From: Nageia nagi
Lineage: Eukaryota; Plantae; Pinophyta
NCBI GenBank assembly: GCA_050084985.1
Contig: JBITNC010000002.1
Coordinates: forward strand, 26,226,001 to 26,290,000
Direction: 5' to 3'
DNA: 64,000 nt
The translations under genes were made by a program, and so were the position numbers. Of this stretch, positions 1-64,000 are shown one piece after another. Below the pieces are notes generated by a model. That model was not told the DNA's origin and did no database searches. It saw only the letters and a list, made by a program, of their open reading frames with translations. Position 1 is the stretch's first letter, and each line of letters begins with the position of its first letter.

Positions 1-439
1 CAAGCCTGTGGTCTTCAAAAGAAAACTTAAAAAAAAAAAATTTCTCTGGTCTTGTTTGCATCTCTAGATAATTCAAATGTTTCTTAAATTCTTATTTGCT
101 TATGTATCATCATTATAAAAAGTAATTCAGAGATCGAGAATGCAAAATTTAAGATCTTAGAACTGAATTGGCAGTCCAATTTATTCATTATTTCAACAAT
201 CACATAATTCACTGCTCTCTTAGGTTGCTTTTTACAACTTATGATGTTCATTCAGTGGACTAAAATCAAAGTAAGGCAATTCACGTAAAAGACACTCCCT
301 GCTAATTTGCCAACACCTAGTTACACCTGAAGAGCTCCTGGAATTTGTATTGATATATATTCTCAACTCTTTTGATATGAAGATTGATGAATCACTGAGA
401 TAGTTTTCTTGTGTGTTACAGAAAAAGGAATACTGTCTG

Positions 440-1010
440 AACTATTTTGGAGCCAAGGTCATAATCTTTGCATATCTTGAGAAATCACTATTTGTTTTAG
501 TGAATGCAAAGCAGAGTAGTTTAGTTTGTTTTATATTCAAAGGATCAAATGGCTGATATTCTCATAAAAACTGTATGGAAGGAGATGTTTGAGGAGTTCT
601 GAGTTCAGACAATTTCTTGGAGCTAGAACTCTACTAATTACATATTATTAGGGGTGTTGGAAATGGTGTCCAATTTCTATATTTTTTAATGGTATTTTTA
701 ATTACCTCGGTTAATGTTGAGTGCAATCATTTGAGTGTGAGTCAATGACTCATGAGTAAATGTAGGGTAAGATGATTTCATTTATTATTCCCTTCTTCTT
801 ATGGTTCATCTAAGACATGTGCTCTGTTTACTTGTCATATAATGTCATAAGCTTTTATGCCTTACCACGTATTCTTGTCACAGGGTGTCAAAAGAATAAT
901 CTATTTCTTAATGATTATCTTCTCACATTTGTAAACTCTACGAGTTGTGTTATTCAATACTCCTTACTCTTGTAACTTCCATGTACCATGTCCTTTATCA
1001 TGACATACAT
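440..1010 (+). mobile_element. Degraded Ty1/Copia 3' end (RNase H C-terminus, PPT, start of LTR)
   Basis: ~540-600 reads KDQMADILIKTVWKEMFEEF (Copia RNase H DQxADIxTK motif). ATTAGGGG is followed by TGTTGG at 655. Boundaries approximate. Confidence 0.4.
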
Positions 1011-1551
1011 TTCACTAAAAAATATTCCTGCATAGCAGTAGAATTTGGCGTTCCTTCTCTTCTCTATATATGAAGAGCAATTATGGATTATTATTTTAAA
1101 GGAATGTATCACATCATTTGTATGAAAGAATGTTTAGTATACAGCCAGGGAAATAGTATGTTTTTCATTATACAGTTTTTAAATAGTTCCCACCAAGCAT
1201 TTGGATCTTCAAGGCTAAGCATTGATCTGATCAATCCTTGATACACTATTGTAAACCTTGGAGTAAAATTTAATATGTTCTTTTTTAATTATCTTATTTT
1301 ATTTTACTTTTTTCCTAATTGTAATATATTGGACTTTGAATTTCGAATTTCACTTCTTTTATTATTCATTATTTCCTTCTTTTTGTTTTTTGCTGAATTT
1401 TTTTTCATGTAGATTCAATTTTTGATTGTCTCATCCTTCTAGATTTTGTTTTTAAAATATAGATTTGTTAGTTCTATCTCCTTTTTCTCTCTTTTTTTGT
1501 TCCTTGTTTCTTTCTTCTTAATTGTTTCTTTCCAGAATATGAATTTTGTTT

Positions 1552-2649
1552 TGTGATGCCCCCTTTGTATTCTGGACAACTTTAGTGGATTCTTGAGAAT
1601 CCCATTGTAATATAGGTTTACTTTGTGTTATTCTTTCATATTGTAACTCGGGATAGGAGACTATTGGGTCATTGACCCTATTTGTGAGCCCCAAGTGGGA
1701 CGTCTCCCTCTTGTGGAATAGCATAGGAGATGTATTAGTGTAGTTGGCTCATTATGGATGCGTCAGGCCAAGAGTGGCCCTACGTCTGCCCTAAGAGACC
1801 TAGCGACACCTTGAGGCCCCATGATAGCTCCCCCGTGCATGCATGGCACCCTCGAAGCATGCGCTAGCCATTTGAGCATGAGGAAGACCCACGTGGCATG
1901 TTTGGGCACTTAAACACCCACTTTGGGCATTATGGGCCCCTTAGTTGGTCAACATTGGAAATAAAGGGGAAGTTGGTAACTTTGAGGTAGGAACACAACA
2001 TGAGGTTATAAAAAGACCCTGGAGTCTCATTTGGAGGTTAGCTGATTGATTGATTTTTTTGTTATCTCTTGTTCGTGTGACTATCCGAGCTTGGCGGTGC
2101 TGAGTGAATTTCCTAGACAAAGCGTCAAGAGGGTGTTTGGGCTGAGGGATCCCGAATATCTATGGTTAGGTGGAGCATCTAACCCATCTGGTGGCATCCG
2201 AGGGTTCCATTCCTTCCATTCAGTTGGATTTCTAGTGTTCGAGGAGAGCCCCTTCGGTGGGGAGGAGTCCAGTGCTGAGGGAGTGAATCTGTCCCACTAT
2301 TCCGAGTTCTCTTGTCATTGATCTTGTATATCTGGCTGTTCTGAAGAGGCCACGTTTGCCATTGGGCTATTGTAATCTCCTCTATTGAATAAACATAACA
2401 TTGAGAGTTCTTGTCTTATTATTTGTGTTGTGAATGATTGTTGCTTGCATACGTGGATATTGAGTGAATGTGCTATTGGTATTGCTCTTGTTAACGGTGA
2501 ATTAGTGAGGAGGGCTGACATTAGCCTTAGGAGTGAAATTGTGCCCTAGAGGGCCAATGTTGAGTTGTGGATGTGTAATTGAGAGTTTTGGAAACCCTAG
2601 CCTCGGCACATTGGTTGTTTTGGCACGCATGTTCATTTGGAACATTACA
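1552..2649 (+). mobile_element. Solo LTR (1098 bp)
   Basis: Starts TGTGATGCCCC, ends GGAACATTACA; perfect 5-bp TSD TGTTT at 1547-1551 and 2650-2654; TATA-like GGTTATAAAA near 2005. Confidence 0.88.
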
Positions 2650-2914
2650 TGTTTTATCCTTTTGACACCTATTTCTTTTCTTAACTAATGAATCAATGAT
2701 TAATTAAATAAGCATATAATAGGCATCATTTATTCTCCAAGTGATCTGAAGGGGATATTTATCATCTTCATTGAACACTTATTGAGCATTGGGTGTATTT
2801 GTCATCACTTGGAATCTTGAAACTAACTACTAAGGTGTCAAAGCCTATGTTATTTATGGTCCATGGAGCCATGGGGTCTTACCTTCAGTCATCACTGAGA
2901 ATCTTAGTTGGAAC

Positions 2915-3678
2915 CATAGTAGTGAACCGATTTGCTCAATATTCATTTGGGTTCTTCATTTTCGCCTAAAAAAGGCATATTCACCTATTCTCATTATTAT
3001 TCCAGAGAGGTGTGCTCTGGAATCTTTCTCCATGCCGCATAAAAGTTTGGGTTGTGCGAAAGCGGCATCCCTGGCGGTCCACTCGCTCGCTCTTTTCGTT
3101 CTCTTCCATGTCACAACAAGGAAAATCAGCCATGTGGAGAATATTCGGTAAAGAACTTGGCAAACTAAAATTGAAAAAGTTCCAAGAAGTGAACTGGATT
3201 TGGCCAATGTCAAAGCCTATGCTATTTATGGTCCATGGAGCCATGGGGTCTTACCATCGGTCATCACTTGGAATCTTGGAACCATAGTAGTGAACTAGAT
3301 TTGGCCAATATTTGTTTGGGTTCAAACTTTTGAAATTCAGCCATACGGAGAATATGCAGTAGAGAACTTGGCAAACTAAAATTGAAAAAGTTCCAATAAG
3401 TGAACCGGATATGGCCAATATTTGTTTGGGTTCAAACTTTTGAAATTCAGCCATTTGGAGAATCGGCAAACTAAAATTGACAAAAATACTAAATTTACAT
3501 AAAATTGATTGAATGATGATTATTAGACAATTATTCAAGAATTATTAAATGATTATTCAGGAATTATTTGGTGATTATTTGGCAGAGATTACATATTTTC
3601 AAAAGATACAACGTTGCCAAATTTGAAGGTCATTATTTGTTTTCATGAAAAGAATATTTGCTGAATTTTGTAACTATG
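2915..3678. mobile_element. Non-autonomous hAT-type element with a duplicated left end and flank
   Basis: Ends CATAGT...ACTATG. 8-bp TSD-like GTTGGAAC before 2915, CTTGGAAC before the second left end at 3283, CCTGGAAC after 3678. 2836-2928 is repeated at 3208-3298. Confidence 0.55.
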
Positions 3679-5791
3679 CCTGGAACTAAGGTGTTAAATT
3701 CTAGCGAATTATTGTCCATGGACATGGACACAAGAGTGTCTACCTCCATAGTTAAAAGTGAATTTTTCCATATAAAATGATACTTGAGGGTTGTCCTTGG
3801 TTCTTTCATGATCCTCCTTTTATTTTGTTATTGTTATCATGTTGCTGCATTGACTTTATGATTATTGGGCTTGCGTTCTAGCAAATCGTATAATAGATTT
3901 GACATAAATTTTAATAAGATGGCTTATAGTTGTTGGTTTAATGCACACATTTTTTTTTTCTGGAATATTAAGCTGTTTTAGGAAGAAAAGAAAGAAATCT
4001 TAATAATGTCCAGGAATGACCAAACTGGGTCAGTGTTGTAAGGACAGAACTGCATATGTAACATTGCACAGGTCTGAAGGGGATGCCAGGAACAAATAGA
4101 ATAATGCCAAATTAATTAAGCAAGATCGAAGTTCAGTAGTGAATATGTGAAAAATATGTGGTGGTAGCTATGAATAAAGGAACATTACATGGTGTGACAT
4201 TGGTAATGCTGAATCAATGCTGATCCATAATATAGTGCTGAGTACTGGAAGAGGAATTGTCCTTAGTAACCCTTCTATTATCCAAAGCTGGTAAAGTTTG
4301 TGGAACGAGTCAGACATCTAGTGATGCATGTCTGTTTGGATTGCCTAGAAGATTTGGTGGAAATACTTTTTGTGTTCTACATATATACAAATAAGGTAAG
4401 TGGAAGTGAACTCCAGCGGTTTTGGTAAACCCTAAATTATTAACATTGCAGAAACAAAATTGGAGCACATAGTATTTATGAGGCCATTTGATTTGTGTTT
4501 GGGTGCCCAGATTGCCATTCGGGTTGTTGGTCATCAGAGTTAACCATTGGGTTCCCTCGTCGTGATCTTCCTCTATGCTGTCCCCATCACCACTGTGTTG
4601 AGGCATTACTAGCAATAAGCCTTTTGTTTATCACCAATTGTCACCAATACAATGCCTCTGCTTCCTGCCAATGCCAACTCTGTCAATTGTCATCTGTTCC
4701 TGTCAACACAATGTCTTATGATATCACAAGTCGATGCCTCTCAGCTATTTTTTCCATGTCAATTGATGCCACTTGCACAAACAGACAAAGCTTACAAGCG
4801 AACAAAGAACAATAGAGAACTCAAATGTCTGTTGTTTCAGGAAGCTCAACCATCCTCTGTAGTTACAAGATATGGTTTGTAATATAGATCTGGTGTAACA
4901 TATGTAATCTATAATCAGAACTTAAAGGTAGATGTGAATAGAGCTAGAAGATAAGTAGAATATGTCTGACCACACAACCCTTCTCATGATTAGCATCAAT
5001 GCCATCATGGAGTAGGAGTTTTTTCCTTTTGGATATAGGAATACATGGCATTACAGTTCTTCTCAGAGCTTTCATACAGCTTACCATTTGCAATTTCATT
5101 GTACACAATATTGATTGCTAATGGAATAAACTTTCTCCTAACTCTATTGTTTCTTGTGGAACACTCTGATCACTGCTCTCTGCGTTTGTTCAAGCACATA
5201 ACAAAACTGCTTGTACCAAATCTTGAGTCATCTATGCTCTTGAGAGGTCCCTTGGACCACATGGGATTCGGATCATTCTTCACTAACTTCCTTAGAGCGT
5301 TCAGTCTGAGTTAAGCTTAATGTCTGGTCATCTGTTCCATTGTTTGGAATTAACCTTCCATTGAGTGTTGAGAAAGAGGTATTTATTGTGTGTTTGTGAC
5401 CTTATTTATATAATTGTCCTTCCCATCTTTGACTGTTGATTGTGAGCAAATTATACAGCCATATGCTGATTGCTTTTTGAAAGACGTGTATATTATGATG
5501 ATCATTTGAAGAAAAATAAATCTCATGTGTTTTAGATACTCCATTATCTGGATCAAGAATTTTATTGGAACCATAGCCTGGCTTACAAATATCTTTTTGA
5601 TTGCCAGCTTATCCTTGGTTAGGGTTCTTTGTAAGATGACCCTTATTTCTCATTTCTGTTGTCGGAAGCAGTGTACAGTTGAATTTTAATTTCATAGCTC
5701 AAGATCTTAAGATATGTCAAGAATATGCTTGCTTCGAGGTTTGACAATCAATTTTAGTGCCAGAGAAACTCATCATCAAGTTTGTTGGCAG

Positions 5792-5875
5792 AACTCTGAG
5801 GCAGAGAAACAAATCAAATTCTTTCAAAGTCGAGTGGCAGCAGCGTTTTCAGATAGGGATCGTGCTTTAATGGAG
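5792..5875 (+). CDS. MEE13-like exon (NSEAEKQIKFFQSRVAAAFSDRDRALME)
   Basis: cag|AAC...GAG|gt; 84 bp, phase 0/0. Confidence 0.9.
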
Positions 5876-8800
5876 GTTACTATAAATATTCTTTTGACTT
5901 GTGTTAATACAAATGTGTTGTTTTCTTGTTTCTGGAATTTTATCTAATTGTGTCTTCTAAACAGGTTGAGAGGGCTCATCAAAAGGAAACTTCTATGTCC
6001 AATAGACTGAACGAACTTCAAAACAGGTAGTTAAAGTGTGTAGCATTCAAGATGCTATCATCATTTTTCATTTCATAGATGTATTTTAGTGAATCACTAT
6101 GCCCAACCCTACAAATTGTCATGTCCATCTTTAGAAATGGTCTCAATTCATTAGTGGTAGGCCATGAAATGATTCTTGTTTGCAAGCATTTTCAGTATTA
6201 AAAAACATGAAGAAACAATGCCATCATACAGCTGAATTGTAGCTCAAACTGATCAGGTTGTTAGTTGTATTTTTCATCCTTTTCCTCATTGTGTTAGGTA
6301 GTTCTTGATCTCTCTCTCTCTCTCTCTCTCTCTTTTATGAATTTTAAGGATAATTGGTTTTCTTGATTATTTATTTACACTAATGCATATGCTTTCACTA
6401 AAGTCACATGCTGCAGCTTAGCCATTTTAGGATTAGTATTTGAAATATATGTTAAAGACTTGAATTGATGAACTAGAGGCAAATGAAGATTATTGATGCG
6501 ACTATTTAAACTGGAAACATCAGTATGATGCACAAGTTATGCCAATTTGAATACAAAAGTAGGGAAAGCCATAGAAGCAAATCAAGCTATGATTCGCCTC
6601 AAGCATTTTGATTTAGAAATAAACATGGAGTAGTGAAATATTTAACAGAGTGAAGGATTTATTAAAGATAAGGATTCTATATGTAGACTGATAACTTGTA
6701 AGCTGTAGAGGAGCTTGCAATTTCTCTTGGTAGGCATAGATAAGTTGACCAATCATGAAGAAGATCATATTGGTAAGTTGCATCTTTTCACTTTTCAAAA
6801 ATATGATTATCACTAAGATAGAAAGAACCTTGGAAGATGCAACAACACTGAAATTAGTGACTGACAGATTACCTTTCCTTTGTCCATGTCTGTTTCATCA
6901 ATTTTTATATTTATAATTGATACTTGATTTTCCAGCAATGTAGTAAATATGATATGTAAACTATGGGGTTACATGTGAAGTCCAGCAATTCTAATTGACG
7001 TGATCTACTGGATTCTTTGCCTCTGATGTTGTCATATCGAACCTGTGTATTGGGCTTTTGACAAAGTTATTCCAATTCAAGAGCTTTTGCCAAACAACAA
7101 AAATTTTGGACAGTCGAGTCTTTAAGAAGGAATCTGCAAATTTCATGTTAACATACAAATGCAATATCAACTCTTGTTTTGGCAGGGCAAACTCTTTTCA
7201 ACTGTCTTTGTATGTGATGTCTCTTAGTTCTAGTTCATCATCTTTCCACATAGTTTCAAAAACATTCTGACTATAAAGATTTCAAATATGGATCATTTGT
7301 ATTGGATCATGATATCAATTCAAATACTACTAATATTCATGATCAGATCTTGAGCAAGTTTTTATTATGATGATGTTTAAATTGCCCATTGGAGACTCAA
7401 GGGCTACTGTCATTCTTGAAATAGTGTTTGATAGTTTGATGCACCAAAGTTTAAATTACTGTGAACAACCCACATCGAATTCTTTTTATGGCATCATTCA
7501 TAAATTATATACATAAATTTGTATGTCACATTCCAAATTTGTTTTAAAAACTGTTTTTCATTCTGAACATTGGATAACCTTTATGTTTTTTTCAAACCTA
7601 TTCAACATTTTGAACCATGTTACTGCAAAAGTGAGGATTGTGGTGCAATTTATATTCTCTTATCACATACGGCTTGTTTGTGTGGACAACTGGGGCCCTT
7701 TGTGTTTTTATCGATCTATTTATCAGTGGGGGCATGATCAGAACATATTTGAGCTGTTTCCTATATTTTGGAATGTGTAGGTATGTTTCCTATGCATTTC
7801 TACATGGCTGAAGCATAGGCAACTTGAGAAACATGGCTCACATCCCCGAGGATAGGTACACTGGTAAGAAGGAGCTTTGATCGTGAAATATATGACTGGA
7901 TGCTACATTCTACTGACAATGGTAGTTATCTTGTCATCTTTATACAAACTAGTTGCAAGCACAGATCTGGATACAAAACATTCCCACATAGTTTGTTGGT
8001 TTCATGAAGGATATATTCTTTATTAGCAGCCTAAGTAACTTGGTTCGAGTTTGACTCCAAGTAAAACAAAACCTTTTAAAATTTTTGCCAATTAAATTCA
8101 TCAAAATTATGAATTTGAGAAAAAATGTTTTGATTTGAATTGGGATTGCAACTTCCGAATTCTTTGATTATGTTCTGCTACTGAACACAGGGCCTAAGTT
8201 GAAAGATGAAAAAAGTCAAAAACTAGTGGTTTGAAGCAAACATTGAATAATTGTGAATTCTGTTGCAACTTTGAATTAACAGTTCTGATGGTTGAGCACT
8301 ACCTCTTTGCCTCATCTATCGACACACTTCAAAGAACTTAGAAGATTGGCTGAAAATCAGTCAAGTAGTGTAAATTATTACTGATACAAGTCAATGATTT
8401 GCACTTGTAATATGTCTCTGTTGCTTCTTCTAGATTGAAGTCGAAGAAAGAAACAAAGGATCCTATCAATAATTTTGTAAGATTGGACTGATAATACATT
8501 ATGCGGAGAGTTTTGTACTATTTCTAAAGAGAAAAGGACCGTTATGAAGTATATAAATGGGTGTTAAATCATTCAACTGTAAAGTGGAGCTGTAAATGGT
8601 TTCATGATATACAGCCAAAATGACTGTATGTTAGTCACTCCTGAAGTACATAAAACTCCACATCTGCTTCTGGGTAATTCCTTTCATGATGATTTTGGAT
8701 TACTTGGCTTCAGGGAAGCATTTTTTTGAGCCCTAATGCTGACTCTTTTAATTGGTGCCAGATCAGAATCATTCTTCCCACAACAGAAAATATTGTGAAA

Positions 8801-11800
8801 GTGGTGAACAAGCTTGAAATATAACTGCAAGTAGGACCAACGAGGTGCTTCCTATAGATGACAGTCCTTCAGTTATGTGTTATTTACTGATCTATTCTCA
8901 TCATGAAGGTTACAAACTTATACAATGGACTGTTAATACTGTTTGTTTGTTTTGCTGTTATTGTTCACATTTGAATTTACTCGCTTCTACATGTTAAAGC
9001 ACATCGCCAGTTTTGTTTCATGGTGATGTGAATTGTAACAATCATTTATTCTCTTCTTTTGGATTTTATGGATATTATTATATTAATAAAGTTTATAATC
9101 GCCTATTTATATTTTAAATTGTTTGATTGGATGATACCTTGAACATGTGACACAAATGGAGCATGCTGCTCCCTTGCATTTATATGGCTGTTGAACATTC
9201 GGCTTTTATTGTACATAAGATGGAAGGTTGTGTTGTAATAAAGAGTATTCATACAACTAATTACATGAATTTTGCATCAGTGCATGTTTAGAACTGGATG
9301 TTTCTGAAAGATGAGTCGTGTGTCCAAATTTTGAACTTACCATATGCTTGAATCTAAGCTTGAAATAAAGTATGAAAAGGGAACGTGAATCAGCCTTGCA
9401 TATAGTTTTACTTTTATACTTGAGATGTTTTTAATTCCCTTTTTTCGATTTTGAAATGATTTTTCATGTTTATTCATTGTATAAAATTTTCCTAAGAAGG
9501 TGACCTATCGTCTATCTTTTGATGATTTTCAGCAAAATAATGCTTGCTTATGTGTAAATGAAGAAGCTTCCTGTTGTTTATGAATATGTTCCAGGATGGA
9601 AGAGATGACAGCAGATCGCTTAGAAGAAATGAAACATTGCAGTGAATTGGAGAGTAATTTGTGTGAGTCAAAAGCAGAAATCACAAAGTTGAAACAGGTG
9701 TTTACTGCATTATTTCTGTACTTATTTTACTATATTTATTTGTGGAATGAAAATGAATAAGAGTCTTGAGAAATTGTGTTGTTATGAGTGTTTTCTACTC
9801 TAGATTGTATACCTCTATGCCATATAAAATACGTTTGGCATAAACTTGAGTTTGAGAAATCGATCCTAACTAGGTTCAAACTTGAGAAGTGATTACAGTA
9901 TATATCCTAAGGTGGAGCTGTTCTATTTGAGTGTAGCTTTGGAATTCTGATTCTTCATGTATCACGTTAGGCCTTCATAGAGACGTACTGATAATGTACT
10001 AGGTTTTACTAGTTCATATGTCTTTTTATTTGATATTCTGATAGAAATTTCTAGTTTCTTATACCTTGGTTACGACTTCCTTTATGGAAAATTTGAGTGT
10101 TGTGTCCTATTAATTGACCTTTAACTGTTATGGTTTGGATTGGACATTTTAGAGGACAAGTATGGCTCTTTCATTTCCTGCTGTTATAAGGATCTATGTG
10201 ATCATTTTATATAGAACTGCCATATTTTAGGTTGTTTGTCTGCATCCTCTACGAGTCATCTGATAATTAGAGCTGCTCCTCAAGTCTCTTAGTTTAAAAT
10301 GTTGCTACTCAATTAACCAAAAACCAAATTTACGTTCAAAGAGCTTGAGCAGGTTAAAACACCTCCAACAGATGACATACGTCAGCTTCAAGATCCAGCA
10401 TTAGACAATGTCACTAACAAGCTTACAGAAATTTTTAACACAACATAAGAATCCGAAAGATGAAAGCATTGGTTTGCAGCTGTTGATTGAAAAGCAATAG
10501 AACATGCTGAGTGTAGGTGGCCACAGGAATTTAAATGAAAGTCGATGAAAGAGCATAAAAAATAAGGAACTCGAGTTTGAGCTAGTAGCCTTCAGAAATA
10601 GGCTCAATAAATTCAGGTCAGACATGCTTTCTTACTTGAGAATTTGATCAACATCATCATCTTATTATCTTATTTTACTCCATCCAGAAAAGCAAACCCA
10701 CATTTCAATTTTAATGTATCTTTCAAACCGAGTCAAACAAATGGGTGAATGATCTTTCTTACGCTGGCTTGAGGGATTATTTAACTTCGGATGAACTTGA
10801 AGTACAATTTAATTTTGGACAAACTTTAGGGCCAATTTAATTGGGACAAGTCACTTATTTGCAACATATTGATCAAACACGAGTCCAAAAAGATGAAGAA
10901 ATTGATTGGTTTCGAAACTATCATCACTAGTTATTGGTAAAAACATAGACACCTCAAGTCAAAATGAAAATTGACAATTGTTCATAAGCAATACTTTTAC
11001 TGATTATGAGCGTCATTTTGATCAATAAGTATAAAATAAATGCCCAAGTTATGTACTTTCTCCTCCTTATTTGAGCCTCTTTAAGGGCATCAAAATTATT
11101 ACACTTGAGAGGCATGAGATGAAGGATTTTCTCATTCAATGAGAATTCTTGAAGACTGTTGAAGAAGCCAGACTTTAGAGGCACTAAGGATCTATTTGGT
11201 AGAAACAGAGCATGTTGTTCATTATTTTCTTGGCTGAGGATTCTCAAATGATGTCTAAATGATAAATATGCATAAGAAAGATGGAAACTGACAAGATTGT
11301 TGTCAGATGTCTTATAGCTCATGTCCAATTGTTTGTTGTCTCCTTGGGCCTTTGGATCATGAAGGTGGAATTTCGAGTTGTTGTGTAACAAAACAACTTA
11401 GCTCATAAAGAAATCTTTGATGGTAGTCCACACTTTGCACAAATATATCTGTAAAATATTAGCAATATACTCTGGATAGTATTAACAAACTTAAAAATGA
11501 GTAACTCACATAAGATATCAATAATGGTAGCCACTTTGAGAAGGTAGAGTCTTTAGATCTAAGTTGCAGGAAACTTGTAAAACAGTTGCGTTCTCGTTTC
11601 AGAAACTTCCAGAAATTCGGAAACTTGGACAGAACTCAGAAACTTGTAAAGCCTCATCTATAAAGGCTTAGTTTGGATTTTACATCATGTAATCATTTAT
11701 GTGAGTTAATATAGACATGGCTTTCATTCTAAAATGTTATTTATATGTATCATTCTTATTTTTTTGCCAAGTTAATGTGGTATTTAAAAAACATAGAGAT

Positions 11801-14800
11801 ATATATTTTTATTTTTTTATATAAACACGTTTCCCCAACGTACCCATTTTGGAGGGGTTGCGTTTCCAAGCATTCTTGTTTCGGAAACTTGGAAACGTTT
11901 CCATGTTTCGTGCAACTTAGCTTTAGATGCCTGACAATATAGGGTGAGTGAAGAAATATATTATTCAATGATGATCACTACATTCACAATAACACCTATT
12001 TACAAACTTATAGATTACTAACAACCTTAGTACTATCAATCCTATCCTAAGGATGCAAATCAATCAAATAAAGATAGCCAATGCCGATTTATCAGAGCTA
12101 TGTTAACCTCAAAGCTGCAAAGTTTTGGAGAATATTTTATGTTTCCAATGCAACATCTTATTTTGCTAGGTCATACCACCTGATGAGAAGCTTCTACATC
12201 TGTTGGTGCTTTAAGGTTCTTTCTCTTTTTTGCAATCCTTTTGGCTCTAGAACCACTTGACCTTCATTATTCAATCTTAGAATCATCATTTGGCATTGCA
12301 CCTTTTGTCTAAGATCCTATTTAGGATGTGAAATATGAAAATTGGATGAATTTTGGATTTGAGTGGTTATTTCAATTCTTAAGCTACTTGTCCAATCCTT
12401 TAAACCACCTTGTAGGGTCCATAGAATCCCGGGTTTGATTTCTTCTTCATTTGGGGTTTGAGTGATGCTTGTAAAGGATGTGTTATGGCTTCCACAACAC
12501 GTCCCAAATTTTTAGCAAATTTGGGGACCCATAAATTTTGGCAATAAGGAGTCACCTAGGAGGAGTGATCAAGCTGATGGTGTCTTGAGATTAGGAGGTG
12601 TTGAAGATCAGAATCAATGGAAAATGATCAAAAGTAAACTTCTGGTAGCAACAAAGCAATATTTTGGCTAAGTCCTCGAGCGCATGTCCTTAAGGAGACA
12701 ACCTCTTTGTCTCTCCCAAGACTTGCGCTAGACTTCTGAGAGCTCCAAATGATCATTTCAAGCAATCGGGGCCAAAGTTGACTAAGTTTGGAACACCTTT
12801 TGCCTTGGCGCATGCTTGGAGGGAAACAAACTCCTTGACCTCGAGGAGACTTGCGTTGCGCCTATCTCTTCCCCTTCTAGCGCAAATGCAAGATAAGACA
12901 TCCACTTTGACTCCTTCGAGACCTGCACCAGCATCCCAAAGACTCATATCAATGAAAAGGGTAAAAATTGACTAAGTCCTTGACATGCAAATTCCTCCTC
13001 TACACTAGCGTAAGTTTGACATGAGACAAGCATCTTGTCTCCTCGAGGATGTGCTTCCAAATCATGTTTACCTCCTTGGCACAAGACAACCTTCATGACT
13101 CTCCTTGGACTTGCACCAGCCTTGTAAGAGCTTCAAAGGACAATTTCAAGCAAGGACAAATTTTGGCTAAGTCCCATTCAAGAGCATCCTCTTGGGGAGA
13201 CAACATCCATGTCCCCTCCAAGATTTGTGCTAGCCTTCTAGGAACCTCAAATGACCAAAACATATGATCAAGGAAGAAAACCTGGCTAAGTACCATGCAT
13301 GGCAACATCCCATAGCCTAGTTGCAAATGTGATGGGAGACAAGGTTCTTGACTCACTTCAGATCTCCCCCAAGCTAGTTGGGCGCAAATGTGAAGGGAGA
13401 CAAGGTTCTTGACTCACTTCGGATCTCCCACAAGCCTGTTGGGCTCAAATGTGAAGGGAGACAAGGTTCTCGACTCTTCCCCAAGCTAGTTAATCACAAA
13501 TGTGAAGGGAGACAAGGTTCTTGATTCACTTCGAATCTCCCCCAAGCCAGTTGTGTGCAAATGTGAAGGGAGACAAGATTCTTGACTCACTTCGGATCTC
13601 CCCCAAGTCAGTCTCCTCTTACAGGCGCAAATCCAAACTAAAACAAGGGTGGTGACCTCCAAAAGACCTGTGCTAGCATTCCAGGCTCTCCAAAAGACAA
13701 TTTCGGGCAACAAAGGCAAATTTCGGCTAATTATAGAGCATATCTTTCCTAGGTGTGAGTTTGGGTGGAGATGAGCTTCATGACTCCCTAGAGACTTGTG
13801 CCTAGTTCAGATACACTTCTTCAAGTGTAGGTGTAAGCCAAGACACACATGATGACCCCTTCTAGACTTGCATTGGCACAAGTATAGACATAGATGCCAA
13901 TGTTGACCTCATCAAGGCTAGACTAGGTGAAACTCATCCTTCATGGGTGCAAGTCTCACACAAGACAACATCCTTGACCCCAAGGAGACTTGCGCTAGGC
14001 TTGCCTTCATCATGTTGGGCGTAAGTGGGCATCTAGACAAGCATCATGACTTCCCTCACACTTGCGCCAAGCTTTCCACCTCTTCTTGAGTGCAAGTCCT
14101 TCCGAAGACATGCTCCTCGACCTCTCCAAGACTTGCGCCAGCCTTGTATGGTCTTCCCTATTAGCATGCAGCCCCTAAAAGAGAGAAAAATCACAAGTTA
14201 GGAGCATATTCATTCCTGGCGCAAGTCCAGACCTAGACAAGAATTTTGACCTCCCAAAGATGTGTGTCAGGCCTAACTACCTCTCTTTGGCACAAGTCGA
14301 GACCAAGACAAGATTGTTGACACCCAAAAGACTTGCGCTAGGCTTGCCCTCAATCTTGTTGGTGTAAACCCATTTCGAGACAGCCATCTTGTCTTCTTGG
14401 AAACCTACGCTAGCCATGAAGTCACATCTTGATCACATGCCATGACCAAGACAAGCATTATGACCTTCTCAACAAGCAATTGGTGAAGATTTCGAATCAA
14501 GTGTTGCAGAAGAGGGAGAAGCAGATGAAACCATGGACACCAGTTGATGGAAGCCATTGCATCTTAGATGCAATATTTTTAATTTTATATTATTCATAAT
14601 TTAGTTATTTTGGACTCCAAATTTTATATATTTCTATTAAAGCCTTGTGACGGATGAGGAGTTGCTCCCACAAGTGCGGACTCAATCTTGTAGTGCCATG
14701 CGACGAGTGTTCATTGGACCGTTGTTAATTAGGGTTAATTTAGGTGAATTTTATTTGAACTTGCATTAGGGTTAGGGTTTCCTTGCAAAAACTATAAGTA

Positions 14801-17800
14801 GCGCTAGAGGGCTCATTTGTAATGGGATGAAATTTTGGATTTTGGATATAAACATTGGCAATTAGATGAGCAGAGTAATTCTTCCTATCAAATACTTGTC
14901 AATTGTGAATGTGGCATGATCTTTTGAATGAAATTGCACAACTCCATTTCTATGTGACTATGAGCTTTGGCATGTGATGCTATCATTGGCATGTTTTACT
15001 TTGACACTTGGAACATTTTGCAAACCTCTTGAGAGGTGGGTGAAAGAGTGGTTGATTATTCTTTTGAAGTGTTGAATGTAATACATAGTTGGTGATTGCT
15101 CATGGTATGCAACTAGACTTGTTGAACTTATTTGACCATTTCAATTTGACCATCTATTTATAGGTGATATGTTGAACTCATGTTGCCTTCGGTTCTTTAA
15201 AACTTTAAAAACTCATTCCAAATTTTGCTTGTGAGTATTGAATCTCTATTACATATAATACTATTAGGCATGACATGCAATCTGAAGATTAGATCCAAAA
15301 CTACGTGTCACTTTACTAGCTATGAAAGTGCTGGTTTTACCCTATGTGCTTGAGATTTCATCGTTTCTAAGGAATGTGCCAAATTGGTCTCTATCTGTGT
15401 GGAGTTTCTCCGACTGCCATTACCCTTATAGTTATAGCCCTTGCTTAGTTGTATACGATCATCCTTGGGAATATGGTTTGCGTACAACCCAAAAAAAATT
15501 TCAAAGCTTGCCCTCAGAAGAAGGTTTGTGTGGAAATTGATGTTTCCGAAAGTGGATCCTAGTCCATCACCTAGAGGGTTCTATACCTCAATTTGCCCAA
15601 TAATTGTTACATATACCATTCTTTTGAGCATAGAATTAAAGATTATTCGTTGGCCACTCAGAAAGCAAAGCTTTCTCCTAAGTCCACTAATACTACCTAC
15701 TCTTGTCTTAATGAGGAGGGTTGGATAATGCTGACCAATCGAAAAAACTCTCGCAACATTGGGTCTAATGGTGCAGCCCCTGCTAGGATGTAAAGCAAAA
15801 CACCGTCGCCACCAAAGTTCTCAATTACCAAGTAGGACAATAAGGGGAAAGACCTAGCTCAAGCTTTTCCTATGGGTAATAAGGCTAAAGAGCTAGCTAA
15901 ACCTTAGTAGATGGCCAAACCTTAGTTTGTTAGAACCCCTTAGGCTGCTAGTACGATCATGCTAGATGCTTGTAGCCTTGCACAACTCACAAAGAAGAAA
16001 AAGGCAAGTTTGTGCTAGAGAAGAGGCAACATTTTTTACCAACTATGTGGTCTGGAAGTTATCAATCCGAGGTGGAGGCAATTCAAACCCAAAATAGCTA
16101 TGGTGCTCTAGATGAGCTTGATAGCAAGGATATGCCTCTCAACCAACCACTTCCATGAACTTTATTTCATGGAATGTTAGGGATCTTATAGAATCCAAAT
16201 GGAAGTTCATTGGAATGAAAACTAGACAAAGGTTTCTTGATCTTGATTTATTTTGCTTACAAGAGGTTAAAGTTTTTGATTTTTTTATCTCAACAATATG
16301 CCAAACCATCTGGTCGTACAACATCTGTTTTCACAATGATCATGAACGTAGTTGTGGTAGCATCGCTACCCATGTCTTAGAGAGGTGGTATTCAAACCTC
16401 ATTGATTGTGAATGTGATCCCACTTTCAAAGCGTTATGGATGCTTTTGAACTACAATAATCATTCCTTTGGGGTTATTAATGTTTATGCCTCTAATGATG
16501 CAATTGAGCGATCTCTTTTCTTGCATAGGATTGCAAACTCTCTACCCATTGCATGTTGTGTGATGGGTGGAGATTTCGAGATGATTGAATGTGCATCAAA
16601 CAAAATCGATAGCTTCCCATGCACTTGACAATGGGTGAAAGGGTGGCTTGGTTGTACATGCCCAAGAAATTGGGATTTTTGGATCCTAACTCCAATTGTT
16701 GTTAGACCAATTCCATATGGTACACGTCGAGTAACATGTGAATTGGCATGGAAAAAGTTCTCAAACAGTTTGATAGAGCAATGTTGACAAGTCAGCCCAT
16801 TTTTTCATTCTCTAGCTAGCACTCTCTAACTATGGAGTCCATGTCAAGCATCATGTTGTCAAACTATCTTCCTATTCGATTAAGCATTGTTTGGCCTAAT
16901 TGTACATTCAAAAAGGAAATTTCAGTACACATTATTAGTGACACACTCTCCCACAATGGTCCATATCCAACATACTTAGGAACCTTGAACTCTATCCCAA
17001 CAATGGAATAGGGTGGATTCAATGGTGGAACAATACAATCAAATGAACAACTTGTTTTCGTTGAATGTATGGCTAACAGTTGGCTCTTTTTTGATGTTAT
17101 TCATGCCAAGCCACTAACTCAAAATTGATCCACACTACAAGTGAGCTTGAAGCCTTTCCCTTTTAGCTTTGGGTGGCCAAGCTTCACCAATAGAAACAAA
17201 TTGTTGACCACCACAGTTTGCGGAAATCCCAAATCAAGGTGCATCTTTACTTGTTAATGGTGGGAGACCGAGTGTCCAAAGAATTTTTTAAAGCCATGAA
17301 AACCTCTAGGTTTCTTGGAAAATCAAAGAACTTAAGGAAGGCCATCAAGCTTTTTTTTCTCTTCTTGATATTCTTTTGGCCTTTGTCAATCATTACTAGC
17401 AAGTGTTCAAAGTGCAGGAACCATCTTTCGAACAAGACCTCACTCTATAGCAGTGCATAGCAATGATCCTGTGTAAGCTTTGTCACTCTCAAATGGCCCT
17501 TTGTAATCAACTACTGACAAAAGATGAACTTCGGGTTCTCACAATGGCTAATGACAAAGCCCTAAGATGTGGCAACTTCCTTTGTGAATTCTGTAAAACA
17601 ATGTGAGACACGATCATGATCTATTTGAAGTTTATCTTGGAACCCTTCTTACCAATTCTTTACGGAACCTTATCAACAAAGGTAATATCAAATCTATAAC
17701 TAGAGTAAGAGATCACCAATTGGTGTCTTATTACCTTATTGAATGTCTCCTATAAGATAATTGCAAAAGCTTTGGTGCCTTGTTTATAAAATTAACTTTC

Positions 17801-20800
17801 TTTAATTGTTTTCCTTGAACAGAAAGGATTCATACAAAGATGATGCATCTTGGATAATATTATAGCTGTTTGGGAAGGTATGAAATGGGCCTAAAACTTT
17901 CAATAGAAATCGCTATTAATCAAAATAGACTTTGCCAAAGCTTAACACCAAATGGCCTTTCATCATTGCCATTCTATAGGCCATAGGTTTTGGTCACACT
18001 CTCATTCGTTCTATCAAGATGTTGTTTGCATATGCATGTGCATGTTTGACCATAAATGGTCGACAATCTACAACCTTCGAACTATTCGGTCTTTTAGGTA
18101 AGGCTGCTTGCTTGTAGTAGCTTTGTACCTTCTAGTGTTTGAAGGATTTGGCTATCTACTTGGCCATGTAGTTTCCCTTGGCCAAGTCAAAGCTATCTCA
18201 CTTGCTCATTCCAATTAGTAGTCGGTCAACAACATTTTGTTGATGACTCCTTTCTTTTTAGTGGAAGAAGAGACTAACATAACATAGCCTTTAATATGCA
18301 TATACATGTTCTACTTGGCATTGGGATCCAACATTCAATGACAAAAAACTTAATGCTATCGCCAATCTTGGCTACCCATACTCTCATGGCTCTTAAAATT
18401 GGATTGAAATGGATTACCCATGGTGAGATGTTCTGATTTCACAGAATCCCCTTTGCCTTCCAATCCTCCTCTCATAAACTTTGTTAATTTTTCATTTCCA
18501 AAGTGGAAAAGAAATTGCAACATTGGGTAGGCAAACCCTTACCCCTTGCTGGCAAATTCCAAATTCACTCCAAGGTTGTTGTAGCAACTCATGTTTACTA
18601 CTTGTCATGCTAGGCATCCTTTAAAGCTTCTTGTCAAAAGTTTGAAAAATCCCTTTGAGATTTTTTTGGTCCTCTTCGAAGCAGAGGAATGTTGTACCCG
18701 TACAATACACCCCAAAATACAAGATTTTTGGGACCTTATTTTTGCAAAGGCAATGTATTGCATTGCCTGGACAATGGTCTTGGGTGATAGGATAGTTGAT
18801 TCTGAGCAGGCTAAAAGATGATATCAGGGCACAATGCATAAAGATTACCCACTGGAATCCCTAAAGTGGTTTAGAGCATTCAATCAATAGTTTTGGAACC
18901 AAGGAGCTAGGATTTGAGCGATACAACAAAGTACAAAATTTATGGGTTTGGAAAGGGCCTATGGAAATGGGGTTATTTTTTCAAATTTGCCAAACTAGAA
19001 AATTGAAGATGCTAAGTTGTGAAGGACAAAAAAACAACAACATATTTAAACTTGGAACTTATCGGAAACAATCAAAATTACAAAATCTACGGCAAGGGGG
19101 GAGTTTTGGAGCTTTGATGATATTAAAGTTGGGAAAAATGTGCTCAGGGAAGATTTCACCAAGTTTGAAGTTTGCTAGAGTAGGATTTAGAGGACATGAG
19201 CCAATGAAGGACCACGTTTCAGGCACCTTTAGGTTTGGAAATTTCGAAATTCGACCAAGTTTTCTCCCTCCAAGTTTGAGGTTTTCTGGGTTTGATGATG
19301 TCAAAGATGGAAAAATGGTGCCTAGGGTCAAGATGCTTCATTTTGATCTTCACCAAATTTGAAATTCGAAGGCATGGGGTCATGAAGGGTACCGAAATAG
19401 GCAAGTTTAGGCTTTGGAATTTTTAGAATTTGACAAAGTTCACTCTCTCTCACACCTAGGCGCACATTTTCAAGGTTTGATGGTGTCAAAAGGGAAAACA
19501 TGCGCCTAGCATGAAAGTACACTTTCTTGACAAAATTTTGAGTGTAATTTTGATGACATGGCATGATGGAGAAAGAAAAAGCAAGTGCTTTTGGTCTTGG
19601 AAATTTGAAAAAAGATCAAAAATTATGTCCAAGAGAGGTAGATGCAAATTTTGGGGGTTTGGTGTCACCAAAGCTAGAAAACATACGCCTAGGCCATGAA
19701 GCACTCAAATTTGACATTTTTTGGGAAATGTTTTTGAATACCTAAGGTTGTGGAGCATCAAATTCTAAACACATTTGGCCTTGGAAACACCCAAAAAGGA
19801 TAAAAAATACGCACCCAAGAGTTAAGTGCATATTTTAAGGGTTTGATATGTAATGTCCCCAATATGGGACATCTAAACATCTCCCTCATGCTTATTCATT
19901 GTGATCTTTAGCACTTAGGTTAGGAGTATTTTCTTTGTCAATTTATTTATTTATTATATCTATATTTGTGCCTATAAGGCAAGCACTCGACAAGGGCAAA
20001 TTATATGTTTATTTGAGCTAAGAAAAAGGGCCAATAAGATGAATTATGCCCCTATGCCCAAATCGGCCATATTAGGGAGGTTTGGGGCCATTTATTAAAT
20101 AATTATTCCCCCTCTCCTATTTGGTTGCCTTTTAGGGGCATATTGACAAGTTTGGAATCCTATGAAGGCAAGGCATTTGGTCATTTGAAGACATCAGGTT
20201 GTGCATTCGATCTTAGATCATTTGGAGTTTAGGGATGCTTCATTTCTCTACCTTCCAGGGTTTAAGGCTGCTCCCTAGCCTAGAAGTGGCTCATCTACAC
20301 TTCTACACCTCTTGGAGAGCTTGCGCCTATCATTCTTGCCATTTGGGAGCTTGCGCCAGCCATTAGGAGCCATCTTGAGACTTGCGCTTAGCTTGAAAGC
20401 TGCCTTGGGACTTGTGCCAGCCTTGAGGAGTCTAGTTTGAGCATTTTGGAGTTTTGGCTTTGCCCTATAACTTGTTACAGGCTTGTTACAGCCCTATACT
20501 TATTCTTGGTCATTATTATTGATATTCAACTCTTATATTGCTTTCATATTGCTCTCAAATGTGAATGAATGTTGGTACATATTTCTGCTATGCTTCTATC
20601 TTCATTGTGCATGGGAATGTATGCAATTGAGTAGTTTGGAGCTATATTTCTGTTATATAACAGATCTGATTTGTGCCCTGGTTTTGATCATTGTTCACAT
20701 ATTATGACGCATTATATCAAATTTGGCTACTGCTGTTATAATTCAGTTTGAGCGCATGTTTTGGATGATTTATGAGCATGTTATTGATGCCCTAATTTTT

Positions 20801-23800
20801 GGATAAGTGTGGAATTGAATGCTAATTTGGATAAACTTTAGGAAGGTACATTACATGATGACATCAAAGGTGAAAACATGTGCTAACCCATTCACACTTG
20901 AAATTTTTTGAAATTTTGACATGGGTAATTCAGTATTTGGGCACATGGGTATTGAGAAGCATAAAAAAACTAAGCAACATTAGGCTTGGAAGTTTTGAAA
21001 TTGAGCAAAATCAATCTTCCCAAACCTAGTGCAAGATTTGAGAGATTGATGTCATCAAAGGCCAAAAACATGTGCCTAGAGCATGAGGACACCATTTTGG
21101 CCAAATTTTGAATTGATTTTTGTAGACACATGCACCTGGGGAGTCAAAATTCAATGCATATTTGCTCTTGAAATTTTTCAAAATAACCAATATACTCTTC
21201 TCAAGACTAGGCACACTTTTGAAGGCTTTGCCATCATCAAAAGGAAAAAACATACGCCTAGAGCCAAACCACACATTTTTGACCAAAAATCAAAATATTT
21301 TTTAAGAGATAGGGGTATGCACAATAAATTTTCAAACATGATGGCTTCATTTCTAGGCCTTAAAGGAGTTTGTCCAGCCTAGAGGGTCCTTGGATGCCAT
21401 TTTGAGCATTGTACTTCATTCTTTAGCAATATAAAATCAGATCTGATTTCTTGGCATCCATATTTGTGATTGTTTCTTGATGCACTTCATGTGAATCCTA
21501 TTTTTTACAACTTGGAACATTACAATGTACATATAAGGTCCATTTAATTCATAATCACAAACATTTTAAATTTTAAAACTTTAACTTCAAATTGTATAAA
21601 ATTTTAAATGTTTTAAATTGTTTGAATTTTTAAAATATATTTAGATATTTACCCTTTTAAAGTTTTAAAATAATTTAATATTTATTTTTTAATGTTTAAA
21701 ATTTAATTATTTTAAAGTTTTTTTAATAAATATTTAAATTATTAAAAATAATATTAAATTTAAATGCATTGTTCATAATATAGCTAACAATATTGCTCAA
21801 GGTGGAAAACTCGGACTTGGGAACTACTTGGCTGAAAAATTTAGAGAGTACTTGGCAAATAGGAGAGTACTTGGCAAAAACTCGACACTAAAACTCGGGA
21901 AAAAAACTTTGAACATTTCAAAATATGAAAAATTACAAATATGAAAAAATTACAAATCAATGGTGAAGCTTTTCAAATTGATACTCAAACTTCAAATCTT
22001 TCACAAACTGATCTACAAGTGAAAAATTGGCTAACACAATGGAATGAGAAGAATGAGATACAATTAGATAGTTAAAAGGCATATTTTTGTGTTTGCTATA
22101 TTTTTTTCATGTTTTTTAGCTCTATTTTGATAGTAGTCAGTAACTCCAAAAATCGCTAGGGCTGAGTAATGACCTCCGATTACTAGTTTTGCCTCCAAAT
22201 CGCGGTTACTTGCAGAGTACTCGTGGATTTTCGAACCAGGATATTGCTAATAAATTAATAATATTAACTTCACTCAAGAAAACTAGACTTAGTGTTCTTG
22301 ATATTGCTAATAATTTGTTTTATATATATTTATTATATTTTAATGTTATTGTACCTCTAGTGTGCCCAAAATCTGGCCCAAGTTTTCCTCATCTCAAGGA
22401 CACATCTCATCATACCTGTTCCAAAACTTCGTGGAACATAGAAAATTCCCCATTATCATATTGCTCCTTTTGTTTTTGTTCAAATGCGAGAAACAACACT
22501 CCTAATGTTGCTGCCATTCCATTTAGTTGATTGCCCATGGTTTGTTGGTATTGTATCCCGGATTATCTTTTCCATCATTTTATTTTCTTTTCCTTTTGCT
22601 TGGATCTTTATCATCGTGGCATAATTCTTCAACTTGAGTTCCATGAAGTTACCTACTTATTGATGTTTGCTGGTTTTGCATATCATGTTGATTCTAAGAG
22701 TTTTGTGTTGTTGATTGGGATATCTTTCTTCCCATGTGTTATTGTTTCTCATACAAACTTCATTCTACTTGAGATTTGTTTTTCTTGTCAATCTACATTT
22801 TTCTTTTTCCACACTTTTGTGATTGGATGGATAGCAATTTTGTCCATCAGTAATGCTTTTAGCTTTTGGATCTTGTGTTTGCCTTACCCTAGGGTGTTGT
22901 TGGAGATATGTATCATTTTGATTGTTTGGACGAAATGATCAAAATGAGATAAATCTCCTGAAAGGGTTTTGAATTTCTGGATCTTTCCTTAGCTTTACTT
23001 GGGGTGTTGTTGAAGATATATGCTATTTTCATCGTCTTGATAGAGCAATCAAAATGAGATGAGGTTTCCTAAATTTTTTACAAATAACCCTATCTCTTCT
23101 TTCGGTGCCTAGTATAACCTAACCAAATTACAAGAAAGCTAAAAACAAATAAATTCATTTCAATTAGAGTCTACATGGTAATGACGTTGCAAATCCTTAA
23201 AGAGTTCGCTTTCTACAAGCCTTTGTTCTGCGCCAATTTACCAAAAACTAGCCTTCCCTTGGTAACTAAGATTGTTTCTCTTATACCACTTGTAAAAAAA
23301 CAATTTAGCTCATAGAACTAGCATGCAGTCCAAATCTTGCACAAATATACATTAGGGAATAATAAATAAAAACAAACATTTAACAAAATATAAAAAGAAT
23401 TAACAATTAGATTGAAGGAAAAAAGTTAGCCAAATAAGGTGAGAAGAATTTTAATTGATATCATACATTCAAATCACTTTTGTAAACTTAAAGGATCACT
23501 AACACTAACCCAAGATTGAAGAATGAATGACAAATCTTTGGTTAAAAGGATTATTTTTATTGAAATATTGATTTTATGTGTTTTAGCTGAAATTGAATGA
23601 GCAATAAGTAAAACTTCCAATCAAAAACACTTACCGAGTAAAACTAATTACATTTGAAATTGAGAGTTTACATTGCAATATCACGTTGATTTCGATACAA
23701 GTGAAATTTAATAAACTATAATATATATTAACTTTGACATGATTTCGACTTAGTGTTCTTGATATTGCTAATAATTTGTTTTATATATATTTATTATATT

Positions 23801-26800
23801 TTAATGTTATTGTACCTCTAGTGTGCCCAAAATCTGGCCCAAGTTTTCCTCATCTCAAGGACACATCTCATCATACCTGTTCCAAAACTTCGTGGAACAT
23901 AGAAAATTCCCCATTATCATATTGCTCCTTTTGTTTTTGTTCAAATGCGAGAAACAACACTCCTAATGTTGCTGCCATTCCATTTAGTTGATTGCCCATG
24001 GTTTGTTGGTATTGTATCCCAGATTATCTTTCCCATTATTTTATTTTCCTTTCCTTTTTGCTTGGATCTTTATCATCGTGGCATAATTCTTCAACTTGAG
24101 TTCCATTGAAGTTTACCTCACTTATTGATGTTTGCTGGTTTTGCATATCATGTTGATTCTATAGAGTTTTGTGTTGTTGATTGGGATATCTTTCTTCCAT
24201 GTGTTATTGTTTCTCATACAAACTTCATTCTACTTGAGATTTGTTTTTCTTGTCAATCTACATTTTTCTTTTTCCACACTTTTGTGATTGGATGGATAGC
24301 AATTTTGTCCATCAGTAATGCTTTTAGCTTTTGGATCTTGTGTTTGCCTTACCCTAGGGTGTTGTTGGAGATATGTATCATTTTGATTGTTTGGACGAAA
24401 TGATCAAAATGAGATAAATCTCCTGAAAGGGTTTTGAATTTCTGGATCTTTCCTTAGCTTTACTTGGGGTGTTGTTGAAGATATATGCTATTTTCATCGT
24501 CTTGATAGAGCAATCAAAATGAGATGAGGTTTCCTAATTTTTTTACAAATAACCCTATCTCTTCTTTCGGTGCCTAGTTATAACCTAACCAAATTACAAG
24601 AAAGCTAAAAACAAATAAATTCATTTCAATTAGAGCTACATGGTAATGACGTTGCAAATCCTTAAAGAGTTCGCTTTCTACAAGCCTTTGTTCTGCGCCA
24701 ATTTACCAAAAACTAGCCTTCCCTTGGTAACTAAGATTGTTTCTCTTATACCACTTGTAAAAAAACAATTTAGCTCATAGGAGAGTACTCGGCAAAAACT
24801 CGACACTAAAACTTGGGAAAAAAACCTCGAACATTTCAAAATATGAAAAATTACAGAATATGAAAAAATTACAAATCAACGGTGAAGCTTTTCAAATTGA
24901 TACTCAAACTTCAAATCTTTCACAAACTGATCTACAAAGTGAAAAATTGAGCTAACACAATGGAATGAGAAGAATGAGATACAATTAGATAGTTAAAAGG
25001 CATATTTTTGTGTTTACTATATTTTTTTCATGTTTTTTAGCTCTATTTTGATAGTAGTCGAGTAACGTCCAAAAACCGCTAGGGCCGAGTAATGACCTCC
25101 GATTACTAGTTTTGCCTCCAAATCGCGGTTACTTGCAAGTACTCGTGGATTTTCGAACCAGGATATTGCTAATAAATTAATAATATTAACTTCACTCAAG
25201 AAAACTACGACTTAGTGTTCTTGATATTGCTAATAATTTGTTTTATATATATTTATTATATTTTAATGTTATTGTACCTCTAGTGTGCCCCAAAATCTGG
25301 CCCAAGTTTTCCTCATCTCAAGGACACATCTCATCATACCTGTTCCAAAACTTCGTGGAACATAGAAAATTCCCATTATCATATTGCTCCTTTTGTTTTT
25401 GTTCAAATGCGAGAAACAACACTCCTAATGTTGCTGCCATTCCATTTAGTTGATTGCCCATGGTTTGTTGGTATTGTATCCCAGATTATCTTTCCCATTA
25501 TTTTATTTTCCTTTCCTTTTTGCTTGGATCTTTATCATCGTGGCATAATTCTTCAACTTGAGTTCCATTGAAGTTTACCTCACTTATTGATGTTTGCTGG
25601 TTTTGCATATCATGTTGATTCTATAGAGTTTTTGTGTTGTTGATTGGGATATCTTTCTTCCCATGTGTTATTGTTTCTCATACAAACTTCATTCTACTTG
25701 AGATTTGTTTTTCTTGTCAATCTACATTTTTCTTTTTCCACACTTTTGTGATTGGATGGATAGCAATTTTGTCCATCAGTAATGCTTTTAGCTTTTGGAT
25801 CTTGTGTTTGCCTTACCCTAGGGTGTTGTTGGAGATATGTATCATTTTGATTGTTTGGACGAAATGATCAAAATGAGATAAATCTCCTGAAAGGGTTTTG
25901 AATTTCTGGATCTTTCCTTAGCTTTACTTGGGGTGTTGTTGAAGATATATGCTATTTTCATCGTCTTGATAGAGCAATCAAAATGAGATGAGGTTTCCTA
26001 ATTTTTTTACAAATAACCCTATCTCTTCTTTCGGTGCCTAGTATAACCTAACCAAATTACAAGAAAGCTAAAAACAAATAAATTCATTTCAATTAGAGCT
26101 ACATGGTAATGACGTTGCAAATCCTTAAAGAGTTCGCTTTCTACAAGCCTTTGTTCTGCGCCAATTTACCAAAAACTAGCCTTCCCTTGGTAACTAAGAT
26201 TGTTTCTCTTATACCACTTGTAAAAAAACAATTTAGCTCATAGGGAGTACTCGGCAAAAACTCGACACTAAAACTTGGGAAAAAAACCTCGAACATTTCA
26301 AAATATGAAAAATTACAGAATATGAAAAAATTACAAATCAACGGTGAAGCTTTTCAAATTGATACTCAAACTTCAAATCTTTCACAAACTGATCTACAAA
26401 GTGAAAAATTGAGCTAACACAATGGAATGAGAAGAATGAGATACAATTAGATAGTTAAAAGGCATATTTTTGTGTTTACTATATTTTTTTCATGTTTTTT
26501 AGCTCTATTTTGATAGTAGTCGAGTAACGTCCAAAAACCGCTAGGGCCGAGTAATGACCTCCGATTACTAGTTTTGCCTCCAAATCGCGGTTACTTGCAA
26601 GTACTCGTGGATTTTCGAACCAGGATATTGCTAATAAATTAATAATATTAACTTCACTCAAGAAAACTACGACTTAGTGTTCTTGATATTGCTAATAATT
26701 TGTTTTATATATATTTATTATATTTTAATGTTATTGTACCTCTAGTGTGCCCAAAATCTGGCCCAAGTTTTCCTCATCTCAAGGACACATCTCATCATAC

Positions 26801-29800
26801 CTGTTCCAAAACTTCGTGGAACATAGAAAATTCCCCATTATCATATTGCTCCTTTTGTTTTTGTTCAAATGCGAGAAACAACACTCCTAATGTTGCTGCC
26901 ATTCCATTTAGTTGATTGCCCATGGTTTGTTGGTATTGTATCCCAGATTATCTTTCCCATTATTTTATTTTCCTTTCCTTTTGCTTGGATCTTTATCATC
27001 GTGGCATAATTCTTCAACTTGAGTTCCATTGAAGTTTACCTCACTTATTGATGTTTGCTGGTTTTGCATATCATGTTGATTCTATAGAGTTTTGTGTTGT
27101 TGATTGGGATATCTTTCTTCCCATGTGTTATTGTTTCTCATACAAACTTCATTCTACTTGAGATTTGTTTTTCTTGTCAATCTACATTTTTCTTTTTCCA
27201 CACTTTTGTGATTGGATGGATAGCAATTTTGTCCATCAGTAATGCTTTTAGCTTTTGGATCTTGTGTTTGCCTTACCCTAGGGTGTTGTTGGAGATATGT
27301 ATCATTTTGATTGTTTGGACGAAATGATCAAAATGAGATAAATCTCCTGAAAGGGTTTTGAATTTCTGGATCTTTCCTTAGCTTTACTTGGGGTGTTGTT
27401 GAAGATATATGCTATTTTCATCGTCTTGATAGAGCAATCAAAATGAGATGAGGTTTCCTAATTTTTTTACAAATAACCCTATCTCTTCTTTCGGTGCCTA
27501 GTATAACCTAACCAATTACAAGAAAGCTAAAAACAAATAAATTCATTTCAATTAGAGCTACATGGTAATGACGTTGCAAATCCTTAAAGAGTTCGCTTTC
27601 TACAAGCCTTTGTTCTGCGCCAATTTACCAAAAACTAGCCTTCCCTTGGTAACTAAGATTGTTTCTCTTATACCACTTGTAAAAAAACAATTTAGCTCAT
27701 AGGAGAGTACTCGGCAAAAACTCGACACTAAAACTTGGGAAAAAAACCTCGAACATTTCAAAATATGAAAAATTACAGAATATGAAAAAATTACAAATCA
27801 ACGGTGAAGCTTTTCAAATTGATACTCAAACTTCAATCTTTCACAAACTGATCTACAAAGTGAAAAATTGAGCTAACACATGGAATGAGAAGAATGAGAT
27901 ACAATTAGATAGTTAAAAGGCATATTTTTGTGTTTACTATATTTTTTTCATGTTTTTTAGCTCTATTTTGATAGTAGTCGAGTAACGTCCAAAAACCGCT
28001 AGGCCGAGTAATGACCTCCGATTACTAGTTTTGCCTCCAAATCGCGGTTACTTGCAAGTACTCGTGGATTTTCGAACCAGGATATTGCTAATAAATTAAT
28101 AATATTAACTTCACTCAAGAAAACTACGACTTAGTGTTCTTGATATTGCTAATAATTTGTTTTATATATATTTATTATATTTTAATGTTATTGTACCTCT
28201 AGTGTGCCCAAAATCTGGCCCAAGTTTTCCTCATCTCAAGGACACATCTCATCATACCTGTTCCAAAACTTCGTGGAACATAGAAAATTCCCCATTATCA
28301 TATTGCTCCTTTTGTTTTTGTTCAAATGCGAGAAACAACACTCCTAATGTTGCTGCCATTCCATTTAGTTGATTGCCCATGGTTTGTTGGTATTGTATCC
28401 CAGATTATCTTTCCCATTATTTTATTTTCCTTTCCTTTTTGCTTGGATCTTTATCATCGTGGCATAATTCTTCAACTTGAGTTCCATTGAAGTTTACCTC
28501 ACTTATTGATGTTTGCTGGTTTTGCATATCATGTTGATTCTATAGAGTTTTGTGTTGTTGATTGGGATATCTTTCTTCCCATGTGTTATTGTTTCTCATA
28601 CAAACTTCATTCTACTTGAGATTTGTTTTTCTTGTCAATCTACATTTTTCTTTTCCACACTTTTGTGATTGGATGGATAGCAATTTTGTCCATCAGTAAT
28701 GCTTTTAGCTTTTGGATCTTGTGTTTGCCTTACCCTAGGGTGTTGTTGGAGATATGTATCATTTTGATTGTTTGGACGAAATGATCAAAATGAGATAAAT
28801 CTCCTGAAAGGGTTTTGAATTTCTGGATCTTTCCTTAGCTTTACTTGGGGTGTTGTTGAAGATATATGCTATTTTCATCGTCTTGATAGAGCAATCAAAA
28901 TGAGATGAGGTTTCCTAATTTTTTTACAAATAACCCTATCTCTTCTTTCGGTGCCTAGTATAACCTAACCAAATTACAAGAAAGCTAAAAACAAATAAAT
29001 TCATTTCAATTAGAGCTACATGGTAATGACGTTGCAAATCCTTAAAGAGTTCGCTTTCTACAAGCCTTTGTTCTCGCCAATTTACCAAAAACTAGCCTTC
29101 CCTTGGTAACTAAGATTGTTTCTCTTATACCACTTGTAAAAAAACAATTTAGCTCATAGGAGAGTACTCGGCAAAAACTCGACACTAAAACTTGGAAAAA
29201 AACCTCGAACATTTCAAAATATGAAAAATTACAGAATATGAAAAAATTACAAATCAACGGTGAAGCTTTTCAAATTGATACTCAAACTTCAAATCTTTCA
29301 CAAACTGATCTACAAAGTGAAAAATTGAGCTAACACAATGGAATGAGAAGAATGAGATACAATTAGATAGTTAAAAGGCATATTTTTGTGTTTACTATAT
29401 TTTTTTCATGTTTTTTAGCTCTATTTTGATAGTAGTCGAGTAACGTCCAAAAACCGCTAGGGCCGAGTAATGACCTCCGATTACTAGTTTTGCCTCCAAA
29501 TCGCGGTTACTTGCAAGTACTCGTGGATTTTCGAACCAGGATATTGCTAATAAATTAATAATATTAACTTCACTCAAGAAAACTACGACTTAGTGTTCTT
29601 GATATTGCTAATAATTTGTTTTATATATATTTATTATATTTTAATGTTATTGTACCTCTAGTGTGCCCAAAATCTGGCCCAAGTTTTCCTCATCTCAAGG
29701 ACACATCTCATCATACCTGTTCCAAAACTTCGTGGAACATAGAAAATTCCCCATTATCATATTGCTCCTTTTGTTTTTGTTCAAATGCGAGAAACAACAC

Positions 29801-32800
29801 TCCTAATGTTGCTGCCATTCCATTTAGTTGATTGCCCATGGTTTGTTGGTATTGTATCCCAGATTATCTTTCCCATTATTTTATTTTCCTTTCCTTTTTG
29901 CTTGGATCTTTATCATCGTGGCATAATTCTTCAACTTGAGTTCCATTGAAGTTTACCTCACTTATTGATGTTTGCTGGTTTTGCATATCATGTTGATTCT
30001 ATAGAGTTTTGTGTTGTTGATTGGGATATCTTTCTTCCCATGTGTTATTGTTTCTCATACAAACTTCATTCTACTTGAGATTTGTTTTTCTTGTCAATCT
30101 ACATTTTTCTTTTTCCACACTTTTGTGATTGGATGGATAGCAATTTTGTCCATCAGTAATGCTTTTAGCTTTTGGATCTTGTGTTTGCCTTACCCTAGGG
30201 TGTTGTTGGAGATATGTATCATTTTGATTGTTTGGACGAAATGATCAAAATGAGATAAATCTCCTGAAAGGGTTTTGAATTTCTGGATCTTTCCTTAGCT
30301 TTACTTGGGGTGTTGTTGAAGATATATGCTATTTTCATCGTCTTGATAGAGCAATCAAAATGAGATGAGGTTTCCTAATTTTTTTACAAATAACCCTATC
30401 TCTTCTTTCGGTGCCTAGTATAACCTAACCAAATTACAAGAAAGCTAAAAACAAATAAATTCATTTCAATTAGAGCTACATGGTAATGACGTTGCAAATC
30501 CTTAAAGAGTTCGCTTTCTACAAGCCTTTGTTCTGCGCCAATTTACCAAAAACTAGCCTTCCCTTGGTAACTAAGATTGTTTCTCTTATACCACTTGTAA
30601 AAAAACAATTTAGCTCATAAAGAAATCTAGCATAGCAGTCCATAATTTGCACAAATATACTATTGAAGATTAGCAATATACTTCAAATAGCAATAACAAA
30701 CATAGAAACAAATATATCAAATAAGAAATCAACAATTTAGCCATTTGAGAGGGCATAGACTCCAAATGTGTGCCAGCATAAGGTGAGGAAAGAAATATGT
30801 TATTTGATGATCATGACATTCACAATACCACCTATTTGTAAACTTAAAGGTCACTAACACTAATCCCCAAAGTTGTAAGAATCGGAATCGGATCAGAATC
30901 GTTTGGTTGAAGGATTCAGATTAATTGAAAAATGGATCGGATTTGGTGAAAAAATCGGCAAATAAGAAAAACATTCCAAATCAAATAACACATTACACTG
31001 TGAAAACATAATGTACAATTGAAAATTGTAGAGTTTTCAGTTTTGTATTACACAAGTTTGAATTATAGTAGTAAAACTGTGAAATTATATAGTACTAAGT
31101 AAATATATAAATTAAACTTTGACATGATTCAAATCAAAATGCTAAAAGTGAGTATAAAATGAAGTGTGTTTGTCTTTGCATGCATATATAGTGTCACTTT
31201 TGTTAGGAGGTGAAGTCAATATCCATATTTTTGATTGTCTTCTGCATGGATGTGGCAGTATGGTGGTGCACCTCTTGATGAGCCTCTTTTTCCCTTCTGT
31301 ACAAATATTTTTTCAGATTTTTTATTACAAATTGGCGATTTTCCCATCGATATTTGCATCTCCTCTTAGCTCCTCTCAGCTTGTGGTTGCAAGCAAAAGT
31401 GAAAGTCGATAGAGAATCATGATTTTTGCATCAGGAATCGTGATTTTTTGCAAAATCTGAATCACAATTTTTTTCAAAAAAATTGCCACGTCAGGAAAAA
31501 ATTAAAAATCTCGAATCAGTTTTCAAAAAATTGACTAGGCTCCCGATTGCGATTCTGGTCCGATTTTACGGATTAATAGGCAATTTTTACAATTATGCTA
31601 ATTCCTATGCTCCATGGTCGACCTTAGTACTATGAATCCTGTTCTAAGCATGCAAGCCAATCAAATAGAATATTGGCTATAGTTAATGCTTAGTTATTGG
31701 GGACATTACATCTTGGAATGATATTATGGAAGTTATACTTCTACCAACGCATGTTGTTCATTTTATGGATTTAGAGGATGTTTTAGACCAGACACCTGTT
31801 ACAGAGCTTTCTAACGATCTAGAAAATATAGGTGATGGGGATTGTTCTTCAGATTCTCATGAGCCTTACATTGTTGTCACAAAGGCGTTGGAGATTAATC
31901 ATGTGGAATGCAAGTATGACGATATGGTCTTTTCAACTTCATCTTTAGATTGCACTGATGATGAGATGGGTAGTGAGGATAGTGGAGGATATTTATAGTG
32001 GTGGTGGTGGGGATGATGCAAATAGAAATACAGGTTAAGATAGGCCAGTGATATTTGTGAGAACAATCCAATTTAAAGGAGTATCTGAAAGCCTCACAAG
32101 TTATTAGTTGTGCACCAATTTTTGAAATCCAATCATGTACTCTAAATATTTTGGCATTCTTTACCGTCATTTTGCACTTTATGGATGCTTGAGTTAAATT
32201 GTTGGTTATTTCTTTAAGGATGAGAGTGATGCTTTAAGAGTTGTAGATGTGTGAGCTTGGAGTTATCTAGCGTCAGGAGCAAACGAGCTAGATATTTGGT
32301 CAGCATTAACAGCCATTTTTGAAATGTGAGTAATCCAAAAGTAATCAAACAGAAGATATCTGCTAAAGCCTGCGGTATGACCATTTGAGAAATTCTGCAA
32401 TAGTGTTCTTAGAGCATTAGAGGTTGTTGTTAAGGATATAGAGGTGTTGAGAACTGAAACAGATACTCAGGTGACCTCCTGCATGTGTCGATCATAGAGT
32501 TGCAGCCTTTGAGCTTGAGAGTTTTATCAGCTCCACTCCAGCTGTTCAACTGAGCTTGAGCTTTCAACATGTGAAGCTTCCAGTGCGAGACTGTTGCAGC
32601 AAACATTAGATTTTAACTTCTCTAAACTTATTTTGAACTTGTAAAATTTCACTCTTTTGCATAGCATAATAAAATTTGAAATATTTTTAGCTTATAATAA
32701 TTGTTATTATTTGTGAAGCATTTATGATAATTTCGACTTACATGTATTTATACATTTCATCGAATACTGATATATTGACTTTTAATTTTATTCATGGTGG

Positions 32801-35800
32801 ATGGATATAATAGTATAATGTCAAATTGACATGTTTTTTGAGTTTACTTCTTGTTTTCATACTTGTTTCTTATTTAGAAATATTAAAAAAACTTTTATAT
32901 CTCAAAGACTCAAACTTAATGTCAATTGTTGTTAGATTATTTTACTAAGCTGAATGTCTCCAAACATTGAAATTCTGAACTTGGAGCTGATCTTGACTTA
33001 GTCTGCAACTCCAAGTTGGAGGCAGACAACCTTGCTTGACAACAGCGTTGCATGGCCTTTGTGATTCCGTTTAGTTTCTTGAACTTCATGCTGAACCTTA
33101 TTGATATTTTCTGTGAGCTGAATTTCGACTTCCAAACTTAACCTTGATGAACATGAACTTGAATATGGTCATGAGGATTTGTTTGTCATGTAATGAGGCC
33201 GAGTCTTAGCATTCTTTTTCTATTTACTTTCTGTTTAAAACACAATCAATTCTAGCTGCTTCCATATTTTCCGGATGGCAATATCTATCTATGGCCAATA
33301 CACCTTTTTCTAAAGCAAACTTCAGTTGGCATAATAGCTTTGAAGAATCAATTATTTTCCAGATAGTCACAAATTGTTTCACTAATGAAATCTCTTAAAG
33401 CTAGCTTGATATGAATTCTGCTAGCATGTATGACTATTTAAAGATGAGTGCTTTATGACCAAAATAAGATTGATTTGGAGTTGAGACTGATGGAAATTTG
33501 TATACTGTTCAAGAAACGATAGGATGAAGCAGCATTTTCGAAGATAAAACACAATTTTTCTTGGAAAATTGTAGATCATTTTGTCAGTGTCATTCCGTTG
33601 ATCTCTTTGACTTTTAAAATATTTACCTATGAGTACGCTTTAACAATAATATCACTCATGCTTGAGCTCCAAGGACAGATTCTCTCTATAGAAAATAGCA
33701 CTTCCTAGGGGTTTTGTGTGAGCTAGAATCTAATAAATTTTGAAATAGTAGATATTAGTTTCCCTAAATAATAAGACACAAGTTTGTCTTTAATCCTGTT
33801 AGAGGCTTATTTGCATCTGTTTCTTTAACCAGGTTATAGATAAGCTTTATAAAATTCGACAAACAGCTCTTGGGGTGCTTGAAAGTGAACCAGATGAAGA
33901 TAAGGTAGCATGTCTTTTACAGGACCCATCAAGCTTGTGGAGCTTTGGCAAAGCTGAGAATATATACAAGGATTATCACTCTCAAATGGTAAACCTAAAC
34001 ATATTTTTGGTTATATTTTTCCATTTCAACTGCATACACTGTTGAGCATAGCAAGTGTTCTCGTTTAATTTAAATGAGCATGCTTTCACACACATACTTG
34101 ATAAATTGGCTGAATAGAATATTAAAGTAAACATCCTCATAAGGTTTAACAAGTTTATCTGATGATTTATATTAAATGCTGTCTACCCATTAATTCTAAA
34201 GAGGTAATATGCTCTTGGGTGGGCAGCCATTTCCTCAAGTTGCATGTAGAAGTCTGATCCTTCTTTGGTTTTAAACCCCATCAAGTTATTGGTGAATTAG
34301 AATGTATGGAATTTTATTTATAGACATGCATTGTCTTTCAATTTATCAAAGCTTCCTGTAGAAATTTAAGCCCCAGCTGCTGTTTTAGTAAAACAATTGT
34401 AATAGGCATCATTTCATAAGCATGGTTTTTTTCTTCAGGAAAGAACATGTGTTGCAAGGAAAATTATGCATCAAAGTCGCATGTAGAGTTTAGACCAAGC
34501 TTCTTTGTCACAATTAAACTGTAGAACAGTTGCAACAAGCATATTTCTATGAGTATTCAATATACCATAAACCAATGTTTGTTTGTTTTCTTTGACAAGT
34601 TAGAAAAAATAGTAACTTGACCTAGACAAAATTGATCCACAATTGGATGCTATCACAAGGGATGTTTTTCAAATGCTTATTTTAGCAGATGTCTCAACAT
34701 AGAATGGACTTATTGGCTGCACAATTTGCAGTGACTGCTCACTTTGATATAGCCAAATTCCCAACTCATCAACATTTTAATTGAAAGCTACTTTTTATGG
34801 CTTAGGTTGAAATTGCTCATATGCCATTGTCAAACAGAAAAAGATAGCCTAACCCCTGTACCCTCCAAATTTTATTCATTTGGAAATGAGGGATGTTCGT
34901 AAGAGAGATGATATTATATTTTATAAATTTATCTATAGTTGCATGATCAAAATCCCTGGTAAACCTCTCACAGATTATTTTAGTCTTAGTTTTGTGATGC
35001 AGGCAAACATTCGAATATTGTTTTCCAGATCTTCTTAGTTCCTTTTGATAATTTATCTTTATTCAAAAGAATCATGACATTTTTCATTATCTTCCTCACT
35101 GTTTAATTATACAGTGAAAATTTGTCGATCAGGTTGCTATACAAGAGGAGTTGATAGCTTCTAGAGACACTGTAGTAAAACTACAGAAGCAACTAGAAGA
35201 GGTATTCATTTGCAAAACACATCACAGTTTTTGAAGCTTTTGATTTGCTTGTTTTAGTATTAATACCTGGGATGGTTTATTAAAACTTGGGTGTCACTTT
35301 TTAGGCACTTGCTTCTGAAGAGTATCTGGCACAAAGTGGTAACACTCTTCATGCAAAGCTGGTAAACGATTTTAAATTACTCAAATATTGGTTGTGATCA
35401 AATAGTTACTTTTGCCATTTTCTCAAATGTTTTTTATAATGCTGCACAGAAATGCTTAGAAAACAACATAAAGAACGAGCTTTCTCTTCTCCGTGATATC
35501 CATGTGCAGAAGAGAAATGATATTCTAAATCTAATTGAGGAAGAGCGCAAATGGCTGGAGTCAATGACAGCAGATCTTGAAATTCATATAAAGCAGCAGT
35601 TCATGTATGAAATGAATGCTTCAGATTCTTTTGAATCAAAAGGAGATGGGCAGATCACAAGCTCTGAACAAAGTGAAAGCACCCTTCCAAATGAAAATGC
35701 AGAATCGAGTTTTCATGGACATGCTGAGGTGTATTTTCTTGCTCAGCTGCATTTTTAATATAGGTTGTTTATTGCAAAAGCAAGTTTGAAATGCTAAACT

Positions 35801-38800
35801 AACAGCCTTAATTCAGCTTGTGTTGGAGGCATACTAAAAGCAAATGTGAAATGAAAATTGACATGTAATTTGATTTGTTCCCAAATGTTTTGTCAAGTTG
35901 CTTATATCATATTCATAATGCATAATGATTCTTGTGCTAGGTATGCAGATATTCACCTTCTTGTTGATCTCACATAATGGTGTGAGGAAAATCTAACATC
36001 CAGATGACGTTTTGGTCCAATATGAACTACATTCGAATATTGCACTGTATATGCAAACAGTGCAAAATATGTACTATATTTCTGTTTGCTAATTTCAACA
36101 GTAACCTCTCACAAGAGTCACAAAATCACCCTAAAACCTAAAATCCAAACTGTAATAGAAAATTACAAACATTATATTTTTATGAGAATCAACTGAACTC
36201 AAACTGAAGTCATTTTTTTTTTTATCCAGCATAGAATGAACCTTAAACATATTGGAGGTGATGCAAATTAAATTCTTTAAAGCCTTGTCTTTGAAGGTAG
36301 AATAATCTTGATGAAAAATTCTCATAGTTACAACATTTTGTTAAGATGGAGATGCAAAAGCAATCTTAAATGGAGCTTCCACCATGATGGAAACTGCTTC
36401 CAAATCTTAGGCCAAAATTACCTGTTATTTAACCACATTTTATTTCTACTTCTCTACACTGATCAGTTTCTATGATTAAAGTTTGTGAGATTTTCTTGGC
36501 TGATGAATTAGAATATTGGTAAATGATGCTAATGTGATGAATAACTGCATATCTCATTCTGATTAAGTGGCTTGCATTTGCAAAGGAAACTGTCTCAACA
36601 TACAATGAACACAGTACTTCATTGAGCAATATGTTACCAACTTTAGCTTGATTTCTTCTTGCAGTTTTTAGAAATTGGTACTGGTAGGATAGAGGTTCCT
36701 GTAGTTGTGCTGGGTCCAATGGATGTGGCGACATTTGAGGTGATTGGACCTAATGCTCGAACATTTTTAACCTGTTATTTGATGGGAAAACTATGTTAGC
36801 CGATTTTAAAGTAGGAAACAGTTATTCTTTCTTATAACAGAGGAAATAACATCATGTTTGTGCTTGATTAGAGGGTTATCTGTTATAATCCTTTCTGAAC
36901 ACTAAAATATGATTGAAGTTACGTCTTCTGTTTCTATATTTAGTAATTATTGTATGTGTGTTATTTTGTTTTGAGGTACCATTATGCATTTTTGTATAGA
37001 TTCTTGGGCACCCTGCCTTATGCATGTTTCTAGGTGATTTGTTTCCGAGTTTTCCCATGCAAATGCTATATCTTTTGTTTTCACAGTGCACTTAGTGAGT
37101 GAATTATACAATTTCTGTACTTACAAATATTTTTTTGTATGTTTGTTAATGAAGGTGCTTTACTGTTGCAAACAATTGATTTCATGTATTTTCATAGACA
37201 CAAATTGTGGAGTGATAAGGCAGTCATGACTCTTCCCATTTGTCATTAGTCACTAATGGGTTGTTTGATGTTATCTGCTAACTGCAATCACTTTGATGTC
37301 TGGAAAATTCTTTCGTCACTTGCCAGGATGGTAAAATGTTTTAAGTTCTATTTCTTCTTCTTAAAGTGATTCTTCCTTGCCCACGATTTTGAGCCCACGA
37401 TTTTGATAGTAAGGGTAAATTATATTATCAAAAGGTGTAGGTTTTTATCCGAGCCCCAAAAATCCGATCACAAAAATGGTTTCCTATACTGGAAACTGCT
37501 ACCCAGCTATAGCTGGTGGTAACCAAAAAGATTCTTAACATATTATCAAAACACAGCTAAAACCTTGCTGCAATACATTCAAACTATTTATCAGACTACT
37601 AGCAACCTAATACTATAATGCTATAGACCAAATTTTAACTAACTTCCTTGCCCACGGTTGCTTTGCCAAAATTGTGGTCATTAAATTGAGAAGGTTCAAT
37701 TTCAACTTTCAAGATTTCTAACACTTTTTATGATTGCGTAGATGGTTTAGTGATCCCAGTTCATCAAGGTTACTGATATGTGCCTATAACTTGGGGTGCA
37801 CAAGCGAATATAGCGACTGTGAAGTTGTCACTTGGGGGAAGAAGGGTTAAGGATTTTGAACATGCTAAGATGGTAATTGGGAAAAGTCCAAGTGATATAA
37901 AAAATGGTTCTGTTGGTCCTGGTTTAAAATACTGTTGAAGACCAATTCTTCCCCTATGAACTCAGGAAAAAGTTAACTGAAATATACTGACCTTCCACAA
38001 AATTCTGTTTAAGAATGAGAAACACATACTCTGAAAACAAATTGTTCAACCTATGAGTCAACACTTTGACCTGGATTCTATACCAAACACTCAAAAGGGA
38101 TTATGGTGTCCAATTTTTGACCTATGTGATCTTCCTTCTTAGGTATCAACTTCATTAGTCACTTGTTAATTTCCATCGTAAATATTCCCTACCTAAAATA
38201 TTCTCTATACATATCATGCAGCTGATATTTTTCATCTTTCCTTACTCTGATAGCTGTCATGATTTCCTCTAAAATTTGGTAATAAATTATATCTTTGCAC
38301 TTCATGGTTGGGCTTTGCACAAGACACTCCTCCAGGGACAATGTTGGAATTCGAAAGACTTAAGATTAATTGTTTACTTATGGAACATTCTGGTGAGTTT
38401 TCTACTTGGTCTTTGTGATGATCCAAAATGCAACTCAAGCTCAAACTAACAAATTCGGACCATCAATCCCTAACGTCAAGCCAAGAGTGTCAAACACAAG
38501 CATATAAACCTTCAAGATGGCAACATTAGGGTTAGGGCATCCAAATCAAACTGACACAATGCAAACAAGCCAATGTCTAAGCTAGGGTTACAATATTAAG
38601 CATTCACAACATCCAATCTCCAACGTCTAGCCAATACATCCAATAAACAATAAATAATGCTCCACAATGCCAACGTCTGGCCAGTACAAATATACACAGC
38701 AATAACAATCCAACACATGCACAAGAAAGGTATAGACAATACAAAATATGACATCCAATGCCCTTGGCGGTATATTGAATGTACAATGCTCAACAAATAC

Positions 38801-41439
38801 AATACGAAGCCTAGGAGGGCTGACGTTGGCCTATTAGGAGCCAACTAGGGCACAACACAATATCTGCTCTCTCTGGAAATAGTCTAGAAGCATGGGACAA
38901 TACGTCTCCTCAAAATAAGAATCCTCCCCACTGAAGGGCCCTCCTCAGATCTTGGATAACCATCGAAGGTAGAAGCAATACCTTGAAATACCATCGGATG
39001 GGTAAAGGTGCTACACCAGTGTCGTAGACAGATAGGATCCCTCAGCTTGAATACCCTCTAGACGCTGCGCCTAGGAAAGGATGCTTAGCATAGCTAAGAC
39101 TTGTCCTCTGGATTGTGTAGAAGTAATAATAATCAATGTATATCCAATAATGAGCCTCCAAGGATTAATATAGCCTTCCTTTGTCCGGATTACACCTTAG
39201 AGTCATCACCCAATCTCCTCATGGCCCAATGTTGGCACCTAGGAATCAATCTAGGCTCAATGTGGGTATCTGGGCCTCCCCTACGCTCCACGTGGACATA
39301 GGAATGCATGTGTGGGTCTAGGAGGCATGCATGGGCACCCAAGGGGGCAATGTGGGTCTCAAAGGCCAACGTGGGGGTCGAGAAGCCTCCCCCAAGCTGG
39401 TGCAAGTGTCTACATGCTCCCAATCTCAACATTGGGTCATAAAGTGCTCATTCGCCCATTAAATGCTAAATAGACCTTGGGATTTCCACAATCATGTTTG
39501 AGATCTCCAAGTATGACAATAACACCTAATCTAACCTTAGGAGGGAGACGTCCCACTTTGGGCTCACAGTGGGGTCCATTGACCCATTAAGTCTCCTATC
39601 CTAAGTTACAATTATGAAAGTGCAATACATGAATAAAGTATATTACAAAAAGGAACCTTTCGGACTCCACAATTAATTGCAATTGAACAAGGGGGACATC
39701 ACAGTCTTGCTTGGTTCAAGAGAGACTTGCAAGTTGTGGCATGTCTCACAAAGTTGATGGTGAACCTTGTTGTTGAATCACAATTTCTGAACCAAAGGTA
39801 GGCAATTTACATTTCTTGTGCTGTGACTATGATCAATATAGGCCTGCAGAAATGTTGGTGTGAAACCGGGCATGTTTGAGAGGTCTGCTAAGCATATTTT
39901 TCTGTTCATAACATTTTGTTCATTTTGAATGTAATAACTGAAGCATGGTTCCAAAGACAAAAAATGTTTCGTATTCCTTACTGCTAAGTTGAATAGATAA
40001 CTGGGAAATGCATAATGTTTCCCATTGTAAATTATATTAATTTCAAATGGAACTTCCATAAAACAAAATTGATCGATCTTGAATTGTGGTAATCTGTTAT
40101 TGTAATTGATTGGTGGATTTGGTTCCATTCACCCCAGAAGATGTTTCTAGCACGTATTGCCATGATATAGAGATATTATATGTTTTAATTAATGTCCAAC
40201 TGGCTTTATTTTATGTCAGTGCTTCTTGATTGTGCTGACTTGTGGACCGTGTTACATGATTTATCTCGTCCTTGTCACTAATCAGGTATTTCTTACCATT
40301 TAGCAGAAGGTCCCAGATTCTCTGCATCTTGACTCTGAAGGACAGATGAGAATCGATGATTATAGAAAGGCCCTTGCTCAGGCTTTGCAGGAAAAGGTGG
40401 GTATCTGGGTTCTTTTCAACCCATCTGTTATACTGTTGATTTCAGATACTATTCAGTAGCTTATTTTAAATTTTAGTTGTGAATTTTTTGTTATTGGTTG
40501 GTTAATGTATGACAGGTTCAAGCACTGTTACTGCTTTCACAACAGGAGGAGAGGCATTTGCTAGAGAAAAACACAAATGTAGCTTTTGAGGAAAAAATAA
40601 AGGAACTTCGGCAGAACTTATTGCAAGTAATAAAATTAACCTGTTATTCTTTCTATTTCCATTTTGTGGAATTAAGTATTTGTGATCATCTGTTATTATT
40701 CTTCCATCACTGATGTACCTATTCTTTCTTGCTAGTATTTGATCTCAAAATGTTATCGAGATAGCTATTAAAACTCTGAAATATATGGCCATTAGAAAGG
40801 TTGGCCATAGTAAATGCCATTATCTCAAGTCGTATTTTACCATGTCTTGGTCTGGTCCTAATCTGATTCTTTCAGACCTGAGTGGTGCAATCCAAACCTT
40901 GAGCTTTCTCTTTTTTCTTAAAAAATATTACCATAGAAAAGAAAACCAGAAAAAGCAACTAGTACCAGTCATCATCATGAATGCGATGGAAGATTAAAGG
41001 AAAAGAGCTAAAAATAAATAATAATTAATTTCTGAGAGCTGGAAATGTCTCCTGTAATTATATCAAATCGTTTTTGTTCACTGTATTACTTCTACTTGTC
41101 TTTGCTTGCCTGCAAGTAACATGTGTTCAGGAAATGCACATATGTTGACTGAGACCTGACTTCTGGCTGCTTTTCGATTATATGAAAGTCAAAATTGTGG
41201 CATAATGGTAATGCAATATGTGTCTCTGGCTTTATAATACATATAACTATGGATGTTTGTTAGAAAGCATTACAGGGATGTTTGTTTAACTGTTGGAAGT
41301 ATTGTTTCTTCATCTGTGTCATATTTTCTGAGCTTGATGATAAAAGTCTATTTGTGGGACATGTTGACCAGGTGACAAATGAAAAAGTAGAAGCACTAAT
41401 GGAGGTAGCACAACTAAGACAAGAATGTCAGCATTGGAG
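5792..41439 (+). CDS. MEE13: Host gene, partial: coiled-coil myosin-heavy-chain-related protein, MEE13/At2g14680-like; join(5792-5875,5965-6026,9595-9697,33833-33988,35133-35201,35305-35361,35450-35728,40307-40396,40516-40626,41372-41439)
   Basis: All junctions are GT-AG with consistent phases and no stops. Recognised motifs: EAEKQIKFFQSRVAAAFSDRD, VIDKLYKIRQ, KALAQALQEKVQALLLLSQQEERHLLE, QNLLQVTNEKVEALMEVAQL. Ortholog name is from memory of the family. No 5' or 3' exons found in the window. Confidence 0.85.
5965..6026 (+). CDS. MEE13-like exon (VERAHQKETSMSNRLNELQNR)
   Basis: cag|GTT...AG|gtag; 62 bp, phase 0/2. Confidence 0.88.
6309..6332. repeat. (TC)12 microsatellite
   Basis: Direct reading. 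Confidence 0.9.
9595..9697 (+). CDS. MEE13-like exon (MEEMTADRLEEMKHCSELESNLCESKAEITKLKQ)
   Basis: cag|G ATG...CAG|gtg; 103 bp, phase 2/0, fits both neighbours. Confidence 0.85.
11384..12075 (-). mobile_element. Old LTR remnant homologous to the LTR at 30596-31710
   Basis: TGTAACAAAACAACTTAGCTCATAAAGAAATCT...ACCTTAGTACTATCAATCC aligns by eye (roughly 70%) with the 30596-31680 copy once each copy's MITE is removed. Confidence 0.7.
11559..11920. mobile_element. hAT-type MITE (362 bp)
   Basis: 16-bp TIR CTAAGTTGCA(G/C)GAAAC; perfect 8-bp TSD CTTTAGAT at 11551-11558 and 11921-11928; subterminal GGAAAC motifs. Confidence 0.92.
12678..14470. repeat. Array of ~20 degenerate ~55-bp palindromic units, probably LTR-retroelement internal sequence
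   Basis: Recurrent YGGCGCAAGT...GACAA...YTTGAC...GACTTGCGCYAG, e.g. near 12678, 12805, 12877, 13622, 13943, 14015, 14086, 14217, 14287, 14359. Confidence 0.7.
13317..13607. repeat. Five tandem copies of a ~61-bp unit
   Basis: CAAATGTGA(A/T)GGGAGACAAG(G/A)TTCTYGA...CCCCAAG repeated five times, one copy shortened. Confidence 0.9.
14600..15253 (+). mobile_element. LTR-like remnant
   Basis: CTATAAGTA followed by GCTCATTTG (~14790-14820), the same layout as other LTRs here; ends ATTACA at 15253; no TSD found. Confidence 0.4.
15260..18692 (+). mobile_element. Degraded L1-clade LINE (ORF1 remnant, endonuclease, RT)
   Basis: ORF 16155-16628 has APE motifs SWNVR, CLQEVK, INVYA, GGDF. Downstream fragments ITLLNVSYKIIAK, EQKGFI, KIDFAKA, FVDDS carry many stops and frameshifts. 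Confidence 0.88.
18693..21524 (+). mobile_element. LTR-like insertion (probable solo LTR) with ~185-bp internal periodicity, inserted in the L1
   Basis: TGTA...ATTACA ends, flanked by ATGT on both sides; contains a nested solo LTR. Confidence 0.6.
19849..20855 (+). mobile_element. Nested solo LTR (1007 bp)
   Basis: TGTAATGTCCCC...GGTACATTACA; TSD TGATA/TGATG; removing it restores the GGTTTGATGACATCAAAGG motif of the surrounding repeat. Confidence 0.85.
21798..22240. mobile_element. hAT-type MITE (443 bp)
   Basis: Perfect 8-bp TSD ATATTGCT at 21790-21797 and 22241-22248; imperfect TIR CAAGGTGGAAAA/CCTGGTTCGAAAA; subterminal ACTCGG/CCGAGT motifs. Confidence 0.75.
21862..30619. repeat. Tandem array of six ~1.46-kb units (MITE 3' part + retroelement 5' internal region + first 24 bp of the LTR)
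   Basis: Junction GCTCATAG|GAGAGTACTCGG recurs near 24780, 26242, 27702 and 29159; the ORF track repeats with the same period; unit 2 has an aberrant head (23315-23745). Confidence 0.9.
30583..30593 (-). other. Primer binding site, tRNA-iMet type (also copied in each array unit)
   Basis: - strand TGGTATAAGAG versus canonical TGGTATCAGAG, 2 nt inside the LTR end at 30596. Confidence 0.7.
30596..31710 (-). mobile_element. 5' LTR of an old LTR retrotransposon
   Basis: - strand begins TGTAATGTCCCC at 31710 and ends ...TTTACA at 30596, followed by the PBS. Confidence 0.75.
30868..31597. mobile_element. hAT-type non-autonomous element (730 bp) inside the LTR
   Basis: TIR CAAAGTTGTAAGAATCG/CATAATTGTAAAAATTG; 8-bp TSD CTAATCCC/CTAATTCC; subterminal AATCG/CGATT motifs; absent from the homologous LTR at 11384. 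Confidence 0.8.
33833..33988 (+). CDS. MEE13-like exon (VIDKLYKIRQTALG...DYHSQM)
   Basis: cag|GTT...ATG|gtaa; 156 bp, phase 0/0. Confidence 0.88.
35133..35201 (+). CDS. MEE13-like exon (VAIQEELIASRDTVVKLQKQLEE)
   Basis: cag|GTT...GAG|gta; 69 bp. Confidence 0.82.
35305..35361 (+). CDS. MEE13-like exon (ALASEEYLAQSGNTLHAKL)
   Basis: tag|GCA...CTG|gtaa; 57 bp. Confidence 0.8.
35450..35728 (+). CDS. MEE13-like exon (KCLENNIKNELSLLRDIH...FHGHAE)
   Basis: cag|AAA...GAG|gtg; 279 bp; same frame as ORF 35504-35758. Confidence 0.85.
37386..37642 (-). mobile_element. Short 5'-truncated LINE/SINE-like insertion
   Basis: 14-bp TSD CTTCCTTGCCCACG at 37372-37385 and 37643-37656; - strand ends ...TTACTATCAAAA. 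Confidence 0.65.
38414..39703 (-). mobile_element. Solo LTR (1290 bp), related to the LTR at 1552-2649 and inverted relative to it
   Basis: TGTGATGATCC...GGACATCACA; perfect TSD GTCTT at 38409-38413 and 39704-39708; reverse complement of 39541-39600 matches 1651-1710. Confidence 0.9.
40307..40396 (+). CDS. MEE13-like exon (KVPDSLHLDSEGQMRIDDYRKALAQALQEK)
   Basis: tagcag|AAG...AAG|gtg; start could be 40304, 40307 or 40310. Confidence 0.85.
40516..40626 (+). CDS. MEE13-like exon (VQALLLLSQQEERHLLEKN...QNLLQ)
   Basis: cag|GTT...CAA|gtaa; 111 bp. Confidence 0.92.
41372..41439 (+). CDS. MEE13-like exon (VTNEKVEALMEVAQLRQECQHWR)
   Basis: cag|GTG...AG|gtt; 68 bp, phase 0/2. Confidence 0.88.
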
Positions 41440-42711
41440 GTTCTGTATTTTCATAAATCCTTGTAAACCTTGTTTATGTGCTTTGTCATCAAACAAACTA
41501 GCATGGGCAAGTTGTCTTTAGACTTTTATAAAATGCATCATCAGAAAGTGAATTACTGAAAAGATATGAAATTGAATCAGTCATCTGCTTGTTCAAGTGG
41601 CTTTGCACTTTTTTCTCGCTGCTCAAAGCAATTGAATTTGGATGGCCTGAATATTAGATCATATAATTAAAATACAATGTAAACAAAGGCCTATTCCATG
41701 GTTTTATTGTCAAAGTTTTTGAGTTTTATGTAAATATATAAGGATCTTAAATGTTAATGTGCTCAACATTGAATACAGAGCGCCCACTGATCTGAAATAT
41801 AACTTTCTAATTTAAGAATGTCAGTTGCCAGCCAGGATCTATCTACCTTGTTCACATTACTACTAGAGATGTAATTATAATTGACTCCTTCATATGTACA
41901 ACATGAGACTAACACACATCATGATATCACAGAATACTCGTTACAGTTTGATTATTTTTAATATGGTTCTTCTTGTAATGTGAATATACTCTTGATTTGT
42001 TATTTGAATCTTGTTATAAACTACTGAAGTCAGTCCATCCCACTATTGTTCGGGCAGGATTCATTTCATTTGTATTTCACAGCTTCTTTCTTTTAGACTT
42101 AAATTTTCCTCTTAGTCGGATGTCACACTTTTGAAAAATGGTAAAATCTTCTTTTTGGTGAATTTCCGACTAAGATTTTTCTTGTTAAAAGCTATCTTGA
42201 AGACCAAGTAGCAGCTTTGGTAAATGGAAAAAAGTATCATCTTGTAAATCTGCGACCTGCGACCAACACAGATTCTAACTATTAGTCGAAAGTTGTATAT
42301 TTGGAAAAAAGGTAAATCTCGAGTATATGGAATTTGTGACCTGCGATCATGACTTTGTGATTGCCGAAGTCGTACATTTGAAGTTGAAAATCTACAACTT
42401 GTGACCTAATCTTTGAACAAATGGATTCACGACCAAGTTGCAAGTTGCAACATTGGAATATGATAAACCTTTCATCTTGTAAATTTGCGACTTGCGAAAG
42501 TGGGTTTGAATTGGCTAAGTTTACGATGAACATGTTTTTTGAGGCAATTATTCATGATTTGACTGGCTAATTAAGAGGAATTAATTTCAAAGTACTCGAC
42601 GTATTTAATGTGACCCCCCAATCATCGTCTATAAATACCCCCCTTGCCTCTTCCAGAATATCTGACCTTTTGAGAGCTCACTTATCACTTTCAGCAAAGG
42701 ACGATTTGAGA

Positions 42712-45700
42712 TTGGCTTCAAGAGACCAAAAATGCGACCAAAGCAAAGGAAAAAAGGTAAGCCCTAGTCGTATTTCGCAGATCCATTAACCTAAAAGCTT
42801 GAAGTCGCTAGTCACATATTTGCGATGTGCGACTAAACTGAGTGTTCGGAAAATGTCACACATCGCATTTTTTGAAAAACCCATACACGTTTCATCTTGT
42901 AGACTTGCAAGATAAAGAGAGCTGGAATTTAGTGTTGATAGAAGTCGCACATTGCATTTTTGCAAAAAGGTAAATCTTTCACCCACCAACATTGCGACTT
43001 GTGAGCTTGATGAGAATTCCAAAGTATTTTACCTAGGAAGTCACATATTTTCTAAGAGATAAGCTTTCCATTTTGTAATTTTGTGACTCGCGACTAAACA
43101 AAGAAAATCAACCAAGTCTTTTGTAAAGTTGCAAGTTGCACATGTGATAACTCATAATCCTTCCGTTTTTAGAATCTACAACTTGCACCTTGGTACAATT
43201 TTGCTAAGCGTTTTGCCTACTTGCAAGTCGTACATTTGATAAATCATAGATCCTTCATCTTCAAAATCTACAACTTGTGACTTGAAATAAGTCTTAAATT
43301 TCAGTTTTCCTTTATGAAAACTACAGGTAAAATATTCTACAAAATTGAAATCCATAAAATAATGTATATGTTAATTGCTACGTCTAAAATGTTTCTTGTC
43401 TACATGTTTTGTAGATGAGGAAGAAAAAGTACATAGTGGAGAATACTCAAGAAGATCTAACAAAGATTGGTTTCAAGCTTGTAAAAGATGGACACATTGA
43501 GCCAAAGCTACGATATAAGGACATGTTGATAGAAATTAGAGACACCACTTGATCTGCAAATGATCCTATCAAAACCTTGATCAAGATTAAATAGACACCT
43601 CCATAAAGGATGGCAAGTAATCCCAACTACATGGTTAGTCTTTATCATGCAATCTAGATTCCATCAACCGTGATGTTTCCAAGTTAATTCTCCAAATAAC
43701 AAGACATTACGATGCAAAACAAAGATGCAGCATGGATTCGATCGGAATCCAATAGTCGACATTTCACCAAATGGAATTAAATATGCATTCAAGTTGCTGC
43801 CTGAGTAAACATAATACATGGAAGAAAATTCAATCGATGATCTTAAAAAGATCAAAAGTGTAACATATTTAGTAAGAGGCGGGCTCCTCTTGGTGGATTG
43901 TGAAACTATTGCACACCAAAGAATATTGAAAACCAATCACAAAACACTAACGTGGAGTCACTTCCAAGGCAATTAGTCATTTCTCCAAGGCTTTGGGAAA
44001 ACTTGACGATAGATTAATGTGTCAAGTGTTTGTAGGCTTTTTGATATGCATTTGGAACCGAGTGTCGGTTCGATGGTCATGCATTATTAGTAGCGCTTTG
44101 CATTCACAATTGTTAAATGTATGGGAATCAAATAAATTCTTCATGATGAGCTACATGGTGTATTTGTGGTTGAAAGGGAAGATCAGACTCAAATCATTTG
44201 GGGTAAAGAGGCTCTTTGAGGATAACACCAAGCCCATATGGATTGCTTACCTAAAATGGTATCATGACAAGCAACATGACTACTACACCATGAGCAATGA
44301 CGAATGGGAATATGCTATATGCACAGAGGTTACTGGAAACCCGAACTTCCCCAGAATATTTGTTGAGGCTCAATCTTCTCCGGGTGGACATGCAAATTGG
44401 TACATTCATACTGAAAAATATTCTTTTATTAGGGTGTTTGACTCATCTCTACCTCCTATCAAACATCCCAGATATATGAGCAATTGGATTGTTTTCTCAG
44501 AATTTTGCAAACAGATGACTGACGTACATGACAATGTTTGGGGTAAAAAATCTTCGACTCACAAATTGCCTATTCGAGTAGTAGGATACATATGCACACA
44601 ATGGATAGATGCTAGGAGATTGGCAGAAGAACTCAATTTGTAAAGGTTTTCTACAGAAAGACAAATTTATAGGTATGACCATGATGGACATATCGAAAAT
44701 TTTTGTAAGAAGTATTTGAACAAGAAGTTTGAGCATGAACAAAATAACCATGTGGAAAAATTCAGAAACAAATCAATTGACGACGAAAAACAAGTGAGAA
44801 CTAGGCTCGAAGAGATCCCTTTTTCTTCCTCGTCAGGACCAATTTCCCACTCAAATGAATATGGTTGGCAGGAGTGGAAAATGATAATCGTAGGAAACCA
44901 GGATGTAGGAGCGGGAAATGTTGATTTGGAAAAAGGAGATGTTGATTTGGTAGAGTATTGTGTATAAAGTGAAGAATAATCAAGCCATGAAACTCCCCAG
45001 ATGGCAGAGACCTCCCGTTCAGTTGAGGACATCATAATAAACAAATCACCTTGCCATGTGGAAATTGTGGACAAGGGAAATAAAAGCAGCAATCAATCTT
45101 CTAGATCATCTTCTCATAAGAGGAATGCAGAAAGCACCAAGTCTCCCGTTAAAGATAAAAATTAAAAGAAAGTCGAAGGAGACAAAACTCCAAAGAAGAA
45201 AAAACCCAAGAAATGCAATGAAGGAGACAAAGAATCAATGAAGTGCAAGAGATACCCTCTCTTTCTCAAAAGATGGAAGTAGTAAAGGATTCCTCAAGTC
45301 AATCAAGATCTCATGAAGATTTGCATCTAGATCAATTGGTTGAACTCTACGGAATGGAGCAGAGCTCTACCGCCTCACCTTGGTCATCACCCAAGTGTTA
45401 ATGAACATGATGGCACTATTTTTGGACCAAAGTTTTAGCAAAAGGTTTGCATTTCAGCAAAGATGGTGTCACTCTCAACGCACAAACACTAATTTCGAAG
45501 TTGGATGCAATAGAGAGCACAACTTTGGCAGAAATTACTGTGAAAAGCATCCAGAAATGTAATACCCCTAACTGATATTAAACCCTAGATGTGCAAATTT
45601 ATCCAAATCCAAACCCTAACTCAATTTAAAACCCCAATATTCAGCATATCATAATTTAATACAAGCCCGATATAGTAGATCACATGTGAAGTAAAAAACA

Positions 45701-47430
45701 CTAATCAGTCTAAATTGCAGATCACAGTAAATAATTTTTAAACTATTCAGATTACAATAATTCTGCAAACCCTAGCTTTATTTGAATGAAAGAAAAGCCA
45801 ATTACAATTGAGCACTGCTTGATCTATGAAATGGAAATAGATCAAAGCCAGCCCTACTAGCACAATACCACAATGTGTAGATCACACCTAAAACAATGAT
45901 GAAAACCCACAATGCTGAAGTAGACATCACAATCACTAAATGACTGAAGAAGAAATGCACCAAATCTGAAAATTAATTACAGCAAAGACTGGTCATCCCA
46001 TATATGATGATAAATTTGAAAACCTAGTACTGAAATAATGCCCAAAACCTTCAGTCCACAATATAAATCTCAAAATTTGAAAAGTAGATGTCAAGATGTT
46101 GTGATTAACCCTCCAACACTCTAAAATTCACTCCATAAGTTGGACATCCAAATAGAGGTGTTGTATTCTCAATGATGGCCGCCCAAATGCGGCTCTAAAA
46201 GTTTGATCAATGCTCCACAATTCTACAAACTCTGATTTGATCTTGACATCTGATCTGTATGATGCCCTAGAAACTTCAAACAATGAAGCACAAGTTTAAA
46301 CCTTGAAATGAGTTCACTCACTCTCAACCCATAGAAAAGGGTTCAGCCATTGTCTGCAAGGTTGGCCCAAGGGTTCAGCCCTTGGCTCTTCAACAAATGT
46401 TGGGTGCAACCCTAATTCGCAAAAGAATGAGTAAGGGTTTAGCCCTTCACTCTCAAAATCACAATATCCAAACTCAACATACTCAAAATGGAGCTTTCCA
46501 CTTCTTAAATAACCATGAGCTTCTAATTCTTCGTTGAGGTTTATGGAATCATTAAAATTTATTAAATTCACCTTATTACTCGTAAATAACCTTTTAAAAC
46601 ATAAAAATATTCCTAATACTTAAAGTCCCATTTCCACATGTGCTTAATTAAATTTTATAAAATAAAATTGAAAATGGGTATCCAAAAATGGGGACATTCA
46701 GGAAAGATGTCCTCAGCAAGACCAAGGAAACAAATAGCCTTAGAAAAAGAAAATAAGCGTTTAAAAGAACTCAAAGGAGTGCAAATCCTTGGAATGAATG
46801 TGATGAAGTTTGATTGAGAGCTCCATAGGGAATGGTAATGCATAAGTTTACGGGTAAATTCATCGGGGAAACACTGATGTTATTCACAACTGTGTACAAA
46901 CATTATCATCATGCTTCTATTGTACAATAAAGTGCATGATAACAAAGAAATTAAAAGATTACATGATCAGGCAATAACCTTAAAAAAGAAGAAGGCTCAA
47001 AAGCTTGTGATAAGCTCATAATGCATCAGAGTCTCCTAGTTGACATTGAAGCCAGAGTAGCAAGAGTCATGGACATTTATGACCTTGAGACAAATGAAAT
47101 GAGACTTTGATTTGATTCAGTTAGTTACAGCAAATGATAAAGATAACACGATCTTGAGAGTTGAGAAAACTCAGGTTATACGATATCTGGAAACCCATCT
47201 TTTGGTAGAGGATGTTAACGTCTTCGACTCAGGTATCTAATTCTAGCCTGTAGTTAACATCATATCGTGGCAATGAGACTTCAACACACGTCTTAGTAAT
47301 GTGACGAAGACTTATACATCAACAGATTCTCAGAGGCTATCTATCTGTCATGTTTGCCAAAAGGCTAGGGAATTCGCAGATAGCCCAGAAGAAGTCCTTG
47401 CCAACATCTCCAAAGTTGTGGGGTTGTAAT
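42712..47430 (+). pseudogene. Degraded spliced accessory ORF of the LTR element, function unknown
   Basis: TATA CTATAAATA at 42629; donor AAG|GTAAG at 42757; acceptor TGTAG|ATG at 43414; fragments in ORFs 43993-44643 and 44716-44967; interrupted by a solo LTR. Confidence 0.55.
45558..46700 (-). mobile_element. Solo LTR (1143 bp) nested in the accessory ORF
   Basis: TGTAATACCCC...GGGGACATTCA; TSD AGAAA/GGAAA. Confidence 0.78.
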
Positions 47431-47498
47431 GATCTTTCTTTTATTGTCTTGTGTTTATGGAAAAGTTGTATGGTGGGACCACCCAGGAGGGAGAAGGG

Positions 47499-48364
47499 TG
47501 TTGTTTATTTATTTTAAAAGTTGATGTTATGTTGCAATAAATTTTGTAATTCAGGATCAAAGGTTGATATAACTTAAAATGTCACTGTGACCTTTGATTC
47601 CGTAGAAGTAAGGAGATGTGTCATTACATGTCAGTTAGAATTTTGGTAATAACAGTTCAGCATTAGAACTAGGAAGTTGAAAAGATAGGGTAGTTCAAAA
47701 GTCAAGATTTTGCAACTTCCGGGCTATCTATAAATATGTAATAGGAGCTTGTGTAAAGGGCTCTACCTATGTTTCCATTATGTTTATCTTTTTGAATGCT
47801 TCTTTTCTTTAGAAGTAGATTTCAAGAATATTTCAGTGATCTATTTCTCTGGTTTAAGAATGTGTATTTCATGAGAACTTGGCCAGCTTAGTCATCTATA
47901 TTCTTAAGAGTATATTGTTATTTTTTGTAAGCTATATAGCATAATATGGGAATCTGAAAGATAATAAGTTCTATGGAATAGAGAATCACTATGTTATGTA
48001 TGGGAAGTTGTGATGAAATGATCTTCTTCAACAGTTTAACAAGTTGTTAGTAGTTTAATTGTGGCAACATCTTACTTTCTCAAGTCTGAAGCAAGGAAAT
48101 TTTATGTTTGAAGAATCTCAATTTCATTATAATTATTTCATGTTATTTTTCGTATCAATCCAAGAGAAAGGGAGAGTTTAAAATTCATCTGTTGGTTTTA
48201 TCAATTTTCTTATAAGATCATTCTGAACAAAAAGACCCAAATCACAAGTTGGTTCTGCAGTTATTTTCTCTCGAATTATGAAATGGTGTCTTTTCATAAG
48301 TTATCAAATTCATTATACAGTTAACTTACGAGGATAGATGATGTTTGATGCAAGCAATACAACA
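47499..48364 (+). mobile_element. 3' LTR (866 bp)
   Basis: TGTTGT...ACAACA termini; preceded by the PPT; CTATAAATA near 47728. Confidence 0.7.
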
Positions 48365-48399
48365 TTAAACAAACATTTTGAGAAATGATAAAGCTGTTG

Positions 48400-49030
48400 T
48401 GATGAGTTGAGACTCCTAGTGTGAAGAGATCTACATTACTATATTGACGACCACCTCATTAAAAAGGAGGATTGTTTAATCCCTTGTTGTCTCCTTTTCC
48501 CCTTTGCAAGAAAAAGTGGTTAATAGGCCTTTTTTTGTGAAAGTGTCTACTATGTCGCACCCAACAGGGTTTCATCGTAATACATCCTTCGTTCAAACCT
48601 CCTTGGTTGAGGGAGCTCGTAAGAGATAAAGAGACGACTCTCTTCAACGTACATGTTGCTCCAGAAGATGCCTCCAGGACACCCATGCCTCTCCGAGGAC
48701 TCACCAGATTTTATCCTTATCCTCCAACAACGATGCCATAGCCACAACCTATAGCGACCAATGAGCTCCCTTGCCAATTGCGCAATTGAGAGTGCTCACA
48801 TGCTCTCTCCTAGAGAGGTCTAGGATGGTTCCCCATTGACCGTTCTATGTGATGTCTCTTTCCTAGTTTAGGATTTTGACCCCCACTTTGTTTCGTTTTA
48901 GTTGGTTTATGTTATTTTATTTCTAGCTTTAGGATGGGCCTCTTAGGGGCCTGCCTTGCAATTTTACCACTCTTGTACATTCTAGTCCCATTGTCATCTT
49001 TTGGTCATTCATGGACATTAATATATTTTG
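48400..49030 (+). mobile_element. 5'-truncated 3' end of an RTE-like LINE
   Basis: 48982-49022 CTAGTCCCATTGTCATCTTTTGGTCATTCATGGACATTAAT matches the - strand 3' end of the LINE at 54091-54131 (CTAGTCCCATTGACCGCTTTTGGTCACTCGACGACATTAAT). Left boundary approximate. Confidence 0.7.
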
Positions 49031-49490
49031 TTTCTGTCTGTCAACATATAGATGACCATCACTTTCCAGCTGTGATATTGTAGCCATCAATATCACAAGA
49101 AAGCCTATCACGATTGGCATTTCTGTAGATGGCCATCTGATTAGCATTTCTGTTGTCATGATTTTGCTACCAAGAAGTGTAAAACTCAAAGCTTTATAAT
49201 CGATACAGATAAGTAGCCATGCACATTCATTTACTTGTACAAAACAAGAAAGCTTATAGGGCCAAGCAAACATCTCGAGACCAATTAGTTTTATGCAGTG
49301 TTCCACGGGGACGCATTCCCCCTCCTGGAGGAGCCGTTCCCGACGTTCCCACATTTTGGGAATGCGGGAACGCCTTGGGAAACGTTTCCCAGCCGTTCCC
49401 CTTTTGGGGGACGGCTGGGGGCCGTTCCCGAGACGGCTCCCGGGGAAGGGGGAACGTTCCCCAACCGTCCCCCTGATCGGGAACGGCCCG

Positions 49491-49600
49491 GGAACGGCTG
49501 GCCGTCCCCGGGAACGGCTGGCCGTCCCCGGGAACGGTTGGCCGTCCCCGGGAACGGCTGGCCGTCCCCGGGAACGGTTGGCCGTCCCTGGGAACGGCCG
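49491..49600. repeat. hAT subterminal 20-bp tandem repeat, about 5.5 copies
   Basis: GGAACGG(C/T)TGGCCGTCCCCG; each unit quasi-palindromic; probable transposase binding sites. Confidence 0.9.
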
Positions 49601-50130
49601 CCGTTCCCTGACCGTTCCCGGGGACGTCCAGCGTTCCCCGCCCGGCTGGAGAGCTTAAAGCTAAAAAAAACAGGATTCACTTAAAAAAAAAGTTTTTAAA
49701 CCTCCTAGCATGGGTCCCACCTAACTTTGCACCCCCCTTAACCCTAAAAAGCTCCTCTAAAAGGCTAAAAGTGATTTTGTTATCATTTGTCTTTGTGTAG
49801 AGGAGAAAGACAGCAAAGAGGAAGAGAAAGACAGCAAACAGAAGAAAAAAAACAGCAGTGAGGAGAAAGAGCAAGGAGGGAGGAAGAGAAACATAGCAGT
49901 GAGGAGAAAGAGCAAGGAGGGAGGAAGAGAAACACAACAGTGTAGTGGAGAAAAGCCAAGGAGGAGAAGAAAATTACCTAGCATAGTCCAAGGTTTTTAA
50001 TTTTCTGTTTCTCATTCTCTACTTGTTTAGTTTAAATTTTAAACTTTACTTGTAGTTTAAAAAAAAAAAACAGTCCAAGATGAGTGATATTGAGGAAGAA
50101 AATCAAAGCTATGAGGTATAAACATCACAA

Positions 50131-52757
50131 ATGGGAGTTGAAAATGAGCAAGAAAACACATCAGTCTTTGATTGCCCATCCACAATGTTAAAACATTTTG
50201 CTAAAGGCCCATTTAATCGTAAAAAACCACTGTTACAGTTTGTCACAAACCTAGATGCTGGGAAAAAGATTGAAGGGGGAGCAAGAACTTATAAATGTCA
50301 CATTTGTAACTCCACATTTAAAGGGAGTTATACTAGGATTGAATCACATTTGACTGATAAACAAGGGGCAGGGGTGAGGGTTTGTAAAGAAATGAATAAA
50401 TTTATGTTTGCAGAAGCTAGTAGACTTGCACAAGAGGCTTACCTTAGGAATCATGGGCCGGCCATTCCTAAATCTACCCAAGCCTCCATTGTTTCCTCCT
50501 CCTCATCAGTTAGAGAAAAAGAAATTGGACTCTCTTCTAGCTTGCCAAGTCCTACATTCCCCTCCAAAAAAAGAGGAAATATAGCTGAAGCATTAAACTT
50601 GCAGCAGAAAGAGAGAGCTGATGATGCAGTGGGAAGATTATTTTATGCACATGCCTTGCCTTTTCATCTTGCACGCTCACCTTACTTGAGGGCAGCATTT
50701 GAAGAAGTAAGGTTGGCTGGACCTTCATATGTACTACCTGGCGAGACTAGACTCCGTACTTCTATTTTGGAGAAGCAGTATAGTAGATGCAGTTTGATGA
50801 TGTCGGAGATGAAGGCTACATGGGTGCGTAGTGGATGTTCCATTATTATGGATGGATGGACTGACATTCGTCAACGTCCACTCATCAATATAATGGTGTC
50901 ATGTTCAGAGGGTCCTTATTTTCTTCGAGCTGTTGATTGCTCGGGAAAAAAAAAGGATGCAGAGTTCCAGTTCCTCCTGTTGAAGGAGGCTATTGAGGAG
51001 GTTGGATCCTCCAATGTTGTCCAGGTAATCACTTTACTAAGTTTAAATTTTAAAACTTTAAACTTTACTTTTAGTTTTCTAATTTATTTTTTGACATTTG
51101 TTGTAAAAATGCCAAATGGCAAACTGTAACGTTTTAATTTTTTTTGTACAGATAATTACAGATGCAGCCTTGGTTTGCAAGTGTGCAGGAAAATTGATAG
51201 AGGGCACTTACAGGCATATTTTTTGGACCCCATGTTGCGTTCATGCATTGAATAATGCATTGAAGGAAATTGGGAAAATAGATTGGGTGAAGAATGTTGT
51301 TGCAGAAGTGAGAGACTTGCAAATGTTTATTTGCAACCATCATACCTCATTGGCCCTCTTTCGCTCCTTCTCAAAGGAGTTTCTTAAACCTGCAGATACG
51401 AGATATGCCACTTATTTCATCCTATTGCAAAGGATGATTGAGGTGCAGGAGTCACTACAATCCATGGTAGTTTGTGTAGAATGGAAGAGGTGGCCAGAAT
51501 CTCAAACACAGGAGGGAAAAAGACTTAGAGATAAAGTCTTGGATGAGAATTGGTGGACTGAAGCCAGGTAACAAAGTTTGAAAGTTTCACTATTGTAGTT
51601 TGAATTTCAAGTTGGATTGGTCATTAGGTAATTGTTCAATTAGATTTAACTTTCTAAGTTTTTTACCTCTTTTTTTTTTTGAATGTAGGTACATTGTATC
51701 TTTTATTTCCCCAGTTTTTGAAGTGATAAGGTATGCCGATACGGATTCTCCTAATTTAGGAGAGATATACGAGACCTTCGATAGCATGCTTGGGGAAATG
51801 AAAAGAATAATTAATGCCAAAGATCCTTCTTTTTATGAAGGCCATATTAGACCCATCATAGAGAAGAGGTAACAAAAACAAATGTTGATTGTTAACTTTA
51901 GAGTTTAGTTTCAATTTGGTTTGTTAACTTTTGTCTTTAAGTTTATTAAATTATTTTTTTTAACTTTTTGTAGGTGGAATAAAATGAATACCCCTCTCCA
52001 TATGGCTGCCCATGTGTTGAACCCAAAATGGTATGCACCAAAGATTGGGAAAATGGCACCTAATGATGATGTTGAGTTGAAAGATGGGTTCATGAACTTC
52101 CTTGCCAAGATGTTTTCACGAGAGGATGGTCGTATAGTTAGAGAGGAGTTTGTAAAATTTGTGAAACTTAAGGGTCCTCGTTTTAGCAGGCAAGAGTGCA
52201 AGGAGGATAGGGCTAACATTGCCCAAACTGATCCCATTGGATGGTGGGAGCTATATGGAGATGATGCTCCACACTTGAAGCATCTTGCGATTAGGCTCCT
52301 TTCCCAGGTTAGTAGATGCCATTGCCATGCCATTAAGTATTGTACTATGCTCCTTTCTCACATAATCAAAAATGAAAAATCTAATTTGAATGATTGTTTG
52401 TAGGTGGGTAGTTCATCTGCTGCGGAGAGAAATTGGTCTACCTATGGCTTCATCCATAGTCTGCGAAGGAATAGACTTACTTCTCGTAGAGCAGAGAAGT
52501 TAGTTGCAGTGCATAGCTCTCTTCGCCTTAGCGAGAGAGTTACGCCAGAGTATAGAGCTAGTCCAGCTGCACATTGGGACATTGATCCAGTGGAGGCAGG
52601 CCAACTTGAGGTTGATGATGATGAGGCTGATGAGTCGATGTTTGGATTGCCATTGCATACTCTTCATTTGGATGATGAGAGCATATCGTCAGATAGCTCA
52701 ATAGATGAGGAGGATATGGATGCACAACCATTAGCACATGAGCCTATAGATCCATAG
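50131..52757 (+). CDS. hAT transposase, 725 aa; join(50131-51024,51152-51567,51689-51868,51974-52307,52404-52757)
   Basis: Four GT-AG introns give an uninterrupted 2178-nt ORF. BED finger CHIC...H, catalytic MDGWTD and ITDAA, CxxH (PCCVH), dimerisation region with AERNWS. Confidence 0.93.
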
Positions 52758-53470
52758 ACTATAGTGGTTATTTAATATTTTGGCATTTTCATTTTGTTAT
52801 TCAAACACTTATTCGTATTCCGTATTCGACATATTGATGTCCCATCTATGTATTTCATTCAGTCTTTCAGACCTATGGGCTATGGCCTATGACATTATGA
52901 TTGTGTTATCAGATTTACAGTTTAGTGGTTTACCCTTGGGCTTTTTTAATTTGATGGGCTATGAAGTTGAATTTCTAATTGAGTAATTTCGATTCCGTGT
53001 TTTTAATTTGTAATTTTGTATACATCATACATAATTAAATTTGATAATATGATCATTCATCATAATAAAAATGAATTGGAAATGATACTCTTAAAAATCT
53101 AATAATTTTTACTAGTATTATGTTTGTCGTTCCCTAGCCGTTCCCTGTCGTTCCCCAAAAGACCCTATTTTTTCCCCGCTGTTCCCGGATACGCGTTCCC
53201 CCGTATCCCCGTTCCCCAGGCGTGTGGAACACTGGTTTTATGCTTAAATCCTTTGAAAATCACACAATATAGATTGTTGTACATTCACTGTATACAATTA
53301 TACATGATTTGGGAACACCCTGCTATGGCAATTGTGCTTATCAGAAAATTAATGTAAAGAGGTTTGGACACTTCCTGGGTCTTTTAGGAAATCAATATAA
53401 CTGCAATATTGAATCATTGGATGCAAAGAATTCAAGTTATAATAATTACAATACAGAAATAAAAGATTTT

Positions 53471-53978
53471 CAGGTTACAAAGGATTTTCACACTGAATTT
53501 TAGGTTGAATCCTTCTCGTCAAAGAATCACATAGTTCTAGCTGGAATTAGAATGTATGGTGTTTGGCTTACTTAATGGATTGTCATGTATTATATACAAG
53601 TAGATGAAATACAAAAGAGTTATGATGCATAACAAAATGACTCCAGGGTTGCAATGGGTGTACATACATTTGATGGTTCATTTCAGTTCTGGTTATTTCA
53701 TCTCTAGAGAAGCTGTTAAGTCCTGAACAGGTTACAAAGGGTCTTAATACCGGATTTTTGGTTGAATCCTTCCCATTAAAGAATCACATAGTTCTTGCTA
53801 GAACTAGAATGTATGGTATTTAACTTGCTTACTTGATTCGTATTTATTATAGATAAGTTGATGAAAGACAAAAGCGTAATGATGCCTCATGAGATGTCTG
53901 CTGGCTTGCAATGTGTGTACATTGTAGATGCATTTCATGTTTCAATCACGTACTGGCTATTTCTTCTTATGAGAAGCT
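53471..53978. repeat. Diverged tandem duplication, two copies of ~255 bp
   Basis: CAGGTTACAAAGG...AAAGAATCACATAGTTCT...GAGAAGCT at 53471-53713 and 53728-53978. Confidence 0.85.
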
Positions 53979-54078
53979 TCCTTTGCAAGAATATTTCTTT
54001 ACATTATTCTTGGGTATAAGTGCAGGTTGCAATAATTGTGTTCTGGTTGCATGCAAACGAGAACTCATCCAAGAATCA

Positions 54079-56503
54079 GAAAGAAAGAAATTAATGTCGT
54101 CGAGTGACCAAAAGCGGTCAATGGGACTAGCATATGTACAGTCATGTTCAAATAACCAACAAAGCCCTTAGTGGGCATCATCTAAAGAGAGCATAAAGAA
54201 AGAGACCTAGACCAACACCACTACGTGAAAGATCCCGACCCTAGAGGGCGGGGTACAAAAACTGATACACCCAGAGGGAGGTTGTTCTGAGCCTCTCCGG
54301 AGGGAGAGTGTGGCGGCACTCTCTGCTCTAGAGAGGGGTCATGCTGATCTTTGGGAGATGTTTGAGGTACTGTTGCTAGAGGAGGAGGAGGAAATAATTT
54401 GTCAATCTCTTGACAAATCCTGCATGCTCTGAAGATGTCTCCTGGTCCAACATAGTTGCTGAAGGTGCTGCTCTCGGCGTCTCCTATGGGCTCCCTTAGG
54501 GGAAGAAGCTTAGAAGAAGGATGTAATGCGTCAATCTCCTAATGGTTGTTGGGTTCGAGCTAGAAGACATCTCCGTAGGGAGGAGGTCTCTCGAAAATAG
54601 AGAGCTAAGCAACGTTGATCGGGATACCAGAGGAATGTGGCCAATGAGTTGTGGGAGTCACGGAAGAGGCAATGGTAGTGACCCCAAATCTCATATAGAC
54701 CAAACATTGAAAGACAAAGTGGTCCTCTATTTCGATCTCAAGAGAGCACAGGTGGCAGACTCGCAGGTCCCTAGCTAAGTGATGATCTATCTCAACTCTG
54801 ATTCAGTGTGAGCATACCCGAAACTATTCGAGGGACATCTTTAATCCAAGGGGGAGATGCAAGTTGATTTATCCCGATGGAAGGATCAAAGCCCCATCTA
54901 ACTAAAGGTAATGTCGGCATAGTGATCCAACTTGGGCGTCAACGATTGAGGGGGATAAACCTAAGTGGTCTGGATGAAAGCCCTATAGATCACCTCTTGA
55001 ATCATTTTCAGAGTTTGTTAAAGTCTAAGCCGAACCCATTGGTGGTGAAGGCAATCTATCATGATAAAACCCAAATCTCGAAAGCATCGTGAAGATTTTG
55101 GCAAACCAACAACGATGACAGCCCTAGGCAACCAAATTGATTGAGGAGGCCAAAGCTCTCGCAGGGAGCCTATCTATATCGATGATCAGATAGACTCTAG
55201 AGGCAACGAAGGAAGAGGACTATGGAAGCAAAGGCCCATACCAGAAGAGGTTTGCAACCTAACTCCACAAGCATGACAAGGTGTGGGATTGTCCTCTTAC
55301 TCTTAATGAAACGAGATAGGAAAGAGACCAATATCCTCTCTATCGAGGTCCAATCTACTGCTTCCAATCTGGAACCCCAAATCTCAATCTTATATAGGGC
55401 TTCAGGAATGAAAAATGTTTGGAACAATTCTAGCTTGGATAGAATGTCCTGAAAATGTAATTGGATGCACTACCTCTCAAGGGTGGATACTGTCGCATAA
55501 CCTCGATTCACTCGAGAAGAGCACTCCCAAGTAGGTGTAGGATAAGTTAGTCTCTATAGTGTTGTCGTTGAAGGTGAGTTGGGTTTGGTACAACATGGCT
55601 TTCAAAACATTGAAGGCCACTACCTTAGTCTTGCTAATGTTCACCACCAGCTCATGTCTAGCATTGAAAGTAGTTAATGCATCTATCAATCCTTGGAGAC
55701 CCATGACTGAATGGGAAAGCAACACAATATCATCAACAAAAAGCAAGATGGGCACCTGGTTGCCATAGAGAAGGTAACCAAATCCAGGATCTGTGGTCTC
55801 TAGGATGAAGGAATCCAACTCATCAATGTAAAGGCCAAATAGAGTCGGGGAGAGAGGGCAATCCTGCTTCACCCCAATCATAATAAGAATATTGTCGAAG
55901 AAGCCATTTGAAGTGCGAATACGACGAGAAAGAGTCTCATATAGAGTCAAAATAGCTACTAATCCAATCTTCGACACCCCCAAGCATCGTAATCGGTCCA
56001 TAAATTTGTGTCAAGGAACAATGTCGAAGGCCTTCTTGAAGTCTACAAAACAACAAAATATTGGAGACTTTCGGAATCTAGCCTCCTCAATAATGGCTTG
56101 AAGAGTGAAAATGTGATTTGTGGTGCAATGGTCTCTACAGAACCCCTCCTGACGTACAGCTTAGAACCCTTTGGTGTCGGCCATTCGTGAAATGTACTCC
56201 TCTAGGACCGTGGCATATAGCTTGGCCAAGGTGTGATCAATCATGATCGTGCAATAGTTGCTCGAGTCATGGGGTCACTGGATTTGAAGATGGGATGGAT
56301 GATATTTGTGGTCCAAGAAGAGGGAAAACCTGAGCAAATAACATTGTTGAAGAGCATCGTGAGGAAGGTGGAAAGGGTATGAATGGCATGTTTGAGGCAT
56401 TCGGCTTGAAGGTTCTCAATGTTAGGGGCTTTTCCAGCATTAAGTCTTTGAATGGCGGAATGGATGAGATAGGGGAAAAGAAGTCTAAGGAGAGAGGGTG
56501 GGA
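54079..56503 (-). mobile_element. Degraded RTE/RTEX-like LINE, interrupted at its 5' side by the Copia
   Basis: ORF 55477-56001 has GVKQDCPLSPTLFGLYIDEL, LLFVDD, VNISKTKV, YTYLG. Upstream IIHPIFKS and NYCTIMI. 3' tail is (TTTC)3 rather than poly(A). Confidence 0.85.
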
Positions 56504-56960
56504 TGAAGGATTTAGTCCTACTCTAATCCTCAAGGTCCAAGACTAGGAAACTCAACCATTCAACATAACACAAATATAATGTGGTTCCTCCCTCCTTGGG
56601 AGTACATCCACAACTAGTTCTCTATTCTCAATCTATGCACCTCTTACAACAATTCTCTTCCTCTCCTACACAACTAGTAGAGTAATCTTACTCCAAAAAC
56701 TTAGTTATGTTACAAGAGGAGAGGCCCTCTATTTATAGCTTGAGAGCATCTCCCTAACCTCCCTTTAACCCAAGGGTAAGGTTAGGGTTACAATAAATGT
56801 ATCACCTAACTTTAACCTACCAACGAACCACATGGTAAAGTCAAAGTCTACATAATAAAGAATTCAATTAATCCCTTAAGGTATCTACATATCCTTTAAG
56901 TGATTAATTGAATTTACAAGCAGTTTAGATATTCACAATATTTCATTACAAATTCTAACA
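56504..56960 (-). mobile_element. Copia 3' LTR (~457 bp)
   Basis: - strand TGTTAG begins right after PPT TAAGGGGGAG (56961-56970); TATA CTATAAATAG near 56730-56739; ends ...CCTTCA at 56504 where LINE coding sequence resumes. Confidence 0.8.
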
Positions 56961-57444
56961 CTCCCCCTTAATGCAATATTGGGATAGAGCGTAGAAGAGA
57001 GAAGAGAGAGAGTAAGAGAGTTCTCCTCCATAGAGATACAAGTGGAGATGAGAACATTTACATATTTGAGAATCTTTTTGAGAACTAGTATGAGACTCAC
57101 TACATCACCATTTGACAAAATGGTTTACAATACAATCATTAACCACAACTGGTTTCACTGTACATAGTAGTCGATCAACTTTAAGCTGACATGTGAGTCT
57201 CCATGAGCTTGCTTACACAAGGTGAGTAACCTGCATTTCTGAAGAAGATCCTGCATGCTACAAGCAACTCATGAACAAAATCAGTTAGATGCATCATATA
57301 TTCATTTTATTAATAAGAGAATCAAATAATGCCATCTTATAAATAACTGATCAATGGTACACTATAAGTTATCACGGAGATGCCAAGCCATCACTCATAG
57401 TCACCTGTTGTATATAGACATGTGTTGATTTTTAATAGAGCATA

Positions 57445-57650
57445 AAAAATTGTACAAGTTTCTCACGCAGAGCAAACTTACCACGGAGGTATAGAATGTA
57501 CAAGAAGTTCCTCACGCAGAGTGAACTTACCACGGAGGTATATCAATTATATGCTCAAAAAATTGTACAAGTTTCTCACGCAGAGCAAACTTACCACGGA
57601 GGTATAAAATGTACAAGTTTCTCACGCAGAGCAAACTTACCATGGAGGTT
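57445..57650. repeat. Four ~45-50 bp direct repeats in the Copia 3' UTR
   Basis: TGTACAAGTTTCTCACGCAGAGCAAACTTACCACGGAGGT with minor variants. Confidence 0.9.
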
Positions 57651-57721
57651 TAAAATAATCAACACAATATAACAACAAAAAAAGGCCTCTTAGAGGTGAA
57701 GTTGTCATCACTAACAAAAGT

Positions 57722-60700
57722 TCAAACTTCACTCCCCCTTGAGGGCAACTTCACCAACCCGAGAGAATCCCTAAGCTTGTTGAACTGAGCTTCAGGAAGG
57801 GGCTTGGTGAATAAATCAGCGGAGTTGTCAGTAGATGGACAATACTTCAAGTGTATGATGTCATCTAGAACCTTCTCCCTGATAAAATGGGCTTGGATTT
57901 CCACATGTTTGGTTCTTTGATGGAAGACAGGAGTCTTAGCCAAAGAGATAGTCGATTGATTGTCTGAAGAGATAAGAGATGGGCCATTTTGCTCATACCC
58001 AATTTCGTTCAGAAGATGCCTCAGCCAAATAGCGTCTTGGGCGGCAACAGACATGGCTCGATATTCGGCTTTGGTGGTAGAAAGAGTCACAGTAGGTTGC
58101 TTCTTGGAAGCCCAAGAGATAGCACCTGAACCAATGCTGAACACATATGCAGAGGTTGATTTTCTATCATCTCTATCTCCCCCATAATCAGAATCTGAGA
58201 TCCCGGAGAGAACAATCGAGGGCACTTTGGAATACTTAAGAGCAAGATCCTTTGTCCCTACCACATACCTCAAGATTTGTTTAACAACATTGAGGTGTTC
58301 AACATATGGTTTTTGCATGAATCGTGCCATCAGATTCACTGCAAAGGCAATATTAGGACGAGAGATAGTCAGATACAGAAGACTACCGATCAATTGCCTA
58401 TAAGCTGTAGCATCAGCCAACTGAGAATCTGAGCTCAGTGATACAACGATTCCAGAAGAAACAGGTATTGCAGCATATTTACACTCCTCCATTCCAAACT
58501 TTTGCAAGATGTCTGATATATACTTAGATTGACTAAGATAAGTACAATCTTTGTGTTGGTATACTTGCATCCCAAGATAGTAATGCAATAGACCTAGATC
58601 AGTCTTTTCAAATGTTGCCTTCAGTTTGAAGATGCACTCTTGGATGATTTCAATATTATTGCCAGTTATGAGAAGATCATCCACATAAAGGAGAATTAAG
58701 ACCACGTCTTTTCCTTGATTGAGTACATAGAGATCTGAGTCAGAGAAGCACTTGGAAAAACCAATATCTGCGAAGAATCCTGAAATTTTCTTGTACCATG
58801 CTCTAGGTGCTTGCTTAAGTCCATACAAAGACTTCTTTAGCTTGCACACAAGAGACTCTTTTCCTTCTGGAATAAATCCTTCTGGTTGATTCATGTAGAT
58901 TTCTACATCCAAGTCACCATTGAGAAATGCACTCTTGACATCAAGTTGAAAAGTTTTCCATCCTTGAGCTGCAGAAAGAGCAAGGATTATCCTGACAGTA
59001 GGCATCTTGGCCACAGGAGCAAAGGTTTCCTCATAATCAATACCATATTTTTGAGCGAATCCTTTGGCTACTAACCTTGCTTTGTATTTTTCAATTTTTC
59101 CATCAGAATTGTACTTGACCTTGTATATCCATTTATTTCCAATCACATTTTTCTCATTGGGATAAGGAACCAAATCCCAAGTTTCATTTTTCATGAGCGC
59201 CTCATACTCAACTTTCATAGCTTCCATCCAACACTCTTGCTTGGAAGCTTCTTTGAAGGTTGATGGCTCATTCGTATTATCAATTTTGGCAAATAAAGAG
59301 TTATTCAAGGTCATACTCGTAATTCTCTGAGCTGGAGAATTTTGCTCTTGTGGTGACTTCCCTACATGATCATCCAACCAGTTAGGTGCAGGCGAAGAAT
59401 CATCTGAATCAGACACCTCAGCATGAGAGGTCGTATCCTCAGGAAGTTCATTGAACTTGACATCCCTAGAAACAAAGACTATTTTATGGGATGAGGAGTA
59501 GAGCCTGTAACCTCTATGCTGATTATCATACCCCACAAAGATGCATTTTTCTGATCTTTTATCCAACTTCTTTCTTTTCTCTGAGGTAATGAAGGCAAAT
59601 GCATCACAACCGAAGACCCTAAAGTGTGAGAGGTTAGGTTTCTTTCCTTTCCATGCTTCATACGAAGTTTTACCTTCAACTGCTTTAGTAGGACACCTAT
59701 TTAGGGTGTGAATAGCAGTGTGAATAGTTTCTCCCCATAAGAAACTAGGAAGGTTACCCAACATGCACCTTGCCATTTCCATAATGGTTTGATTCTTCCT
59801 TTCAGCAACTCCATTTTGCTGAGGGGTGTAAGGGATTGTGAATTGCCGCTTGATCCCATGTTTAACACAATAGTCGTTAAACTCATTGCTATTATACTCA
59901 CCCCCATTATCAGATCTCAGCATCTTGATCTTAAAATCAGTTTGATTTTCAACAAGAGCCTTGAAGTCTTTAAACCTATCAAAAGTTTGATCCTTGTGCT
60001 CAAGTAGATAACCGAATGTCATCCTACTGAAGTCATCAATGAAGGTCAGAACATAAGAAGCTCCCCCTAGAGACTTAGTCTGAAATGGACCCATCAAATC
60101 TGAATGCACAAGCTGAAGAGGACGAGTAGCCCGAGTTGCCTTATCTTTTTCAAACTTTTGCCTATTCATCTTTCCTAGAATGCACCTTTCACAGAGACCA
60201 ATTGTGGGTGAAATATTAGGTAAACCTTCCACAAGTTCTTGAGTTTTCATATCTTGAATACTCTTGTGGTTAAGATGCCCTAATCGTTGATGCCAAAGAT
60301 TGCCCTTTGAACAAACATTTGTAGCAAGACACATTTTTGAAGGAACTTGATCCACAATATAAAGGTCATCCTTTACTGATCCTTTCATGAAGGTGGCAAG
60401 TCCTTTCTTGACACACTAGGAGTGTGAGGTAAACTCAAATGAGTATCCTTTCCTTGTAATCTGAATTACGGAGATAAGATTCATCTTTAGTTTAGACACA
60501 TAAAAGACATTATTAAGAACCTTTCCATGAATCTTCACACTCCCTATTCCTTGAACATCAAGAACTGTTTTATCACCTATCACAACTGCATCCTTTTTGT
60601 ACTTATGAAAATTTTCAAACTTATTCTTTTCATAACACATGTGATTAGTGCATCCTGAATCAACAATCCAATCATTTGAAACAGTTTGAGTCATTGAGTA

Positions 60701-61635
60701 GTAGGCAACAGTAGCAGCATGCTTGTTCTTCTTTTTATTATTGAAATTTCTCACATTTGCATTTCCCTTGCCTTTTTGAGCAAATTTCTTTTTACGACAA
60801 TCATACTCTTTGTGCCCAAAGATGCCACAAAAGTTACAATTTCCATCAAACTTTTCCTTAGGTGTTGGATTGCTTGATCCAGCTTTGTCATTCCTTTGCA
60901 TGAAGTTGCCATTATTGTTGCCCTTTTTCTCATACTTCCTGAAGGTAGATGAGGACTTGTTATCTTTGAATTTATAATGTTTGAACTTCTTCTTGAAAGG
61001 AGTTTTGGTTGCTCCTAGAGCAATGCTATTGTCTTTTAGAGAAAGGTTCAACATTTTCTTATTCAAAGTTTTCTCATGCTTCAGAAGGAGTCTAGAGAGG
61101 TTATCAAGAGAGATGACATCTTCTTCATCGTTGAGCCTTGTTTCCATAACCGTGACAAAGTTACTGAACTTTGTAGAAAGGCTTTGAAGAATGATGAAGA
61201 CCATGAACTCATCATTGATCCAGTTGCACCTACAGCCAACCAGTTGTGTCCTGAGGTCAATGATTTTGTTCAAGTAGATAGAGGCACTTTCATCTTCACC
61301 TTGACGATATTGCAACAACTTTTGTAAAATGGTGAACCTCCTTGAAAATTTTGACCCAAGGTAAATTTTCTTCGGCCTATCCCAAGCTTCCTTTGCTAAT
61401 GTTGAAGAAGAGATCATGAGAAGGACGTCATCTGAAACTGCACAATAAATCATTGAAGTTGCTAACTCATTCTTTGATTATATATTTCAAGAGCCTTCTC
61501 ATCGGTAGGAGCGACCAAGTCTTCATTAACTGTCTGCCACAGCTTTCTTGCTTGTAACTCAGCTTTCATACGAGGTTTCCATATTCCAAAGTTGGAACCG
61601 TCGAGTATATGCTTGGGTATGAAGGTTTCAACCAT
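57722..61635 (-). pseudogene. Copia gag-pol with two lesions
   Basis: ATG at 61635; 1-nt frameshift near 61473; zinc knuckle CNFCGIFGHKEYDC; protease WIVDSGCTNH; in-frame TAG at 60416-60418 (likely from TGG); open 888-aa INT-RT(YVDD)-RNase H to 57722. Confidence 0.93.
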
Positions 61636-63147
61636 TGCTACAAAAAAGTAAATAAGCAAGAAATGAATAAATTTTTACAATTTACCATCTATACAAATCA
61701 AACATCTAATAAGTAAACATGTCCCACATGTGCAAACTTATAAACCACGATCTGTAGAAGGATAAAGTTGAGGTTGTTTTTTTGTATAGAATTAGGCCTT
61801 CACCTGGATGCCCGCAAGGTGGAGCCCAGGTACTACCAGTCCTCAACCAGTTCACCTTGGTCAATAATATACTCTCACAAGGAGAAGTACTAACTATTTT
61901 CCAAGGATTCGACGTATCTTGGACCGGCCATTTTAATTATCCTTTTAAGGTTTTCAGTTTTCCTCCTAGGTTATCAGGATAATCCTTGAATGGACGTGGG
62001 GACATGTGGTATCACTACACACATGCCTGTCCACCTAATAGAGTTATGTCCAATCCAACAGAGGCCTTAGGGGCAATTAAAACGGACTTACCACCACTTG
62101 GTTCTTCGGACTAAAAAGGCTCTAGTCTGCCCTATCCTCACCTCGTGGCTCCCCAAACAAGTCATGTTGTGGAAGAATACGTGCGGATGTGTTCATTTTA
62201 GGGGTTACTTTCAATATTTTGTGTTTTGCAAGTATAAAACAATTGTGCAAAAATATAAAGTAACAATACATCATCCACACGAACTTGAAACCTTAAGAGT
62301 CCAATGGGTTTTGTACTAACCCCTAAAGGACTTTTTACATTTTGCATACTTTTGCTCAAGTTCAAAAATTCATTAAAACACTTTAATGAATTTTTAAAAG
62401 GCTAAGTTCTACTTAGCATTAATCTATAACTTAAACATGCATTATTCCATGACTTAAAATTAAGTAATAAACATGCATCATGCATTATTTAACTTAAAAT
62501 TTTAAGTACTAAGCATGCTTTATTCCTAACAAGGTTAAGAAGCATGCATTATAAATTTAGCATGCAAGATCCAGCTAGATAAAGATTTAAGTAAAAAATT
62601 ATACAAATTCCCCCCTTTTTTTACTTAAAGTTATAAAACTTGGATGCTAAAAAATTTCTTTTAAGTATGGTTCCTCCCTCCTTTTCACTTAATGTGTTTA
62701 TCCCTAAAAAAGTGGTCTTTGAAGTATGCATTTTAAGTAAATATTGCCTTTGTTTACTTAAAAATAGCATAGGTTTTTAGGAAAAATCCCTTAAATGTTT
62801 AATTTAGACCTAGACATAAAAAAATCAAATCCCTTTGTAGTTGGTAAAAAAAATTAAGGCTCAACAACTATTATGGAAAAATATGGAAAGATGGCCATGT
62901 GTAAGCCGCGTGGAGGTTGAGAGGCTGGGCAGAGGCGGCAGGGGAGACCAAAGTGAGTAGAAGGGCGGTGAAGGTGGCAGGAGGAGGCCACGGAGGGCGG
63001 TGGAGGCGGTGAGTCGCGTGGGGCGGCTAGACGGCTATTGACCATCCCAGCCGCGAAGATGCGAGCGAGGAAGGAGGGAGGGGCGTGTTAAACAGCAGAG
63101 GATGACGTGGTTGTGTTTTTATATAAAGATATCCGTAGGCATTCGAT

Positions 63148-63199
63148 CAATAGTGGGGATGGTGGTAACAATCTCTCCCAGTTTCAACTTATACAGGAT
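63148..63199 (-). pseudogene. ARF1: Captured fragment of a class-I ADP-ribosylation factor (ARF GTPase) coding sequence
   Basis: - strand ATC CTG TAT AAG TTG AAA CTG GGA GAG ATT GTT ACC ACC ATC CCC ACT ATT G encodes ILYKLKLGEIVTTIPTI, the invariant ARF1 segment between the P-loop and switch I. Confidence 0.9.
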
Positions 63200-63319
63200 T
63201 GCTCGGAGTTTGAAAGAGATGCACGGGTTTATTCAAAATCGATCGATCGATTCGAGTGCAAATCCCAGCAAGCTGGACGGAAGAAGTACTACTACTGCGC
63301 CATATCCTTCTCGTTTTGT

Positions 63320-63645
63320 TTGTGCATATCCTGCGATCATTGCAGTGAACCAGACTGTATCGTGATGAGGCAAAAAACAATTCGCAGTCCCTTGCAACGT
63401 ATCCGGTTTGTGCATTCGACGTAGTCGAGCTGGCGAGGGAGGAGGCTGCGGGGGAGGCATTCAGTGCATATCTTGTGATCATTGAAGTCCAGGAAACGCT
63501 ATCTGCATCATGCAAACAATTCGCACACCATCCCTACGCTTCCGCCATGGACGTGGAGTTGGAGGCGGTCGTGCGACAGAGGCCGCTGCGGGAGGAGCCA
63601 CCATTGCAGTCCATAAGACTACAGTTCGACGAGGCAGTCGAATGA
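63320..63645 (-). pseudogene. Three PLS-class PPR gene fragments with GC-rich linkers
   Basis: LPRRTVVLWTAMVA (~63597-63642); ELF..MHDADSVSWTSMITRYALN (~63459-63545); CELF..PHHDTVWFTAMIAGYAQ (~63320-63415). Confidence 0.8.
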
Positions 63646-63671
63646 AAAAAAAAAAAGGAATGGGTGATGGA

Positions 63672-63779
63672 TGGTGTGCATAACGAGATTGTATTGTGAT
63701 ATACATTGTAGAAATTGCAATTATCGTGTTCTTGAGGAGTGTGGGGCCTCACACGGATTCCAACCCATATGTTCTCCAT
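63672..63779 (-). pseudogene. Captured kinesin motor N-terminal fragment (kinesin-7-like)
   Basis: MENIWVGIRVRPHTPQE...YNVYHNTISL resembles the plant kinesin-7 start MEKICVAVRVRP...WKVEDNRISL (recalled). Confidence 0.6.
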
Positions 63780-63855
63780 TCCAATATGTTGCAGGTATCT
63801 GGGCTCTGCTCTTCTGCTGATGGCAAATTGAAGACGGAAGAAGTGTGGTATAGCT

Positions 63856-63985
63856 CCCTGTGATCAGTGCAGTCCACGAAACTGTCTGCATCATGCATCG
63901 TGTCAAACAATTCGTGTGCTTTCCCTACGTTTCCACATTTTGCATGCAAGTCGGCGAGGCATTTTGTCAAACAGTTCGCATGCCA
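63856..63985 (-). pseudogene. PLS-class PPR fragments
   Basis: ACELFDKMPRR, then DLHAKCGNVGKAHELFDTMHDAD, frameshift, VSWTALITG. Confidence 0.85.
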
Positions 63986-64000
63986 TTTTATTTGACCCCC

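Follow-up and report, generated by a model that had tools for sequence, protein, structure and literature searches.

For gymnosperms, a survey from 2026 reported about 400,000 gene fragments captured by transposable elements (TEs) per genome, Copia examples and donor-gene methylation included (PMC13477047). In the Platycladus orientalis study, 13.7% of the host TEs carried at least two fragments and early exons were preferred; methylation of the fragment-bearing TEs was not reduced (PMC13477047). That captured fragments may come into epigenetic conflict with their donor genes is an already published hypothesis and was tested in that study (PMC13477047); the silencing or decoy role suggested in the original prediction would correspond to it. 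Here, a block of gene pieces found upstream of a Copia gag gene, in a host that is probably a gymnosperm, was compared with these and other known systems.

The window, i.e. the whole stretch of 64 kb that was analysed, shows as its outstanding feature a CpG-island-like patch within otherwise CpG-depleted TE DNA (Table 1). A GC-rich block of about 1.1 kb had been predicted upstream of gag and was confirmed: at 62881-64000 the GC content is 0.50 and the CpG o/e 0.90, whereas the window as a whole has values of 0.37 and 0.39. For gag/pol a CpG o/e of 0.28-0.29 was calculated, and for the 3' LTR 0.08. At 62880 the value increases in a sharp step from 0.09 in the AT-rich spacer to 0.90 in the block, and a second composition break is located at 62250. 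The block starts about 1.25 kb upstream of gag, and the end of the window (64000) falls within it. Its first ~220 nt (62881-63100) have a GC content of 0.63 with a G-rich plus strand. Due to the CpG contrast between the block and the Copia genes, the block appears to have had no part in the long-term mutational history of the element. No homology was found for the spacer, and neither the leader nor the block has a second copy elsewhere in the window. Rfam and tRNA scans of 61400-64000 gave no genuine match. The block has no coding capacity; a plus-strand ORF covering the ARF piece and one PPR piece had no match in a protein search.

Table 1 Features in and around the CpG-rich block (columns: feature, positions in the window, strand, evidence or description)
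LINE reverse-transcriptase remnant, cut by Copia 3' LTR	55480..56503	-	Pfam RVT_1 7.5e-11 for 55480-56001
Copia 3' LTR (TG...CA)	56504..56960	-	read from sequence
Copia pol ORF (integrase, RT/RVT_2), 888 aa	57722..60388	-	Pfam RVT_2 3e-78, rve 2e-17, gag_pre-integrs 2e-14
Copia gag-protease	60416..61635	-	Pfam Retrotran_gag_2 4e-16, Pol_BBD 3e-24, DUF4219 1e-6
Candidate 285-nt 5' LTR of second retroelement (TGTCCCAC...GTGGGGACA)	61720..62004	+	TG...CA, 8-nt terminal inverted repeat; weak
PBS-like TGGTATCACTAC	62007..62018	+	9/12 vs tRNA-iMet PBS, first 8 exact
AT-rich spacer	62251..62880		GC 0.27, CpG o/e 0.09, degenerate TACTTAAA / CATGCA motifs
Left part of CpG-rich block	62881..63148		without detectable gene homology
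ARF GTPase piece ILYKLKLGEIVTTIPTI (ARF1 residues 33-49)	63149..63199	-	PDB phmmer E 6e-5, 17/17 identical; Pfam Arf E 0.1
PPR piece 4 (...LPHHDTVWFTAMIAGYAQTKREG)	63305..63409	-	tblastn 30.8 bits vs shuffle mean 19.6, sd 1.7; PDB E 1e-3
PPR piece 3 (GSVGMVCELFA, frameshift, LHDADSVSWTSMITRYALN)	63459..63540	-	tblastn 58% identity/19 aa, Cryptomeria P0121; DNA repeat family D2
PPR piece 2 (FIRLPRRTVVLWTAMVA)	63596..63646	-	PDB E 1.2e-3; tblastn
PPR pieces 0, 1, 1b (GSNKMACELFDKMPRR; LADLHAKCGNVGKAHELFDTMHDAD; frameshift, VSWTALITG)	63856..64000	-	PDB E 1.7e-8; phmmer best 1.7e-35; tblastn

The block contains five pieces of PLS-class PPR and one ARF piece. In a tblastn search of the window with 150 natural PPR proteins as queries, all PPR matches were confined to 63305-64000 and none was detected on the plus strand. 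With phmmer, 573 PPR proteins among 1.84 billion proteins were matched at E<=0.001 (best 1.7e-35). Named PPR proteins of Cryptomeria, Ginkgo and ferns also support this family as the donor. In the PDB, different pieces matched synthetic PPR-DYW (E 1.7e-8, 1e-3 and 1.2e-3); for 63856-64000, PLS9-PPR (E 2.4e-8) was matched besides synthetic PPR-DYW (E 1.7e-8). The pieces show the signature DMYAKCG....A..FD.M..RD.VSW..MI.GY of the S/P1 junction of PLS-class PPRs, and all five represent the same motif, the end of the S repeat with the start of the next one (..CG....A.ELFD.M...D.VSW..MI.GY). Hence, one or few PPR donors are sufficient and repeated sampling is not needed. A plus-strand A13 run (63645-63657) adjoins PPR piece 2, and pieces 0, 1 and 1b reach the end of the window.

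The fragment mosaic described in the original prediction is mostly real. The pieces are 50-145 nt long (50-130 nt had been claimed); as claimed, they lie in differing frames and are found exclusively on the sense strand of Copia (minus strand). The linkers, as had also been stated, are without detectable homology: for 62880-63100, 63205-63300 and 63650-63850 the scores against PPR proteins were at shuffle level only. A PPR-likeness of 62907-62987 and 63219-63299, by which the ARF piece would be flanked by PPR to the left and right, was likewise at shuffle level and was rejected. At least three gene families had been proposed; PPR and ARF could be identified, but in searches of Pfam and PDB (E<=10) no kinesin was matched by any of the minus-strand pieces. 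The kinesin look-alikes IWVGIRVRP (~63790) and VQLAGICTRIDRS (~63250) were rejected due to the lack of Pfam and PDB support. Homology to ARF is limited to 51 nt, and an AG dinucleotide with a pyrimidine-rich run is located just upstream, which may represent a possible intron remnant.

A single old PPR pseudogene would be another possible source of PPR pieces with one strand, one orientation and the same S/P1 junction motif. Its appearance would be patchy because distant PPR proteins detect only the most conserved motif, and ARF would be a small later insertion. At the DNA level the motif copies share 71-77% similarity, as expected of intragenic repeats, and in Ginkgo P0141 and similar natural PPRs the motif runs every 31 aa. 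Nevertheless, we consider this explanation quite unlikely. The conserved Trp codons of successive pieces are 263, 122 and 139 nt apart, none of these distances being a multiple of three, and an intact PPR gene would have a spacing of 93 nt (S-S) or ~305 nt (P-L-S). In a test for a colinear array, order and strand of the pieces were in agreement with a PPR gene, but the spacing (31 aa for S-S, ~101 aa for P-L-S) was not. Pieces 0 and 1 adjoin although ~70 aa of the repeat unit are absent between them, and the linkers hold no PPR signal above shuffles. Furthermore, the pieces are not heavily mutated, as shown by 50-64% identity to natural PPRs of other species and by the high CpG content. The odd Trp spacing despite this identity indicates an assembly from short pieces and not a slow decay.

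The neighbouring Copia element shows the domain order Retrotran_gag_2, Pol_BBD, gag_pre-integrs, rve and RVT_2 (Pfam) on the minus strand. The gag gene starts with an ATG at 61635-61633, and its DUF4219 N-terminus is split from the remaining gag near 61460 by a frameshift and a stop. The pol gene is in frame with gag, with a single stop codon between them. A polypurine tract, AAGGGGGAG (56969-56961), adjoins the 3' LTR, and TGGGA at 56499-56503 is a candidate TSD. In the protein collection the closest relatives of the pol protein, found in many seed plants, are 42-49% identical and near relatives are absent; within the window no other copy of the element was found.

The LINE-like frame stays open up to the LTR boundary, with an Atlas lead to RVT_1 clusters at 0.93. 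For the N-terminal stretch of this reverse transcriptase up to the boundary no match was found in Pfam and PDB. From these sequence data, a LINE split by Copia is assumed with moderate, not firm, confidence; alternatively, a 5'-truncation of the LINE near 56503 is conceivable. Up to 64000, its upstream part is not found again. Therefore, the extra DNA is probably located inside the insertion complex.

According to the original prediction, the block is part of the long 5' leader (>2.3 kb) of Copia itself. Co-packaged mRNAs would have been captured by template switching of the RT, and the family would carry or renew this cassette. The sense orientation of every piece is consistent with such an origin, as is the LINE flank that is not resumed before 64000, and transduction of several gene pieces by an LTR element has a known example in Bs1 (PMC13317346). 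The prediction that neither LTR nor PBS lies between gag and block was only partly corroborated: this interval contains neither a 3' LTR copy nor a PBS on the minus strand, but a weak plus-strand signature resembling an LTR end and a PBS was detected at 61720-62018. The only match to the 3' LTR, a 16-nt polypurine identity between 56582-56597 and 62668-62683 (E 0.03), was rejected as an LTR remnant, as the flanks do not align. On the other hand, a leader of more than 2.3 kb is unusual for Copia, and it would be crossed by the sharp CpG and composition breaks at 62880 and 62250. The 3' LTR has no second copy within the window and no PBS (TGGTATCAGAGC on the minus strand) was found upstream of gag up to 64000; the 5' end of the element may lie beyond this position. 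The 51-nt ARF stretch with its upstream AG resembles an exon with intron flank more than spliced mRNA, and for five PPR pieces of one motif multiple independent captures are unnecessary. In general, we regard the leader explanation as rather unlikely. Carriage of the block by Copia is unproven and leans towards unlikely.

The missing 5' LTR and PBS could also result from a 5'-truncation of Copia by deletion or rearrangement, with the block as an unrelated neighbour. This neighbour would be a scrambled PPR pseudogene in which double-strand-break repair left a filler patch of ARF, or else the interior of a Helitron or Pack-type DNA transposon. The CpG content of the block is indeed gene-like rather than TE-like. 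Filler-DNA repair yields short same-strand patches with unassignable linkers, according to Wicker et al. (2010) as cited in PMC13477047, and multi-gene mosaics are carried by Pack-type TEs (PMC13317346). We judge this explanation to be rather doubtful. At its left edge, the block shows no recognisable TIR, TSD or Helitron end, and no inverted repeat involving this edge exists within the window. Moreover, DNA removal is slow in gymnosperm genomes (PMC13477047), and the deletion would have to be large, since the LINE half beyond Copia is absent from the window, too.

Between gag and the block, the plus-strand signature at 61720-62018 hints weakly at a second, nested element within the leader of Copia. 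Beside the candidate LTR, AAACA at 61715-61719 is a candidate TSD, and TGGTATCA at 62007 is positioned 2 nt past the LTR end. The composite of terminal repeat and PBS occurs in 28% of shuffled windows, with ~0.006 expected by chance in the 1.25-kb stretch. A nested element on the minus strand (PPT at 62622-62608, LTR from 62605 down to 61720) is unsupported, as purine runs of at least 13 nt number 68 in the window. Some observations speak against a nested carrier. The signature is weak, given its frequency in shuffled windows, the 9/12 match of the PBS and the lack of a second copy of the candidate LTR in the window. Furthermore, fragments that are all in Copia sense fit better to mRNA capture by RT into Copia RNA than to an antisense cargo of another element.

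Our preferred, albeit tentative, explanation sees in the block a genuine but inert patchwork of pieces from host genes, which was built by template switching and is most likely carried by a nested second element. In this patchwork, unassignable linkers join five PLS-PPR motif pieces and a single piece from an early ARF exon, all on one strand. We infer template switching during the copying of DNA or cDNA as the most likely builder, for which the repeated PPR motifs could offer the microhomology for template jumps. The acquisition would be recent enough, or its source unmethylated enough, for the CpGs to survive. The block would represent extra DNA between the Copia gag and an unseen 5' LTR, with the plus-strand element formed by the candidate LTR and the PBS-like motif as the most likely carrier instead of Copia's own leader. 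For this carrier the gene pieces would be antisense. Thus explained, the block would belong to the class of captured, TE-associated gene fragments with which gymnosperm genomes are filled.

A further-reaching idea is a gymnosperm Copia lineage with a 'cargo slot' in its leader. Short host exon pieces would be taken up repeatedly, would stay CpG-rich by escaping methylation-driven decay and would be transcribed, feeding small RNAs into a cross-talk with the genes for PPR and ARF. We hold this to be very improbable. If the block travels with the Copia family, it would be a neat case of LTR elements acquiring and shuffling exon pieces, and it would raise the question whether such cargo draws the very large PPR family and the housekeeping ARF into TE silencing. 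For the present, the block is a further example of a phenomenon that numbers hundreds of thousands per gymnosperm genome.

Compared with the captured fragments of Platycladus, the locus is similar regarding short exon pieces in TE-rich DNA beside or inside Ty1/Copia and Ty3/Gypsy elements. The early-exon preference found there is paralleled by the ARF piece, which covers residues 33-49. In contrast, the pieces are unusually short here (50-145 nt), a single repeated PPR motif accounts for five of the six, the CpG content of the block is high, as opposed to the unreduced methylation of fragment-bearing TEs in that study, and the carrier is only a candidate. Maize Bs1 also contains several unrelated host gene pieces on the same strand, for which RT-mediated capture was proposed (PMC13317346). 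Its three segments are, however, flanked by an identified LTR on either side and together constitute a chimeric ORF that is expressed (PMC13317346), whereas the block has no enclosing LTR pair in the window and no ORF. GC-rich exon pieces of multiple genes with non-homologous joins are shared with the mosaics of Pack-MULE, Pack-CACTA and Helitron elements. The differences are a visible (left) edge without TIRs, TSD or Helitron termini and pieces shorter than typical captures. Filler DNA from synthesis-dependent patching (Wicker et al. 2010, cited in PMC13477047) is similar in its short ectopic copies of multiple loci and its linkers. This mechanism needs no transposon ends, and copying at the DNA level would keep intron flanks.

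At position 62881 the composition of the window switches. From there to the window end, the block, a mosaic of host-gene pieces upstream of the gag of a minus-strand Ty1/Copia element, has a GC content of 0.50 and a CpG observed/expected ratio of 0.90, compared with 0.37 and 0.39 for the whole window. Thus, the predicted GC-richness was borne out. The CpG ratio amounts to 0.28-0.29 in gag and pol, 0.46 at 61635-62250 and 0.09 in the AT-rich spacer between gag and block (62251-62880). Hence, the block has had no share in Copia's long history of CpG loss. This CpG-island-like patch of gene scraps within CpG-depleted TE DNA is the sole feature that is mildly unusual. The spacer contains an AT-rich palindrome of 38 nt with 84% complementarity (62361-62398).

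Features at the right end of the window
Feature	Position	Strand	Remarks
LINE reverse-transcriptase remnant	55480-56503	minus	adjoins Copia 3' LTR; RVT_1 7.5e-11 at 55480-56001
Copia 3' LTR	56504-56960	minus	TG...CA ends, polypurine tract adjoining
Copia 3' region, 760 nt	after LTR/polypurine tract	minus	contains 49-113-nt tandem repeats
Copia pol ORF	57722-60388	minus	
Copia gag-protease	60416-61453	minus	
Copia gag N-terminus, frameshifted	ATG at 61635-61633	minus	
LTR-like segment, 285 nt	61720-62004	plus	starts TGTCCCAC, ends GTGGGGACA
ARF piece ILYKLKLGEIVTTIPTI	63199-63149	minus	17/17 identical to ARF1 residues 33-49; best PDB E 6e-5
PPR piece 4	63409-63305	minus	tblastn
PPR piece 3	63540-63459	minus	tblastn
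PPR piece 2	63646-63596	minus	tblastn
PPR piece 1, internal frameshift	63970-63856	minus	tblastn
PPR piece 0	63998-63951	minus	tblastn

For 63752-64000 a match to PLS-class PPR proteins was detected (synthetic PPR-DYW, E 1.7e-8). Among 1.84 billion proteins searched, 573 PPR proteins matched at E<=0.001 (best 1.7e-35); the closest were from Cryptomeria japonica, followed by ferns, a lycophyte and Ginkgo, which points to a probable gymnosperm host. With the best 150 of the 573 proteins, tblastn of the whole window confined the PPR signal to the minus strand at 63305-64000, in five pieces whose frames differ. All five cover the same part of the array, an S-type repeat end and the next repeat start (..CG....A.ELFD.M...D.VSW..MI.GY). 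In DNA these motif copies are 71-77% alike, as intragenic repeats are. Thus, a single PPR donor could supply all five, and repeated sampling of host transcripts, as originally proposed, is not required to explain them.

A simple decayed PPR pseudogene is unlikely. The conserved Trp codons are spaced by 263, 122 and 139 nt, none divisible by three; S-S repeats would give 93 nt and P-L-S repeats about 305 nt. About 70 residues of the repeat unit are absent between the adjoining pieces 0 and 1, the identity to foreign PPRs is 50-64%, and CpGs are kept. Short, well-kept pieces with wrong spacing point to assembly via template jumps. The repeated PPR motif would provide microhomology for such jumps, and the jumping polymerase could be a reverse transcriptase or a repair DNA polymerase. 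The ARF homology spans no more than about 51 nt; immediately upstream there are an AG and a run rich in pyrimidines. This is the appearance expected of an exon with intron flank and leans to DNA-level copying. The sole homopolymer, A13 on the plus strand (63645-63657), is on the wrong strand for the poly(A) tail of a sense mRNA and leans the same way.

Linkers 63650-63850 and 63205-63300 and the GC-richest left part (62880-63100) scored no better than shuffled sequence against PPR proteins and had no match in Pfam or PDB. The original prediction of frameshifted pieces, all on the Copia sense strand and joined by non-homologous linkers, agrees with these results. At least three gene families had been claimed; PPR and ARF were confirmed, so that two donor families are shown. 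Kinesin, as a further family, is not supported: IWVGIRVRP and VQLAGICTRIDRS look kinesin-like by eye, but the pieces containing them had no kinesin match at E<=10 in Pfam or PDB. These searches easily detected the 17-residue ARF piece.

The Copia element has a Ty1/Copia-type order of domains (Pfam), and its nearest relatives share only 42-49% identity (search of 5.8 billion proteins). This copy contains at least one in-frame stop and one frameshift and is therefore not young. Between pol stop and polypurine tract, a 49-64-nt unit occurs in four tandem copies with 74-98% identity (57444-57663). The tract core AAGGGGGAGTG is present twice, adjoining the LTR (56968-56958) and immediately before the pol stop (57741-57731). 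Furthermore, TGGTTCCTCCCTCCTT is a 16-nt exact direct match between 3' LTR (56582-56597) and spacer (62668-62683; BLAST E 0.03; flanks non-aligning).

The 3' LTR appears to interrupt the LINE at 56503/56504, and an open LINE-like frame extends to this boundary. For the N-terminal stretch near it, support is limited to an Atlas lead; Pfam and PDB searches gave none. The upstream half of the LINE is absent from the window. Since the LINE does not resume, the extra DNA is probably part of the insertion complex rather than its surroundings; that Copia is truncated, with the block as unrelated flank, we consider unlikely. Neither a second 3' LTR copy nor a minus-strand PBS was found anywhere up to 64000. 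These two observations and the sense orientation of every piece are consistent with the block as part of Copia's own leader. Such a leader would be longer than 2.3 kb, which is unusual for Copia, and the CpG discontinuity towards gag, pol and spacer argues against it, as does a plus-strand LTR/PBS-like signature between gag and block. We consider an own leader unlikely as well.

The predicted lack of LTR and PBS between gag and block holds for Copia's own LTR and a minus-strand PBS, but not for this plus-strand signature. Two bases past the LTR-like segment, the PBS-like TGGTATCACTAC matches the tRNA-iMet PBS at 9/12 positions, the first eight exactly. In 300 dinucleotide shuffles of the window the LTR/PBS composite was present somewhere in 28% of shuffled windows (0.32 per window; about 0.006 expected in the 1.25 kb between gag and block). 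The signature is a lead, not a finding. If real, a second short-LTR retroelement would be nested 85 nt upstream of the Copia ATG, with the block as antisense cargo inside it. A second element nested in the Copia leader and carrying the block is our tentative preference; other explanations are very improbable. The originally proposed mechanism is unproven and somewhat disfavoured.

Elsewhere in the window, a 1.46-kb unit (approximately) forms six head-to-tail copies, mostly 99-100% identical and spaced by 1457-1466 nt (22160-30731). This long-period tandem array is very young and was missed by TRF (longest period 500). A 61-nt tandem repeat has 4.9 copies (13323-13612). A GC-rich 20-nt repeat (49487-49598; 5.6 copies, 94% matches) lies within a second CpG-richer patch (49001-50000, CpG ratio 0.73). 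A hAT-type transposase remnant with two or three ORFs was detected at 50131-52403 on the plus strand (DUF659 1.5e-32 and 3e-16; hAT dimerisation domain weak).

A gymnosperm genome comparison of 2026 put the mean number of TE-captured coding fragments at about 400,000 per genome; in conifers, about 480,000 TEs bore fragments, and 13.7% of host TEs had two or more (PMC13477047). Captured fragments favour first and second exons and are exemplified in Ty1/Copia and Ty3/Gypsy elements (PMC13477047). Methylation of donor genes is higher (PMC13477047), which is the 'epigenetic conflict' that the original prediction had offered as inference. Since maize Bs1, it has been known that an LTR element can transduce several genes (PMC13317346). 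The gene-scrap mosaic beside Copia is thus a phenomenon already known and very common in such genomes.
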